A DNA stretch of 16,814 nt. It comes from a virus. Taxonomy: Duplodnaviria > Heunggongvirae > Uroviricota > Caudoviricetes. Positions within the stretch are counted from its first letter, which is position 1; every line of letters starts with the position of its first letter. The stretch lies in IMG/VR virus record IMGVR_UViG_2548876962_000006, positions 1-16,814 of that record; one strand, 5' to 3'. The translations under genes were made by a program, and so were the position numbers. Shown piece after piece: positions 1-16,814 of this stretch. The notes under the pieces are model-generated. The model worked only from the letters and a program-made list of their open reading frames with translations, made no database searches and had not been told where the DNA came from.

Positions 1-519
1 TCCATTCCGGCTGGTTTTAAAGCACTGGCTGACATGAGTCCGTTTGAATCCCTGCTGATTGTGGATTTAGGCGGAACCACGCTGGATGTGGCAAAGGTTC
101 AGGGACAACTGGCAGGTATCAGCCAGGTGTTTTGCGATCCACACGTAGGCGTTTCTCTGATGGCCAATGCCGTACTGTCGGTGATGGCCACTAACGGTAT
201 GCGCACCAGTCACCACATCGCCAATACCATTATCGAACATCGCCATGATGAAGCCTGGCTGCGCCAGCACATCCACAATGACGCACATTACAACAGCCTG
301 ATGGCGGTTATTCGTGAAAAGGAAGAAACACTGAAACAACGTGTACTCCGCGCGCTGGCGAGCTTTTCGGGTTACGGGCGGGTGATGGTTGTCGGTGGAG
401 GGGCGGAGATTGTGGCACCCGCTGTCCGCGAAGCCTGCGGAGTTAATGCGACTTTTATCGCGGACGGGGTGCCACAGTTTGCTCTGGTTAATGGGCTGTA
501 CGCAATGGACAAGGAGTAA
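1..519 (+). CDS. parM: ParM/StbA-like actin-type plasmid segregation ATPase, C-terminal part (5' end lies outside the window)
   Basis: Frame 1 is open from base 1 to the TAA at 517-519. The translation contains actin-fold motifs (LLIVDLGGTTLDVA; RVMVVGGGAEIV) and a C-terminus (FALVNGLYAM) resembling R1 ParM. A parR-like gene follows 4 bp downstream. Confidence 0.7.
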   Translation, partial: SIPAGFKALADMSPFESLLIVDLGGTTLDVAKVQGQLAGISQVFCDPHVGVSLMANAVLSVMATNGMRTSHHIANTIIEHRHDEAWLRQHIHNDAHYNSLMAVIREKEETLKQRVLRALASFSGYGRVMVVGGGAEIVAPAVREACGVNATFIADGVPQFALVNGLYAMDKE

Positions 520-523
520 ACCA

Positions 524-835
524 ATGACGACACCAACCAGACGGATAAGTTTCTATCTGAAGCCTGCAGCCGTCAAGAACGAAAGCGAAGCATGCGCCTG
601 GCTGGACAGCCTTACACCAGAAGCCCGCAAAAGCGGCCAGCGTGTGGCTTTTCTGGCCGGGCTGGCACTTCTGAAGACGAATCCGGCAGAGGCTTACCGG
701 CTGGCTGCATGGGCTGACGATGAGCCGTTACCCGTGACACAGGTCAGAGAGGAAAAAACCAAAGCACAGGCTGCGCCAGAGGCGCAGCCAACCAGCCAGA
801 TGGCCGCAAACATCAGAGCGTTATTCCCCGAATAA
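524..835 (+). CDS. parR: ParR-like centromere-binding adaptor (ribbon-helix-helix)
   Basis: ATG at 524 preceded by AAGGAG at 511-516. The N-terminus (RRISFYLKP...AWLDSLTPEARKSGQRVAFLAGLALL) and C-terminus (IRALFPE) resemble R1 ParR as recalled. The upstream part of the 389-835 ORF overlaps parM and is not used. Confidence 0.65.
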   Translation: MTTPTRRISFYLKPAAVKNESEACAWLDSLTPEARKSGQRVAFLAGLALLKTNPAEAYRLAAWADDEPLPVTQVREEKTKAQAAPEAQPTSQMAANIRALFPE

Positions 836-846
836 GGAGACGTGAT

Positions 847-885
847 AAGGCATGACGGACAGTTTTATTTAGTAAGTCATGCCTT
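847..885. repeat. Perfect 10-bp inverted repeat AAGGCATGAC-N19-GTCATGCCTT between parR and the next gene
   Basis: Read directly: 847-856 aaggcatgac and 876-885 gtcatgcctt are exact reverse complements, separated by an AT-rich 19-bp spacer. Candidate operator or RNA stem-loop; there is no U-tract after it. Confidence 0.6.
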
Positions 886-909
886 CAGAACAGTAAGCAT
901 GAGGCATCC

Positions 910-1110
910 ATGATGAAAAGACTGACATTACTTTTTTCGCTGTTTTTCATTCCGTTGGCGCATTCAACCACGCCGAACTGCGCAACGGAAAAGAGCAACA
1001 CCGTCATCGTTGTCCAGTGCGATGACGGCACGGTGACAATCACCGACTCAAGTAAGGGAAGCGTCCTGGTCTGTCGCAAAGGACACCTCTGTCAGCACAC
1101 TGAACTTTGA
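910..1110 (+). CDS. Small secreted cysteine-rich protein of unknown function (signal peptide plus about 47-aa mature part with 4 Cys)
   Basis: GAGG at 901-904 five nt before ATG 910. N-terminus [19 protein letters not shown] is a typical Sec signal peptide. The mature part has four Cys (C-x17-C...C-x5-C), consistent with a disulfide-bonded periplasmic mini-protein. No family recognised. Confidence 0.5.
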
Positions 1111-1121
1111 AGGAGAAAGAG

Positions 1122-1454
1122 ATGACCACATCGCATTCTGCAATTACCGAGGAAAAAGCCTTCCACATACTCGAACGACTGGAGGCGCTCGCCACAGAGG
1201 AAGAAATCGCCCCGGAGAAACTGGTTGAGTGCTGCCGTGTGATGTTGCGCCGCAAGAACGACATCGCGAGGCTGACATCCTACACATCATCCGTATCTAT
1301 CAGGCAAACGCTTTATTGCAGCTTCTGCAAGAAACCACAGCACGCCATCAAAAAGTTAATTGCCGGGGACGACGTTTTCATCTGCGACGAGTGTGTGGAA
1401 GTGTGCAACAGCGTTATCCGAGAAGAACAAGGAACGCAGGGAGCAGGAAGATGA
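1122..1454 (+). CDS. Stand-alone protein with a C-terminal ClpX-type C4 zinc-binding domain (ZBD)
   Basis: ATG 1122 preceded by AGGAG at 1111-1115. The C-terminal segment [40 protein letters not shown] aligns residue-by-residue with the E. coli ClpX N-domain ([40 protein letters not shown], recalled from memory) including all four Zn-ligand Cys. There is no AAA+ module. The N-terminal 55 aa are acidic/helical and unrecognised. Confidence 0.7.
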
Positions 1455-1520
1455 ATGACGAATTTGACGGCTTTTAATTTTATCGGGGCGCACTGTCGCC
1501 CCCGCACTAAGGAAAACACG

Positions 1521-2045
1521 ATGAAAAAAGATGAATATCTGTTCATGACGAACGCGTTGCGGGTTGGTCTGGCCCCCTGCCCTGTCTCCGTGGAGTCTGT
1601 TGTCGGGAACACGATTTTTCGAACACTGCGCGATCGCGTCTCCGTGAAAATGATTCATCCGCTACCCAAAACCGCCAGCATGATCTATCTGCCGTTGCCC
1701 GACGCGATCCGGCTCATGCGTTCGCTGAAATTTGCGATTTGGATGCAGACACAACTCAACAAAGCAGTACAAAACACCTTCGTTAAGAGATTGATGCCAG
1801 AGCTTGCCGCCAGATGCGCAAAATGCACCAGACCAGCACTTCACTTTGATCTGTCGTTGATTCAACGCGCTGCCGAATCCGAGTTCTACCGACTTACCTT
1901 TATCCGTCATGCGCGACATGAGGACAAAGAGATGCGCCGCCTTTTGAATCTGTTTGTTTTTTCCGTTCGACGCACACGCGTTCAGGTCAATCGCATGATG
2001 CAGGCACAGGAAGAGCTGACGCAACACAAAGGAGTCATCCAATGA
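1521..2045 (+). CDS. Hypothetical basic protein (174 aa), unknown function
   Basis: ATG 1521 preceded by AAGGA at 1509-1513. Its stop overlaps the next start (ATGA at 2042-2045), indicating translational coupling. An alternative start at ATG 1455 (overlapping the upstream stop) is possible. Arg/Lys-rich; no family recognised. Confidence 0.5.
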   Translation: MKKDEYLFMTNALRVGLAPCPVSVESVVGNTIFRTLRDRVSVKMIHPLPKTASMIYLPLPDAIRLMRSLKFAIWMQTQLNKAVQNTFVKRLMPELAARCAKCTRPALHFDLSLIQRAAESEFYRLTFIRHARHEDKEMRRLLNLFVFSVRRTRVQVNRMMQAQEELTQHKGVIQ

Positions 2046-2581
2046 GCAAGATTGACTATCAGGCACTGCGTGAAGCGGCAGAGCAGGCAATACATGATGA
2101 CTGGGGATATGATGCGGATATTTTCCATGAACAGGTGACACCATCGGGTGTGCTGGCGTTGCTGGATGAGAATGAAAGAATGTGCTGCAACCTCATCGCC
2201 CGCAATGGTGAGATTGAAGGGCTTCGAAGGCGGGCTGCTGAACTGGAAAAAATCGCCACGGACTATGCACTTAAATTCCAGAAAGCACAGGATGCACTAA
2301 AGTACGCCGTGTTAATGCGTAACAAAGCGCTTTCTTTTGAAGAGGCGATGCAATGTACAAAAGAAAAATACGAGGGAGTCATAAAAAAACTTGCCAAAAA
2401 CGAGCATCCAGTCTCACCAATACCAAAACCAGAGAATGACAAATTTACCGTATCGATCCCGGACCCAAAGGAGTATTTCATTAACGGCGTATTCCAGCCT
2501 TTGCGATACGAACGGGATGTTGAGCAAGCCATCATAAAGGCAGGCGGAAAAGTCTCGTGGCAGGAGACAGAAGATAATTAG
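2042..2581 (+). CDS. ead/Ea22-like family protein (lambdoid-phage accessory protein)
   Basis: N-terminus MSKIDYQALREAAEQA and the following coiled-coil segment (LLDENERM...GEIEGLRRRAAELEK) are typical of the Ea22-like family found in lambdoid prophage early-left regions. Start is coupled to the upstream gene. Confidence 0.6.
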   Translation: MSKIDYQALREAAEQAIHDDWGYDADIFHEQVTPSGVLALLDENERMCCNLIARNGEIEGLRRRAAELEKIATDYALKFQKAQDALKYAVLMRNKALSFEEAMQCTKEKYEGVIKKLAKNEHPVSPIPKPENDKFTVSIPDPKEYFINGVFQPLRYERDVEQAIIKAGGKVSWQETEDN

Positions 2582-2594
2582 ATCCACGACAAAC

Positions 2595-2620
2595 CAGGGC
2601 GATAATCACACATCGCCCTG
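2595..2620 (+). terminator. GC-rich hairpin (9-bp stem, 8-nt loop) 14 nt after the Ea22-like stop; possible terminator or RNA-processing structure
   Basis: CAGGGCGAT (2595-2603) pairs with ATCGCCCTG (2612-2620). No immediate U-tract; the nearest T-run is at 2647-2654, so intrinsic-terminator status is uncertain. Confidence 0.3.
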
Positions 2621-2621
2621 C

Positions 2622-2648
2622 TGCACAATAGTGCACAAATTTGCACAA
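2622..2648. promoter_or_regulatory. Three direct TGCACAA repeats with exact 10-bp phasing (iteron- or operator-like); a fourth copy at 2714-2720
   Basis: Read directly: TGCACAA at 2622-2628, 2632-2638 and 2642-2648, plus 2714-2720. Nearby are GGATCCGT direct repeats (2692-2699, 2703-2710) and the 14-bp palindrome AAAAACGCGTTTTT (2721-2734). Confidence 0.5.
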
Positions 2649-2962
2649 TTTTTTTGAACGACTTTTTACCCTTCCGGCCCGCGTGGCGGCTGGATCCGTA
2701 AAGGATCCGTGCGTGCACAAAAAAACGCGTTTTTGTTGCGCGCGGGTGCCGGGGGAACAGCCCGCAATTTGGGGTCTGAAAGCACCCTCAGAAAGCGCCA
2801 GAAATGCGGCTGATTGCGCCCCTGACGCGATGTTTTTTGTTGGGGTATCGTGTGTATTGCGCGATCTCATTCGCACTCTGTGGCTTGTTCTGGATGTGTG
2901 GTGCAGTCCGCGCCATTGAGGAGCGTGACAGGATACAGATGACATCAACAGAAGGAGGAGCC

Positions 2963-3466
2963 GTGGGACACTTTGAGGATTTGTGTTGCATTAACCGGGA
3001 TGTGGAAAGAAAGCGTTATCGGGCCACTGAAATCTTACGGGATGAGGCCCGTAGCCTGGTCGGGTTTTATGAGGACTGGCTGGGGCTTCCGTCGCTGTAC
3101 CGCGAACACGAACACGGCGAGTCGCGGCCTTATGTGGAAACAGGCCTGCCCTGTCGGAACGCGGAAGACTTTCGCGCCTGTTCTGTTAATCAAATCCCTG
3201 TCGCAGCAGACGGTATTTTCCATGTGGCCGTGCGTACATGGATTGAATCACTGTCGGGTATTGAGCCGGTTGATATTGTTGTTGCGTTTGAGTTGCATTC
3301 GGTGAGCGAAGCTCGCACTACGCTGAAAGTCACCGTGGAGGATGATGTTTCTGTTCGCGTGAGCATTACTGCGCCGGAAGACAGGAAATGGACGGGGGTG
3401 ACGAAAAGCATGAAAAGACACATCGCCGTCCGTCTGAAAAAACGCGCTCCGTTTGCACTTCGTTAA
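2963..3466 (+). CDS. Hypothetical protein (about 167 aa), unknown function, last gene before the Q stop and cos region
   Basis: Open frame 2804-3466. Best start by RBS is GTG 2963 (AAGGAGGAG at 2952-2960); alternatives are ATG 2939 and ATG 2804, the latter adding a hydrophobic Cys-rich N-terminus. No family recognised. Confidence 0.45.
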   Translation: MGHFEDLCCINRDVERKRYRATEILRDEARSLVGFYEDWLGLPSLYREHEHGESRPYVETGLPCRNAEDFRACSVNQIPVAADGIFHVAVRTWIESLSGIEPVDIVVAFELHSVSEARTTLKVTVEDDVSVRVSITAPEDRKWTGVTKSMKRHIAVRLKKRAPFALR

Positions 3467-3482
3467 GCCGGAGCTGGTGAGT

Positions 3483-3507
3483 CGGGGCATAAATTTTTTA
3501 TGCCCCG
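3483..3507. terminator. Perfect 11-bp-stem hairpin (CGGGGCATAAA-TTT-TTTATGCCCCG) between convergent genes; candidate bidirectional terminator and/or cos-associated structure
   Basis: Read directly. It lies in the 67-bp gap between the plus-strand gene ending 3466 and the minus-strand Q gene ending 3534. No flanking U-tract on either strand. Confidence 0.35.
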
Positions 3508-3533
3508 GCGAAGCAGCAGACAAGCGCAGCGCG

Positions 3534-4583
3534 TCAGGATGTGGGCGGGGCATCCAGCAGTGCGTAAGGGTTAAAGCGGATCACCTCCTCACCCAGCCAG
3601 TCATTAACGTGCTTCATCGCCTCCATCACCGGCATCAGTTCGTTGATCGCAAACACTCTTGCCGCCTTCTCCACATCACCAAATGACCCCTGTCCGCTGG
3701 GCATTGCGCCCATCAGTTGTGGTGGTACGCGGTGAGCAGCCAGCACATCATCGCGGGAGGCCGCCTTGACGTTCATAAACTCATCCCGGGCGGTGATCTG
3801 CTGGAACGGCAGGATTTGCACACCGTCCTTCCCGCCGTTCGGTGCCTGGAGCAGCAGGTTTTTGAATGCCCCACCGCCTCTTGCACCCTGCAACGCTCTT
3901 TCGAGCGCCTGCATGCTTTCGCGGTCAACCTGTGCTGCTCCCACGTAAATAATGCAGCCTGCGTGTGAACCGTTGTCATAGTAGAGTTTGCGAAAACGAT
4001 CTGCCGAATGCGACAGACTGGCAGACAACAGGCCGCCGAGATATTCCGGCATTCCGTACATCTCCTGGTTGATGTCAGGGTTCAGCACATGACAGACGCG
4101 CCCCTGACGGAACTCGTGGTCCTGCTCGCCCGTCTGTACAAACCAGTACACATCCGGCTCAACACCACGACGGACGTATTTTGCCAGGGCATGGCGCAGT
4201 TCCAGTTTTCCGCCCAGCCTGTTGGTGCGCAGTTCAAGAAACGCATTCCCGAAGACAAACCAGTCCAGCGCAAAGGCGGAGAACGCCTGCCGGGACAGCA
4301 GCCGGTGCGGAATGAAGCAGCCCAGAATGGCATTTCGTTTGAAGTACAGCGCCGACTGATGCCACGAGGTCTGCCGGGATGCCCGCGCCAGCCCGTACCA
4401 GTCAACGGGTGTTTCGTAGTACCTGCCGTTACTCAGGCAGTATGCGTTATCCAGCAGGTCGAGCGCGTGCGCATCGTAAGGGCCATCGAACGAGAAAGCG
4501 CTTAGCGACGGCTGGCGGCGCAGTGCCTCTGCCAGCTCCACGCCGTCATCGCGGCGGGTATATTTTCGTTTTTGTTTTTTCAT
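3534..4583 (-). CDS. Q: Portal protein (P2 gpQ homologue)
   Basis: 349-aa ORF, size and position as for P2 Q (about 344 aa), immediately downstream of and overlapping the terminase gene; start codon overlaps the P stop. Confidence 0.9.
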   Translation of the reverse strand: MKKQKRKYTRRDDGVELAEALRRQPSLSAFSFDGPYDAHALDLLDNAYCLSNGRYYETPVDWYGLARASRQTSWHQSALYFKRNAILGCFIPHRLLSRQAFSAFALDWFVFGNAFLELRTNRLGGKLELRHALAKYVRRGVEPDVYWFVQTGEQDHEFRQGRVCHVLNPDINQEMYGMPEYLGGLLSASLSHSADRFRKLYYDNGSHAGCIIYVGAAQVDRESMQALERALQGARGGGAFKNLLLQAPNGGKDGVQILPFQQITARDEFMNVKAASRDDVLAAHRVPPQLMGAMPSGQGSFGDVEKAARVFAINELMPVMEAMKHVNDWLGEEVIRFNPYALLDAPPTS

Positions 4584-6337
4584 CAGAACTCAATCACCCG
4601 CATTCCTGTTGCACCGTCCTCATCGCCCAGCGGCTCGTTAATGACGGCAAGCATGGTTGCCCACGCGAGGTCGCCGTGGTTTACGCCGCGCGTGCGGTCT
4701 GTTTCATACGTTATTGCGCCGCCCGCCGTTTTTGCCTTGCGCACGGCGTTGAATGCCCTGACCAGCTCACGTTCGCCCCGGTCATACTCCCAGCGCCCTG
4801 CACGAATAATCTGCAACATCTTCAGCACAAGCGCGCGTTTGGATGCCAGCGTGAACGTGTACGGTACGGCGGCAGGCCAGAACCGCCGCACTATCTGGTA
4901 CACTGCCTCACCGTTACCGCCGGTCACGTCGATGCCAATGTGCCGGACGTTGTATTTGTGCGTGAACTGCTCAATCACACGGGCCTGCTCTTCAAATTCC
5001 AGCCCCTGCACCTGCAAGGTCTCCACCGTGCGGAATTTGCCGCCCCTGACAGCAGGTGGTACAACAACAGACAGCGCCCCGCTGTCGCCATTACCGCTGC
5101 TGCCGTTAGCGTCGTAGCCAATCCACACGGGACGATTACCCACGGGACGTGCTGCGAACGGTTTCCAGTCATTCCACTCGTCATAGCCATCCACGCCACA
5201 TCCCAGCAGGGCATTAAGATCGAAGGCGGATTCGCCGTCGCTGACAAACTCGCACATGTAGAGATTGCGGAACTCATCCGGCGTGTTCATGTTGCGGATT
5301 TTGTCGATACTGGTGAGCGTCCAGCCCAGGTCCACAGCATCCTGAATCGTCACGATTTGCCGCCACGCACTGTCGGGGCACAGCACTCCACTCTTCAGGG
5401 CGTGATGGGACACATCAATCTCCCTGCGCTCACTGCGTGGTCGCCCTGCATTCCACCGCGCGCCGTTCCAGAACTGAAACGCCTCGTGCATCTCCGATGA
5501 CGGCGTGGAAAAGTAGGTCTGCGTCAGGCCATTCAGCGTGGCCATCGCGCCTGCGACCTTGCGCAGCGTGATGAAGTTCGACACCCAGAAAAATTCGTCA
5601 AAATACAGATTGCCCGTATATGACTGTGCAGTCGCGGCGGATGTCCCCAGAAAATGCAGTTCCGCGCCACTGGAAAGCACAATTTTGTCACCGCCTTTCA
5701 GCTCGACGTCCACAGCCTGTGCCGCCTTCTGAATCACGCTTTTAAACTGAAAGGCCTGACGGCGTGAGGCTGACAAAAAAATCTGGTTTCGCTGGTACGG
5801 ATATTTCACGCGCTCATCCAGCGCACGCAGCAGTGCCTCCTGCGCAAAATACCAGGTCGCGCCTATCTGTCGGGATTTCACAATAATGCGAATATCAACA
5901 CCGGCACGGCGGCAGACTTCCAGCGCCTCATACCAGCGTCGCTGATGTTCTGCCAGCTGACCGGTGATGTGTTCGCGCAGTGCGGCAACCTGCGATTCGG
6001 AAAAATGGTTTTTCAGCTTTCGTTTTCGCGGGCTTTTTTCCGCGCAGCCCTTGCTGTCATTCAGTTTTGCGAGCTGGCGTGTCAGCAGGTCGATTTCCTT
6101 AAAATCACCGCCGCTCTTTTCAGCTTTTGAGGTCAGCTGAACCAGCCGCGCATCAATCGACTGCGTGACCCGCTCCACGGGCGGCGTTTCATCCCATCCG
6201 TCGCGCTTTTTCCACGAATAAATCGTGTTCTGACTGATACCCATCAGCCGCGATATTTCAGCGGGCGGGTAACCCTGCCAGTAAAGCTGTTTTGCCCGCA
6301 GCCTGATGAATGCGTCCTGAATCATGTCGTCTGTCAC
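4583..6337 (-). CDS. P: Terminase large (ATPase/nuclease) subunit (P2 gpP homologue)
   Basis: 584-aa ORF divergent from O, as in P2. The ORF-track start is GTG at 6337 with AGGAG directly adjacent; ATG at 6325 (MIQDAF...) is an alternative start. Confidence 0.9.
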   Translation of the reverse strand: MTDDMIQDAFIRLRAKQLYWQGYPPAEISRLMGISQNTIYSWKKRDGWDETPPVERVTQSIDARLVQLTSKAEKSGGDFKEIDLLTRQLAKLNDSKGCAEKSPRKRKLKNHFSESQVAALREHITGQLAEHQRRWYEALEVCRRAGVDIRIIVKSRQIGATWYFAQEALLRALDERVKYPYQRNQIFLSASRRQAFQFKSVIQKAAQAVDVELKGGDKIVLSSGAELHFLGTSAATAQSYTGNLYFDEFFWVSNFITLRKVAGAMATLNGLTQTYFSTPSSEMHEAFQFWNGARWNAGRPRSERREIDVSHHALKSGVLCPDSAWRQIVTIQDAVDLGWTLTSIDKIRNMNTPDEFRNLYMCEFVSDGESAFDLNALLGCGVDGYDEWNDWKPFAARPVGNRPVWIGYDANGSSGNGDSGALSVVVPPAVRGGKFRTVETLQVQGLEFEEQARVIEQFTHKYNVRHIGIDVTGGNGEAVYQIVRRFWPAAVPYTFTLASKRALVLKMLQIIRAGRWEYDRGERELVRAFNAVRKAKTAGGAITYETDRTRGVNHGDLAWATMLAVINEPLGDEDGATGMRVIEF

Positions 6338-6391
6338 CTCCTGTCATACAGGCTACACGCGCACGTCCCGCCTGTATTCACACCGCACTTT

Positions 6392-6409
6392 GTCGCAACG
6401 CTCTGACAA
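6392..6409. promoter_or_regulatory. TGT-N12-ACA dyad: candidate Ogr/Delta-type late-activator binding site in the divergent P/O promoter region
   Basis: Read directly: TGT at 6392-6394, 12-nt spacer, ACA at 6407-6409, about 70-85 bp upstream of the O start codon (6477). P2-family late promoters carry this element centred near -55. Confidence 0.5.
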
Positions 6410-6476
6410 CACCACCGCGTTGAGCGCGGGCCGCAGGGCGCGTCATCATGAGCACAACGATATTCGAGGAGGCCGT

Positions 6477-7346
6477 ATGGCAGACAAGAAACCTGAACGA
6501 AAAAAATTCCGCGTGGCCGTTTCCGGTACGACCTCAGACGGGCGCGAAATCTGTGGCGATATGCTGAAAGCTGCCGCCGCCAGTTATGACCCGTCCGTCT
6601 ACGGTGCACGTGTGAACGTGGAGCACATCCTTTCACCGCACCCGGACAGCGCCTTCGCGGCGATGGGGGATGTGGTGGCACTGAGCGCAGAGGACATCAC
6701 TGACGGGCCGCTGGCGGGGCGCACGGCGCTGTATGCCGAAATTGAACCCACCGGACGCATGAAGAAACTGCTGGATGACGGCAAAAAGATTTATGCCAGC
6801 GTCGAGCTTTACCCGCAGTCATTCATCACGGGCGGTCCGTATCTTCAGGGACTGGCGATGACCGACAGCCCGGCAAGTCTTGGCACTGAGCGTCTGCAGT
6901 TTGCCGCACAACAGCGCGCGCAGGTGATGGCGTTTAACAATCAGCAGTGCGAGCCGCCACTGTTCACCGATGCCATTGAGGCTGAAATTATCGCCCTGAA
7001 CCAGCGCCAGAACGACGAAGGCGTTCAGTGGTTCGCGCGTGTCATGAACCTTATCAGCGGCGGGCGTAAAACGGACGGCGAACAGTTTGCGCAGATGCGT
7101 GACGTTGTGGAGCGCGTGGCCTCTGCGCACGCTGACCTGCTTGACCGTTTCAACACACAGGAACGCCAGCGCGACGAAGACCGCGCACAAGTCACCCGCC
7201 TGACCCGCGAACTGACCACGCTGCGTACACAGCTGCAGGCACAGGACGGCGACCCGCATCAGCGTTTCTCCGCAACGGGCACTGACACACCTGTTCACAC
7301 TGGCGTAACCGGCGGCGGTATTGCTTACACCGCCTGTGATTTCTGA
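6477..7346 (+). CDS. O: Capsid scaffolding protein (P2 gpO homologue)
   Basis: ATG 6477 preceded by GAGGAGG at 6466-6472. The 289-aa product matches P2 gpO (about 284 aa) in size and in position upstream of the major capsid gene. Confidence 0.85.
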   Translation: MADKKPERKKFRVAVSGTTSDGREICGDMLKAAAASYDPSVYGARVNVEHILSPHPDSAFAAMGDVVALSAEDITDGPLAGRTALYAEIEPTGRMKKLLDDGKKIYASVELYPQSFITGGPYLQGLAMTDSPASLGTERLQFAAQQRAQVMAFNNQQCEPPLFTDAIEAEIIALNQRQNDEGVQWFARVMNLISGGRKTDGEQFAQMRDVVERVASAHADLLDRFNTQERQRDEDRAQVTRLTRELTTLRTQLQAQDGDPHQRFSATGTDTPVHTGVTGGGIAYTACDF

Positions 7347-7355
7347 GGATTAACC

Positions 7356-8417
7356 ATGAACCTGACTCTTTCATCCACCACCCGCGGCGCTCTGGCGATG
7401 TACATGCAGCAGCAGGCGCGCATGAACAATGTTTCTCCTGCTGCGCTTGCCCAGCGTTTCAACGTTCAGCCCGCCGTGCAGCAGCGCCAGGAAAACGCCA
7501 TTCAGCTGAGCGACGAGCTGCTGCAAAAAATCAACGTCATCGGTGTGACCGACCAGAAAGGCGAAAAAGTCCTGATCGGCATCAACGGTCCGTCCGCCAG
7601 TGTGAACACCAGTACAAGCGAGCGCCGCGAGCCGGCATCACTCCACGAGCTGACGGCACGCCAGTACGCCTGCGAGCAAATCAACTACGACACGTTCATC
7701 AGCTACGCGCAACTGGACGCGTGGTCCGCACACCCGGATTTTCAGGCACGGGTCAGCGCGCAGATTGCCCGCCGTATCGCCCTTGACCGCATCATGATTG
7801 GTTTCAACGGCACGTCCCGCGCCGTGAAGTCCGACCGCAGCAGTAATCCGCTGTTGCAGGACTGCGCCGTGGGCTGGCTGGAAAGCATCCGCCAGAATGC
7901 AGCCCAGCGCGTGATGTCTGATGTCACCATTACGGCACGCGATATGAACAACGCCGTCACCCACAAAGGCAAGTACAACAACCCGGACGCGCTGGTACAG
8001 GATGCGCGCTCATCCCTGCTGGACGAGTGGTACAAGGATTCATCCGACCTTGTGGTGATGATGGGACGCGACCTGTTCAACACGCTGCGCCTGCCGCTCA
8101 TTAACGCCATGAGTGCCGCCGCGCCGAACACGGAACTGATGGCCGGTCAGCTGATTACCTCCTCCCGCCTGATTGGTGGTCTGCCGGTATATCTCGCGCC
8201 GTTCTTCCCGGCAGATGCACTGCTCATCACCTCGTTCGACAACCTGTCCATCTACTACCAGGTGGGGGCATTGCGTCGTCTGATGCGTGAAGAGCCGGAC
8301 TACAACCGCATCGCAACCTATCAGTCCTCCAGCGATGCCTGGGTGGTGGAAGACTTCGGCAAATGCGCCCTTATCACGGGGCTGAAACTGGCTGATGAAA
8401 GTAATCACGAAGACTGA
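7356..8417 (+). CDS. N: Major capsid protein (P2 gpN homologue)
   Basis: 353-aa ORF (P2 gpN is about 357 aa) between scaffold and small terminase; RBS GAGGA upstream of ATG 7356. Confidence 0.85.
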   Translation: MNLTLSSTTRGALAMYMQQQARMNNVSPAALAQRFNVQPAVQQRQENAIQLSDELLQKINVIGVTDQKGEKVLIGINGPSASVNTSTSERREPASLHELTARQYACEQINYDTFISYAQLDAWSAHPDFQARVSAQIARRIALDRIMIGFNGTSRAVKSDRSSNPLLQDCAVGWLESIRQNAAQRVMSDVTITARDMNNAVTHKGKYNNPDALVQDARSSLLDEWYKDSSDLVVMMGRDLFNTLRLPLINAMSAAAPNTELMAGQLITSSRLIGGLPVYLAPFFPADALLITSFDNLSIYYQVGALRRLMREEPDYNRIATYQSSSDAWVVEDFGKCALITGLKLADESNHED

Positions 8418-8466
8418 TTTATCTGAACCACGGGCGGGCGCTGACCGCCCGTAAGAGGAGAGAACA

Positions 8467-9279
8467 ATGCTGACACCGGCACAGGCGCATTTTCAGCGCA
8501 CGATGGCACAACGCGCCGGACTGACCGATGACAGTCAGTCACAGACAGTGCGCACGGCTCACGAACAAATCCTGCACCGTCTGCGACTGGCACAGGCACG
8601 ACTGAAAGGCATTCAGTCAAAGGCGGCGAAAGCGGAACTGAAAAAGACGCTGCTGCCGGATTTTTCCGGCTGGATTGACGGCACGCTGGAGAGCGACAGC
8701 GGACGCCAGGATGAGGTGATTGTCACCCTCATGGTCTGGGCCGTTGACTGTGGTGATTTGCCGCTGGCGCTGCGTATCGGTGAGTACGTGGTGCGCCATA
8801 ACCTCAGCACACCGGACAGCTTCGGGCGCGATGCCGCCACGCTGCTGACAGAGGAAATCTGTAACCCGGTGCTGACGCTGGCAGGCACTGACCAGGACGC
8901 GGATTTGTCCGGGTACATCGCCCCGCTGGATACCCTCTGGACAATCGTCACCAACCGGGACATGCCGGATGAGGTTCGCGCCAAACTCTGCAAGGCGCGC
9001 GCGTTTTCCCGTCGTGCTCTGACAGATGCAGACAGTGTGACCCTGTCGCTGAAACTGCTGCGCGAAGCGATGCACCTGAACCCGAACGCGGGCGTGAAGC
9101 GCGAGATTGCCACGCTGTCCCGCGCGGTAAAAAAGCTGACCAGCAGTGATGGCGGGGAGAACAACGCGGAAAACAAAAGCACCGCGAAAACCGCCACCAC
9201 GAAAACCGCGACGAAAAAGGCAGGCAAAAAGAGCGCCACAAAAGCCACTGCCACACGGAAAAGCAAAAAATCCGCGTGA
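8467..9279 (+). CDS. M: Terminase small (endonuclease) subunit (P2 gpM homologue)
   Basis: Similarity to P2 gpM as recalled (LLPDFSGW...; ...DMPDEVRAKL...; AGVKREI...), with a Lys/Ala/Thr-rich basic C-terminal tail as in gpM. RBS GAGGAGAG upstream. Confidence 0.85.
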   Translation: MLTPAQAHFQRTMAQRAGLTDDSQSQTVRTAHEQILHRLRLAQARLKGIQSKAAKAELKKTLLPDFSGWIDGTLESDSGRQDEVIVTLMVWAVDCGDLPLALRIGEYVVRHNLSTPDSFGRDAATLLTEEICNPVLTLAGTDQDADLSGYIAPLDTLWTIVTNRDMPDEVRAKLCKARAFSRRALTDADSVTLSLKLLREAMHLNPNAGVKREIATLSRAVKKLTSSDGGENNAENKSTAKTATTKTATKKAGKKSATKATATRKSKKSA

Positions 9280-9402
9280 AATTCAGCTTTCACGCATAAC
9301 GACTTCGCCCCGGCGACAGGCGGCGCGGACGGTCACCTGGTTTTTAACTCCGCGACCTTCTGACCGTTCGCCCACCGCCTGATTTTTTTACGGAGGCTCG
9401 TC

Positions 9403-9897
9403 ATGAGCATGATTGCAAAACCCGGTATCACTGCCGCGACGGAGGATGTCGCGGACACGGACGACGGTGATGCACGCATCACCACGGACGACTTCTGGCC
9501 GGAGACAGAACTTCAGGCGCTGCGCCTTGCCGTTCGCCTGCCCGGTCGCACCACCACGTCACGTCTGATGCACGCGGCAACCGAAGCCGTGGCACACGTC
9601 ACCGGAGAGCTGCGCAACTGGCAGGCGCAGCAGATGAATGACGGATACAGCACGCTGGCGGACGTTCCGGCCTCCCGCGTGAACGGCGAAAGTGTCAACG
9701 TGCACCGCTTCCGCCTTGCGGTGTATGCCGCCACCCGCGCCCTGATACTGGAGCGCGTGCGCGATGTGGATACCACTGAACAGGGCGACCGGAAAGCGGA
9801 CGCACTGGAAGCCCAGACCGGCGACCTCTGGCGCGACGTGCGCTGGGCCATTGCCGATATTCAGGGCGCACCGCGCATTTTTGCGAGGCTGTGCTGA
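9403..9897 (+). CDS. L: Head completion/stabilisation protein (P2 gpL homologue)
   Basis: 164-aa ORF at the gpL position; GGAGG RBS; stop overlaps the start of X. Confidence 0.8.
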   Translation: MSMIAKPGITAATEDVADTDDGDARITTDDFWPETELQALRLAVRLPGRTTTSRLMHAATEAVAHVTGELRNWQAQQMNDGYSTLADVPASRVNGESVNVHRFRLAVYAATRALILERVRDVDTTEQGDRKADALEAQTGDLWRDVRWAIADIQGAPRIFARLC

Positions 9898-10097
9898 TGA
9901 AGGTGAAGGCATTACAGGGCGACACCGTTGACCTGCTGTGCTTCCGGCACTACGGCACCACGCAGGGCGTGACCGAAAAGGTGCTGGCCGCCAATCCGGG
10001 GCTGTGCGGACAGATTTTTCTGGAAGCCGGACAGGAAGTGGAATTACCGGAGCAGGAAGAGAAAAAAACACAGGAGACGGTGCAGTTATGGGATTAG
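9897..10097 (+). CDS. X: Tail protein X (LysM-like, P2 gpX homologue)
   Basis: MKVKALQGDTVDLLCFRHYGTTQGVTEKVLAANPGL closely parallels P2 gpX (MKTFALQGDTLDAICVRYYGRTEGVVETVLAANPGL, recalled). ATG 9897 overlaps the L stop. Confidence 0.85.
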   Translation: MKVKALQGDTVDLLCFRHYGTTQGVTEKVLAANPGLCGQIFLEAGQEVELPEQEEKKTQETVQLWD

Positions 10098-10381
10098 GTT
10101 TTTTTCGCAGTATTTACGACCACATCGCCTTCGCCGCCTCCGTTTCTGCGGTCACGATTGGCGCAATGACCATCAGTGAAAAAATCGCACTGGCCGGGCT
10201 GCTGCTGGGTGCGCTGTCTCTCTTTCAGGGCTGGCTTCACCGCCGCCGCATGGAGCGTGCACAGGTCCGCCGCAATGCGCTGATTGCACAGATTCTGGCG
10301 CAGGCCGGAACGCGCGGGCTTCATGAAAGTGAACAACGGGCGCTTGCCGCACTGCAACGGGATAACGATGAAAAACATTAA
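10088..10381 (+). CDS. Holin, two predicted TMDs (class II-like; possible pinholin)
   Basis: 97-aa product with two hydrophobic helices (AFAASVSAVTIGAMTI; IALAGLLLGALSLF) and a charged C-terminal tail. It sits immediately upstream of, and overlaps, the endolysin gene. Confidence 0.7.
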   Translation: MGLGFFRSIYDHIAFAASVSAVTIGAMTISEKIALAGLLLGALSLFQGWLHRRRMERAQVRRNALIAQILAQAGTRGLHESEQRALAALQRDNDEKH

Positions 10382-10910
10382 GCGATATGCCGCCGCCGTG
10401 ATTGTGGCGCTGGGTGTCTCGCTGGCTCCCGAAGCACTGCGCACCTCACAGGAGGCGCAGATAAAAATTGCCACGTGGGAAGACTGCCGCGCCACACCCT
10501 ACACGGACATCGCGGGTGTTGCCACCGTGGGCTGCGGCTCCACGGGGAACGTACAGAAACACCTGTACAGCGAACAGGAGGTGGCCCGCCGCTGGGTGAA
10601 TGACATGCAGCGGGCGGAGAACTGTATTAACCAGAATTTTCAGGGGGCAGCCATGCCGCAGTCGGCCTTCGAGGCGATGACGGATGCGGCCTTCAATCTG
10701 GGCTGTTCCGGCCTGATGTGGTTTAAGGACCGCAACGGAAAGCGCCAGCGCACCACCATCTGGAAACAGGCACAGACGCATAACTGGGCGCTGATGTGCA
10801 CCCGCCTCACGGATTTTGTGAATGCGGGCGGGAAGCGCAGTCAGGGACTGGTTAACCGCCGCAGCGATTTTCGCACCTGGTGTCTGCGGGATGTGGAGAA
10901 ACCGAAGTGA
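10368..10910 (+). CDS. Endolysin, GH24 T4-lysozyme-like muramidase with an N-terminal SAR-like hydrophobic segment
   Basis: Catalytic E-x8-D-x5-T triad is present (WEDCRATPYTDIAGVAT). N-terminal KRYAAAVIVALGVSLAPEAL is consistent with a signal-arrest-release domain. The ATG overlaps the holin 3' end. It does not resemble P2 gpK. Confidence 0.8.
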   Translation: MKNIKRYAAAVIVALGVSLAPEALRTSQEAQIKIATWEDCRATPYTDIAGVATVGCGSTGNVQKHLYSEQEVARRWVNDMQRAENCINQNFQGAAMPQSAFEAMTDAAFNLGCSGLMWFKDRNGKRQRTTIWKQAQTHNWALMCTRLTDFVNAGGKRSQGLVNRRSDFRTWCLRDVEKPK

Positions 10911-11353
10911 GACTGACCACCGCCGCCGTTGTCGCCCTGTTTTCAGGGGCGCTGTATCTGGTGTCGCTGCGTCTGGCCTGGCAGGCAGGGCATGAACGGG
11001 CACGTCGTGAATATCACGAACAGGCGCTGGCGGGAACGAATGCCGCCGTGGATGCACTTCATGCAGAACTCCGGGGCATCAGCGGCCTGCTGGCGCAGGT
11101 CCGCGCCGCAGAGCAGCACCGGAATCAGGAAGGAGAAAAACGCCGTGAAGAGATACGCAACGCACTCCGGGAAAATCCGTGCGCGGCTGCTGCTGTGCCT
11201 GCCGCTGTTGCTGACCGCCTGCAACAGCGCGCCGCGACCCGTCGTGGTCACTCAGACGCAGCACGCACCGCTGCCGGAAAGTCTGACACAGCCAACGCCG
11301 GTCCCCTCCCTGCCCCGACCGCTGACGTGGGGCGGACTGGCCGTCTGGAGTGA
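10907..11353 (+). CDS. lysB: i-spanin (Rz/LysB-like inner-membrane spanin subunit)
   Basis: GTG 10907 with GGAG 8 nt upstream, overlapping the endolysin stop. N-terminal TMD (TTAAVVALFSGALYLVSL) followed by a charged coiled-coil periplasmic region. An o-spanin gene starts within it in the +1 frame. Confidence 0.6.
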   Translation: MRLTTAAVVALFSGALYLVSLRLAWQAGHERARREYHEQALAGTNAAVDALHAELRGISGLLAQVRAAEQHRNQEGEKRREEIRNALRENPCAAAAVPAAVADRLQQRAATRRGHSDAARTAAGKSDTANAGPLPAPTADVGRTGRLE

Positions 11354-11438
11354 CAGGCTGCTGGACGCGCTGGAGAGCTGCAACGCCGACAAGGCAGCCA
11401 TTAAAGCAACCGAACAACAACGCCGGATGCGACCGTAA
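11145..11438 (+). CDS. lysC: o-spanin (Rz1/LysC-like outer-membrane lipoprotein), overlapping the 3' part of the i-spanin gene
   Basis: GTG 11145 with AGGAG at 11131-11135. Lipoprotein signal with lipobox LLTAC followed by a Pro-rich mature part. Overlapping architecture as for P2 lysB/lysC. Confidence 0.65.
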   Translation: MKRYATHSGKIRARLLLCLPLLLTACNSAPRPVVVTQTQHAPLPESLTQPTPVPSLPRPLTWGGLAVWSDRLLDALESCNADKAAIKATEQQRRMRP

Positions 11439-11447
11439 GGAGAAGTC

Positions 11448-11930
11448 ATGCTGAAAATGAACCGTCTGCGCGAAGCCCTCACAGCCTCATCCCGGTGGTG
11501 TCGCGCGAATCCGGAAAAACTCACCGTGTTTGCAGAAAGCGGAAGTATTGAGACCACAGGTGAAACCCCGACGTTTGTCTACCGTTACACGCTCGTGGCC
11601 TTCGTTATGGATTTTCCGGGACACATCGACGAGCTGATGCTGCCGCTGATTGTCTGGCTCATGCACAACCAGCCGGATTTGCTGCTTAACCCGGAAAAAA
11701 ACCAGGACGTTAAGTTTTCCGTTGCTGTCAATGACGACGACAGCACCGACCTGTTACTGGAGATTCCCGTGCGCGAGCGCGTGAAAGTCTGCCGCAATGA
11801 ACGGGGTGAACTGTATCCGGTGCACCTGCCGGAACCCCGCCCGCCTGCCGCACTGACGGGCGCATGGGGGGGGCTGATTGTTGAGGATGTGACCTTTAAG
11901 GATTTGACGGATGAACACGACGACGCATGA
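11448..11930 (+). CDS. R: Tail completion protein (P2 gpR homologue)
   Basis: AAGGAG RBS. MLKMNRLREALTASSRWCRANPEKL... parallels the P2 gpR N-terminus as recalled; 160 aa against about 155 aa in P2. Confidence 0.8.
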   Translation: MLKMNRLREALTASSRWCRANPEKLTVFAESGSIETTGETPTFVYRYTLVAFVMDFPGHIDELMLPLIVWLMHNQPDLLLNPEKNQDVKFSVAVNDDDSTDLLLEIPVRERVKVCRNERGELYPVHLPEPRPPAALTGAWGGLIVEDVTFKDLTDEHDDA

Positions 11931-12549
11931 AACGGACGCGGTTTTTCGCGACATCCTGAGCGGGCTTTCCGCCGCCGGACGGGCACGCACGGCGCGGGCT
12001 GTCGGGCAGGCGCTGCGCCGGAGCCAGCAGGCGCGCATCCGCGCACAGAAGAACGCAGACGGTTCGCCGTATCCGGCACGAAAACGGCAGGTGATGCACA
12101 CCCGTCGTGAAGTGAAATTTGTGTGGAACGGCGAGGTCCGCACGCTGCGCCAGTGGGGACACAAGCGTTACCGGAAAGGCCGCGCCATTATCGGGCGCGA
12201 CCCTGACCGTGGCGGTGCGCTGAGGACGTTTTACCGCGATGATATTGAGCGATACATCGCGGTATCGTCCATGTCTGCCCGCCAGACCAGCAAAAAAAAC
12301 ACGCCGATGTTCGCGCGTCTTCGCACATACCGCTGGTTAAAAATGCGCTCAGATGCGGAAGGCGCTGTTGTGGGCTTCGATGGCCTGGCTGCGCGGATTG
12401 CCCGCGTGCATCAGGCAGGGTTACGCGACGAGGTGGCTCCGGGCGTGATGACCACCTACCCGGTGCGTGAACTGCTGGGTATAACCGCAGCCGACGAACG
12501 CCTGGTATATGACACGATTATCCGCTCCCTGAGGAGTGCGGCACGATGA
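11911..12549 (+). CDS. S: Virion morphogenesis / tail completion protein (P2 gpS-like), longer than P2 S
   Basis: Conserved gpS-like segments (RIRAQKNADGSPYPARK...; VVGFDGLAARIARVHQAGL...; RELLGIT...). The start overlaps the 3' end of R and the stop overlaps the V start. 212 aa against about 150 aa suggests internal insertions. Confidence 0.7.
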   Translation: MNTTTHETDAVFRDILSGLSAAGRARTARAVGQALRRSQQARIRAQKNADGSPYPARKRQVMHTRREVKFVWNGEVRTLRQWGHKRYRKGRAIIGRDPDRGGALRTFYRDDIERYIAVSSMSARQTSKKNTPMFARLRTYRWLKMRSDAEGAVVGFDGLAARIARVHQAGLRDEVAPGVMTTYPVRELLGITAADERLVYDTIIRSLRSAAR

Positions 12550-13127
12550 CAGCGGAAATCATGCGACTGCTTGCAAACATCATCCGTACGGGCGTGATTT
12601 TTGCCGTGGACGAAACCACGTGGCGCGTTCGTGTGCGCAGCGGAGAGCTGGAAACCGACTGGCTGCGCTGGAACACACCACGCGCGGGCGCGTTCAGCGT
12701 CTGGCTGCCGCCTGCCGTGGGCGAACAGGTCATGATTGCCTGTATCAATGGCGACCCCGTAACCGCTTCCGTTATCGGCGGTCTCTGGAGCAGTGAACAT
12801 CCGGCGCCCGGCAGCAGCCTGAAGGAAATCGTGGTCACAGCGCCTGACGGCGCGGTGTTCCGCTACGATGCGGACGCAGGTGCACTGAGCGCCAGCGGGA
12901 TCAGAACCGCCACCATTCAGGCCGGAACGGGCGTGACGCTGGACACCCCCACCGTCACCTGCACAAACCATCTGAAGGCGGCAACGATTGAGGTGACAGA
13001 AGGCGGAACCCTGAGCGGCAATATCTCGCACAGCGGCGGTAGCTTCACATCAAACGGTGTGACGGTGCACACGCACAAACACAGTGGCGTGAAGAGCGGC
13101 AGCGACAGCACAGGAGGCCCGCAATGA
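12546..13127 (+). CDS. V: Baseplate assembly protein V (spike/hub)
   Basis: 193-aa ORF at the gpV position, with a Gly/Ser/Thr-rich C-terminal region typical of spike proteins; ATGA overlap with S. Confidence 0.85.
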   Translation: MTAEIMRLLANIIRTGVIFAVDETTWRVRVRSGELETDWLRWNTPRAGAFSVWLPPAVGEQVMIACINGDPVTASVIGGLWSSEHPAPGSSLKEIVVTAPDGAVFRYDADAGALSASGIRTATIQAGTGVTLDTPTVTCTNHLKAATIEVTEGGTLSGNISHSGGSFTSNGVTVHTHKHSGVKSGSDSTGGPQ

Positions 13128-13489
13128 GTGCACGTTTTCTGGGGATGAACCCCGAGGCCACCGGCACACTCAGCGATACGGACCATCTGTGGAACAGCGT
13201 GAGGGATATTCTGTTAACGCCGCTCGCCAGCCGGGTGATGCGCCGGGAATACGGCAGCCTGCTGCCGGATTTGCTGGATGCACCGATGAATGCCACCACA
13301 CGCCTTCAGTGCATGAGCGCCGTGGTGATTGCCCTGACACAGTGGGAGCCACGCATCGCCCTGAATGCCGTTGACATTCAGTGGGAGGCGGGCGGAAAAG
13401 CCGTCATCACCCTCACCGGCACCCTGACAGAAAGCCTTGAAACCGTACAAAACACACTGACACTCAGGAGCGACAATGCCAGCCGTTGA
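13124..13489 (+). CDS. W: Baseplate assembly protein W (GPW/gp25 family)
   Basis: MSARFLGMNPE...VRDILLTPLASRVMRREYGSLLPDLLDAP matches the conserved GPW/gp25 N-terminal signature; 121 aa. Confidence 0.85.
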   Translation: MSARFLGMNPEATGTLSDTDHLWNSVRDILLTPLASRVMRREYGSLLPDLLDAPMNATTRLQCMSAVVIALTQWEPRIALNAVDIQWEAGGKAVITLTGTLTESLETVQNTLTLRSDNASR

Positions 13490-14372
13490 CCTGTCGGAAC
13501 TGCCGACACCACAGATTATTGAAACGCCGGATTTTGAGGTCATCCTGGCGGAGGTGAAAGAAAGCATGATTACGGCATTCCCGCAGATACAGCAGGCTGC
13601 TGTCCGGTCAGCCATGGCGCTGGAGTCCGAACCGCTCACGGTCATTGCCCAGACTTTTGCGCTGCGTGAGTTGCTGCATCGCCAGCGTATTAATGAGGGC
13701 GCAGCGGCCTGTATGCTGAGTCACTCCTCAGGCAGCAACCTGGATAACCTCGCCGCCAACATGAACACCGCGCGACTGGTCATCACTCCGGCCACGGACA
13801 CCACGGAGGCCGTCATGGAAAGCGACACAGCCCTGCGGCTGCGTGCGCAGTCTGCATTTGATGGCCTCAGCGTGGCCGGTCCCACCGGGGCGTATGAATA
13901 TTTTGCCCGCAGTGCCAGCGGTCAGGTGGCGGACGCGCGCGCAACCAGCCCCGCACCGGCGGAAGTGGTGGTGGCGGTGCTGTCCACAGAAGGCGACGGC
14001 ACGGCGACCGAAGAACTCCTGACAACGGTCAGAAATGCGCTGAATGCCGAAGACGTTCGCCCGGTCGGTGACCGTCTGACGGTACAGAGCGCAGAAATCA
14101 TCCGGTATCAGATTGATGCCCGGCTTTACTTTTATCCGGGGCCGGAGTCGGAACCCATCCTGAATGCTGCCAGAAATAACCTGAAAGCCTGGCTTGCTGA
14201 ACAAGGCAAAATCGGTCGCGATGTGGCGCTCTCCGCCATCATGGCCACGCTGCATGTTCAGGGCGTTCAGCGCGTGGAACTGACCAGCCCCGCACAGAAT
14301 ATTGTTATCAGCGATGTGCAGTCAGCGTACTGCACATCGTTTTCGGTCAGTGCAGGAGGCACCAATGAGTGA
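13476..14372 (+). CDS. J: Baseplate assembly protein J
   Basis: 298-aa ORF (P2 gpJ is about 302 aa) following W with overlap; conserved order W-J-I. Confidence 0.85.
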   Translation: MPAVDLSELPTPQIIETPDFEVILAEVKESMITAFPQIQQAAVRSAMALESEPLTVIAQTFALRELLHRQRINEGAAACMLSHSSGSNLDNLAANMNTARLVITPATDTTEAVMESDTALRLRAQSAFDGLSVAGPTGAYEYFARSASGQVADARATSPAPAEVVVAVLSTEGDGTATEELLTTVRNALNAEDVRPVGDRLTVQSAEIIRYQIDARLYFYPGPESEPILNAARNNLKAWLAEQGKIGRDVALSAIMATLHVQGVQRVELTSPAQNIVISDVQSAYCTSFSVSAGGTNE

Positions 14373-14898
14373 ACCGTCACTGCTCCCCCCTTCAGCCAGT
14401 GATTTCATGCGCTGCGTGGAACGGGGTACGACCCGGCTGTCAGCATTACCTGTCAGCCTTAACCAGCTCTGGGATCCTGACACCTGCCCGGTGGCTCTGT
14501 TGCCTTATCTGGCGTGGGCGCTGTCCGTGGACAGGTGGGACCGTGACTGGACGGAAGAAACAAAGCGCCAGGTGATCCGTGATGCTTGGGCAATCCACCG
14601 CCATAAGGGAACCATCAGCGCCATCAGGCGTGTGGTTGAACCCTTTGGCTATGTCATTAACGTGACGGAATGGTGGGAAACCGGCGATACGCCAGGGACT
14701 TTCCGGCTGGACATCTGTGTACTGGATGTGGGGATCACAGAGGAAATGTACACCGAAATGGAAAGACTCATTGCCGATGCCCGCCCGGTGAGCCGTCATC
14801 TGGTTGGCCTGAATATCATGCAGGATATTCAGGGATACCTGTATACCGGCGGCGTTGTGTATGACGGCGACGTTATTACGATTTATCCGCAGGAATAA
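14365..14898 (+). CDS. I: Baseplate/tail protein I
   Basis: ATG 14365 with GGAGG RBS, overlapping the J stop; 177 aa against about 176 aa for P2 gpI. Confidence 0.8.
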   Translation: MSEPSLLPPSASDFMRCVERGTTRLSALPVSLNQLWDPDTCPVALLPYLAWALSVDRWDRDWTEETKRQVIRDAWAIHRHKGTISAIRRVVEPFGYVINVTEWWETGDTPGTFRLDICVLDVGITEEMYTEMERLIADARPVSRHLVGLNIMQDIQGYLYTGGVVYDGDVITIYPQE

Positions 14899-14904
14899 GA
14901 CAGT

Positions 14905-16814
14905 ATGAGCATCAGATTTAAAACTGTGATCACCACTGCCGGTGCAGCAAAACTGGCCGCCGCCACCACAACATCGGAGCAGAAAGTCAGCATCACACAT
15001 ATGGCCGTGGGAGATGGTAATGGAAATCTCCCGGAACCATCGGCCTCACAGACCGCCCTGATCCATGAAGTCTGGCGCGGGACGCTGAATAAAATTACAC
15101 AGAACAGCAAAGCGCCGAATCAGGTGATTGCGGAACTGGTTATTCCGCCGGAAGTCGGCGGCTTCTGGATGCGTGAGCTGGGACTGTATGACAGTACCGG
15201 TACCCTGATTGCGGTGGCCAGCATGGCGGAAAGCTACAAACCCCTGCTCACGGAAGGCTCCGGGCGCGCCATGACCTGTCGCATGATTATTATCATCAGT
15301 GACGTTAATGCCGTAAGCCTGTCTGTGGACAGCACAACCATTATGGCAACACAGGACTATGTGGATGACAAACTTGCAGAGCACGAGCAGTCCCGCCGTC
15401 ACCCGGACGCCTCACTGACGCAAAAGGGCTTTACGCAGCTCAGCAGTGCAACGGACAGCGACAGCGAGTCAGTGGCAGCAACGCCAAAAGCGATCAAGAC
15501 TCTTAATGACACAAAAGCGCCACTCAAAAGCCCGGCGCTGACGGGCACACCGACAGCACCGACTGCGGCACAGGGCACAAATAATACGCAGATTGCTACG
15601 ACTGCTTACGTACGGGCTGCTATATCTGCACTGGTCGGCTCATCACCAGAAGCTCTTGATACCCTGAATGAGCTTGCCGCAGCCCTTGGCAATGACCCGA
15701 ACTTTGCGACAACAATGACAAATGCGCTGGCAGGGAAACAGCCACTTGATGCAACTTTAACCGCGCTTGCTGGTCTTGCGACAGGCGCAAATAAATTGCC
15801 GTACTTTACCGGTACAGACACTGTTTCTCAGACTGACTTAACGTCAGTCGGTCGCGATATTCTGGCCAAAACAAGCGTTCTTGCTGTTATCCAATACCTT
15901 GGTTTAAGAGAACTCGGTACCAGCGGTGAAAAGATCCCCCTGTTGAGTACGGCTAACACATGGAGTGCGCGCCAGACTTTCAACGGCGGGATCACCGGAG
16001 CGCTGACAGGGAACGCCGATACCGCGACGAAATTAAAAACAGCCAGAAACATTAATGGCGTCAGGTTCGATGGTTCGGCTGACATTAATATCAATACTCT
16101 GGTATCTCGCGGTCGCGTAACGGCCCTGGAGGCGAATGCACAGGGAACATCCGGGATTCAGCTGTATGAGGCATACAACAATGGCTACCCTTCCCCCTAT
16201 GGCAATGTGCTTCACCTTAAAGGTGCCACCGCTGCTGGCGAAGGTGAGTTATTCATTGGCTGGAGTGGCACGAGCGGTGCCCATGCGCCCGTACATATCC
16301 GTTCGCGGCGGGATACTGATTCTGCCAACTGGTCTGAATGGGCGCAGGTCTATACGTCAAAAGATTCAATTCCCGGCGTCAATGCCAAAGGGAATCAGGA
16401 CACCTCTGGTAATGCGGCTACAGCGACCAAGTTGCAGACAGCATGTACTATCAATGGCGTCTCGTTTGATGGTTCTAAAGATATTGAACTTAACCCACGG
16501 TCTATAGGCACAATCAACTCCACAACAATGTCTTTTAGTGGTGGTGCAGGATGGTTCAAGCTGGCAACTGTAACCATGCCACAGGCGAGTTCTGTTGTTT
16601 CAATTACGTTGATTGGTGGCGCTGGATATAACGTCGGTTCACCTCAACAGGCAGGTATATCTGAACTTGTTTTGCGTGCAGGTAATGGTAATCCGAAGGG
16701 GATTACTGGTGCTTTATGGCAGCGCACATCGACAGGGTTTACAAATTTTGCCTGGGTCAATACATCCGGTGATACCTATGATGTTTATGTTGAAATAGGT
16801 AATTACGCCACAGG
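14905..16814 (+). CDS. H: Tail fibre protein (P2 gpH homologue), 5' part; the ORF continues past the window end
   Basis: Frame verified open by manual translation from ATG 14905 to base 16812. N-terminus MSIRFKTVITTAGAAKLAAAT...IHEVWRGTLNKI...ELVIPPEVGGFWMRELGLYD is near-identical in pattern to P2 gpH as recalled. The C-terminal part carries phage-fibre repeats. Confidence 0.85.
   Translation, partial: MSIRFKTVITTAGAAKLAAATTTSEQKVSITHMAVGDGNGNLPEPSASQTALIHEVWRGTLNKITQNSKAPNQVIAELVIPPEVGGFWMRELGLYDSTGTLIAVASMAESYKPLLTEGSGRAMTCRMIIIISDVNAVSLSVDSTTIMATQDYVDDKLAEHEQSRRHPDASLTQKGFTQLSSATDSDSESVAATPKAIKTLNDTKAPLKSPALTGTPTAPTAAQGTNNTQIATTAYVRAAISALVGSSPEALDTLNELAAALGNDPNFATTMTNALAGKQPLDATLTALAGLATGANKLPYFTGTDTVSQTDLTSVGRDILAKTSVLAVIQYLGLRELGTSGEKIPLLSTANTWSARQTFNGGITGALTGNADTATKLKTARNINGVRFDGSADININTLVSRGRVTALEANAQGTSGIQLYEAYNNGYPSPYGNVLHLKGATAAGEGELFIGWSGTSGAHAPVHIRSRRDTDSANWSEWAQVYTSKDSIPGVNAKGNQDTSGNAATATKLQTACTINGVSFDGSKDIELNPRSIGTINSTTMSFSGGAGWFKLATVTMPQASSVVSITLIGGAGYNVGSPQQAGISELVLRAGNGNPKGITGALWQRTSTGFTNFAWVNTSGDTYDVYVEIGNYAT

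Follow-up and report, generated by a model that had tools for sequence, protein, structure and literature searches.

We have found that the window (the whole stretch of 16,814 nt analysed here) opens inside a segregation module which protein domain and sequence matches confirm as a genuine member of the R1 family (type II, ParMRC). Judged from gene order in complete relatives, the module is an internal and native part of the genome of P88-like phages, a P2-type lineage, in which it stands between gene A and the cargo and portal genes. Its parM gene is under strong purifying selection. We propose, with a probability of about 0.55, that the phage ParMRC system positions or separates circular copies of the phage genome after infection or induction.

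Frame 1 is open from the left edge of the window to a TAA stop and encodes 172 residues of ParM; the first 441 nt of the gene, along with the N-terminal half of the protein, lie to the left of the window. The encoded part covers the whole of PF21523, the Pfam domain for the ParM C-terminus (E = 5.3e-69), and in BLASTP it is 41% identical to residues 149–316 of R1-type ParM (E = 2e-46). The comparator was the pETEC_80 protein, itself 99% identical to R1 ParM in PDB entry 1mwk. Both the phosphate-2 motif (DLGGTT) and the adenosine motif (GGGAE) are preserved. The full-length orthologue from phage P88 matches PF06406 (E = 1.8e-82) and the R1 ParM of 1mwk (E = 9e-93), and it carries the DDGST motif, which is also present in the full-length ParM of relatives. 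R1 ParM is built from the same Pfam families (StbA_N and the ParM C-terminal domain) and is 46% identical to the full-length P88 orthologue.

The ATG of parR stands 4 nt past the parM stop and 7 nt past the sequence AAGGAG. The R1 parMRC locus (parA/stb) has the same order, parC-parM-parR, with parR likewise a few bases past the stop of parM. Residues 6–69 of the phage ParR match the Pfam family Plasmid_stab_B (StbB/ParR family), and the protein matches PHROG 2515, ‘partition protein’, from end to end (E-values in Table 1). A PDB sequence search with ParR produced no match, even at E = 1. For the family identity of ParM and ParR as predicted proteins we regard the Pfam, PDB and BLAST matches as decisive. 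An earlier, sequence-only reading of this DNA had placed a ParM C-terminus and a ParR in the same orientation directly upstream of the cargo operon, and both the coordinates and the identities agree with the Pfam, BLASTP and PHROG results. The same reading had described the similarity to R1 ParR as clear. By alignment this holds at the family level only: residues 6–61 are 34% identical to R1-type ParR over 56 aa (E = 3e-8), while overall identity is ∼23% and the phage protein is shorter (103 versus 116 aa).

The layout of ParR consists of a predicted N-terminal DNA-binding domain of the StbB/ParR family (aa 6–69), a variable linker (aa 67–91) and a conserved C-terminal tail. When the protein is aligned with five plasmid or D6 ParRs, its N-terminal strand TRRISFYLKP pairs with RRTIAFKLNP of R1, and its tail MAANIRALFPE aligns with their C-terminal tails, including the R1-type TKKNAMKLIN; an Asn invariant in the aligned tails corresponds to N96 of the phage ParR. 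In R1, the C-terminal tail of ParR is the peptide that binds ParM. Substitutions among the phage alleles are concentrated in residues 67–91, with residues 1–66 and 92–103 almost invariant, and even an allele only 53% identical overall keeps RRISFYLKP, FLAGLAL and NIxxLFPE. This pattern of variation fits the predicted layout, in which the N-terminal domain would bind DNA, the C-terminal tail would bind a partner and the stretch between them would be a flexible linker.

Table 1. Features of the window discussed in the text
Feature	Position	Strand	Remarks
parM 3′ part, C-terminal 172 codons and stop	1..519	+	R1-family actin-like segregation ATPase
parR, 103-aa adaptor	524..835	+	PF10784, E 2.3e-23; phrog_2515, E 1.6e-55
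parR-cargo spacer	836..909	+	10-bp perfect inverted repeat, 847-856 / 876-885
Variable cargo stretch	910..2655	+	ORFs at 910-2581, same direction as parMR
Portal	3534-4583	-	rest of window
Tail-fibre gene	from 14905		runs off right end of window

By its nucleotide matches, the window is a P88-like P2-type phage (genus Xuanwuvirus, Peduoviridae). A megablast search with positions 1–4000 gave 88–96% identity over parMR and the portal gene to P88-like phages, including Citrobacter phage Shae_phiSM and Escherichia phages Chuche, P88, 520873, 503458, P884B11 and others; compared as a whole, the window is 95% identical to E. coli chromosomal prophages over up to 83% of its length. In complete relatives the genes follow the order int, C, cox, early genes, A, parM, parR, cargo, portal Q, terminase P and so on to D and ogr. 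The part of this order that runs from A through parM, parR and cargo to the portal is common to P88, PhiSM, the E. coli SWHEFF_58 prophage (located between prpC and prpB), a 34.4-kb circular record and prophages in large plasmids. P88, PhiSM, P884B11 and 520873 likewise continue with terminase and a P2-type structural module, but they carry different cargo between parR and the portal gene, and the ParR linker of the window represents another allele. Every complete relative carries integrase, the C repressor, cox and ogr, and relatives found in bacterial replicons are integrated prophages with int and att-flanked ends.

Because the complete relatives share the order from int through A, parM, parR and cargo to the portal gene, we take the parMR pair to be an internal part of the phage genome, and the claim that an R1-family parMR is carried inside a P2-type phage is borne out by that order. 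It had also been suggested that the prophage might be embedded in plasmid DNA or truncated next to it. This possibility is rejected, as parMR sits in the relatives between gene A and the portal gene, far from either att end, and an att boundary between parR and the cargo was looked for in the complete relatives and none was seen.

The module is ordinary and common in the P88-like lineage, contrary to the expectation, voiced in the sequence-only reading, that P2-type phages normally lack plasmid partition systems. Each of the 10 sequenced P88-like phages has it. A tblastn search of 50,697 phage records with full-length P88 ParM found 14 P88-like records, at 96–100% amino acid identity, and a single other phage record with an R1-type ParM, the P1-like plasmid prophage D6 (48%). 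Positions 1–835 of the window are matched in 1280 of 5426 complete E. coli genomes (24%), and up to three copies of the module occur in one genome. As to replicon context, these matches occupy 1419 chromosomal places versus 2 plasmid places, a second probe gave 1716 versus 2, and the chromosomal share of places thus exceeds 99.8%. P88-like phages are therefore normally integrated in the chromosome, and the counts, along with the retained integrase, do not support a habitual phage-plasmid lifestyle, which had been one of the explanations first offered. The same counts set the module apart from type II partition systems of low-copy autonomous replicons, a distinction which concerns where a system lives, not its molecular family.

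The presence of parMR in P88-like phages, as well as the main phage-plasmid reading, is already known from print. Rousset et al. (2022), who analysed 18,150 gpA–gpQ loci and defined the gpA–gpQ interval as an anti-phage hotspot, remarked on the ParMR module and counted it among the ‘systems’ of this interval. ORF35 of PhiSM has been listed as a ‘fitness’ gene or putative fitness factor (PMC6456863). The E. coli chromosomes listed bear the RefSeq labels ‘plasmid segregation protein ParM’ and ‘plasmid partitioning/stability family protein’, and both proteins are represented by families in PHROGs. In the literature searched (on P88, on Xuanwuvirus and on ParM with P2-like phages) we found annotation-level mentions only and no functional study or experiment on a P88-like parMR.

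Recent capture of the module from a plasmid, another of the explanations put forward at first, is rejected on comparison with plasmid collections. When P88 ParM was searched against 72,556 plasmids, more than 5000 records matched; among the best 5000 of them, identity falls from at least 99% (six records) to at most 52%, and the inspected records at or above 99% are P88-like phage genomes or prophages. The phage ParR, searched by tblastn against the same 72,556 plasmids at E = 1e-5, hit seven records, none of them an R1-type parR. The inspected PLSDB records that match ParR are P88-like prophages in large plasmids or in mis-typed replicons, where the prophages embedded in large plasmids adjoin captured chromosomal genes, plus one circular whole-phage copy; the ParR type is thus absent from plasmids themselves. 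A search of genome contigs with ParR peptides gave only three loci, two of them in assemblies that are probably contaminated or mislabelled, and so yielded no useful view of the taxonomic spread. Because of the gap in ParM identity and the occurrence of the phage-type ParR in only seven plasmid records, the phage module is an old and separate lineage of the R1 family, and any capture was ancient.

Among eight prophage alleles of full-length parM, dN/dS by the Nei–Gojobori method is 0.02–0.17 at dS of up to 0.32; for the parM segment in the window compared with relatives it is 0.13–0.38. For parR the values are 0.25–0.39, and the changes fall within the linker. All eight relatives analysed have intact reading frames, with the catalytic motifs kept, and both ParM and ParR are annotated as intact in the E. 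coli records listed.

The sequence-only reading had expected a parC centromere upstream of parM, outside the window, and the relatives, from which alone this region is known, do contain a candidate there. In eight relatives the block from −146 to the parM ATG has a mean column identity of 95% over a 171-column alignment. The block is also conserved in the SWHEFF_58 prophage, whose gene A is of another type and where only a pseudogene remnant of the 3′ end of a P88-type A survives beside it. Because the block is conserved even next to a different type of A, the cassette appears, by these alignments, to comprise the block, parM and parR. A 42-nt unit occurs twice within the block, at a spacing of 73 bp, and each copy bears the palindrome ACGGGATT-N4-AATCCCGT, which is found nowhere else in the 35.8-kb P88 genome; extra copies were sought in the window and none was present. 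The block also contains five to seven AAAC/AAAAC motifs phased at 10.5 bp. This phasing (Rayleigh-type power) is above that of dinucleotide shuffles with p of about 0.001–0.003 for a motif that was chosen after the sequences had been viewed, and a genuine R1-type parC, used as a control, gives the same signature with the same motif. Taken together, the 146-bp block is a plausible putative parC centromere and the predicted site of ParR binding. It overlaps the 3′ end of gene A, and both palindromes also score as minus-strand intrinsic terminators.

Helically phased AAAAC motifs are thus a feature shared by R1 parC and the phage block, but the two regions differ in architecture. The phage candidate has two 20-bp palindromes 73 bp apart, about five to seven phased motifs and no consensus promoter that we could find, whereas upstream of R1-type parM a central stretch with TTGACA is flanked on either side by iteron arrays rich in AAAAC. 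R1 ParR and the phage protein belong to one Pfam family, resemble each other in the N-terminal strand and align at the C-terminal tail. The R1 system resides in a low-copy plasmid, while the phage module resides in an integrating P2-type phage. The StbA/StbB pair of D6 also consists of an R1-family ParM followed by a StbB-type ParR; D6 is, though, a 91-kb plasmid prophage, in which a partition system is expected, and its upstream repeats differ from the phage block.

As to expression, parM and gene A share a strand, with 76 bp between the end of A and the start of parM. A scan for sigma-70 consensus sequences detected no promoter between A and parR, nor in positions 1–3700 of the window, which weakly favours co-transcription of A and parMR. 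In P88 the plus-strand terminator-like sites nearest to A are at 5082–5097 (upstream of A) and at 10912–10927, the latter being the equivalent of window positions 2631–2646, beyond the cargo; between these two sites there are only two weak 5-pair hairpins, both inside parM. Since the genes are on the same strand, 76 bp apart, with neither a consensus promoter nor a plus-strand terminator between them, parMR is most likely expressed with gene A, which would place its expression in the phase that follows infection or induction, when the genome replicates as a free circle; while the prophage is integrated and repressed, the pair would probably be silent. Such silence in lysogens would make the coexistence of up to three copies in one genome easier to reconcile. 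The tin and old genes of P2, located in the same A–Q interval, are kept on in lysogens. A simple promoter scan could miss a weak or ParR-regulated promoter that keeps parMR on in lysogens.

The mechanism we propose runs as follows. ParR dimers would bind the centromere-like block that precedes parM and would catch ParM-ATP filaments with their C-terminal tails, and growth of the filaments would push or position copies of the phage genome. Replication by gene A of the P2 type is of the rolling-circle kind; the monomeric phage circles would be spread or positioned while free. The benefit, we infer, may be that replication and packaging are aided, or that both daughter cells receive a copy before integration or lysis.

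We propose a role on the excised circle because two precedents fit it. In the AlpAC/alpS system of the Corynebacterium glutamicum prophage CGP3, an actin-like ATPase works with an adaptor whose binding sites are repeats upstream of the operon; the genes are switched on early and act on the excised circular DNA, which needs them for efficient replication and drops to half its copy number when either is lost (PMC4446434). The same study reports that AlpC lacks dynamic instability and seems to bring DNA to the membrane, and its authors argue for membrane targeting over segregation (PMC4446434). The phage module resembles AlpAC in that an actin-like ATPase and a DNA-binding adaptor reside in an integrated prophage, but in AlpAC the gene order is reversed, with the adaptor first, and both host and phage type are unrelated. 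The second precedent is srpMRC of the SXT/R391 ICEs, a relative of ParMRC which cuts the loss of the excised form, itself replicating by the rolling-circle mode, and which is only distantly related to R1 ParMR (PMC4489591). Here too a ParMRC-related system belongs to a normally integrated element, although that element is an ICE and not a phage; the P88-like module is much closer to R1 ParMR than srpMRC is.

Instead of acting on a short-lived circle, the module could make P88-like phages facultative phage-plasmids, with ParMRC partitioning them as low-copy circular episomes, for instance in cells whose attB is absent or already taken, an idea suggested in passing by Rousset et al. (2022). One circular whole-phage record does exist, NZ_CP148288.1, a 34,461-bp replicon made of an entire P88-like phage. 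A hok/gef-family gene, from a family of plasmid post-segregational-killing genes, is found both in this replicon and in P88; and the only other phage with an R1-type ParM, D6, is a plasmid prophage. Set against these points, a 3.4-kb segment of the phage in NZ_CP148288.1 is 99.9% identical to a chromosomal stretch in another strain of the same series, and the circular record may thus represent a phage copy that had been excised or induced and came out of the assembly on its own. The remaining PLSDB matches that we inspected are prophages lying within large plasmids. The relatives conserve integrase, C and cox, and their annotation tables contain no plasmid replicon, only the gene A replication endonuclease. 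The chromosomal bias seen with both probes, at 1419 places to 2 with the window, argues that an episomal state, if it occurs, is transient or rare, and we consider stable maintenance of this kind unlikely. Were it true, circles partitioned by ParMRC would persist for many generations, with the hok/gef-family gene in some of them adding post-segregational killing, and a quarter of E. coli P2-like prophages would be a hidden class of integrative phage-plasmids.

Alternatively, parM and parR could be an accessory pair expressed in lysogens, which would serve the host or prophage through interference with other elements (such as partition incompatibility towards plasmids or phages with a related parC) or through defence against phages. 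Location in the gpA–gpQ interval, the anti-phage hotspot of Rousset et al., is in line with this, and the palindrome-bearing block could hold an autonomous, ParR-regulated promoter, as in R1. PADLOC-DB gave no match for ParM, ParR or five cargo proteins at E ≤ 0.01, though, and absence of the ParR type from plasmids themselves makes cross-reaction with plasmid centromeres unlikely. In addition, the module is invariant in position and nearly so in sequence beside cargo that varies, which is the behaviour of core genes, and as many as three copies coexist in a single genome; an accessory function in lysogens is accordingly quite improbable. That the pair is an inert relic of old plasmid recombination, as the lack of need for partition in an integrated element could suggest, is barely credible, since the dN/dS of parM, the intact frames and catalytic motifs, and the functional ends of ParR kept in alleles only 53% identical exclude a decaying gene pair.

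Positioning or separation of circular genome copies after infection or induction is thus the reading we prefer, and what remains of interest is why an integrating phage with rolling-circle replication keeps an R1-family segregation machine under strong purifying selection. P88 and PhiSM are tractable and assays for R1 ParMRC are well established, so that the role is directly testable. The outcome would show if small temperate phages use cytoskeletal segregation in lytic growth or in the establishment of lysogeny, as has so far been shown for CGP3 and for ICEs.

Downstream of parR, the spacer folds as RNA with −20.2 kcal/mol (z = −2.84). Its inverted repeat is not followed by a T-run and is therefore not a typical intrinsic terminator, and a plus-strand terminator scan made no call in the spacer. 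The ORFs of the cargo stretch encode a 66-aa exported protein, a 110-aa ClpX-type zinc-finger protein, a 196-aa unknown protein and a 179-aa Ea22-like protein, with Pfam matches to PF06689 and PF13935. The stretch is closed by the first good plus-strand terminator-like hairpin, at 2631–2646, followed by a T-run. Cargo is poorly conserved among relatives that share parMR, and we treat it as context that lies outside the partition module.

Besides the portal gene, the rest of the window carries genes for the large terminase, the scaffold, a P2-family capsid, gpM, head completion, lysis and the baseplate. No copy of the P2 cos sequence GGCGAGGCGGGGAAAGCAC turned up in the window when as many as three mismatches were allowed. 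The structural genes stand in P2 order, and they are closest (95%) to those of the chromosomal prophage of E. coli SWHEFF_58, not to those of P88 itself.

The parR gene (524-835) proved to be a mosaic among E. coli prophages when complete E. coli genomes were matched with window positions 1-835: the match with the window ends at base 578, 741 or 804 in hundreds of these prophages. An alternative ParR allele (L005:4001-4315, in another record) is only 53% identical, even though the ParM encoded with it is at least 99% identical to that of phage P88. It seems that parR itself contains the left recombination boundary of the A-Q hotspot, the variable cargo interval between replication gene A and portal gene Q. 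The diversity of ParR is confined to the linker.

A further exchange may have occurred on the other side of the partition genes. The prophage of E. coli SWHEFF_58 (L003:10618-13560) has a gene A that is shorter than that of P88 and of another type. This gene is followed by a 456-nt ORF and then by a 69-nt pseudogene remnant of the 3′ end of a P88-type gene A, which directly adjoins the conserved block preceding parM. It looks as if the replication gene was swapped here, with the replacement ending at the edge of this parC-like block.

The circular record NZ_CP148288.1 (34,461 bp), listed as a plasmid in PLSDB, is a complete P88-like phage, integrase included. One 3.4-kb segment shares 99.9% identity with a prophage in the chromosome of strain Z1323HEC0067. 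Either the circle was assembled from an excised or induced copy, or the phage was in a rare episomal state. Both this record and P88 carry a hok/gef-family gene near ogr, which is missing from the SWHEFF_58 prophage, the closest relative of the window. Plasmid R1 has hok/sok as its second stability locus (parB); thus, relatives of both R1 stabilisation systems are present in some P88-like phages.

The 272-kb Salmonella IncHI2 plasmid NZ_CP110658.1 contains a P88-like prophage that carries sopE, adjoins IS26 and is flanked by the chromosomal housekeeping genes ffh, rpsP, trmD, pheA and tyrA; this is either a plasmid-captured chromosome segment that includes the prophage or a mis-assembly. Among genome contigs (L013 and L015), a 226-kb contig labelled Vagococcus sp. 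has parMR 97% identical to that of P88, and a 229-bp contig labelled Fredinandcohnia humi (0.97x coverage) gave a match as well. Since Vagococcus and Fredinandcohnia are both Firmicutes, these assemblies are likely to be contaminated or mislabelled.

Features of the cargo interval and hok/gef-family genes of relatives
Feature	Position	Strand	Remarks
66-aa ORF	910-1110	+	N-terminus signal-peptide-like
110-aa protein	1122-1454	+	ClpX-type C4 zinc finger at the C-terminus (PF06689, E 3.2e-16)
196-aa ORF	1455-2045	+	no match in Pfam, PHROG or PADLOC
Ea22-like protein	2042-2581	+	PF13935
Intergenic hairpins/palindromes	2595-2620; 2631-2646 plus T-run		also GGATCCGTAAAGGATCC; GCACAAAAAAACGCGTTTTTGTTGCGC; all within 2582-2803
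220-aa ORF	2804-3466	+	sole match phrog_5091, family of unknown function
Perfect hairpin CGGGGCATAAATTTTTTATGCCCCG	3484-3508		between 220-aa ORF and convergent portal gene
hok/gef-family gene, P88	L001:34928-35068		near ogr
hok/gef-family gene, NZ_CP148288.1	L004:1291-1431		near ogr

The 110-aa zinc-finger protein has no AAA+ domain, and its P88 equivalent is annotated as ‘carboxylate--amine ligase’; DNA with ∼82-86% identity to this stretch is present in phage D6 and other coliphages. The protein could be a mimic of a ClpX adaptor or an inhibitor. Over its first ∼130 nt, the Ea22-like gene shares ∼85% identity with the ea22 region found in lambda and further lambdoid phages, and this suggests an exchange of genes between lambdoid and P2-type phages.

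The intergenic region 2582-2803 is rich in hairpins and palindromes, and in the whole-window nucleotide comparison similarity to other P2-type prophages starts again at 2622. This region may be cos-proximal backbone, although the P2 cos sequence was not found anywhere in the window with up to three mismatches allowed. The hairpin between the 220-aa ORF and the portal gene looks like a bidirectional terminator.

Follow-up and report, generated by a model that had tools for sequence, protein, structure and literature searches.

The cos-proximal hotspot of P2-like phages, which lies between the replication gene gpA and the portal gene gpQ, was described by Rousset et al. in 2022 (PMC9122126), and surveys of it already cover thousands of E. 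coli genomes. Roughly a quarter of P2-like phages encode StbA together with Plasmid_stab_B at this hotspot, and arrangements with zf-C4_ClpX and Ead_Ea22 genes were catalogued there as well, Table S5 containing at least 43 mentions of ClpX and at least 81 of Ea22 (PMC9122126). Ea22 of lambda is made early, favours lysogeny and has a C-terminal domain that differs between phages (PMC10834534).

The window, i.e. the whole stretch of 16,814 nucleotides analysed here, belongs, judged by its sequence, to a P88-like phage (Xuanwuvirus, Peduoviridae) of the P2 family. The conserved left border of its variable region (34-835) is formed by the 3' part of parM (34-519, plus strand; Pfam ParM_N, E 4e-69) and a parR/StbB-like partition gene (524-835, plus strand; Plasmid_stab_B, E 2e-23). 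This pair is located directly 3' of replication gene A (Phage_GPA) in E. coli UMNF18, P88 and L005/L006; the window begins within parM, and the order relative to gene A was taken from these relatives. The conserved right border consists of the genes for the Q-type portal (3534-4583) and the large terminase (4583-6337), both on the minus strand, and the late genes O, N, M, L, K, R, S, V and J were confirmed downstream of the terminase. The order A-parM-parR-slot-portal is contiguous in P88 and other isolated phage genomes and the region therefore holds no attachment-site junction, which agrees with the view of the first-pass annotation that the locus lies inside the phage. The same annotation had placed the block at the cos-proximal hotspot that carries old and tin in P2, and its position, with replication gene A on one side and portal gene Q on the other, bears this out (PMC9122126).

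Comparison with related loci revealed an invariant core of about 145 bp (2622-2765) that was kept, with sharp boundaries, in essentially every locus whatever its flanks, and that divides the region into slot A (836-2621) and slot B (2766-3467). The core contains three copies of TGCACAA, two copies of GGATCCGT and the G-rich GGTGCCGGGGGAACAGCCCGC. Most likely this core represents cos, the packaging region, as its position agrees with the cos of P2-like phages and the terminus of the linear phage record NC_049391 falls inside it; the assignment is positional. The 19-mers of the P2 and 186 cos sites had no match at up to three mismatches. A 12/19 similarity to P2 cos at around 2745 was weaker than random 13/19 matches elsewhere in the window, and the claim of sequence similarity to P2 cos was therefore dropped. 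A role of the core as the ParMR centromere was considered less likely than cos; a repeat-bearing candidate parC is found upstream of parM in UMNF18. The segment had been described as a repeat-rich 380-bp regulatory region: the repeats are indeed present, but the regulatory role did not stand, the core being common to the relatives and most likely cos. Because the core is invariant across relatives, the operon and the orphan gene, which had been taken as one block, make up two separate variable slots.

The five open reading frames were found as first described, namely p66 (910-1110), a zinc-binding domain (ZBD) protein (1122-1454), p174 (1521-2045), an Ea22-like protein (2042-2581) and p167 (2963-3466), all on the plus strand. 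The four genes of slot A are tightly packed and share the strand of the A-parM-parR early transcription unit. Directly 3' of parR, a hairpin on the plus strand (AAGGCATGAC-N19-GTCATGCCTT, 847-885; -17.3 kcal/mol, z -4.1) is stable and without a U-tract, and may serve as a weak terminator, stabilise the RNA or mark a cassette boundary. Should it insulate the block from the early operon, the genes would need a promoter missed by our crude promoter scan, which returned no sigma-70-like site in 700-3700. A second plus-strand hairpin (CAGGGCGAT-N8-ATCGCCCTG, 2595-2620; -15.6 kcal/mol, z -5.3) lies 3' of the Ea22-like gene and moves together with the Ea22 C-terminal end in relatives. A strong inverted repeat at 3481-3509 (-30.6 kcal/mol, z -5.8) is situated between the convergent p167 and portal genes, is kept in P88, UMNF18 and P88_4B11, and probably acts as a terminator in both directions. 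Scans of the block for Rfam families and for tRNAs gave no match.

The first gene of slot A encodes p66, a secreted mini-protein of 66 aa (phrog_20764, E 2.5e-11) with a signal peptide, seen as an N-terminal hydrophobic leader, and four Cys, conserved both in relatives and in homologues from Klebsiella phages; the latter, at 40-44% identity, are found among the small early genes of Klebsiella siphophages. Codon-position substitution patterns supported coding for p66 (on the plus strand), p174 and p167. In the RefSeq annotation of UMNF18, an antisense shadow ORF (885-1079) appears in place of p66. The third gene product, p174, is a basic (pI 10.6), mostly helical ORFan of 174 aa without a family match in any library searched. 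Only nine homologues were found among 5.8e9 proteins, an exhaustive HMMER search with its profile recovered only three clusters among 1.84e9 representative proteins, and the protein was seen only in P2-like loci. Searches of p174 and p167 by tblastn against 50,697 phage records and profile searches of both families against the PDB gave no match. The AF2 model of p174 had a pLDDT of 64, and fold searches with it were uninformative.

In the second gene product (110 aa), a helical N-domain of about 60 aa precedes a ClpX-type C4 zinc-binding domain. The protein matched Pfam zf-C4_ClpX (PF06689; 59 bits, cutoff 27, E 3e-16) and phrog_6797 (E 1.6e-49), and was identical to the ZBD of E. coli ClpX (PDB 2ds5/1ovx; E 1e-15) at 27 of 41 residues (66%), with all four Cys zinc ligands present. 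Family alignment showed both domains to be conserved, the N-domain in both ZBD-protein types of these loci. The AAA+ module of ClpX (about 360 aa) is missing and the TIGR00382 score was 48 against a cutoff of 371; as read from its sequence, the product is a stand-alone ZBD protein and not ClpX. The isolated ZBD of ClpX dimerises and binds lambda O, MuA and the SspB tail in trans. A search of the literature for stand-alone ClpX zinc-finger proteins in phages returned nothing relevant.

The Ea22-like protein (179 aa) combines an N-terminal Ead/Ea22 motif and a coiled-coil with a C-terminal domain of its own. It matched Pfam Ead_Ea22 (PF13935) over residues 2-118 (52.6 bits, cutoff 27, E 9e-14), and the DNA at 2043-2169 is 85% identical to the 5' end of lambda ea22. 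The C-terminal domain of lambda Ea22 was not recovered, the only PDB match being a chance one (E 0.46). The ATG of the Ea22-like gene overlaps the p174 stop by 4 nt (ATGA), which upheld the proposed translational coupling of the two genes. The pairing of a ClpX-type ZBD with an Ea22-like protein had been called unusual for a P2-type phage, a view that proved wrong: among 78 P88-like loci, the ZBD gene occurs in 21 and an Ea22-like gene in 16, and the two are also found together in non-P2 phages. In D6 and PhiR41_1 the ZBD gene lies immediately 3' of the Ea22-like gene, within long same-strand strings of small genes, and 28 of the 32 non-P2 viral contigs with this type of ZBD have an Ea22-like ORF within 3 kb, abutting the ZBD gene in 10.

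Slot B of the window holds a plus-strand insert of about 700 bp with p167, in place of about 240 bp of P88/UMNF18 sequence. The 167-aa reading begins with a GTG preceded by GAAGGAGGAG, and this start is the one kept in homologues; the alternative, an ATG at 2939, would give 175 aa. The product is a divergent member of phrog_5091 (E 5.8e-31, residues 3-165), to which the commoner slot-B type (c9, 174 aa) is matched at E 1.4e-67; p167 and the c9 type align colinearly at 22% identity. The AF2 model of p167 (pLDDT 48.6) was too poor for a fold search. An occupied slot B was seen in 20 of 68 loci and did not depend on the state of slot A; the slot measured 768-937 bp when occupied and 255-308 bp for the 'empty' allele found in two-thirds of the relatives.

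The distribution of these genes bears on how they should be understood. Slot A had 28 arrangements among the 78 related loci, with lengths of 535-3715 bp, in line with the earlier idea of swappable cargo. The five genes did not behave as the single system that had also been proposed; they are shuffled separately, and slot B changes without regard to slot A. The ZBD gene was present without p174 in 15/21 loci and p174 without the ZBD gene in 8/14, p174 was accompanied in some loci by DUF7446 or YafO and not by Ea22, and an SSB-like gene replaced the ZBD gene in L005. The only linkage seen was p174 followed by an Ea22-like gene (11/14 loci), and with their translational coupling a two-gene functional unit is therefore possible. 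The present stretch combines a UMNF18-type slot A with an SWHEFF_58-type slot B. Hotspot position, tight packing and the lack of a known function would fit a view of the whole block (910-3533) as a single new defence or exclusion system of several genes that has a regulatory region of its own, but we consider this highly improbable: the segment proposed as regulatory contains the conserved core of the relatives, most likely cos, the full four-gene set of slot A was found in only 4 of the 78 loci, no complete E. coli genome out of 5,426 had the five-gene combination, and each component occurs without the others, so that assortment already contradicts the view. On balance, the region is probably cos-proximal hypervariable cargo of a P88-like phage, made up of independently assorting early accessory genes and not of a single system.

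Sub-modules of the region might instead act on their own in anti-phage defence or superinfection exclusion, with expression from the prophage, which we regard as possible although not likely; candidates would be p66 as a periplasmic entry blocker, the p174 and Ea22-like pair as a two-gene system, and p167 as a single-gene system next to the probable cos. The location is a validated defence hotspot, and slot A of relatives carries AbiLi/ii, IetA with an S8 peptidase, PDC-M04A and an RmrA-like gene with PIN, in addition to toxin-antitoxin genes including YafO and Fic/Phd. The recurrent pairing of p174 with the Ea22-like gene across a stop/start overlap and the fast divergence of the p167/c9 family, with its presence/absence polymorphism, would also suit defence genes, and unknown genes of P2/P4 hotspots are often antiviral according to a 2026 preprint (15-32% of unknown proteins from P2 hotspots with an antiviral signal; six of eight random unknown P4 loci protective). 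However, no PADLOC-DB v2.0.0 family matched the five proteins or the antisense ORF at E ≤ 1, as the first-pass annotation had anticipated in finding them unlike described defence systems, and the c9 type had no PADLOC match either. Rst_3HP (pFR109, P2 hotspot, Rousset 2022) was compared by inspection only and set aside, its three proteins being far larger than 66-179 aa and without common motifs by eye. The ZBD and Ea22-like genes belong to the usual early 'ea' type, and the genes of the block are co-directional with the early operon and have no detected promoter of their own (700-3700). Homologues of p66 are found among the small early genes of Klebsiella siphophages such as the 49-kb phage Snook, a group that we take to be lytic, and protection of a lysogen would therefore not apply there. 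Lambda Ea22, moreover, is known as a developmental modulator and not as a defence protein (PMC10834534). There is very little chance that the genes lack a present function, whether as neutral hitch-hikers or as decaying DNA: both the p174 and the p167 family are very narrow and the p167 model is of low confidence, but the reading frames are intact, substitutions are biased towards third codon positions (25/17/51 by codon position in p174), the Cys pattern and the zinc ligands are kept, and pseudogenes are reported to be rare at P2/P4 hotspots (2026 preprint).

If the region is indeed early accessory cargo, the slot A and slot B products would be made early in phage development and would modulate the host at the protein level. 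Each of the four slot-A genes recombines in and out on its own, and the ZBD and Ea22-like genes are probably drawn from a pool of small 'ea-type' early accessory genes that circulates among enterobacterial temperate phages, through lambdoid exo-xis/ea regions, D6-like phages and other large phages. The p66 protein would act in the periplasm or envelope, while the Ea22-like protein, by analogy with lambda Ea22, may bias the lysis-lysogeny outcome via its variable C-terminal domain; p174 and p167 have no assignable activity. The ZBD protein may mimic the N-terminal domain of host ClpX and could compete for, or heterodimerise with, this domain, which would alter substrate and adaptor choice by ClpXP and could stabilise phage proteins or antitoxins. 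Taken this way, the finding is an ordinary one, adding one more cargo variant whose families are catalogued but uncharacterised. It would nevertheless mean that the P88-like hotspot comprises two independent slots, and that hotspot cargo is not all defence, part of it coming from an 'ea' early-gene pool common to lambdoid and large non-P2 temperate phages (D6, PhiR41_1). A bolder and, in our estimate, unlikely proposal is that stand-alone ClpX-ZBD proteins represent a widespread, unstudied class of phage ClpX N-domain mimics, recurrently encoded beside Ea22-like coiled-coil proteins, that re-route ClpXP substrate choice. Such a class may disarm toxin-antitoxin or abortive-infection defences triggered by proteases, or exclude phages whose replication depends on ClpXP, and would constitute a new mechanism of defence or counter-defence. 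The ZBD protein is a testable candidate: being 66% identical to the host domain, it lends itself readily to biochemical assays of a decoy or heterodimer mechanism.

Several known systems can be set beside this locus. Phages inhibit host proteases with Gp4.5 of T7 and PinA of T4, both directed against Lon, and with RexB of lambda, directed against ClpP-dependent degradation, and such inhibitors sometimes stop the loss of an antitoxin from triggering abortive infection. The ZBD protein resembles them in concept only, as a small early phage protein that would alter host proteolysis; it has no sequence relationship to them, and its effect on ClpXP is hypothetical. With the N-domain of host ClpX (PDB 1OVX, 2DS5-8) it shares the C4 zinc-finger core (66% over 41 residues), but a phage-specific helical N-domain of about 60 aa takes the place of the AAA+ unfoldase module. 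Like the lambdoid exo-xis/ea regions (lambda ea22, orf60a-63-61-73), the block consists of small, packed, same-strand, non-essential mosaic genes; unlike them, it is located 3' of ParMR in a P2-family phage and not between exo and xis, its Ea22-like C-terminal domain is not of the lambda type, and p174 and p66 occurred only in P2-like loci among the samples compared. In P2 itself, old and tin are co-directional with portal gene Q, and thus on the strand opposite to the present block. The locus shares with the hotspot of Rousset et al. its hypervariability and its position between the replication side and portal gene Q, most likely next to cos, whereas its cargo matches none of the systems validated or tested there (PMC9122126) and is distributed over two slots, one on each side of the probable cos.

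The DNA comes from a P88-like phage of the P2 family (Xuanwuvirus, Peduoviridae). The window begins within parM, whose 3' part (34-519, plus strand; Pfam ParM_N, E 4e-69) is followed by a parR/StbB-like gene (524-835, plus strand; Plasmid_stab_B, E 2e-23); 3' of the block under study (910-3533) lie the portal (3534-4583, minus strand), the large terminase (4583-6337, minus strand) and then the canonical P2 late genes O, N, M, L, K, R, S, V and J. By megablast, these flanks are 92-93% identical to phages P88, P88_4B11, Chuche, 520873 and Citrobacter phiSM, and are also present in roughly 2,266 of 5,426 complete E. coli genomes. The gene order in P88 and E. coli UMNF18 is replication gene A, parM, parR, variable DNA and portal; the block is therefore inside the phage, and there is no attachment-site junction within it. 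We also confirmed that the five ORFs of the block are real and had been correctly described.

The comparison drew on 80 viral contigs encoding a ParR relative, plus annotated loci. Positions 2622-2765 were present and nearly invariant in essentially all fetched loci, and roughly 1,200 E. coli genomes contain this core. In nine aligned loci, each with its own upstream content, conservation starts exactly at TGCACAATAGTGCAC and continues through GGTG(A/C)CGGGGGAACAGCCCGC. The end of the linear record of phage P88_4B11 falls inside this core, and in P2-like phages cos separates the replication side from portal Q (PMC9122126). For these reasons, the segment previously described as a regulatory region is most likely the cos region instead, and what had been treated as one unit is split by it into slot A (836-2621, four genes) and slot B (2766-3467, the p167 gene). 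Neither 2622-2765 nor the rest of the window contains the P2/P4 cos core 19-mer (GGCGAGGCGGGGAAAGCAC), so that the packaging site differs from the one that P4 satellites share with P2, which could bear on the exploitation of P88-like helpers by P4-like satellites. The core was also considered as the ParMR centromere; this is less likely because a candidate centromere with GAATCCCGTAA repeats lies upstream of parM in UMNF18. This candidate parC consists of two copies of GAATCCCGTAA with an inverted CGGGATT between them (UMNF18 locus 2445-2528), just 5' of parM in the A-parM intergenic region, and would fall upstream of the window start.

Slot A, taken from the parR stop to the core, showed 28 arrangements in 78 loci and ranged from 535 to 3715 bp, which bears out the swappable cargo that had been proposed. 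Its genes assort independently. The complete set, p66, the protein with a ClpX-type zinc-binding domain (ZBD), p174 and the Ea22-like protein, was found in 4 of the 78 loci. ZBD genes occurred in 21, and in 15 of these p174 was absent and other small genes (protein types c23 and c34) came after the ZBD gene; p174 occurred in 14, eight of them lacking the ZBD gene. An SSB-like gene occupies the ZBD position in L005; in L006 a DUF7446 gene comes after p174, as does a YafO toxin module in L056 and L057. The sole notable linkage was p174 followed by an Ea22-like gene (11/14 loci). In P88_4B11, hairpins flank slot A after parR and before the core (3839-3856 and 4503-4528 of that locus), with the arms CAGGGCGA / CGCCCTG in common but loops that differ; the window has a hairpin of this type on the right side only (2595-2620) and a different one on the left (847-885). 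Such hairpins may be recombination boundaries for cassette exchange.

Slot B, from the core to the portal stop, exists in two states, either 'empty' (approximately 255-308 bp) or 768-937 bp long with one gene, which belongs to a family including p167. It was filled in 20 of 68 loci, whatever the content of slot A, and the two slots vary independently. Slot A of the window is of the UMNF18 type (98.4% identical; UMNF18 lacks p167) and slot B of the SWHEFF_58 type (95.6% identical), a combination found in none of the 5,426 complete E. coli genomes. The p167 gene starts at a GTG at 2963 (plus strand), preceded by a strong Shine-Dalgarno sequence and conserved in homologues. Its product is colinear with the commoner 174-aa type (c9) at 22% identity, and both match phrog_5091; the family had no match in PDB or Pfam, and the AF2 model of p167 was poor (pLDDT 48.6). 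The c9-type proteins (slot B of L023, L037 and others) start with MVINYKQLREKREQ, which resembles, as judged by eye only, the Ea22-family N-terminal motif, whose form in the window is MSKIDYQALREAAEQ. Members of phrog_5091 may share the Ea22 architecture, in which an N-terminal helix precedes a variable C-terminal domain.

The first gene of slot A, p66 (910-1110, plus strand), encodes a hydrophobic leader and four Cys and matches phrog_20764. The Cys persist in relatives that are 73-91% identical and in Klebsiella siphophage homologues of 40-44% identity; in Klebsiella phage Snook the homologue lies within a run of small hypothetical genes. Instead of p66, RefSeq annotates an antisense 64-aa shadow ORF in UMNF18 (WP_136746568.1; UMNF18 locus 3885-4079), corresponding to window 885-1079 on the minus strand. 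As the two frames share their third codon positions, both stay open in relatives, but only the plus frame has PHROG matches and conserved Cys; the antisense ORF had no family match and a less gene-like substitution pattern.

The basic protein p174 (1521-2045, plus strand; pI 10.6) is a true ORFan: a search of 5.8e9 proteins gave nine homologues, and one of 1.84e9 representative proteins gave three clusters, all from the same prophage locus. The family matched nothing in PDB or Pfam, and its AF2 model (pLDDT 64) is helical with generic structural matches only. Its stop codon overlaps the start of the Ea22-like gene (ATGA; 2042-2581, plus strand), whose product passes Pfam Ead_Ea22. Even in p174-linked loci, identity between Ea22-like types over the N-terminal half is only 37-42%. 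Residues 90-120 (31 residues, VLMRNKALSFEEAMQCTKEKYEGVIKKLAKN; window 2309-2401) are 55% identical to the C-terminus of c65, a small protein (L064 7285-7641, minus strand) encoded in slot A of relatives beside a gene for a Fic/Doc toxin. The two proteins look like carriers of a shared module, and c65 is probably the antitoxin of the Fic/Doc pair, given this adjacency.

The ZBD protein (1122-1454, plus strand) is the most testable element of the block. It passes Pfam zf-C4_ClpX, is identical to the E. coli ClpX zinc-binding domain at 27/41 residues and contains no AAA+ module; it is likely a mimic of the ClpX N-domain. The stand-alone ClpX-ZBD proteins P88 gp19 (3899-4231 of the P88 locus) and D6 orf93 (3549-3869 of the D6 locus) are named 'carboxylate--amine ligase' in RefSeq, a name that looks like an error passed on between records. 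Two non-P2 viral contigs (L119 3001-3849; L121 2941-3822) have a ZBD frame that runs on into a 282-293-aa ORF, either a ZBD fusion protein or the result of a lost stop codon.

The pairing of ZBD and Ea22-like genes, at first considered unusual, turned out to be recurrent. In the large phages D6 and PhiR41_1, a ZBD gene of the same type (~75% identical) immediately follows an Ea22-like gene, in long stretches of small genes on one strand that carry the names Ea22, EaA and eae. A ZBD-alignment scan recovered the same type in 32 non-P2 viral contigs (about 4-108 kb, some of them fragments), 28 of which carry an Ea22-like ORF on the same strand within 3 kb, abutting in 10. Given these neighbourhoods, both genes belong to a common pool of small early accessory genes that enterobacterial phages share; for p66 the only counterparts are distant ones, in Klebsiella siphophages.

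Overall, the block would be a mosaic in which early accessory genes assort independently of one another, an explanation that we consider the best and moderately probable. The proposal of a novel defence system at the hotspot held for position and swappable cargo but was not supported for a single system, as the genes assort independently. The main rival of the mosaic reading, under which some of the genes act singly in defence or exclusion, we regard as rather unlikely. Slot A itself is a true defence hotspot, since relatives have recognised systems where the window has its four small genes: AbiLi/AbiLii-like (L041/42/54/82, minus strand), PDC-M04A (L043/44/55, minus strand), RmrA-like with PIN (L049/50/52, plus strand) and IetA with an S8 peptidase (L083, plus strand); YafO and Fic/Phd modules also occur there. 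According to a 2026 preprint, 19% of P2-likes carry only unknown genes at the hotspot, and an antiviral signal was seen in 15-32% of unknown P2 hotspot proteins, which makes such a role plausible for one or two genes. However, none of the five proteins matches PADLOC-DB v2, the cargo runs in the direction of the early A-parMR unit with no sigma-70-like promoter detected in 700-3700, and lambda Ea22, whose C-terminal domain is variable, acts early as a pro-lysogenic modulator of development (PMC10834534).

The C-terminal domain of the Ea22-like protein differs from the lambda type. P2 old and tin run in the same direction as portal Q, opposite to the cargo here. In Rousset et al. (PMC9122126), the tested set holds no cassette of the ClpX-ZBD/Ea22 kind, and Table S5 already catalogues the hotspot arrangements StbA + Plasmid_stab_B + zf-C4_ClpX and the same with Ead_Ea22.

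Follow-up and report, generated by a model that had tools for sequence, protein, structure and literature searches.

The cargo locus of the prophage

The stretch of DNA analyzed here, called the window below, is 16,814 nucleotides long and is an E. coli prophage of the P88-like kind (Xuanwuvirus, P2-like). Its variable cargo locus has parM-stbB on one side and the portal gene on the other, and the gene under study, which encodes a small protein with a ClpX-type zinc-binding domain (ZBD), is in P88-like prophages the first cargo gene past parM-stbB (Table 1). The presence of plasmid-type partition genes in an integrated P2-like prophage is typical of P88-like Xuanwuvirus genomes.

Table 1. Features of the cargo locus and of the hairpin-ZBD gene (positions in the window)
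Feature	Position	Strand	Details
parM 3' part and stbB, plasmid-type partition	34..835	+	Pfam ParM_N 4e-69, Plasmid_stab_B 2e-23
66-aa ORF, signal-peptide-like N-terminus	910..1110	+	PHROG 20764, E=2.5e-11; stop 11 nt before the ATG of the ZBD gene
Shine-Dalgarno-like AAGGAG	1108..1113	+	8 nt 5' of the ATG; read from the sequence
Hairpin-ZBD protein, CDS	1122..1454	+	110 aa plus stop; ATG start; PHROG 6797; PGAP 'ClpX C4-type zinc finger protein'
N-terminal helical hairpin	1149..1280	+	aa 10-53 (helices 10-26, 31-53); AlphaFold2 model, hairpin profile search, dN/dS
Linker, low-confidence and fast-evolving	1281..1310	+	aa 54-63; pLDDT ~53, dN/dS
ClpX-type zinc-binding domain	1311..1427	+	aa 64-102; Pfam, PDB, structure superposition
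Cys codons of the ZBD	1317-1319, 1326-1328, 1383-1385, 1392-1394	+	
174-aa hypothetical protein	1521..2045	+	downstream of the ZBD gene; not its fixed partner
Ead/Ea22-like protein	2042..2581	+	Pfam PF13935, E=9e-14; recurs beside the ZBD gene in phage-plasmids
Stem-loop	2595-2620		scored as a minus-strand terminator-like site by the scan
P2-type portal gene, end of the cargo locus	3534..4583	-	

As for transcription, the promoter scan of positions 700-3700 gave no sigma-70-like promoter, and the Rfam scan of the window returned nothing; judging from the gene order, transcripts of the upstream parM-stbB probably extend through the ZBD gene and other accessory genes of the 'ea' type. The adjoining downstream ORF, which encodes the 174-aa hypothetical protein, is unrelated to ClpX and had no Pfam, PHROG or PADLOC match. 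Likewise, neither the ZBD protein nor four neighboring ORFs matched a defence system in PADLOC-DB v2 at E<=0.01, and location in a variable cargo site of P2-like prophages is not by itself evidence of defence.

The cargo region matches that of two other E. coli prophages, UMNF18 and P13-6, with 99.5% identity in an alignment that covers 74% of the query (850-3550); the P13-6 copy of the ZBD gene has 100% identity, and UMNF18 has the same 333-nt gene, present in RefSeq as 'ClpX C4-type zinc finger protein'. The RefSeq record of UMNF18 also places a hypothetical protein on the opposite strand of the DNA that corresponds to 910-1110 (window ~885-1079, minus strand); the plus-strand reading of this segment appears the more likely of the two. 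Regarding the far end of the cargo locus (window 2600-3530), it is ~470 bp longer than in the UMNF18 and P13-6 prophages, and the extra DNA holds an ORF at 2804-3466 (220 aa as listed) whose residues 56-218 match PHROG 5091 with E=1e-30; because the match spans these residues only, the true start of this ORF is probably an internal Met. The Br_167 prophage has a 167-aa hypothetical protein (3160-3663 of the retrieved Br_167 piece) at the equivalent position.

Identity of the zinc-binding domain

The C-terminal part of the protein has a likeness to the ZBD of ClpX that is far beyond chance. The Pfam family zf-C4_ClpX (PF06689) was recovered on residues 65-101 with 59.4 bits against a curated gathering cutoff of 27 bits (E=3.2e-16, profile positions 2-39 of 39), and a phmmer search of the PDB returned the E. 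coli ClpX ZBD chains 2ds5 and 1ovx with E~1e-15 across residues 62-102. The lack of a significant profile match, which the original prediction had named as a refuting outcome, is thus not what the search gave. The original prediction had put the identity of the C-terminal 40 residues to the E. coli domain at about 70%, a fair but slightly generous figure: a hand count on the phmmer alignment gave 27 of 41 residues (66%), the core has 24 of 37, and the value across 38 structurally aligned residues is 66-68%. The same prediction had all four zinc-ligand cysteines conserved, and they are: Cys66, Cys69, Cys88 and Cys91 pair with the ClpX zinc ligands Cys14, 17, 36 and 39, and the CxxC...CxxC spacing is that of ClpX, with 18 residues separating the pairs. 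The phage domain would bind zinc and dimerize as the ClpX domain does.

It was also correct that no AAA+ ATPase module is present, since the reading frame closes after residue 110, and since the NCBIfam ClpX equivalog (TIGR00382 / NF003745), whose cutoff is 371 bits, gave a score of 48 bits and aligned at model positions 7-51 only. Compared with E. coli ClpX, the phage protein shares the C4 site, its spacing and, of the two ligand-pocket residues, F16 unchanged and I46 as V; it differs in being without the motor, in having the ZBD at the C-terminus instead of the N-terminus, in the helical hairpin that precedes it, and in the turn of the beta-hairpin, which reads GDD in the phage ZBD and GPS in ClpX.

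As for the N-terminal part, the description of it as a new, acidic domain held for the first term, the domain being unrelated to ClpX, and much less for the second: with a net charge of -2 it is mildly acidic, helix 1 having -3 and helix 2 having +3. The Pfam, PHROG and NCBIfam scans of the protein returned no motif for DNA binding or for another function. The 110-aa product is confirmed as a stand-alone, phage-borne ClpX-type ZBD joined to an unrelated N-terminal domain.

Predicted structure, conservation and selection

An AlphaFold2 single-chain model, built on a 19-sequence alignment of the family, had a mean pLDDT of 78. It consists of a helical hairpin (pLDDT ~80-86), the poorly defined linker, and a beta-hairpin plus helix at residues 65-107, with pLDDT of 80-91 in the ZBD. 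The modeled ZBD superposed on the crystal ZBDs 2ds5, 2ds7 and 2ds8, the last being the complex of the E. coli ZBD with the SspB tail, at 0.6-0.7 Å across 38 residues, a value that refers to a predicted structure. The hairpin had only sub-threshold noise in Pfam (RIF2, DUF4461) and no relative below E=0.2 in a profile search of PDB sequences, and Foldseek searches of the PDB and BFVD matched the ZBD part only.

In helix 2, the segment MLRRK (window 1242-1256, residues 41-45) belongs to a motif L-R-R-K/E in which Arg43 is invariant in all three subfamilies described below. It loosely resembles the ZBD-binding motifs of adaptors (SspB tail LRVVK; LKxh consensus, PMC7226468); this likeness may be a coincidence, and the motif is predicted to be helical and not extended.

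The pattern of selection was estimated by pairwise Nei-Gojobori dN/dS among nine alleles, and the figures are rough, the regions having only 10-45 codons. The dN/dS of the hairpin was 0.15-0.25 relative to the window allele, and this part is under purifying selection and is the most constrained of the protein; dN/dS was 0.2-0.8 in the ZBD, which is probably under purifying selection as well. The linker had values of 0.9-4, ~1 or above among the pairs listed, so it is without purifying selection, and its length differs between subfamilies in the alignment. The picture is nevertheless clear, with two modules under constraint and a freely evolving linker between them.

Residue conservation was scored over 47 family members and is given in ClpX numbering. 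The zinc ligands, G30 and I35 are invariant; S15, F16, K19, E38, V40 and C43 are conserved in at least 98% (F16 in 98%), and position 46 is I or V in 94%, V being the residue of the window protein. The core of the beta-hairpin, KLIAG, is largely kept, and positions 18, 23, 25, 31, 32, 34, 42 and 45 vary freely. Overall, the ZBDs of the family have 18-30 of 37 residues identical to ClpX.

The family and its genomic contexts

The protein belongs to PHROG 6797 (E=1.6e-49, residues 1-104 on profile positions 1-104 of 107), a family of Enterobacterales phages with no assigned function. The gene is thus already catalogued, both under this family and with a domain-based PGAP name. A profile made of the hairpin alone retrieved just ZBD-fused proteins or truncated fragments, and the organisms named for these matches were Escherichia, Salmonella and Yersinia only. 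Many database copies, including those of P88 and D6, are named 'carboxylate--amine ligase', for which the sequence gives no support; newer PGAP records have 'ClpX C4-type zinc finger protein' in its place. No functional study of this protein, or of any stand-alone phage ZBD protein, was found by full-text searches of the literature.

Three subfamilies can be distinguished, namely the window type, the P88/UTI89 type and the Yersinia type. The first two are 47% identical by tblastn, and 43% in the hairpin; the ZBD of the P88/UTI89 type has 30 of 37 or 31 of 40 residues in common with E. coli ClpX, and the Yersinia type has a one-residue insertion in the beta-hairpin of the ZBD. In phage P88, the P88/UTI89 type is found at the equivalent position. 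In the Br_167 prophage, the same type lies upstream of a 79%-identical copy of the gene that follows the ZBD gene in the window, and because the two alleles occupy the same position upstream of the same neighbor, they replace each other in one slot. The shared slot and neighbor suggest one function common to both diverged subfamilies.

The ZBD gene is also an accessory gene of P1-like and SSU5-like phage-plasmids; the window type occurs in the P1-like phage D6 and in phage-plasmids of ~90-110 kb, in a setting of runs of small accessory genes (Ead/Ea22, DUF4752, EaA-like). A sensitive DNA search found the window type in 194 of 5426 complete E. coli genomes, at full length in 110 of them, and about half of all its places are on plasmids. 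The P88-type sister allele is present in 112 complete E. coli genomes, and both alleles together are present in ~4-6%.

What lies downstream varies with the element: the 174-aa hypothetical protein in the window and in Br_167, a 176-aa hypothetical in pECAZ162_2, DUF4752 in D6, Ead/Ea22 in others, and further hypotheticals of 104 aa in UTI89 and 112 aa in P88, at least five unrelated or differently named kinds overall. Between elements, no similarity was detectable among the immediate neighbors. A fixed partner, or a type II toxin-antitoxin pair, was rejected because the downstream gene differs between elements.

ZBD modules outside ClpX and the origin of the phage copy

An exhaustive HMMER search gave ~10,000 representative proteins with a ClpX-type ZBD. 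The top matches were not ClpX; they were small proteins, encoded in a variety of metagenomes, in which 2-6 ZBDs follow one another in tandem, and thousands of non-ClpX bacterial proteins reuse the domain. Other small metagenomic proteins have a ZBD plus a second CxxC…CxxC module. To our knowledge, neither the tandem-ZBD architecture nor the ZBD with a second CxxC…CxxC module has a described function.

Phages of other hosts have the domain as well. The Pseudomonas D3-like phage phi1 encodes a 65-aa ZBD-only protein (ALY08156) adjoining a replication gene; in this D3-like lambdoid phage, the ZBD gene (1495-1692) is between the 'replication protein P' gene and the NinG region, a placement that would suit the protection of a ClpXP-labile replication initiator. 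Pseudomonas phage PP9W2 has a 65-aa ZBD protein named 'Clp protease', and the Caulobacter phage Cr30, a lytic T4-like phage, has a ZBD ORF of ~70 aa. For the latter, the annotated gp170 (41 aa) appears truncated, the frame being open upstream and containing a complete ClpX-type ZBD (~1507-1725 of the retrieved Cr30 piece); this ZBD has an 'LCM' motif that is also in P0171, a metagenomic ClpX-like fragment of alphaproteobacterial type, an origin that is our own assignment. These ZBD-only phage proteins (phi1, PP9W2, Cr30; PHROG 12435, 5259) are likewise stand-alone ClpX-type ZBDs, and they are uncharacterized too; they differ from the window protein in being without the hairpin and in having a ZBD just 40-50% identical to it. 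The stand-alone ZBD is thus a recurrent module of phages and bacteria and not a one-off.

Regarding the origin of the window copy, its ZBD has 27 of 40 residues identical to E. coli ClpX versus 29 of 40 to P0171, so host-specific mimicry by the window allele is unsupported. A recent capture of host clpX DNA was rejected as well: no more than 194 of the 5426 genomes gave a match in the sensitive DNA search, the matches listed were all ZBD-protein genes, and host clpX is for this reason not detectably similar at the DNA level.

Possible functions of the hairpin-ZBD protein

In ClpX, the ZBD docks SspB, RssB and trigger factor, along with the substrates lambda O, MuA and FtsZ (PMC5415555, PMC7804408), in agreement with the docking role for SspB, lambda O and MuA on which the original prediction was built. 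The pocket formed by F16 and I46 is needed for stimulation by trigger factor, and it coincides in part with the lambda O site and with the surface to which SspB and RssB bind (PMC7804408).

The best explanation, put forward tentatively and somewhat short of probable, is that the phage protein mimics the N-terminal domain of ClpX as a homodimeric decoy, acting in trans and titrating adaptors or substrates. Its C-terminal ZBD would bind zinc and homodimerize like that of ClpX, the flanking helical hairpins would probably strengthen this dimer or provide it with another surface for binding, and the free dimer would offer the hydrophobic pocket of ClpX to adaptors (SspB tail, RssB, UmuD) and, likewise, to N-domain-dependent substrates (lambda O, MuA). 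Titration of these ligands would lead to a selective damping of N-domain-dependent ClpXP proteolysis or remodelling, and direct pore-mediated degradation, for example of ssrA-tagged proteins, would be spared. The phage might profit from the stabilization of a labile phage or host protein, or from blocking protease-triggered defences; if the gene is expressed in the lysogen, the outcome may instead be the exclusion of ClpX-dependent phages such as Mu.

Several observations are in favor of a decoy. The identity of the ZBD is strong by profile, by PDB search and by superposition; the zinc ligands are kept in all of the 47 members, and the two pocket positions in nearly all; the gene is maintained, as its dN/dS values and its recurrence in E. 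coli genomes indicate; and ZBD-only proteins exist independently in the phi1 and Cr30 phages. Published biochemistry is consistent with the mechanism (PMC7226468, PMC7804408), and RexB is a phage precedent: this lambda protein blocks the degradation of lambda O, Phd and MazE by ClpXP/ClpAP (PMC11077077).

The nearest counterpart is a laboratory construct, the isolated ClpX ZBD, which is likewise free and motorless and which, added in trans, inhibits the RssB-mediated, and hence adaptor-mediated, degradation of sigma-S by ClpXP in vitro (PMC7226468). The phage protein differs from it in being natural and selected, in having an extra domain and in that its inhibitory activity is putative. An earlier study, by Wojtyra et al. 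(2003), reportedly employed the isolated ClpX ZBD as a competitor as well.

Phage proteins that modulate host proteases include lambda CIII (FtsH), T4 PinA and T7 Gp4.5 (both Lon), and SPO1 Gp53 (ClpCP). With these and with RexB, the hairpin-ZBD protein would share the proposed logic, that of a small phage protein changing the targets of a host AAA+ protease; it has no sequence or structure kinship with them, none of them is known to copy a domain of the protease that it acts on, and for the phage ZBD the function is an inferred one. In keeping with this, Pfam and PHROG returned ZBD-related families only, with no membership in the inhibitor families of CIII, RexB, PinA or Gp4.5.

The main weakness of the decoy explanation is the hairpin, which is the most constrained part of the protein and yet would be superfluous for a pure ZBD decoy. 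In addition, the surface of the ZBD varies considerably within the family, and the comparison with P0171 points to no host-specific mimicry. Interference with ClpXP pathways could in addition be detrimental to induction, as repressor and LexA fragments are removed by this protease. Finally, since ZBD modules occur in thousands of non-ClpX proteins, the domain may have uses unrelated to ClpX.

This last point leads to a fairly unlikely alternative, in which the ZBD serves as a compact zinc-stabilized dimerization or peptide-binding module of a small phage regulator with a role unrelated to ClpXP, akin to other small zinc-finger proteins that are encoded in the accessory regions of lambdoid phages and tip the lysis-lysogeny balance or influence the physiology of the host. 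The reuse of the ZBD in very many small proteins, tandem arrays included, the location of the gene among Ead/Ea22-type accessory genes, and a variable surface that has no host-specific similarity are all as such a role would have it; on the other hand, conservation in the family goes beyond the zinc site alone and includes the ligand pocket (F16, I/V46), the P88/UTI89 allele has 30 of 37 or 31 of 40 ZBD residues identical to E. coli ClpX, and the protein had no DNA-binding or other functional motif.

The constraint on the hairpin is accommodated if the protein is an adaptor or hijacker, with the hairpin as bait for a specific phage or host protein and the ZBD as the link to ClpXP, either bridged by a dimeric adaptor such as SspB or associated with the ClpX N-domains; the bound target would then be degraded or shielded. 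Since the hairpin is constrained and, truncated fragments aside, is always fused to the ZBD, the two modules presumably work together, and in the engineered CLIPPER degraders tethering a target to the ClpX ZBD suffices for its degradation (PMC12373786). Even so, this explanation is unlikely: the hairpin has no recognizable homologue or partner, the varying neighbors leave no co-inherited target evident, and the ZBD acts in docking as the receptor instead of the anchor peptide, so that contact with ClpX would require a further, bridging step.

The original prediction had also considered that the phage ZBD heterodimerizes with that of ClpX, and such a poison subunit would upset the trimer-of-dimers arrangement of the N-domains on the hexamer. 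The same fold and the high sequence identity would permit it. The ZBD of ClpX, in work by Wojtyra and by Donaldson from 2003, was reportedly dimeric at all times and very stable, the tether in cis keeping its local concentration high; for this reason a separately translated phage ZBD should mostly homodimerize, and heterodimerization is highly improbable. As for a dead fragment of a captured clpX 5' end, the resemblance to the first ~50 codons of clpX is set against a ribosome-binding site of its own, a novel conserved N-terminal domain, purifying selection, host clpX that is not detectably similar at the DNA level, and three diverged subfamilies that persist across genera, and the selection and distribution data effectively refute it.

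Significance for phage biology

ClpXP sets the stability of lambda O, MuA, the Mu repressor, RpoS (via RssB), UmuD', antitoxins such as Phd, and HsdR (restriction alleviation). It is conceivable, if rather doubtful, that temperate phages of several bacterial lineages repeatedly took the substrate- and adaptor-docking domain of ClpX and used it as a free protein, that in the enterobacterial phages this was coupled to a helical targeting domain, and that the result is a natural, selective switch turning off or re-routing the adaptor- and N-domain-dependent branch of ClpXP. If this is true, the affected branch would include RpoS/RssB, SspB, UmuD, lambda O-like initiators and the Mu transpososome, while the phage develops or in the lysogenic state. 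Modulators of host AAA+ proteases have been described from phages; one built from the protease's own domain would be new if the decoy explanation is right, and it would be the first viral inhibitor made from a domain of its target protease, with the engineered ZBD-directed degraders as its man-made equivalent.

Testing the hypothesis would cost little, given that E. coli ClpXP reagents and assays exist, and if it is true, the gene would be a genetic tool separating the N-domain-dependent from the pore-dependent functions of ClpXP in vivo. If the protein is not a decoy, the family nonetheless represents an accessory gene that is widespread in phages and partly mislabeled as 'carboxylate--amine ligase' in public records. 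In conclusion, a free ZBD that occurs in nature would be a sign of specific tuning, by phages, of the adaptor-dependent branch of ClpXP.

Follow-up and report, generated by a model that had tools for sequence, protein, structure and literature searches.

The cos packaging site of P2-like phages is located between gene A and gene Q, beside a hotspot of variable genes (PMC9122126), and it is the sole region that P2 and P4 have in common (PMC9122126; PMC9594776). Ziermann and Calendar (1990), as quoted in later papers (PMC3931495; PMC5694545; PMC9594776), attributed to P2, 186, PSP3 and P4 19-nt 5' cohesive ends and a conserved core of 55 bp. The cohesive ends published for the family are GC-rich 19-mers opening with GGCG or GGTG, that of phiRSA1 (GGTGAGGCGGGG...) being one example (PMC5694545; PMC3931495). 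In lambda, whose cos comprises cosQ, cosN and cosB with the elements R3, R2, R1 and I1, the repeats anchor the small terminase and position the nuclease of the large subunit, and lineage-specific repeats set packaging specificity (PMC4669245). A literature search for a description of the P88 or Xuanwuvirus cos gave nothing useful.

The DNA analysed here, a stretch of 16.8 kb referred to as the window, is a P2-like prophage of the P88/Xuanwuvirus type, and its nearest public phages are Peduoviridae of the genus Xuanwuvirus. A region dense in short repeats, at 2582-2962, lies between variable cargo genes on its upstream side (ParM, ParR-like and Ead/Ea22 genes) and, on its downstream side, genes for the portal, a gpP-type large terminase, a P2-family capsid and a gpM-type small terminase. 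The elements that frame it are the following:

34-519, ParM gene
389-835, gene of a ParR-like partition protein
2595-2620, plus strand, stem-loop CAGGGCGAT-N8-ATCGCCCTG at the close of the cargo operon, a perfect 9-bp inverted repeat picked up by the terminator scan
2837-3467, plus strand, inserted accessory-gene module between the predicted cos and the portal terminator, replacing 118 nt of locus L105 (a similar gap is found in L134)
2939-3466, plus strand, orphan open reading frame in the accessory module, with an alternative GTG start at 2963 after AAGGAGG (2952-2958)
3534-4583, minus strand, portal protein gene (gpQ homologue; Pfam Phage_portal), the fixed right-hand neighbour of the predicted cos
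4583-6337, minus strand, large terminase gene (gpP homologue; Pfam Terminase_6N, Terminase_6C and Terminase_5, plus HTH_23, an N-terminal helix-turn-helix)
8467-9279, plus strand, small terminase gene (gpM homologue; Pfam Phage_term_smal, E = 5e-37)

The portal gene Q is transcribed towards the repeats, and this placement between a variable hotspot and the portal gene is that of cos in P2, 186, PSP3 and P4. The hairpin at 2595-2620 is probably the terminator of the upstream cargo operon and would lie outside the site discussed below; unrelated hairpins take its place in P88 and 500465-2. At the other end, the description of 2582-2962 as non-coding stands except at the 3' edge, where RefSeq starts the orphan frame at the equivalent of 2939. 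The orphan frame matches phrog_5091 (function unknown) and has no Pfam or PADLOC match, and scans of the neighbouring cargo and orphan proteins with PADLOC and PHROGs gave no functional lead.

Judged from sequence comparison, the segment from 2621 to about 2775 is very likely the cos packaging site of this P2-family, P88/Xuanwuvirus-type prophage. The repeat region would then very probably be an ordinary, expected feature of the P2 family, the version found in this lineage being a predicted cos. Its components, with distances counted from the predicted top-strand nick, are these:

2621-2765, conserved 145-bp block from the first TGCACAA to just past the GC-rich 19-mer, the proposed packaging signal
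2622-2648, plus strand, distal triad of TGCACAA (starts at 2622, 2632 and 2642, spaced by 10 and 10 bp) at -123, -113 and -103, proposed terminase recognition elements
2649-2667, T7 tract (2649-2655) and T5 tract (2663-2667) beside the triad
2692-2710, plus strand, pair of GGATCCGT (starts at 2692 and 2703) inside the GC-rich spacer
2714-2720, plus strand, proximal TGCACAA at -31, 72 bp after the third distal copy
2721-2734, perfect 14-bp palindrome AAAAACGCGTTTTT
2738-2744, GCGCGCG directly left of the predicted top-strand nick
2745-2763, plus strand, predicted 19-nt 5' cohesive end (cosN) GGTGCCGGGGGAACAGCCC, GC-rich and aligning with the P2 cohesive end GGCGAGGCGGGGAAAGCAC, with nicks uncertain by 1-2 nt
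2771-2774, G-run about 20 bp past the G-run of cosN, its GG at least 90% conserved across 10 elements
2776-2807, plus strand, three imperfect GAAAGC-type repeats, CTGAAAGC, CAGAAAGC and CAGAAATGC, variant-specific

The first evidence for a cos comes from the annotated sites of the family. In the alignment, each column of 2745-2763 has its counterpart in the annotated cohesive ends of P2, 186 and PSP3 and at the start of the P4 record; in direct comparison with P2, 12 of the 19 bases are identical and 7 differ, and 3LV2017 has an intermediate form, GGCGAGGCGGGGGAGCAAG, at the same position. The GCGCGCG to the left of the cut aligns with GCGGGCG, GTGGGCA or GCGCGCA before the cut in P2, P4, 186 and 3LV2017. 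Further left, TGCA occurs at -123/-124, -111, -101 and -29 from the annotated cut in P2, 186 and P4 (the first copy of PSP3 is at -120), so that the described sites, like the window, have a TGCA triad at about -100 to -125 and, after a 72-bp spacing, a TGCA with an A-rich element about 30 bp left of the cut. Across 10 elements that include P2, 186, PSP3 and P4, the second and third TGCA of the triad are invariant columns, the proximal GCA and the A-rich run that follows it are invariant or nearly so, and the invariant columns of the alignment coincide with the TGCA motifs and cosN. The 72-bp spacing is kept in all 10 of these elements and in 74 of 75 unique IMG/VR variants, whereas the sequence of the spacer differs. 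Within the stretch that would correspond to the 55-bp core (roughly 30 bp left of the cut, the 19-mer and some 6 bp on its right), conservation covers the TGCA and A-run near -30, the left flank of GCGCGC type and the G-rich centre of the 19-mer, but neither the intervening dyad nor the GCGCGC on the right of the 19-mer. The minimal functional cos of P2 and P4 is reportedly of about 125 bp, which would fit the left boundary at -124 seen here.

The site differs from its described counterparts in several respects. Its repeat unit is TGCACAA instead of the TGCAT(T/G) of P2, 186 and P4, its spacer is unrelated to that of the P2 group and carries the GGATCCGT pair, and where P2 and P4 have the dyad CCGCCC...GGGCGG it has an A5-CGCG-T5 palindrome. 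Its terminase proteins share only 32-46% identity with those of P2, and the cos of the window is a predicted site. Counting against the prediction are the identity of only 12 of 19 bases between its 19-mer and that of P2, a bottom-strand nick without the GCGCGC flank present in P2, and TGCA positions that are 2 nt off compared with P2, an offset which means that the nick could be 2 nt further left. The cos of phiCTX (NC_003278) is likewise a P2-family site, with annotated repeat families (R4-R6) spanning the cut and TGCAGAAAAAG at -28, but its ends are of 21 nt and a single other TGCA (-109) is found within 170 bp left of the cut, so that it has no phased triad. The GAAAGC-type repeats of the window resemble in sequence the 3' half of cosN and the CAGAAAGC-like motifs near the phiCTX cos; those of phiCTX are left of the cut and those of the window right of it, and the likeness is one of resemblance rather than established homology.

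The second line of evidence is the conservation of the site among relatives. BLAST matches to relatives begin at 2621/2622 and stop at 2765, and in 103 unique IMG/VR sequences the consensus frequency climbs from about 0.35 to more than 0.9 at -123. Of 5426 complete E. coli genomes, 1150 carry the 145-bp block without an annotation. When loci with enough flank were selected by the repeats, 114 of 116 had a cosN-like 19-mer 111-114 nt downstream and the other two a near variant; conversely, in loci selected by cosN the triad never occurs more than once, and where coordinates were compared it lies at about -123. The portal gene lies 208-942 bp from cosN in all 114 loci with enough flank, and the array is unchanged beside wholly different cargo of either orientation. 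The G-run near 2771-2774 recurs in all right-flank classes and may mark the right-hand limit of the cos site.

The same comparison separates the repeats noticed in the earlier note into a conserved core and a variable remainder. The three TGCACAA at 10-bp spacing and the fourth 72 bp on are there as exact copies, all four in the same orientation, and their strong conservation in homologous loci goes against chance occurrence. The phased triad TGCACAA-N3-TGCACAA-N3-TGCACAA arose in none of 200 shuffles, whereas the number of TGCACAA copies in the window, taken by itself, shows no enrichment (6 against an expected 4.8), so that the signal resides in clustering and phasing. The two copies of GGATCCGT 11 bp apart (a pair reached in 9 of 200 shuffles) and the perfect palindrome (0 of 200) are equally present, but among the features given weight besides TGCACAA they proved the least conserved. 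The consensus frequency of the GGATCCGT pair is 0.6-0.9 in the 103 unique relatives, and its copies are missing from T5282H, 3LV2017, AMSCJX04, the satellite-like island described below, P2, 186 or P4. The palindrome is broken in P88, the island, T5282H and 3LV2017, its A and T tracts being better conserved than its centre (consensus frequency about 0.6). The three imperfect CAGAAA-type repeats expected at about 2775-2805 were located, though they are weak; they occur only in close relatives, and the right flank carrying them only in the loci L003, L105, L134 and L170. These three features (the GGATCCGT pair, the palindrome in its exact form and the CAGAAA-type repeats) are lineage-specific and probably not core to the mechanism. 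The GC-rich cohesive-end sequence at 2745-2763, on the other hand, had gone unrecognised in the earlier note. The region had also been thought AT-richer than its flanks, which is not the case: its G+C is 0.538 over 2582-2962, against 0.513 upstream and 0.532 in the orphan frame. The AT-rich part is confined to 2621-2668 (0.31) and is followed by a GC-rich one at 2669-2765 (0.66).

The proposal that the region is a structured non-coding RNA locus is to be weighed against this same pattern. The stretch 2766-2915 does fold somewhat better than shuffles (z = -2.3), but it is the poorly conserved part, and for the conserved block neither strand improves on shuffled sequence (z about -1.5). Moreover, conservation tracks short DNA motifs and the constant distances between them, the sequence in between being free to vary, a consensus scan found no promoter, and a covariance-model search returned no Rfam match in 2582-2962 at E <=1. 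An RNA locus is thus extremely unlikely. The sole Rfam hit was a sub-threshold gyrA match at 3475-3528, outside the repeat region.

Another function suggested for the repeats was that of an operator or iteron array bound cooperatively by a transcriptional regulator or a replication initiator, controlling the cargo operon or the orphan gene. The repeats are indeed short, direct and phased by one helical turn, as in plasmid and phage iterons and in operator arrays, and the equivalent TGCA triad of P2 overlaps the -35 region upstream of the old-tin transcript starts. In the window, however, a sigma-70 consensus scan of 2400-3600 found no promoter, and the cargo operon points at the repeats and terminates in the hairpin ahead of them. 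The replication initiator gene (A) is located away from the array, and no initiator or regulator gene is adjacent to it. The array also stays constant beside unrelated cargo and in the satellite-like island, and it is the cos cut, not any gene, that its position follows. What holds of the suggestion is that the array is of a functional, conserved, phased and protein-bound type; its identity as an operator or iteron array, with no promoter and a position tied to the cos cuts, is very improbable.

The genes upstream bring to mind a further candidate, a parC-like centromere for the ParM/ParR system, since the window encodes ParM and a ParR-like protein. Centromeres of type II consist of phased direct repeats in an array and are normally found upstream of parM. 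The array of the window is placed 1.8 kb downstream of the partition genes, and such a centromere has a negligible probability. It was discarded on finding the array in T5282H, AMSCJX04 and the satellite-like island, and as TGCAT in 186 and P4, with no ParM/ParR gene in the annotated cos-adjacent stretch.

If the region is read as a cos, the binding partner of the repeats is likely to be the phage terminase rather than repressor C or a cargo protein, because the repeats keep a fixed distance to the cos cuts and the array is found beside differing cargo and in the satellite-like island. In the mechanism that we infer for terminase binding to TGCA, for bending and for the exact nick positions, a terminase composed of the gpM and gpP homologues would recognise the site during lytic growth and would introduce staggered nicks about 19 nt apart, roughly at 2744|2745 on the top strand and roughly at 2763|2764 on the bottom strand. 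Nicking would leave the 5' overhang GGTGCCGGGGGAACAGCCC, and the 123 bp left of the cut would, by analogy with P2, become the right end of the virion chromosome. The four TGCACAA copies would act as recognition elements, three of them one helical turn apart and the fourth after a 72-bp spacer of about seven turns. This one-turn phasing and the spacer of about seven turns would bring the copies to approximately one face of the helix, within reach of a single terminase oligomer. The T tracts beside the triad, of which the T7 tract has a consensus frequency of at least 0.9 in the 103 unique relatives, possibly form an intrinsic bend or a flexible segment; the T/A tracts may help the DNA to bend or wrap, placing the nuclease on cosN. 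As to the physical ends, no public relative record or IMG/VR contig starts or ends at the predicted nick, most contigs being prophages cut from genomes. The linear record of P88_4B11 opens 78 bp to the left of the predicted nick, at the equivalent of window position 2667, but its junction is seamless, and the choice of record starts looks arbitrary in this group.

This organization resembles lambda cos in having a nicking site flanked by about 120 bp with repeated short elements (PMC4669245), a resemblance that by analogy concerns the proposed mechanism only. There is no sequence similarity between the two sites, the ends of lambda are of 12 nt and those predicted for the window of 19 nt and P2-type, and the repeats of lambda include an inverted copy and an IHF site, whereas the four copies of the window are all direct and without an IHF consensus. 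Unlike in lambda, the repeat-bearing side of the window faces away from the portal and large-terminase genes and, by analogy with P2, would become the right end of the mature chromosome.

Within the cos reading, the identity of the subunit that reads the repeats can be argued in two ways. The gpM homologue, 32% identical to P2 gpM, is the candidate reader of the TGCA repeats, and the gpP homologue, 46% identical to P2 gpP, would supply the nuclease and is possibly also a cos-binding subunit. The repeats might instead have as their reader a host architectural protein that shapes the site, or the helix-turn-helix at the N terminus of the large subunit. Such an N-terminal domain is clear in the gpP homologue (Terminase_5, HTH_23), conserved T and A tracts flank the repeats, and in lambda cosB includes a site, I1, for the host bending protein IHF (PMC4669245). 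Against a host factor, 2582-2962 contains zero IHF consensus sites (<=1 mismatch), and the motif varies by lineage (TGCAT in P2, 186 and P4, TGCACAA here) as do the terminases, which fits better with a phage-encoded reader, although with two motif classes the fit is weak. Comparing the divergence of the N-terminal and C-terminal parts of both terminase subunits against P2 gave no clear specificity-domain signal. Reading by the helix-turn-helix or by a host protein, and not by the small terminase, is somewhat unlikely.

The occurrence of the site outside phages also finds a parallel in the P2 family. The JML285 island (element L145, about 12.5 kb) encodes an integrase, a primase, an Ogr/Delta-like protein and its own P2-family capsid, and no portal or terminase gene was found in it; we infer that it is a satellite. 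When the whole 16.8-kb window was compared with this island by blastn, only 2621-2765 matched. Sharing limited to this block parallels the sharing of cos by P2 and P4, where the site is likewise common to a helper-type phage and a satellite-like element. A wider proposal, put forward tentatively and with more doubt than conviction, is that the four TGCA-core motifs constitute an undescribed, family-wide two-part module of P2-type cos sites, made of a distal triad and a proximal copy 72 bp away, and that phages of the Xuanwuvirus, Novemvirus and Reginaelenavirus types share with P2, 186 and P4 the geometry of this module though not the sequence of its spacer. In this proposal the motif variant (TGCAT or TGCACAA) might set the pairing between helper terminase and satellite, and the JML285-type island might be a new satellite lineage on P88-like helpers.

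The 145-bp block is carried without annotation by about one in five complete E. coli genomes, and recognising it as a cos would fix precisely where the cargo and defence hotspot of P88-like prophages ends on the right. A cos at this position predicts the virion genome ends for the lineage and suggests which satellites P88-like phages can mobilise, and the block, being compact, would be a candidate packaging signal from which cosmids or transducing particles of this lineage could be built. Finally, the invariant 10/10/72-bp geometry across very divergent P2-family sites provides a hypothesis for how DNA may be recognised by P2-type terminases, which are far less studied than that of lambda.

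The window is a P2-family prophage that is closest, among public phages, to P88 and further Peduoviridae of the genus Xuanwuvirus. In P2-like phages, the interval between gene A and gene Q is a hotspot of variable accessory genes adjoining the cos packaging site (PMC9122126), and additional genes between cos and Q have precedent (PMC5694545). The repeats at 2582-2962 and the genes around them are the following.

Repeats and neighbouring genes
Upstream cargo: ParM C-terminal part, ParR-like partition protein, ClpX-type zinc-finger protein, Ead/Ea22-like protein
2622, 2632, 2642 and 2714: TGCACAA direct repeats, spacing 10, 10 and 72 bp
2692 and 2703: GGATCCGT pair
2721-2734: palindrome AAAAACGCGTTTTT
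2776-2807: three imperfect GAAAGC-type repeats (CTGAAAGCACC, CAGAAAGCGCC, CAGAAATGCGG), right of the predicted cohesive end (cosN, 2745-2763)
2939-3466: orphan ORF, downstream of the putative cos block
3534-4583, minus strand: portal gene
4583-6337, minus strand: gpP-type large terminase gene, with an N-terminal HTH
Downstream, beyond the large terminase gene: P2-family capsid gene
8467-9279, beyond the large terminase gene: gpM-type small terminase gene

All the repeats listed in an earlier note on this DNA were found in place. Neither the phased TGCACAA triad nor the 14-bp palindrome arose in dinucleotide-preserving shuffles (0/200 for each), and the GGATCCGT pair was matched by chance in 9/200. 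The total number of TGCACAA copies in the window is not enriched, and the signal therefore consists of clustering and phasing. The region had also been described as AT-richer than the flanking genes, which its G+C content contradicts (0.538 vs 0.513 and 0.532 in the flanks); within it, an AT-rich part at 2621-2668 (0.31) is followed by a GC-rich one at 2669-2765 (0.66).

To assess conservation, phages, IMG/VR and 5426 complete E. coli genomes were searched by BLAST. Wide conservation is limited to a 145-bp block at 2621-2765, with matches running from the first TGCACAA to just past GGTGCCGGGGGAACAGCCC. This block is present in 1150 of the 5426 E. coli genomes, and no annotated feature lies beneath it in the 40 E. 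coli records sampled. Among 103 unique IMG/VR sequences, consensus frequency climbs at -123 (counted leftwards from the predicted top-strand nick between 2744 and 2745) from roughly 0.35 to more than 0.9. It is at least 0.9 over the distal TGCACAA triad, the T7 tract, the proximal TGCACAAAAAAA and the GC-rich 19-mer; the GGATCCGT copies, at 0.6-0.9, are less conserved, as is the centre of the palindrome, at about 0.6. On the left, the hairpin at 2595-2620 is part of the variable cargo, and relatives carry different hairpins there; on the right, 2764-2836 is a variant common to few relatives. Conservation tracks motifs and spacing, not paired regions, which, together with the lack of an Rfam hit and the unremarkable folding of the block (z about -1.5), leaves scarcely any chance that it encodes a structured RNA. 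To its right, the plus strand of 2766-2915 folds into a long imperfect hairpin (about 2788-2893; z = -2.3, 1/200 shuffles as good); this stretch, which separates cos from the orphan ORF, is poorly conserved, and a short stem in it at 2813-2831 is followed by a T6 run.

Sequence comparison indicates that the region is very probably a cos site, belonging to a P2-family prophage of the P88 type. The P2, 186 and PSP3 records begin at the annotated cohesive end, and the P4 record begins with the same 19-mer. When the right and left ends of these four elements were joined and anchored on the cut, TGCA was located at -123/-124, -111, -101 and -29 in P2, 186 and P4, with the first PSP3 copy at -120 and an additional TGCA at -35 in 186, PSP3 and P4; the window has TGCA at -123, -113, -103 and -31. 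Its 19-mer at 2745-2763 shares alignment columns with GGCGAGGCGGGGAAAGCAC (12/19 identical by direct comparison), and Klebsiella phage 3LV2017 carries an intermediate form, GGCGAGGCGGGGGAGCAAG, at the equivalent place. In a MAFFT alignment of 10 elements, the invariant columns fall on two of the distal TGCA copies (the second and third), on the GCA of the proximal copy with the A-run that follows, and on the G-rich core within the 19-mer. The third distal copy lies 72 bp from the proximal one in 10/10 elements and 74/75 unique IMG/VR variants, and the spacer sequences of the window and P2 are unrelated despite this equal distance. Loci selected by the 19-mer have at most one TGCA-N6-TGCA-N6-TGCA triad each, at about -123 where coordinates were compared; among the repeat-selected loci with enough flank, a cosN-like 19-mer lies 111-114 nt downstream in 114/116, and the remaining two have a near variant. 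The association of triad and 19-mer holds whichever one selects the loci. The portal gene lies 208-942 bp from cos in 114/114 loci with enough flank.

The earlier note had proposed a phased protein-bound array, which is reasonable, but the operator, iteron and non-coding RNA identities and the candidate binders that it offered are not supported. An operator or iteron array is very unlikely. The P2 triad does overlap the -35 region of the old-tin promoter; however, this overlap is missing from 186, P4 and the window, and a consensus scan revealed no promoter. Moreover, the cargo operon terminates ahead of the repeats, and the array stays unchanged beside unrelated cargo of either orientation, its position being tied to the cut and not to any gene. 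A parC centromere serving the upstream ParMR genes is practically excluded, because the array is retained in T5282H, AMSCJX04, the E. coli JML285 island, 186 and P4, none of which has a ParM or ParR gene in the annotated stretch adjoining cos. The type II ParM/ParR system itself (window 34-835), also found in P88 and E. coli SWHEFF_58, is an unexpected cargo for a P2-like phage that lysogenises by integration.

A cos site is as such of a well-known kind, and the predicted window copy would be an ordinary further example. P2-type cos has been described as a 55-bp core, with longer flanks raising cosmid transduction (PMC5694545, PMC3931495, PMC9594776). Contig and record ends in public records and IMG/VR are uninformative on the physical termini of this lineage. 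LR595891.1 (Xuanwuvirus P88_4B11; loci L001 and L004), the only linear record starting inside the block, is broken between the T tracts and the GC-rich spacer at the equivalent of window 2666/2667, which puts its start 78 bp to the left of the predicted nick; the junction is seamless and the break probably an arbitrary linearisation. The GAAAGC-type repeats are similar to the 3' half of the cohesive end GAACAGCCC (P2 counterpart GAAAGCAC), as well as CAGAAAGC-like motifs about 170 bp left of the phiCTX cos (L142), where repeats R4-R6 are annotated; this likeness may be coincidental or reflect a second class of cos-associated repeat.

An accessory module (2837-3467) containing the orphan ORF is inserted between cos and the portal terminator; it takes the place of 118 nt in compared locus L105, with a similar gap in L134, and its full-length variant occurs in only 2/5426 E. 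coli genomes. A GTG at 2963, preceded by AAGGAGG at 2952-2958, is an alternative start of the ORF; the only match to its product of 175 aa is phrog_5091, a family of unknown function, and Pfam and PADLOC gave no hits. At 3475-3528, an Rfam match to gyrA-RNA stays below threshold (21 bits vs a gathering score of 45, E = 0.025); it overlies a stem-loop that separates the orphan ORF from the portal stop codon and is most likely the terminator of the portal operon, equivalent to P2 tQ.

In lambda, short sites repeated beside the nicking site serve as anchors for the small terminase and place the nuclease of the large subunit; a bend unites these sites (PMC4669245). By analogy, a terminase oligomer would read the four co-oriented TGCACAA copies, which lie on roughly one helix face given their spacing of 10, 10 and 72 bp. 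The T7, T5 and A7 tracts may aid bending or wrapping of the DNA in between; a consensus scan found no IHF site in the region. A gpP-type nuclease would then nick at about 2744/2745 and 2763/2764, positions uncertain by about 2 nt because the motifs are offset by 2 nt relative to P2. Candidate readers of TGCACAA are gpM and the HTH at the N terminus of gpP. The motif is TGCAT in the P2 group vs TGCACAA in the window group, and the terminases of the window and P2 are just 32-46% identical, which would fit lineage-specific packaging, although two classes prove little.

The block is also carried by an island that spans some 12.5 kb and lies between hpt and gcd in E. coli JML285 (locus L145, about 8600-21100; NZ_AP024114.1, about 3,986,600-3,999,100), a type also present in three IMG/VR contigs (L160, L176 and L182). 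It encodes a tyrosine integrase, an HTH regulator, an Icd-like protein, a toprim primase, a second integrase, an Ogr/Delta-like zinc finger, two hypothetical proteins, a P2-family capsid protein and MazEF, with no portal or terminase gene. The major capsid protein (Pfam E = 1e-72) is 35% identical to that of the window. By blastn of the whole 16.8-kb window, 2621-2765 is the sole match. This copy is 78% identical and keeps the four TGCACAA, the T tract and GGTGACGGGGGAACAGCAC; it is devoid of the GGATCCGT pair and its palindrome is broken, a comparison that shows which sub-elements of the predicted cos are dispensable. Window and island, sharing the cos block alone, parallel P2 and P4, whose sole common region is cos (PMC9122126; PMC9594776), and the island lends independent support to the cos reading. 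The residual interest of the site lies in a family-wide, geometry-constrained TGCA module, in its lineage-specific motif variant and in a capsid-encoding, satellite-like island with the same cos, which may represent a satellite lineage dependent on P88-like helpers and supplying its own capsid protein.

Follow-up and report, generated by a model that had tools for sequence, protein, structure and literature searches.

A PHROG 5091 cargo gene between cos and the portal gene of a P88-like prophage: position, start codon and a tentative role in phage conflict

Introduction

What does a single small gene do that stands between the packaging site and the portal gene of a P2-type prophage? The question is raised by a stretch of viral DNA 16,814 nucleotides long (IMG/VR record IMGVR_UViG_2548876962_000006, positions 1 to 16,814), hereafter referred to as the window, in which positions 2963-3466 contain an open reading frame (ORF). 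The first-pass annotation had described it as an orphan gene that may overlap or directly flank cos and could be a second, independent cargo function. Its status as an orphan accessory cargo gene, flanking cos and independent of the window's other cargo, is supported by the present analysis, and homology searches revealed no known structural or housekeeping homologue of the product.

The position of the gene has a published record. In PMC5694545 the cosL-Q position is treated as a hotspot on the authority of Dodd & Egan 1996 and Nakayama 1999, and the cos-proximal interval between gpA and gpQ is an anti-phage hotspot in which more than one third of the cloned systems were active (Rousset et al. 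2022, PMC9122126). Since the cargo slot is already known, the gene is a fairly ordinary phage "moron" in a published cargo site.

General Layout of the Prophage

The ORF map, a Pfam scan and megablast identify the whole window as a P88-like P2-type prophage (Xuanwuvirus, Peduoviridae). The megablast neighbours include phages P88, P88_4B11, Chuche and Shae_phiSM, among others. The features relevant to the locus are as follows.

34-519: ParM fragment (ORF map and Pfam scan)
up to 835: StbB/ParR-like protein (ORF map and Pfam scan)
910-1110: small ORF (ORF map)
1107-1454: stand-alone ClpX zinc-finger protein (ORF map and Pfam scan)
1455-2045: ORF of 196 aa with no match (ORF map and Pfam scan)
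2042-2581: Ead/Ea22-like protein (ORF map and Pfam scan)
2622-2765: cos block of P88-like phages, recognised by its invariance across relatives, with a putative cohesive-end region at about 2667-2698
2766-2962, plus strand: non-coding leader of about 200 nt, accompanying the cargo gene
2953-2959, plus strand: Shine-Dalgarno sequence AGGAGGA serving GTG 2963, read from the sequence
2963-3466, plus strand: cargo gene for a 167-aa PHROG 5091 protein (alternative start ATG 2939, giving 175 aa)
3481-3509: hairpin with a 13-bp stem between the two convergent stops (fold energy, conservation)
3534-4583, minus strand: portal gene Q (Pfam Phage_portal, E = 1.6e-16), convergent with the cargo gene
4583-6337, minus strand: large terminase gene P, followed by scaffold and capsid genes

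The counterpart of Q is annotated as portal in P88, Chuche and Shae_phiSM. Drawn as a circle or as a prophage, the map reads gpA - parMR - other cargo - cos - leader - cargo gene (2963-3466) - hairpin - Q.

Coding Sequence and Start Codon

The plus-strand frame is open from position 2804 to a TAA at 3464-3466 and offers three in-frame starts, namely ATG 2804 (220 aa), ATG 2939 (175 aa) and GTG 2963 (167 aa). The distance of 67 bp to the convergent Q stop (codon 3534-3536 on the other strand), as given in the first-pass annotation, is exact.

The dN/dS of the 2963-3466 gene against three orthologues is 0.12-0.36, and that of the adjacent portal and terminase genes in the same genome pairs is 0.03-0.10. 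The dS of the cargo gene is similar to the dS of the portal gene; the cargo protein evolves non-synonymously 4-8 times faster than the portal protein. The product matches the PHROG 5091 HMM with E = 5.8e-31 (108 bits), residues 3-165 of the 167-aa form aligning to profile positions 4-162 of 164, a coverage of 159 of the 164 positions. The purifying dN/dS and this end-to-end match mark the ORF as a genuine gene. The lack of a recognisable promoter could be read as the sign of a non-functional ORF or a decaying remnant; such a reading is scarcely credible in view of the purifying selection (omega 0.12-0.36), the intact members of 161-184 aa found in many genera and the confident predicted fold.

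All 14 subfamily orthologues compared are 167-169 aa in length, and their N-terminus, M-[S/G]-H-F, aligns at GTG 2963. The more distant orthologues P0004 and P0005, the first to be found, have "MSHF" exactly at this position. Further relatives from a library of 1.84 billion proteins also begin there, and in 11 more loci (from IMG/VR and one GTDB genome) each protein is exactly 167 aa long with the same start. In one related locus, L007, the start is an unambiguous ATG preceded by GGAGGA and 3 nt, a spacing equal to that of the window. By these alignments, the conserved protein is the 167-aa product starting from GTG 2963, and a 175-aa product from ATG 2939 is possible in the window's clade. 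The extra eight residues of the latter make no practical difference. All three lengths occur among annotators' calls, so the start considered ambiguous in the first-pass annotation (167-220 aa) does have three in-frame candidates, but the longest form finds no support among the relatives, which start at the GTG 2963 position.

The longest form had also been credited with a hydrophobic, Cys-rich and perhaps membrane-anchored N-terminus, from which a 220-aa membrane-anchored toxin or exclusion protein starting at ATG 2804 could be proposed. The frame of the window is indeed open from 2804, some NCBI records carry the 220-aa annotation and the N-terminal extension is hydrophobic (GRAVY +0.54). 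However, the closest relatives have kept neither ATG 2804 nor its frame. In L006, whose protein is 87% identical, a 1-nt insertion (one extra T) closes the long frame; in L007, a stop 66 nt upstream of its own ATG breaks it; and L010 has no ATG. Moreover, the PHROG profile and every family member begin at the GTG 2963 position, and the stretch 2804-2962 holds a conserved hairpin and T-run. No conserved in-frame transmembrane or hydrophobic N-terminal segment of the kind expected for a Sie-like membrane anchor was found in the relatives compared. The conserved 167-aa core has a GRAVY of -0.32 and a globular fold in the AlphaFold model. The membrane-anchored long form is thus highly improbable.

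The cos Block and the cosL-Q Slot

The block at 2622-2765, which runs from "TGCACAATAGTGCAC..." to "...GGGGGAACAGCCCGC", is essentially invariant in P88, P88_4B11, Chuche, Shae_phiSM and the loci L006, L007 and L010, and the DNA on either side of it varies. It is kept in P88-like phages with or without the cargo gene. The linear record of P88_4B11 (NC_049391) begins and ends inside the block, at the equivalent of window position 2667, and the opening ten bases of the P2 cohesive end, GGCGAGGCGG, have a similar counterpart in CGCGTGGCGG at 2680-2689. The invariant block, the ends of the P88_4B11 record and the P2-like cohesive-end sequence together place cos upstream of the gene. The cohesive-end region is putatively located at about 2667-2698, with a precise cut site that we infer from these sequence comparisons.

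This location differs from the one expected earlier, by which cos would lie beyond the Q stop, between Q and the gene. The cohesive end of P2 had been put at about 125 bp beyond the Q stop; in the P2 record, cosL occupies 1-19, the tQ terminator 160-181 and Q 187-1221, and the end of Q is therefore 186 nt from the cohesive end. Of the proposal that the gene overlaps or directly flanks cos, the flanking part stands and the overlap does not: the cos block ends at 2765 and the gene begins at 2963, about 200 nt downstream. With cos upstream, the gene is an insert in the cosL-Q slot.

The window and its gene-less relatives are homologous until just past GCCCGC (2765) and again from about 3470 onwards. 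In place of the gene with its leader, P88, P88_4B11, Chuche and Shae_phiSM have about 230 bp; this DNA, lying between the cos block and the hairpin of the gene-less P88-like phages, is unrelated and contains tiny annotated ORFs only. No repeats of the kind left by a transposon or an integron-type cassette flank the insert. The order cos - gene - Q is found in all 15 subfamily loci, the portals of which are 33-99% identical to that of the window. Of 5426 complete E. coli genomes, 1141 have the flanks, 30 have the gene (at DNA identity of at least 65%) and 2 have the whole segment. The GC3 of the cargo gene is 54%, versus 67-75% in the portal, terminase and capsid genes. Since P88, Chuche and Shae_phiSM are viable isolated phages without the gene, it is dispensable for the phage; it is an accessory gene under selection, with a horizontal pattern of occurrence. 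That the ORF is a real gene, that it is cargo, that it occupies the cosL-Q slot and that it starts at GTG 2963 are, taken jointly, held with high confidence.

Leader, Hairpin and Transcription Signals

The first 75 nt or so of the leader are conserved in the gene-bearing window, L006 and L007, more weakly in L010, and are unlike the corresponding DNA of gene-less P88-like phages. The leader contains a terminator-like hairpin with a T-run at 2813-2831, followed by a G+T-rich stretch at 2832-2920 (70.8%). The gene had been credited with its own upstream regulatory region. A non-coding leader is indeed present at 2766-2962, but neither a sigma-70 promoter match of at least 9/12 nor an Ogr-type TGT-N12-ACA late-promoter box was detected upstream of the gene.

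The hairpin at 3481-3509 has a folding energy of -33.7 kcal/mol (z = -4.55). It is a putative terminator of the portal/terminase operon, a role drawn only from the sequence because no U-tract flanks the stem, and it probably also marks the right boundary of the inserted DNA. The Rfam search gave only a sub-threshold chance match, located on the hairpin (gyrA RNA, 21 bits versus a gathering score of 45).

Distribution of the PHROG 5091 Family

PHROG 5091 is annotated as being of unknown function, and membership in it is uninformative about the role of the protein. Five 90%-identity clusters contain close relatives, 68-99% identical and all from E. coli, and only 8 matches were obtained among 1.84 billion cluster representatives. 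The profile search yielded 52 proteins, all named "hypothetical", from E. coli, Salmonella, Serratia, Xenorhabdus, Cedecea, Symbiopectobacterium and Trabulsiella; cluster members added Yersinia, and a genome scan added Erwinia. Intact members are 161-184 aa long across many genera, and 167-169 aa long in the window's subfamily. Every readable context of the family is a prophage of Enterobacterales, and no non-phage defence island or plasmid carrying it was seen among the contexts examined. The window protein had no tblastn match in 50,697 phage records or in 72,556 plasmids.

A second subfamily ("MVINYKQL...") occupies mostly the same slot beside Q in P2-like phages of E. coli and Salmonella, and is the only part of the family present in isolated phages, e.g., vB_EcoM-705R2. 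One of its members, P0041, instead follows gpA directly, on its downstream side, in a P2-like prophage. Locus L007 contains both subfamilies in tandem, with a copy of the hairpin between them. A third subfamily is found in lambdoid prophages, in the interval between the antiterminator and the holin or between the lysis and terminase genes, as well as among the tail genes of an E217-like prophage. The tandem divergent copies could reflect different target specificities or the formation of a heterodimer.

Of the 5426 E. coli genomes, 397 carry a paralogue, WP_000236495; ST131 and ETEC H10407 are among the carriers. As 282 of the 397 copies are at least 99% identical, the ST131 prevalence is largely that of one near-identical prophage. 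Table S5A of Rousset 2022 (PMC9122126) lists the same accession as "hypothetical" 167 times or more, and the table of tested systems in that work contains no member of the family. No published paper mentioning the family accessions or PHROG 5091 was found.

Predicted Structure and Conservation

Structure prediction and a remote homology search had been proposed as a check on the gene. They yielded a confident fold and the PHROG 5091 assignment, but no significant structural match. The AlphaFold model built with a 32-sequence alignment has a pLDDT of 87.1 and a pTM of 0.82; a 6-sequence alignment gave an unusable model (pLDDT 48). The modelled fold comprises a long N-terminal helix (residues 4-40), an antiparallel sheet (46-134) and a C-terminal helix (139-160). 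Foldseek searches against the PDB and BFVD returned nothing at E < 1e-3, and the sequence-profile search of the PDB was empty. Neither the 167-aa nor the 220-aa form had a match in Pfam, NCBIfam or PADLOC, and none of the PADLOC-DB 2.0.0 defence models matched either form at E ≤ 0.1. No sequence or fold similarity to a characterised anti-defence inhibitor was found.

The invariant or nearly invariant positions of the family are L25, A29, Y36, L40, L42, P43, W47, Y57, V58, G61, F70, T92 and V146, every one of them of a type usual in protein cores, and no acidic, basic, His, Cys or Ser residue is conserved across it. The proteins are mildly acidic (pI 4.7-6.6, net charge -1 to -11), with no transmembrane segment; a signal peptide, a secretion motif and a toxin-like fold are likewise missing from the protein. 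The same pI and the net charge of only -1 to -11 argue against a strongly acidic DNA mimic. Conservation and solubility argue against an enzyme or a membrane protein. With conservation confined to hydrophobic, Gly, Pro and Thr positions, a binding protein is favoured over an enzyme, and the model and the conservation pattern make a non-enzymatic binder, possibly acting as a dimer, the probable nature of the product.

Possible Function

The account that best accommodates these observations as a whole is that 2963-3466 encodes a soluble, mildly acidic protein of helix/beta-sheet/helix architecture, carried as cargo by a P88-like prophage, that would be a stoichiometric binder of another protein, not a catalyst, and would serve the prophage in genetic conflict. 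The whole of it, from cargo gene to binder to conflict or exclusion role, is put forward tentatively and with less than even confidence. On packaged DNA, the gene would be the first at the Q-proximal (left) end, as follows from the circular or prophage map order with cos upstream. A role in conflict is favoured by the non-synonymous evolution, 4-8 times that of the portal, by the tandem divergent paralogues of L007 and by the distant members occupying classic lambdoid moron sites.

The first choice for the kind of conflict is the exclusion of competing phages, by the same logic as in P2 Tin and with no homology to it. Location and prior expectation point this way. More than one third of the systems cloned from the gpA-gpQ hotspot were active (PMC9122126), and 15-32% of the P2 proteins of unknown function are scored as antiviral by machine learning (PMC13586616). 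Against exclusion stand the missing promoter, the lack of any PADLOC match, fold matches too weak for homology to be assigned and the late-region location of the lambdoid relatives, which suggests expression in the lytic cycle. The family is, moreover, seen only in prophages and not in non-phage defence islands or plasmids, so a phage-serving role such as anti-defence fits no less well than host defence. The gene of this subfamily has stayed in one slot, co-diverging with the backbone, unlike defence cargo, for which rapid swapping has been described. An anti-phage exclusion role is accordingly offered as a doubtful, if preferred, assignment. A classic toxin appears unlikely from the sequence, since the gene stands alone, without a partner and without catalytic or membrane features; no adjacent toxin-antitoxin partner was found in any locus of the slot, where the sole recurrent neighbour is the paralogue of L007.

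The main rival to exclusion is anti-defence, in which a small inhibitor would bind and neutralise an immune component of the host or of a rival prophage and so help the phage's own infection or induction instead of shielding the lysogen. Several of the traits just listed speak for it: the protein is small, fast-evolving, devoid of conserved catalytic residues and confined to prophages; its gene has co-diverged with the backbone in one slot, sits in late-region sites of lambdoid phages and would be the first gene at the left end of packaged DNA. Yet any known anti-defence gene is found in only 28 of 1511 P2-like elements (PMC13586616), no solved anti-defence protein matches the structure and no aca-like regulator gene is adjacent, which leaves this reading rather unlikely. 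A host-directed lysogenic-conversion factor, that is, a modulator of fitness, stress or virulence like ctx in phiCTX, is improbable. The slot has that very precedent, with ctx between cosL and Q, the paralogue WP_000236495 is common in clinical lineages (397/5426 genomes) and distant members occur where stx-type morons sit in lambdoid phages; but the protein has no signal peptide, secretion motif or toxin-like fold and no similarity to Ctx, and its ST131 prevalence is largely due to one prophage (282/397 copies at least 99% identical). Still less probable is an accessory of cos or packaging, whether by protecting DNA ends, by helping the terminase or portal or by conferring resistance to P4-type satellites sharing cos. 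The gene does adjoin cos and the portal/terminase genes in 15/15 subfamily loci with portals only 33-99% identical, and some lambdoid relatives lie between lysis and terminase genes. However, most P88-like phages, including the viable P88, Chuche and Shae_phiSM, are devoid of it, other relatives are located between the antiterminator and the holin or among tail genes, and no packaging or structural family is matched.

Returning to the conflict reading, PHROG 5091 may represent a single-protein conflict effector that has so far escaped recognition and whose fold lacks a solved relative; it would act in anti-phage exclusion, anti-satellite interference or anti-defence, and P2-like phages throughout the Enterobacterales would long have kept it as the first gene of their cos-proximal left end. 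This broader proposal is speculative and somewhat unlikely. Were the family active, phage conflict systems would gain a single-gene effector of a new fold, and the Q side of cos would be a functional cargo site itself, beyond the pooled "gpA-gpQ hotspot". Because about 7% of complete E. coli genomes, ST131 and ETEC H10407 among them, carry the paralogue, a phenotype would matter to phage therapy and to the prophage biology of clinical lineages. As matters stand, the gene is another conserved hypothetical gene in a known hotspot, belonging to a catalogued but uncharacterised family.

Comparison with Known Systems

The modelled protein resembles the FP dimerisation domain (PI31/Fbxo7), the actin-capping subunits and the CesT/SycE-type chaperones of type III secretion in shape only; superpositions on these folds show 4-13% identity and Z < 8.

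P2 itself offers a single-protein precedent for lysogenic conversion in the hotspot, namely Tin, which according to the annotation of the P2 record blocks T-even phages. The window gene lies inside the same gpA-gpQ interval as the tin/old "TO" region of P2 (PMC9122126), but tin and old are on the gpA side of cos and the window gene is on the Q side. No homology to Tin was detected (hhalign probability 0.1%).

Retrons Ec67 and Ec86 of 186-related prophages are likewise cosL-Q cargo (Dodd & Egan 1996, as cited in PMC5694545). By that source, the boundaries of their inserts are those of the window, that is, the end of the cos block at 2765 and the hairpin at 3481-3509. Their cargo consists of a reverse transcriptase and a non-coding RNA, whereas the window gene specifies one small protein that has neither a reverse-transcriptase domain nor a nucleic-acid domain.

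The ctx gene of the P2-like Pseudomonas phage phiCTX shares both slot and orientation with the window gene: cosL is followed by plus-strand cargo, one or more terminators and the convergent Q. It differs in being a toxin gene with annotated -35 and -10 elements and two terminators, while the window gene has no recognisable promoter, and its product, predicted to be cytoplasmic with a helix/sheet/helix fold, is unlike Ctx in sequence.

Two sub-sites of the cosL-Q slot

The slot between the cos block and portal gene Q consists of two sub-sites, one extending from cos to the conserved hairpin and the other from the hairpin to Q. Both are occupied in the related gene-bearing locus L007 (6001-7175), each by a different PHROG 5091 member, with an identity of about 22% between the two proteins and a copy of the hairpin between their genes. 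In vB_EcoM-705R2 and ST131, the Q-proximal sub-site alone is occupied. Two further loci that bear on the layout are L027 (2229-3025) and L039 (3501-4025), the latter interval being that of the paralogue WP_000236495.1.

Of 5426 complete E. coli genomes, 397 carry this paralogue's subfamily, with ST131 and ETEC H10407 among them. Table S5A in Rousset 2022 (PMC9122126) has at least 167 "hypothetical" entries for WP_000236495, which was not found among the tested systems tabulated in that paper.

Other genes on the gpA side of cos

Between gpA and cos lie the following features:
34-835, plus strand: ParM/StbA and StbB (Plasmid_stab_B) partition pair, downstream of the replication gene
910-1110, plus strand: 66-aa ORF matching phrog_20764 (2.5e-11)
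1107-1454, plus strand: stand-alone ClpX zinc-finger protein, 115 aa (Pfam zf-C4_ClpX, 3.5e-16; phrog_6797, 1.8e-49)
1455-2045, plus strand: 196-aa ORF

Partition pairs are uncommon for integrating P2-type prophages; this one is kept across P88-like phages. The ClpX zinc-finger protein lacks the ATPase domain and is recurrent gpA-side cargo of P88-like and Salmonella P2-like prophages; it might disturb the way in which ClpX recognises substrates or adaptors. The 66-aa ORF has a signal-peptide-like N-terminus and several Cys residues, and at the equivalent place of L006, a related locus, gene calling gave a 64-aa ORF read from the other strand instead. The 196-aa ORF, with no significant match in Pfam, NCBIfam or PADLOC and a marginal PHROG match (E = 0.089), is a further orphan within the same hotspot as the cargo gene.

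Sequences at and around the cos block

The following elements were located at the cos block or on either side of it:
2595-2620: hairpin with a 10-bp stem, directly past the Ead/Ea22 stop
2627-2652: palindromic trio of TGCACA motifs, AATAGTGCACAAATTTGCACAATTTT, at the left margin of the cos block
2766-2962: leader separating the cargo gene from the cos block
2813-2831: hairpin with a T-run, inside the leader
2832-2920: G+T stretch (70.8% G+T), inside the leader

The initial ~75 nt of the leader are kept among the gene-bearing loci. In P2, GTGCAT motifs are repeated on the side of cos that corresponds to the TGCACA trio (L017, a P2 stretch, 1450-1555); these motifs may be binding sites of the small terminase subunit. 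The G+T stretch of the leader is similar to a G/T-rich stretch that P2 has at its left end (L016, about 90-150), and could belong to an extended packaging signal instead of serving regulation.

Follow-up and report, generated by a model that had tools for sequence, protein, structure and literature searches.

The window analyzed here is the whole stretch of 16,814 nucleotides. Between two tail genes it carries a tightly packed lysis cassette, and the four lysis genes were found where the original prediction had placed them, from 10088 to 11438. The features of the locus are as follows:

9897..10097, plus strand: tail protein X, the upstream boundary of the cassette (PF05489, 74.6 bits; 54% identity with P2 X)
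10088..10381, plus strand, start codon ATG: two-helix (class II) holin of 97 aa, a putative distant relative of HP1 Hol (phrog_1350, 1.5e-18)
10368..10910, plus strand, start codon ATG: predicted SAR-type GH24 endolysin of 180 aa (PF00959, 80.4 bits)
10386..10427, plus strand: codons of the SAR-like hydrophobic core Y7-A20 of the endolysin (read off the sequence)
10907..11353, plus strand, start codon GTG: i-spanin (Rz/LysB-like) of 148 aa (phrog_214, 9.8e-25)
11145..11438, plus strand, start codon GTG: o-spanin (Rz1/LysC family), a precursor of 97 aa (PF23793, 61.2 bits)
11448..11930, plus strand: tail completion protein R, the downstream boundary of the cassette (PF06891, 132 bits; 37% identity with P2 R)

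From gene L to gene V, all junctions are either overlaps or gaps of at most 9 nt. The holin gene overlaps gene X by 10 nt, and the o-spanin gene, which is in the +1 frame, lies for 209 nt inside the i-spanin gene and extends 85 nt beyond its end. Several other start codons were considered and rejected. A longer holin ORF in the same frame (147 aa, from GTG 9938) would overlap X by 150 nt and is not preceded by a Shine-Dalgarno motif, and it is also contradicted by the homologues, all of which begin at the MG(L/M) position. For the i-spanin, GTG 10880 was discarded in favor of GTG 10907, which has a GGAG motif 8 nt upstream and, as in annotated relatives, overlaps the endolysin stop codon by 4 nt (GTGA). 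The shorter o-spanin start chosen by PGAP (equivalent to 11193) would deprive the lipoprotein signal of its basic n-region; the start at GTG 11145 is preceded by the Shine-Dalgarno motif AAGGAG at a distance of 9 nt.

The absence of a lysA gene, and of any space for one, had also been predicted, and both are borne out by the packed junctions and by a negative tblastn search of the window with P2 LysA. Homologues of P2 LysA, Y, and K were found neither in the window (BLASTP/tblastn, E <= 1) nor in 21 related loci (tblastn, E <= 1e-3), which had been gathered with an alignment of six closer holin sequences. A hidden antiholin in the other frames was rejected, as the ORFs there are short and contain no hydrophobic helices, and a dual-start motif is absent from the holin gene. 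The cassette encodes neither a separate antiholin (lysA) nor a dual-start antiholin.

The prediction that the holin has two transmembrane domains was confirmed. A Kyte-Doolittle scan placed TMD1 at about residues 13–29 and TMD2 at about residues 33–50, whereas three helices were obtained for P2 Y, and the AF2 model contains helices from 3 to 26 and from 29 to 96 with a single break at 27–28. The loop between the TMDs consists of three residues, S30-E31-K32. A strongly basic tail forms the C-terminus (HRRRMERAQVRR; +6/−1 across residues 51–62), and the positive-inside rule points to an N-in/C-in orientation. TMD1 has a G/A/S/T fraction of 0.59. TMD2 contains an invariant G37xxxG41 motif, and small residues (A34, G37, G41, S44, and G48) line one of its faces. 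S18, G37, G41, and R52 are invariant among the aligned homologues, HP1 Hol included.

The holin had furthermore been described as pinholin-like, and an alignment with S21 of phage 21 had been suggested as a check. When this comparison was made, no relationship to S21 was detected: the hhalign probability was 1.5%, BLASTP gave no match, and there was no Pfam match to the PF04971 family. In addition, the summed dGapp values were +1.2 for TMD1 and +1.8 for TMD2, compared with +6.2 for TMD1 of S21. Because TMD1 is close to TMD2 in hydrophobicity and far more hydrophobic than TMD1 of S21, the sequence does not imply that TMD1 leaves the membrane as in S21. The argument based on S21 thus fails, and the description as pinholin-like rests instead on distant homology to HP1 Hol. 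The match to PF16080 (HP1 holin; TCDB 1.E.7) reached 20.9 bits (E = 3.6e-4), which is under the gathering threshold of 28.8, BLASTP with HP1 Hol yielded 32% identity over 59 aa (E = 4e-5), and hhalign gave a probability of only 69% (E = 4e-5). HP1 Hol was shown to behave like a pinholin: it does not lead to leakage of beta-galactosidase, and it kills without lysis (PMC7312051).

The same features can be read differently, namely as those of a canonical class II holin that forms large holes and whose depolarization of the membrane triggers the SAR endolysin, as for LydA and Lyz of P1. A SAR endolysin is no proof of a pinholin, because P1 couples its SAR endolysin to the canonical holin LydA (PMC6116005), and according to reviews a canonical holin may be maintained in phages that export their endolysin (PMC6116005). 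The similar hydrophobicity of TMD1 and TMD2, unlike the situation in S21, and the lack of homology to S21 would fit such a holin, and HP1 Hol is no more than a moderately close homologue. However, HP1 Hol is the sole characterized relative, and the behavior described above argues against large holes. Moreover, TMD2, with its invariant GxxxG motif and its small-residue face, resembles TMD2 of pinholins, and in the 21 loci the holin is always paired with a SAR-type endolysin, so that selection for large holes would not be expected. Large holes are therefore rather unlikely, and small holes as in HP1 are preferred as the probable mode of action.

For the endolysin, the original prediction of a GH24 enzyme with an E-8aa-D-5aa-T triad proved to be correct. 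PF00959 matched residues 36–166 with 80.4 bits, well above the gathering threshold of 22.3, and the triad E38-(8 aa)-D47-(5 aa)-T53 follows directly after the N-terminal segment. It conforms to the Glu-8X-Asp/Cys-5X-Thr motif as defined in PMC3556154. E38, D47, and T53 are column-aligned with the catalytic positions E42, C51, and T57 of P1 Lyz (PDB 1XJT, E = 6e-32), and thus the triad is not a chance occurrence. The suggested alignment with R21 and P1 Lyz revealed a relative of P1 Lyz (40% identity; HP1 Lys, 39%; R21, 27%), but one that lacks the cysteine switch of P1. With NCBIfam, just a sub-threshold match to a GTA endolysin was obtained. The AF2 model has a pLDDT of 91; one conformer was obtained, which is active-like. 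Its best fold match was the active form of P1 Lyz, 1XJT (TM 0.89, rmsd 2.2 Å, 177 columns), compared with a TM of 0.60 for the inactive form, 1XJU. Its sequence identifies the endolysin as a GH24 muramidase of the T4/P1 type and a relative of P1 Lyz.

A SAR-like segment had been expected at the N-terminus, and the protein indeed begins with a basic n-region, M1-R6 (MKNIKR), followed by a hydrophobic h-region, Y7-A20 (YAAAVIVALGVSLA), and by P21 ahead of the triad. The h-region is a conserved feature, and every one of the 39 homologues has a Pro at the position of P21. The best 17-residue window, 8–24, has a mean KD of 1.94 and a G/A/S/T fraction of 0.47; its summed dGapp of +4.0, compared with about 0 for the SAR segments of P1 and R21, makes insertion into the membrane less favorable than for those two. 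The hydrophobic core is short, comprising 14 residues, and it also resembles the core of an ordinary signal peptide. Tat and lipoprotein signals were rejected, as neither a twin-Arg motif nor a lipobox is present.

This resemblance allows the reading that the segment is a cleavable Sec signal peptide and that the enzyme is secreted in soluble form, like Lys44 of fOg44, being restrained by the energized membrane only. The short h-region, the basic residues K2, K5, and R6, and the small residues S18 and A20 are in agreement with this, and with the loss of the SAR Cys in a class switch (see below) the segment would no longer be needed for disulfide isomerization. Nevertheless, the sole A-x-A-like site, S18-L19-A20, lies immediately before the invariant P21, and cleavage by signal peptidase I is prevented by a Pro at +1. 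In the AF2 model, residues 9–19 form a helix that is packed into the fold with a pLDDT of 97; full-length active P1 Lyz can be superposed on this model, its SAR helix included. Furthermore, in relatives with 59–73% identity the homologous segment contains the functional-looking Cys that P1 Lyz needs after release, which indicates that the segment is retained in the endolysin family. Cleavage is thus improbable, and sequence and model agree that the N-terminus is very probably a retained SAR segment.

The cysteines of the endolysin (C40, C56, C86, C113, C144, and C172) do not follow the pattern of P1 Lyz, the prototype of the class I SAR endolysins and the best match in sequence as well as in fold. 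The order of SAR segment and triad is the same, C40 corresponds to the pivot Cys44, and four further cysteines are conserved. In contrast, Cys13 is replaced by Tyr7, Cys51 by Asp47, and Ile60 by Cys56, and the h-region is shorter than that of P1 Lyz. HP1 Lys also belongs to class I (SAR Cys11, E-8-C-5-T). Residues 1–39 are free of Cys, with Tyr7 filling the column of the SAR Cys, the triad contains Asp instead of Cys, the pivot Cys at E+2 is kept, and a Cys at T+3 has been gained. As there is no SAR Cys and the triad contains Asp, the enzyme cannot use the disulfide isomerization switch. A canonical E-D-T triad without a SAR Cys defines class II (R21 type), as quoted in bioRxiv 10.64898/2026.09.09.750462. 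In class II enzymes, activation entails a shift of the catalytic Glu upon refolding of the SAR helix. By motif, the endolysin would accordingly be assigned to class II (R21-like), and it appears to have evolved from class I ancestors: it branches within a group of SAR endolysins that have the Cys switch (class I), and R21 groups apart from it. The Y/D/C combination had at least two independent origins (NJ bootstrap, with R21 as outgroup).

Among homologues with a hydrophobic N-terminus and a Cys at E+2, the Cys at T+3 and the SAR Cys turned out to be mutually exclusive. The former alone was found in 18 sequences, the latter alone in 72, neither in three, and both together in none. A tentative explanation, with clearly less than even chances, is that C40 and C56 form a fixed periplasmic disulfide that replaces the Cys13-Cys44 bond of P1 Lyz, and that the endolysin represents an undescribed third cysteine arrangement among P1-Lyz-like SAR endolysins. 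If true, an enzyme formerly under redox control would have come, through this bond, under the control of topology only, as in class II. The change from class I to class II, in which a compensating Cys recurs, is a natural experiment on the evolution of SAR endolysin regulation.

The i-spanin has a TMD at residues 3–19. It matches phrog_89, the family of P2 LysB (1.6e-4), and the i-spanin and P2 LysB match each other's PHROGs; pairwise BLAST of the two proteins gave no match, and the kinship is visible at the profile level only. The o-spanin matches PF23793 LysC with 61.2 bits (gathering threshold 27) and belongs to phrog_456, as does P2 LysC. It has the lipobox LLTAC26 and a proline-rich mature part, and with the P2_Rz1 equivalog of NCBIfam it scored below the cut-off (17.6 vs 27). 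Because PF23793/phrog_456 is common to the o-spanin and P2 LysC, the PHROG matches are reciprocal, and the overlap is identical, the spanins are, as judged from their sequences, not replaced relative to P2. The overlapping spanins had been listed among the differences from P2. The overlap is present, but it does not constitute a difference, as lysB and lysC of P2 overlap likewise.

In P2, the same slot of the late operon, between X and R, is occupied by a different set of genes upstream of the spanin genes. The holin of P2, Y, belongs to class I, with three TMDs (PF04550/phrog_175), and has no detectable similarity to the two-helix holin of the window (phrog_1350). P2 K is a cytoplasmic enzyme of the lambda-R type (1AM7, 4.6e-44), whereas the enzyme of the window is a GH24 enzyme, and the four-TMD antiholin LysA of P2 is without a homologue in the window. 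The original claim that the cassette differs from P2 is therefore valid for Y-K-lysA, which are replaced, but not for the spanins, which are P2-type. The accompanying claim of a modular replacement inside a P2-type operon has to be qualified as well, as the element is far from P2 throughout, X and R included. The gene order L-X-hol-lys-Rz/Rz1-R-S was found in 21 of the 21 related loci, which belong to three ICTV genera and many Enterobacterales, and the GC content of the cassette (0.61–0.65) matches that of the flanking structural genes (0.59–0.61). Therefore, the difference from P2 is old and lineage-wide. It is the whole element of about 60% GC, not the cassette alone, that is foreign to E. 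coli.

The identical gene order is present in phiT5282H (Enterobacter, Novemvirus), ST16-OXA48phi5.4 (Klebsiella, Reipivirus), and 3LV2017 (Klebsiella, Reginaelenavirus). Their holins are 25–52% and their endolysins 59–69% identical to those of the window, and the endolysins keep the class I set of SAR Cys, E+2 Cys, triad Cys, and T+3 Ile. A close DNA relative was not found among the deposited phages; megablast with the cassette matched only the first 146 nt (gene X), with 78% identity. P2-like phages are known to carry unrelated holin/endolysin modules while LysB/LysC are kept (PMC3091744), and the cassette was detected in only 33 of 5426 E. coli genomes, compared with 1571 of 5426 for Y-K-lysA of P2, but a recent swap in which illegitimate or homologous recombination brought the cassette into a P2 genome, leaving a young mosaic joint, is nevertheless highly improbable, because there is no GC step between cassette and flanks, the flanking genes are themselves only 37–54% identical to P2, and X, hol, lys, Rz, R, and S co-diverge with their order kept in all 21 loci and in many genera.

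Taken together, the locus is probably an HP1-type lysis cassette that occupies the slot between X and R in a P2-like E. coli prophage (Peduoviridae). The hol-lys-orf25 cassette of HP1 (Peduoviridae, Hpunavirus) has been described by Adamczyk-Poplawska et al. 2020 (PMC7312051). Both cassettes contain a small two-TMD holin gene without a dual start, which overlaps the downstream gene for a P1-Lyz-like GH24 SAR endolysin, followed by a gene for a LysB-like spanin, and both are devoid of an antiholin gene. HP1 Lys was shown to behave like a SAR endolysin: the SecA inhibitor azide suppressed the release of phage and, by inference, lysis (PMC7312051). The cassettes differ in location, as that of HP1 sits after the tail tube genes, and the holin of the window is 19 aa longer than HP1 Hol and has a much more basic C-terminal tail. 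With S21/R21 of phage 21, the cassette shares the functional logic of the proposed mechanism, a two-TMD holin, and an E-8-D-5-T triad without a SAR Cys. Phage 21 differs in the dual-start antiholin of S21, in the far less hydrophobic TMD1 of S21, and in the lack of detectable homology between the holins. The P1 holin LydA is also unrelated to the holin of the window.

The analysis establishes the gene anatomy, the families and their homologies, the synteny, the two helices of the holin, and the pattern and phylogeny of the cysteines. The mechanism proposed for this cassette goes further, and in it export, tethering, release on depolarization, hole size, and timing are inferred. The endolysin would be exported by Sec, and its SAR segment, which is short, weakly hydrophobic, and left uncleaved, would anchor it in the inner membrane. 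The two-helix holin would build up and depolarize the membrane at the trigger time, and its holes would probably be small, as for the distant homologue HP1 Hol. Depolarization would free the SAR segment, which, according to the AF2 model, may then fold back on the muramidase body in a conformation like that of active Lyz. The GH24 enzyme (E38/D47/T53) would then break down the murein, and the two-component spanin of the LysB/LysC type would disrupt the outer membrane.

This arrangement is already known from the Haemophilus phage HP1 and is common in related enterobacterial prophages, and it is thus largely ordinary; the cysteine combination of the endolysin may be the one detail that is new. 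P2-like prophages that carry the cassette are rare in E. coli, and with this locus the HP1-type cassettes with a putative pinholin and a SAR endolysin gain a representative from E. coli. It also shows that, within the lysis module of the Peduoviridae, exchange is confined to the holin-endolysin(-antiholin) part, the LysB/LysC spanins remaining linked to the tail genes.

No NCBIfam model matches the holin or the i-spanin. PGAP calls members of the holin family "hypothetical protein" or, wrongly, "phage tail protein", and it names the equivalent of the o-spanin lysC in E. coli 2-1 (CP097198), one of seven lysogenic E. coli strains. The GTG-initiated i-spanin gene is unannotated in at least one genome, and in another genome the SAR segment of the lysozyme has been removed by a wrong start call. 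These genes would be missed, or recovered in truncated form, by anyone who searches such prophages for endolysins or other lysis genes.

The window corresponds to the late region of a prophage of the P2 type, in which the portal gene Q (3534-4583, minus strand) and the terminase gene P (4583-6337, minus strand) are followed from left to right by O, N, M, L, X, four lysis genes, R, S, V, W, J, I and a tail-fibre gene. All four lysis genes were located exactly where the original prediction had placed them:

10088-10381, plus strand: holin gene, ATG start, 97 aa, 10-nt overlap with X
10368-10910, plus strand: endolysin gene, ATG start, 180 aa, 14-nt overlap with the holin gene
10907-11353, plus strand: i-spanin gene, GTG start, 148 aa, start overlapping the endolysin stop
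11145-11438, plus strand: o-spanin gene, GTG start, 97 aa, +1 frame

The o-spanin gene shares 209 nt with the i-spanin gene and extends 85 nt past its end, and R starts at 11448, 9 nt after the o-spanin gene. The flanking tail genes X and R belong to PF05489 and PF06891, respectively. None of the junctions from L to V has space for an additional gene. S (11911-12549) and V (12546-13127) overlap by 4 nt, and thus the terminator, orf30 and the separate V-operon promoter region that P2 has between S and V are absent; it seems that O and V are fused here into a single late operon. The same S/V layout was observed in related phages.

In the P2 record (NC_001895), Y, K, lysA, lysB and lysC are listed between X and R. 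The window holin and endolysin are of another kind than those of P2, and lysA is missing. P2 Y (PF04550/phrog_175) has three hydrophobic peaks, whereas the window holin has two, as had been predicted. P2 K has no PF00959 match and is clearly homologous to the lambda lysozyme (1AM7, 4.6e-44), and therefore K and the window endolysin (PF00959, 80.4 bits) belong to different enzyme families. BLASTP similarity was found neither between the window holin and Y, nor between the endolysin and K, nor between the i-spanin and LysB. Homologues of P2 LysA, Y and K were not detected in the window by tblastn, which, together with the lack of spare room at the junctions, confirmed the proposed absence of lysA. 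The spanins gave a different picture. P2 LysC and the window o-spanin share the same Pfam family (PF23793 LysC, 61.2 bits) and the same PHROG (phrog_456), P2 LysB and the window i-spanin (phrog_214, 9.8e-25) show mutual PHROG cross-matches (phrog_89, phrog_214), and lysB and lysC overlap each other like the window spanin genes. The window spanins are thus P2-type, and the difference from P2 is limited to Y-K-lysA. Overlapping spanins, which had been counted among the differences, turned out to be a shared feature. The flanking genes are distant from P2 (X 54% identical, R 37%).

The best solved relative of the endolysin is P1 Lyz (1XJT, E = 6e-32), to which it is 40% identical in a pairwise comparison; the corresponding values are 39% for HP1 Lys and 27% for R21. 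Both phage 21 sequences used, R21 and S21, were confirmed with PDB 3HDE and the genome record of that phage. The expected E-8aa-D-5aa-T triad behind an N-terminal hydrophobic segment was recovered, as E38, D47 and T53 share columns with the catalytic residues E42, C51 and T57 of P1 Lyz. The N-terminal segment consists of MKNIKR, the hydrophobic core YAAAVIVALGVSLA and P21-E22. There is a small probability that it is a cleaved signal peptide, in favour of which are the length of the core, just 14 residues, and its less favourable membrane insertion compared with the P1 or R21 SAR segments, but P21 directly follows the sole A-x-A-like site and is invariant in 39/39 homologues, and signal peptidase I does not cleave where Pro is at +1. 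In addition, 59-73% identical relatives have a Cys in the homologous segment at the position of P1 Lyz Cys13, a residue that acts only after release. In the AF2 model (pLDDT 91), helix 9-19 forms part of the packed body (pLDDT 97), and the model matches active full-length P1 Lyz (TM 0.89, rmsd 2.2 A) far better than the inactive form (TM 0.60). The invariant P21, the Cys in the relatives and the predicted packing argue for a segment that is retained (SAR-like) and not cleaved.

The holin matched phrog_1350 (1.5e-18), and its score for the HP1 holin family PF16080 was sub-threshold (20.9 bits, gathering threshold 28.8). Two hydrophobic helices at about 13-29 and 33-50 are joined by the linker S30-E31-K32 and followed by a very basic tail, HRRRMERAQVRR; AF2 predicted helices 3-26 and 29-96 with modest confidence. 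A dual-start motif was not found in the holin. The two TMDs are similar in hydrophobicity, whereas TMD1 of S21 is SAR-like. In the comparisons with phage 21 and P1 proteins suggested with the original prediction, the endolysin was a relative of P1 Lyz, and the holin had no relation to S21 (hhalign probability 1.5%). HP1 Hol was matched at 32% identity over 59 aa (BLASTP, E = 4e-5) and with an hhalign probability of 69%, and S18, G37xxxG41 and R52 do not vary within the holin family, HP1 included. Because of this relation and the 39% identity to Lys, the window holin and endolysin are homologous to those of HP1 as a pair. HP1 is a peduovirus, and its hol-lys pair has been characterised experimentally: Hol kills without lysis and without beta-galactosidase release, overexpressed Lys alone lyses E. 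coli, the SecA inhibitor azide blocks phage release, and there is no antiholin (PMC7312051). The cassette is probably a pinholin/SAR-endolysin pair of the HP1 type, a kind already known from experiments on that peduovirus. The pinholin-like nature proposed for the window holin agrees with the two helices and the distant homology to HP1 Hol, but cannot be derived from S21. As P1 couples a SAR endolysin to a canonical holin (PMC6116005), it is a status that we infer, with the pairwise homology to HP1 as its best basis. Seven consecutive T directly behind the X stop codon (10099-10105, holin codons 4-6, GGT TTT TTT) are a potential slippage site; the encoded Phe-Phe is kept in several homologues.

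A close DNA-level relative of the cassette was not found among deposited phages. The endolysin is 59-71% identical to proteins of Klebsiella and Enterobacter peduoviruses, and the gene order L-X-hol-lys-Rz-R-S is present in three ICTV genera, i.e. Novemvirus (phiT5282H), Reipivirus (ST16-OXA48phi5.4) and Reginaelenavirus (3LV2017). A holin-profile scan of species-representative genomes yielded 16 more loci, from Edwardsiella, Citrobacter, Enterobacter, Pantoea, Erwinia, Symbiopectobacterium, Kosakonia, Serratia and Brenneria. With the three phages and two E. coli prophages, this gave 21 related loci, all 21 of which have the same gene order and none of which matched P2 Y, K or LysA; in the two Erwinia loci the spanins were not detectable by similarity. 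The cassette is common in enterobacterial relatives. In E. coli it is rare (33/5426 complete genomes, seven of them 94-98% identical over the full query), and the P2 Y-K-lysA block occurs in 1571/5426. The GC content of the cassette is 0.61-0.65 and that of the flanking structural genes 0.59-0.61, which gives no hint that the cassette was exchanged recently. E. coli typically has about 51% GC, and the whole element of about 60% GC is atypical for this host. Modular replacement inside a P2-type operon, as originally proposed, holds for the differing holin and endolysin and the absent lysA, but the spanins are P2-type and there is no indication that the exchange was recent. That this position varies in a modular way is established by P2-like Burkholderia phages described in 2010, which have holins, endolysins and antiholins unlike those of P2; two of them, KS14 and KL3, kept LysB/LysC-like spanins (PMC3091744).

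Classification of 50 close endolysin homologues by motif revealed two types with perfect covariation at three sites. The majority is class I, like P1 and HP1, with Cys in the SAR segment, at E+2 (relative to the catalytic Glu) and in the triad, and Ile, Val, Leu or Met at T+3 (relative to the catalytic Thr). In the window endolysin and 15 further cluster representatives, Tyr replaces the SAR Cys, the Cys at E+2 is kept, the triad contains Asp, and there is a new Cys at T+3:

10386-10388, plus strand: Tyr7
10485-10487, plus strand: Cys40, E+2
10506-10508, plus strand: Asp47, triad
10533-10535, plus strand: Cys56, T+3

Most of these 16 representatives are of E. coli origin and one is from Citrobacter, and the pattern is also present in the Edwardsiella piscicida and Citrobacter youngae loci. 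In a preprint, class II SAR endolysins are defined by a canonical E-D-T and the lack of a SAR Cys (bioRxiv 10.64898/2026.09.09.750462). Judged from its residues, the window endolysin is class II by this published definition and is nested within the class I clade. The sample was widened by searching 1.84 billion representatives with a profile, and those sequences that combine a hydrophobic N-terminus with Cys at E+2 were counted.

Cysteine combinations in the wider sample
SAR Cys, no T+3 Cys: 72 sequences
T+3 Cys, no SAR Cys: 18 sequences, all with Asp in the triad
Neither SAR nor T+3 Cys: 3 sequences
Both SAR and T+3 Cys: 0 sequences

Two of the 18 sequences, P0081 and P0093, are 31-34% identical to the window endolysin and group near HP1 Lys. 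In an NJ bootstrap analysis (100 replicates), the window-type clade was monophyletic (support 89), P0081 and P0093 grouped together (100), and the window clade joined enterobacterial class I to the exclusion of P0081, P0093, P1 and HP1 (100). One exclusive clade of both Cys-Asp-Cys groups had a support of 0, showing that the combination arose at least twice. The simplest interpretation of these patterns is that the pivot Cys (C40) needs a partner and that C56 takes over the role of the SAR Cys. If this is true, C40 and C56 would form a fixed disulfide and the enzyme would be controlled by topology alone. A description of this cysteine arrangement was not found in the searchable literature, which does not include the key paper, Kuty 2010. 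In a P1-Lyz-like subgroup (P0064, P0076, P0077, P0089 and P0095), a triad Asp is combined with E-x-C-x-x-C; the SAR Cys is present in P0064, P0077, P0089 and P0095 and absent from P0076. This subgroup may have a different disulfide arrangement beside the catalytic Glu.

Besides the conversion of the endolysin from class I to class II, the systematic mis-annotation of the cassette is of some interest. PGAP/NCBI annotation is poor in CP097198 (E. coli 2-1), CP127316 (E. coli Ch1) and the homologous proteins P0001/P0003. The holin is labelled 'hypothetical protein' or 'phage tail protein', CP097198 has no annotation at all for the i-spanin with its GTG start, the CP127316 lysozyme is annotated from an internal Met (MAPGEL...), by which the SAR segment is lost, and the annotated o-spanin start is 16 codons too late. 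NCBIfam has no models for the holin or the i-spanin.

At the right end of the window, the open tail-fibre (H-like) ORF (about 14900-16814, plus strand, 638 aa) runs off the window, and the GC content of its distal part is down to 0.49-0.52, as expected for a mosaic receptor-binding region. At the left end, an actin-like ParM gene (1-519, plus strand; 232 bits to PF21523, the ParM C-terminal domain) is cut by the edge of the window, and its end is overlapped by a downstream Plasmid_stab_B (StbB/ParR-like) gene (389-835, plus strand). Together they form a partition pair of the plasmid type, which lies immediately beyond the late region on its portal side; despite this pair, the E. coli matches to the lysis region all lie on chromosomes. 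The accessory block between the partition genes and Q contains ORFs at 1107-1454, 1455-2045, 2042-2581 and 2804-3466 (plus strand), which encode a small ClpX-type C4 zinc finger protein (PF06689), an Ead/Ea22-like protein (PF13935) and two further proteins without Pfam match. Its GC content of 0.49-0.55 is lower than that of the structural genes (about 0.60).
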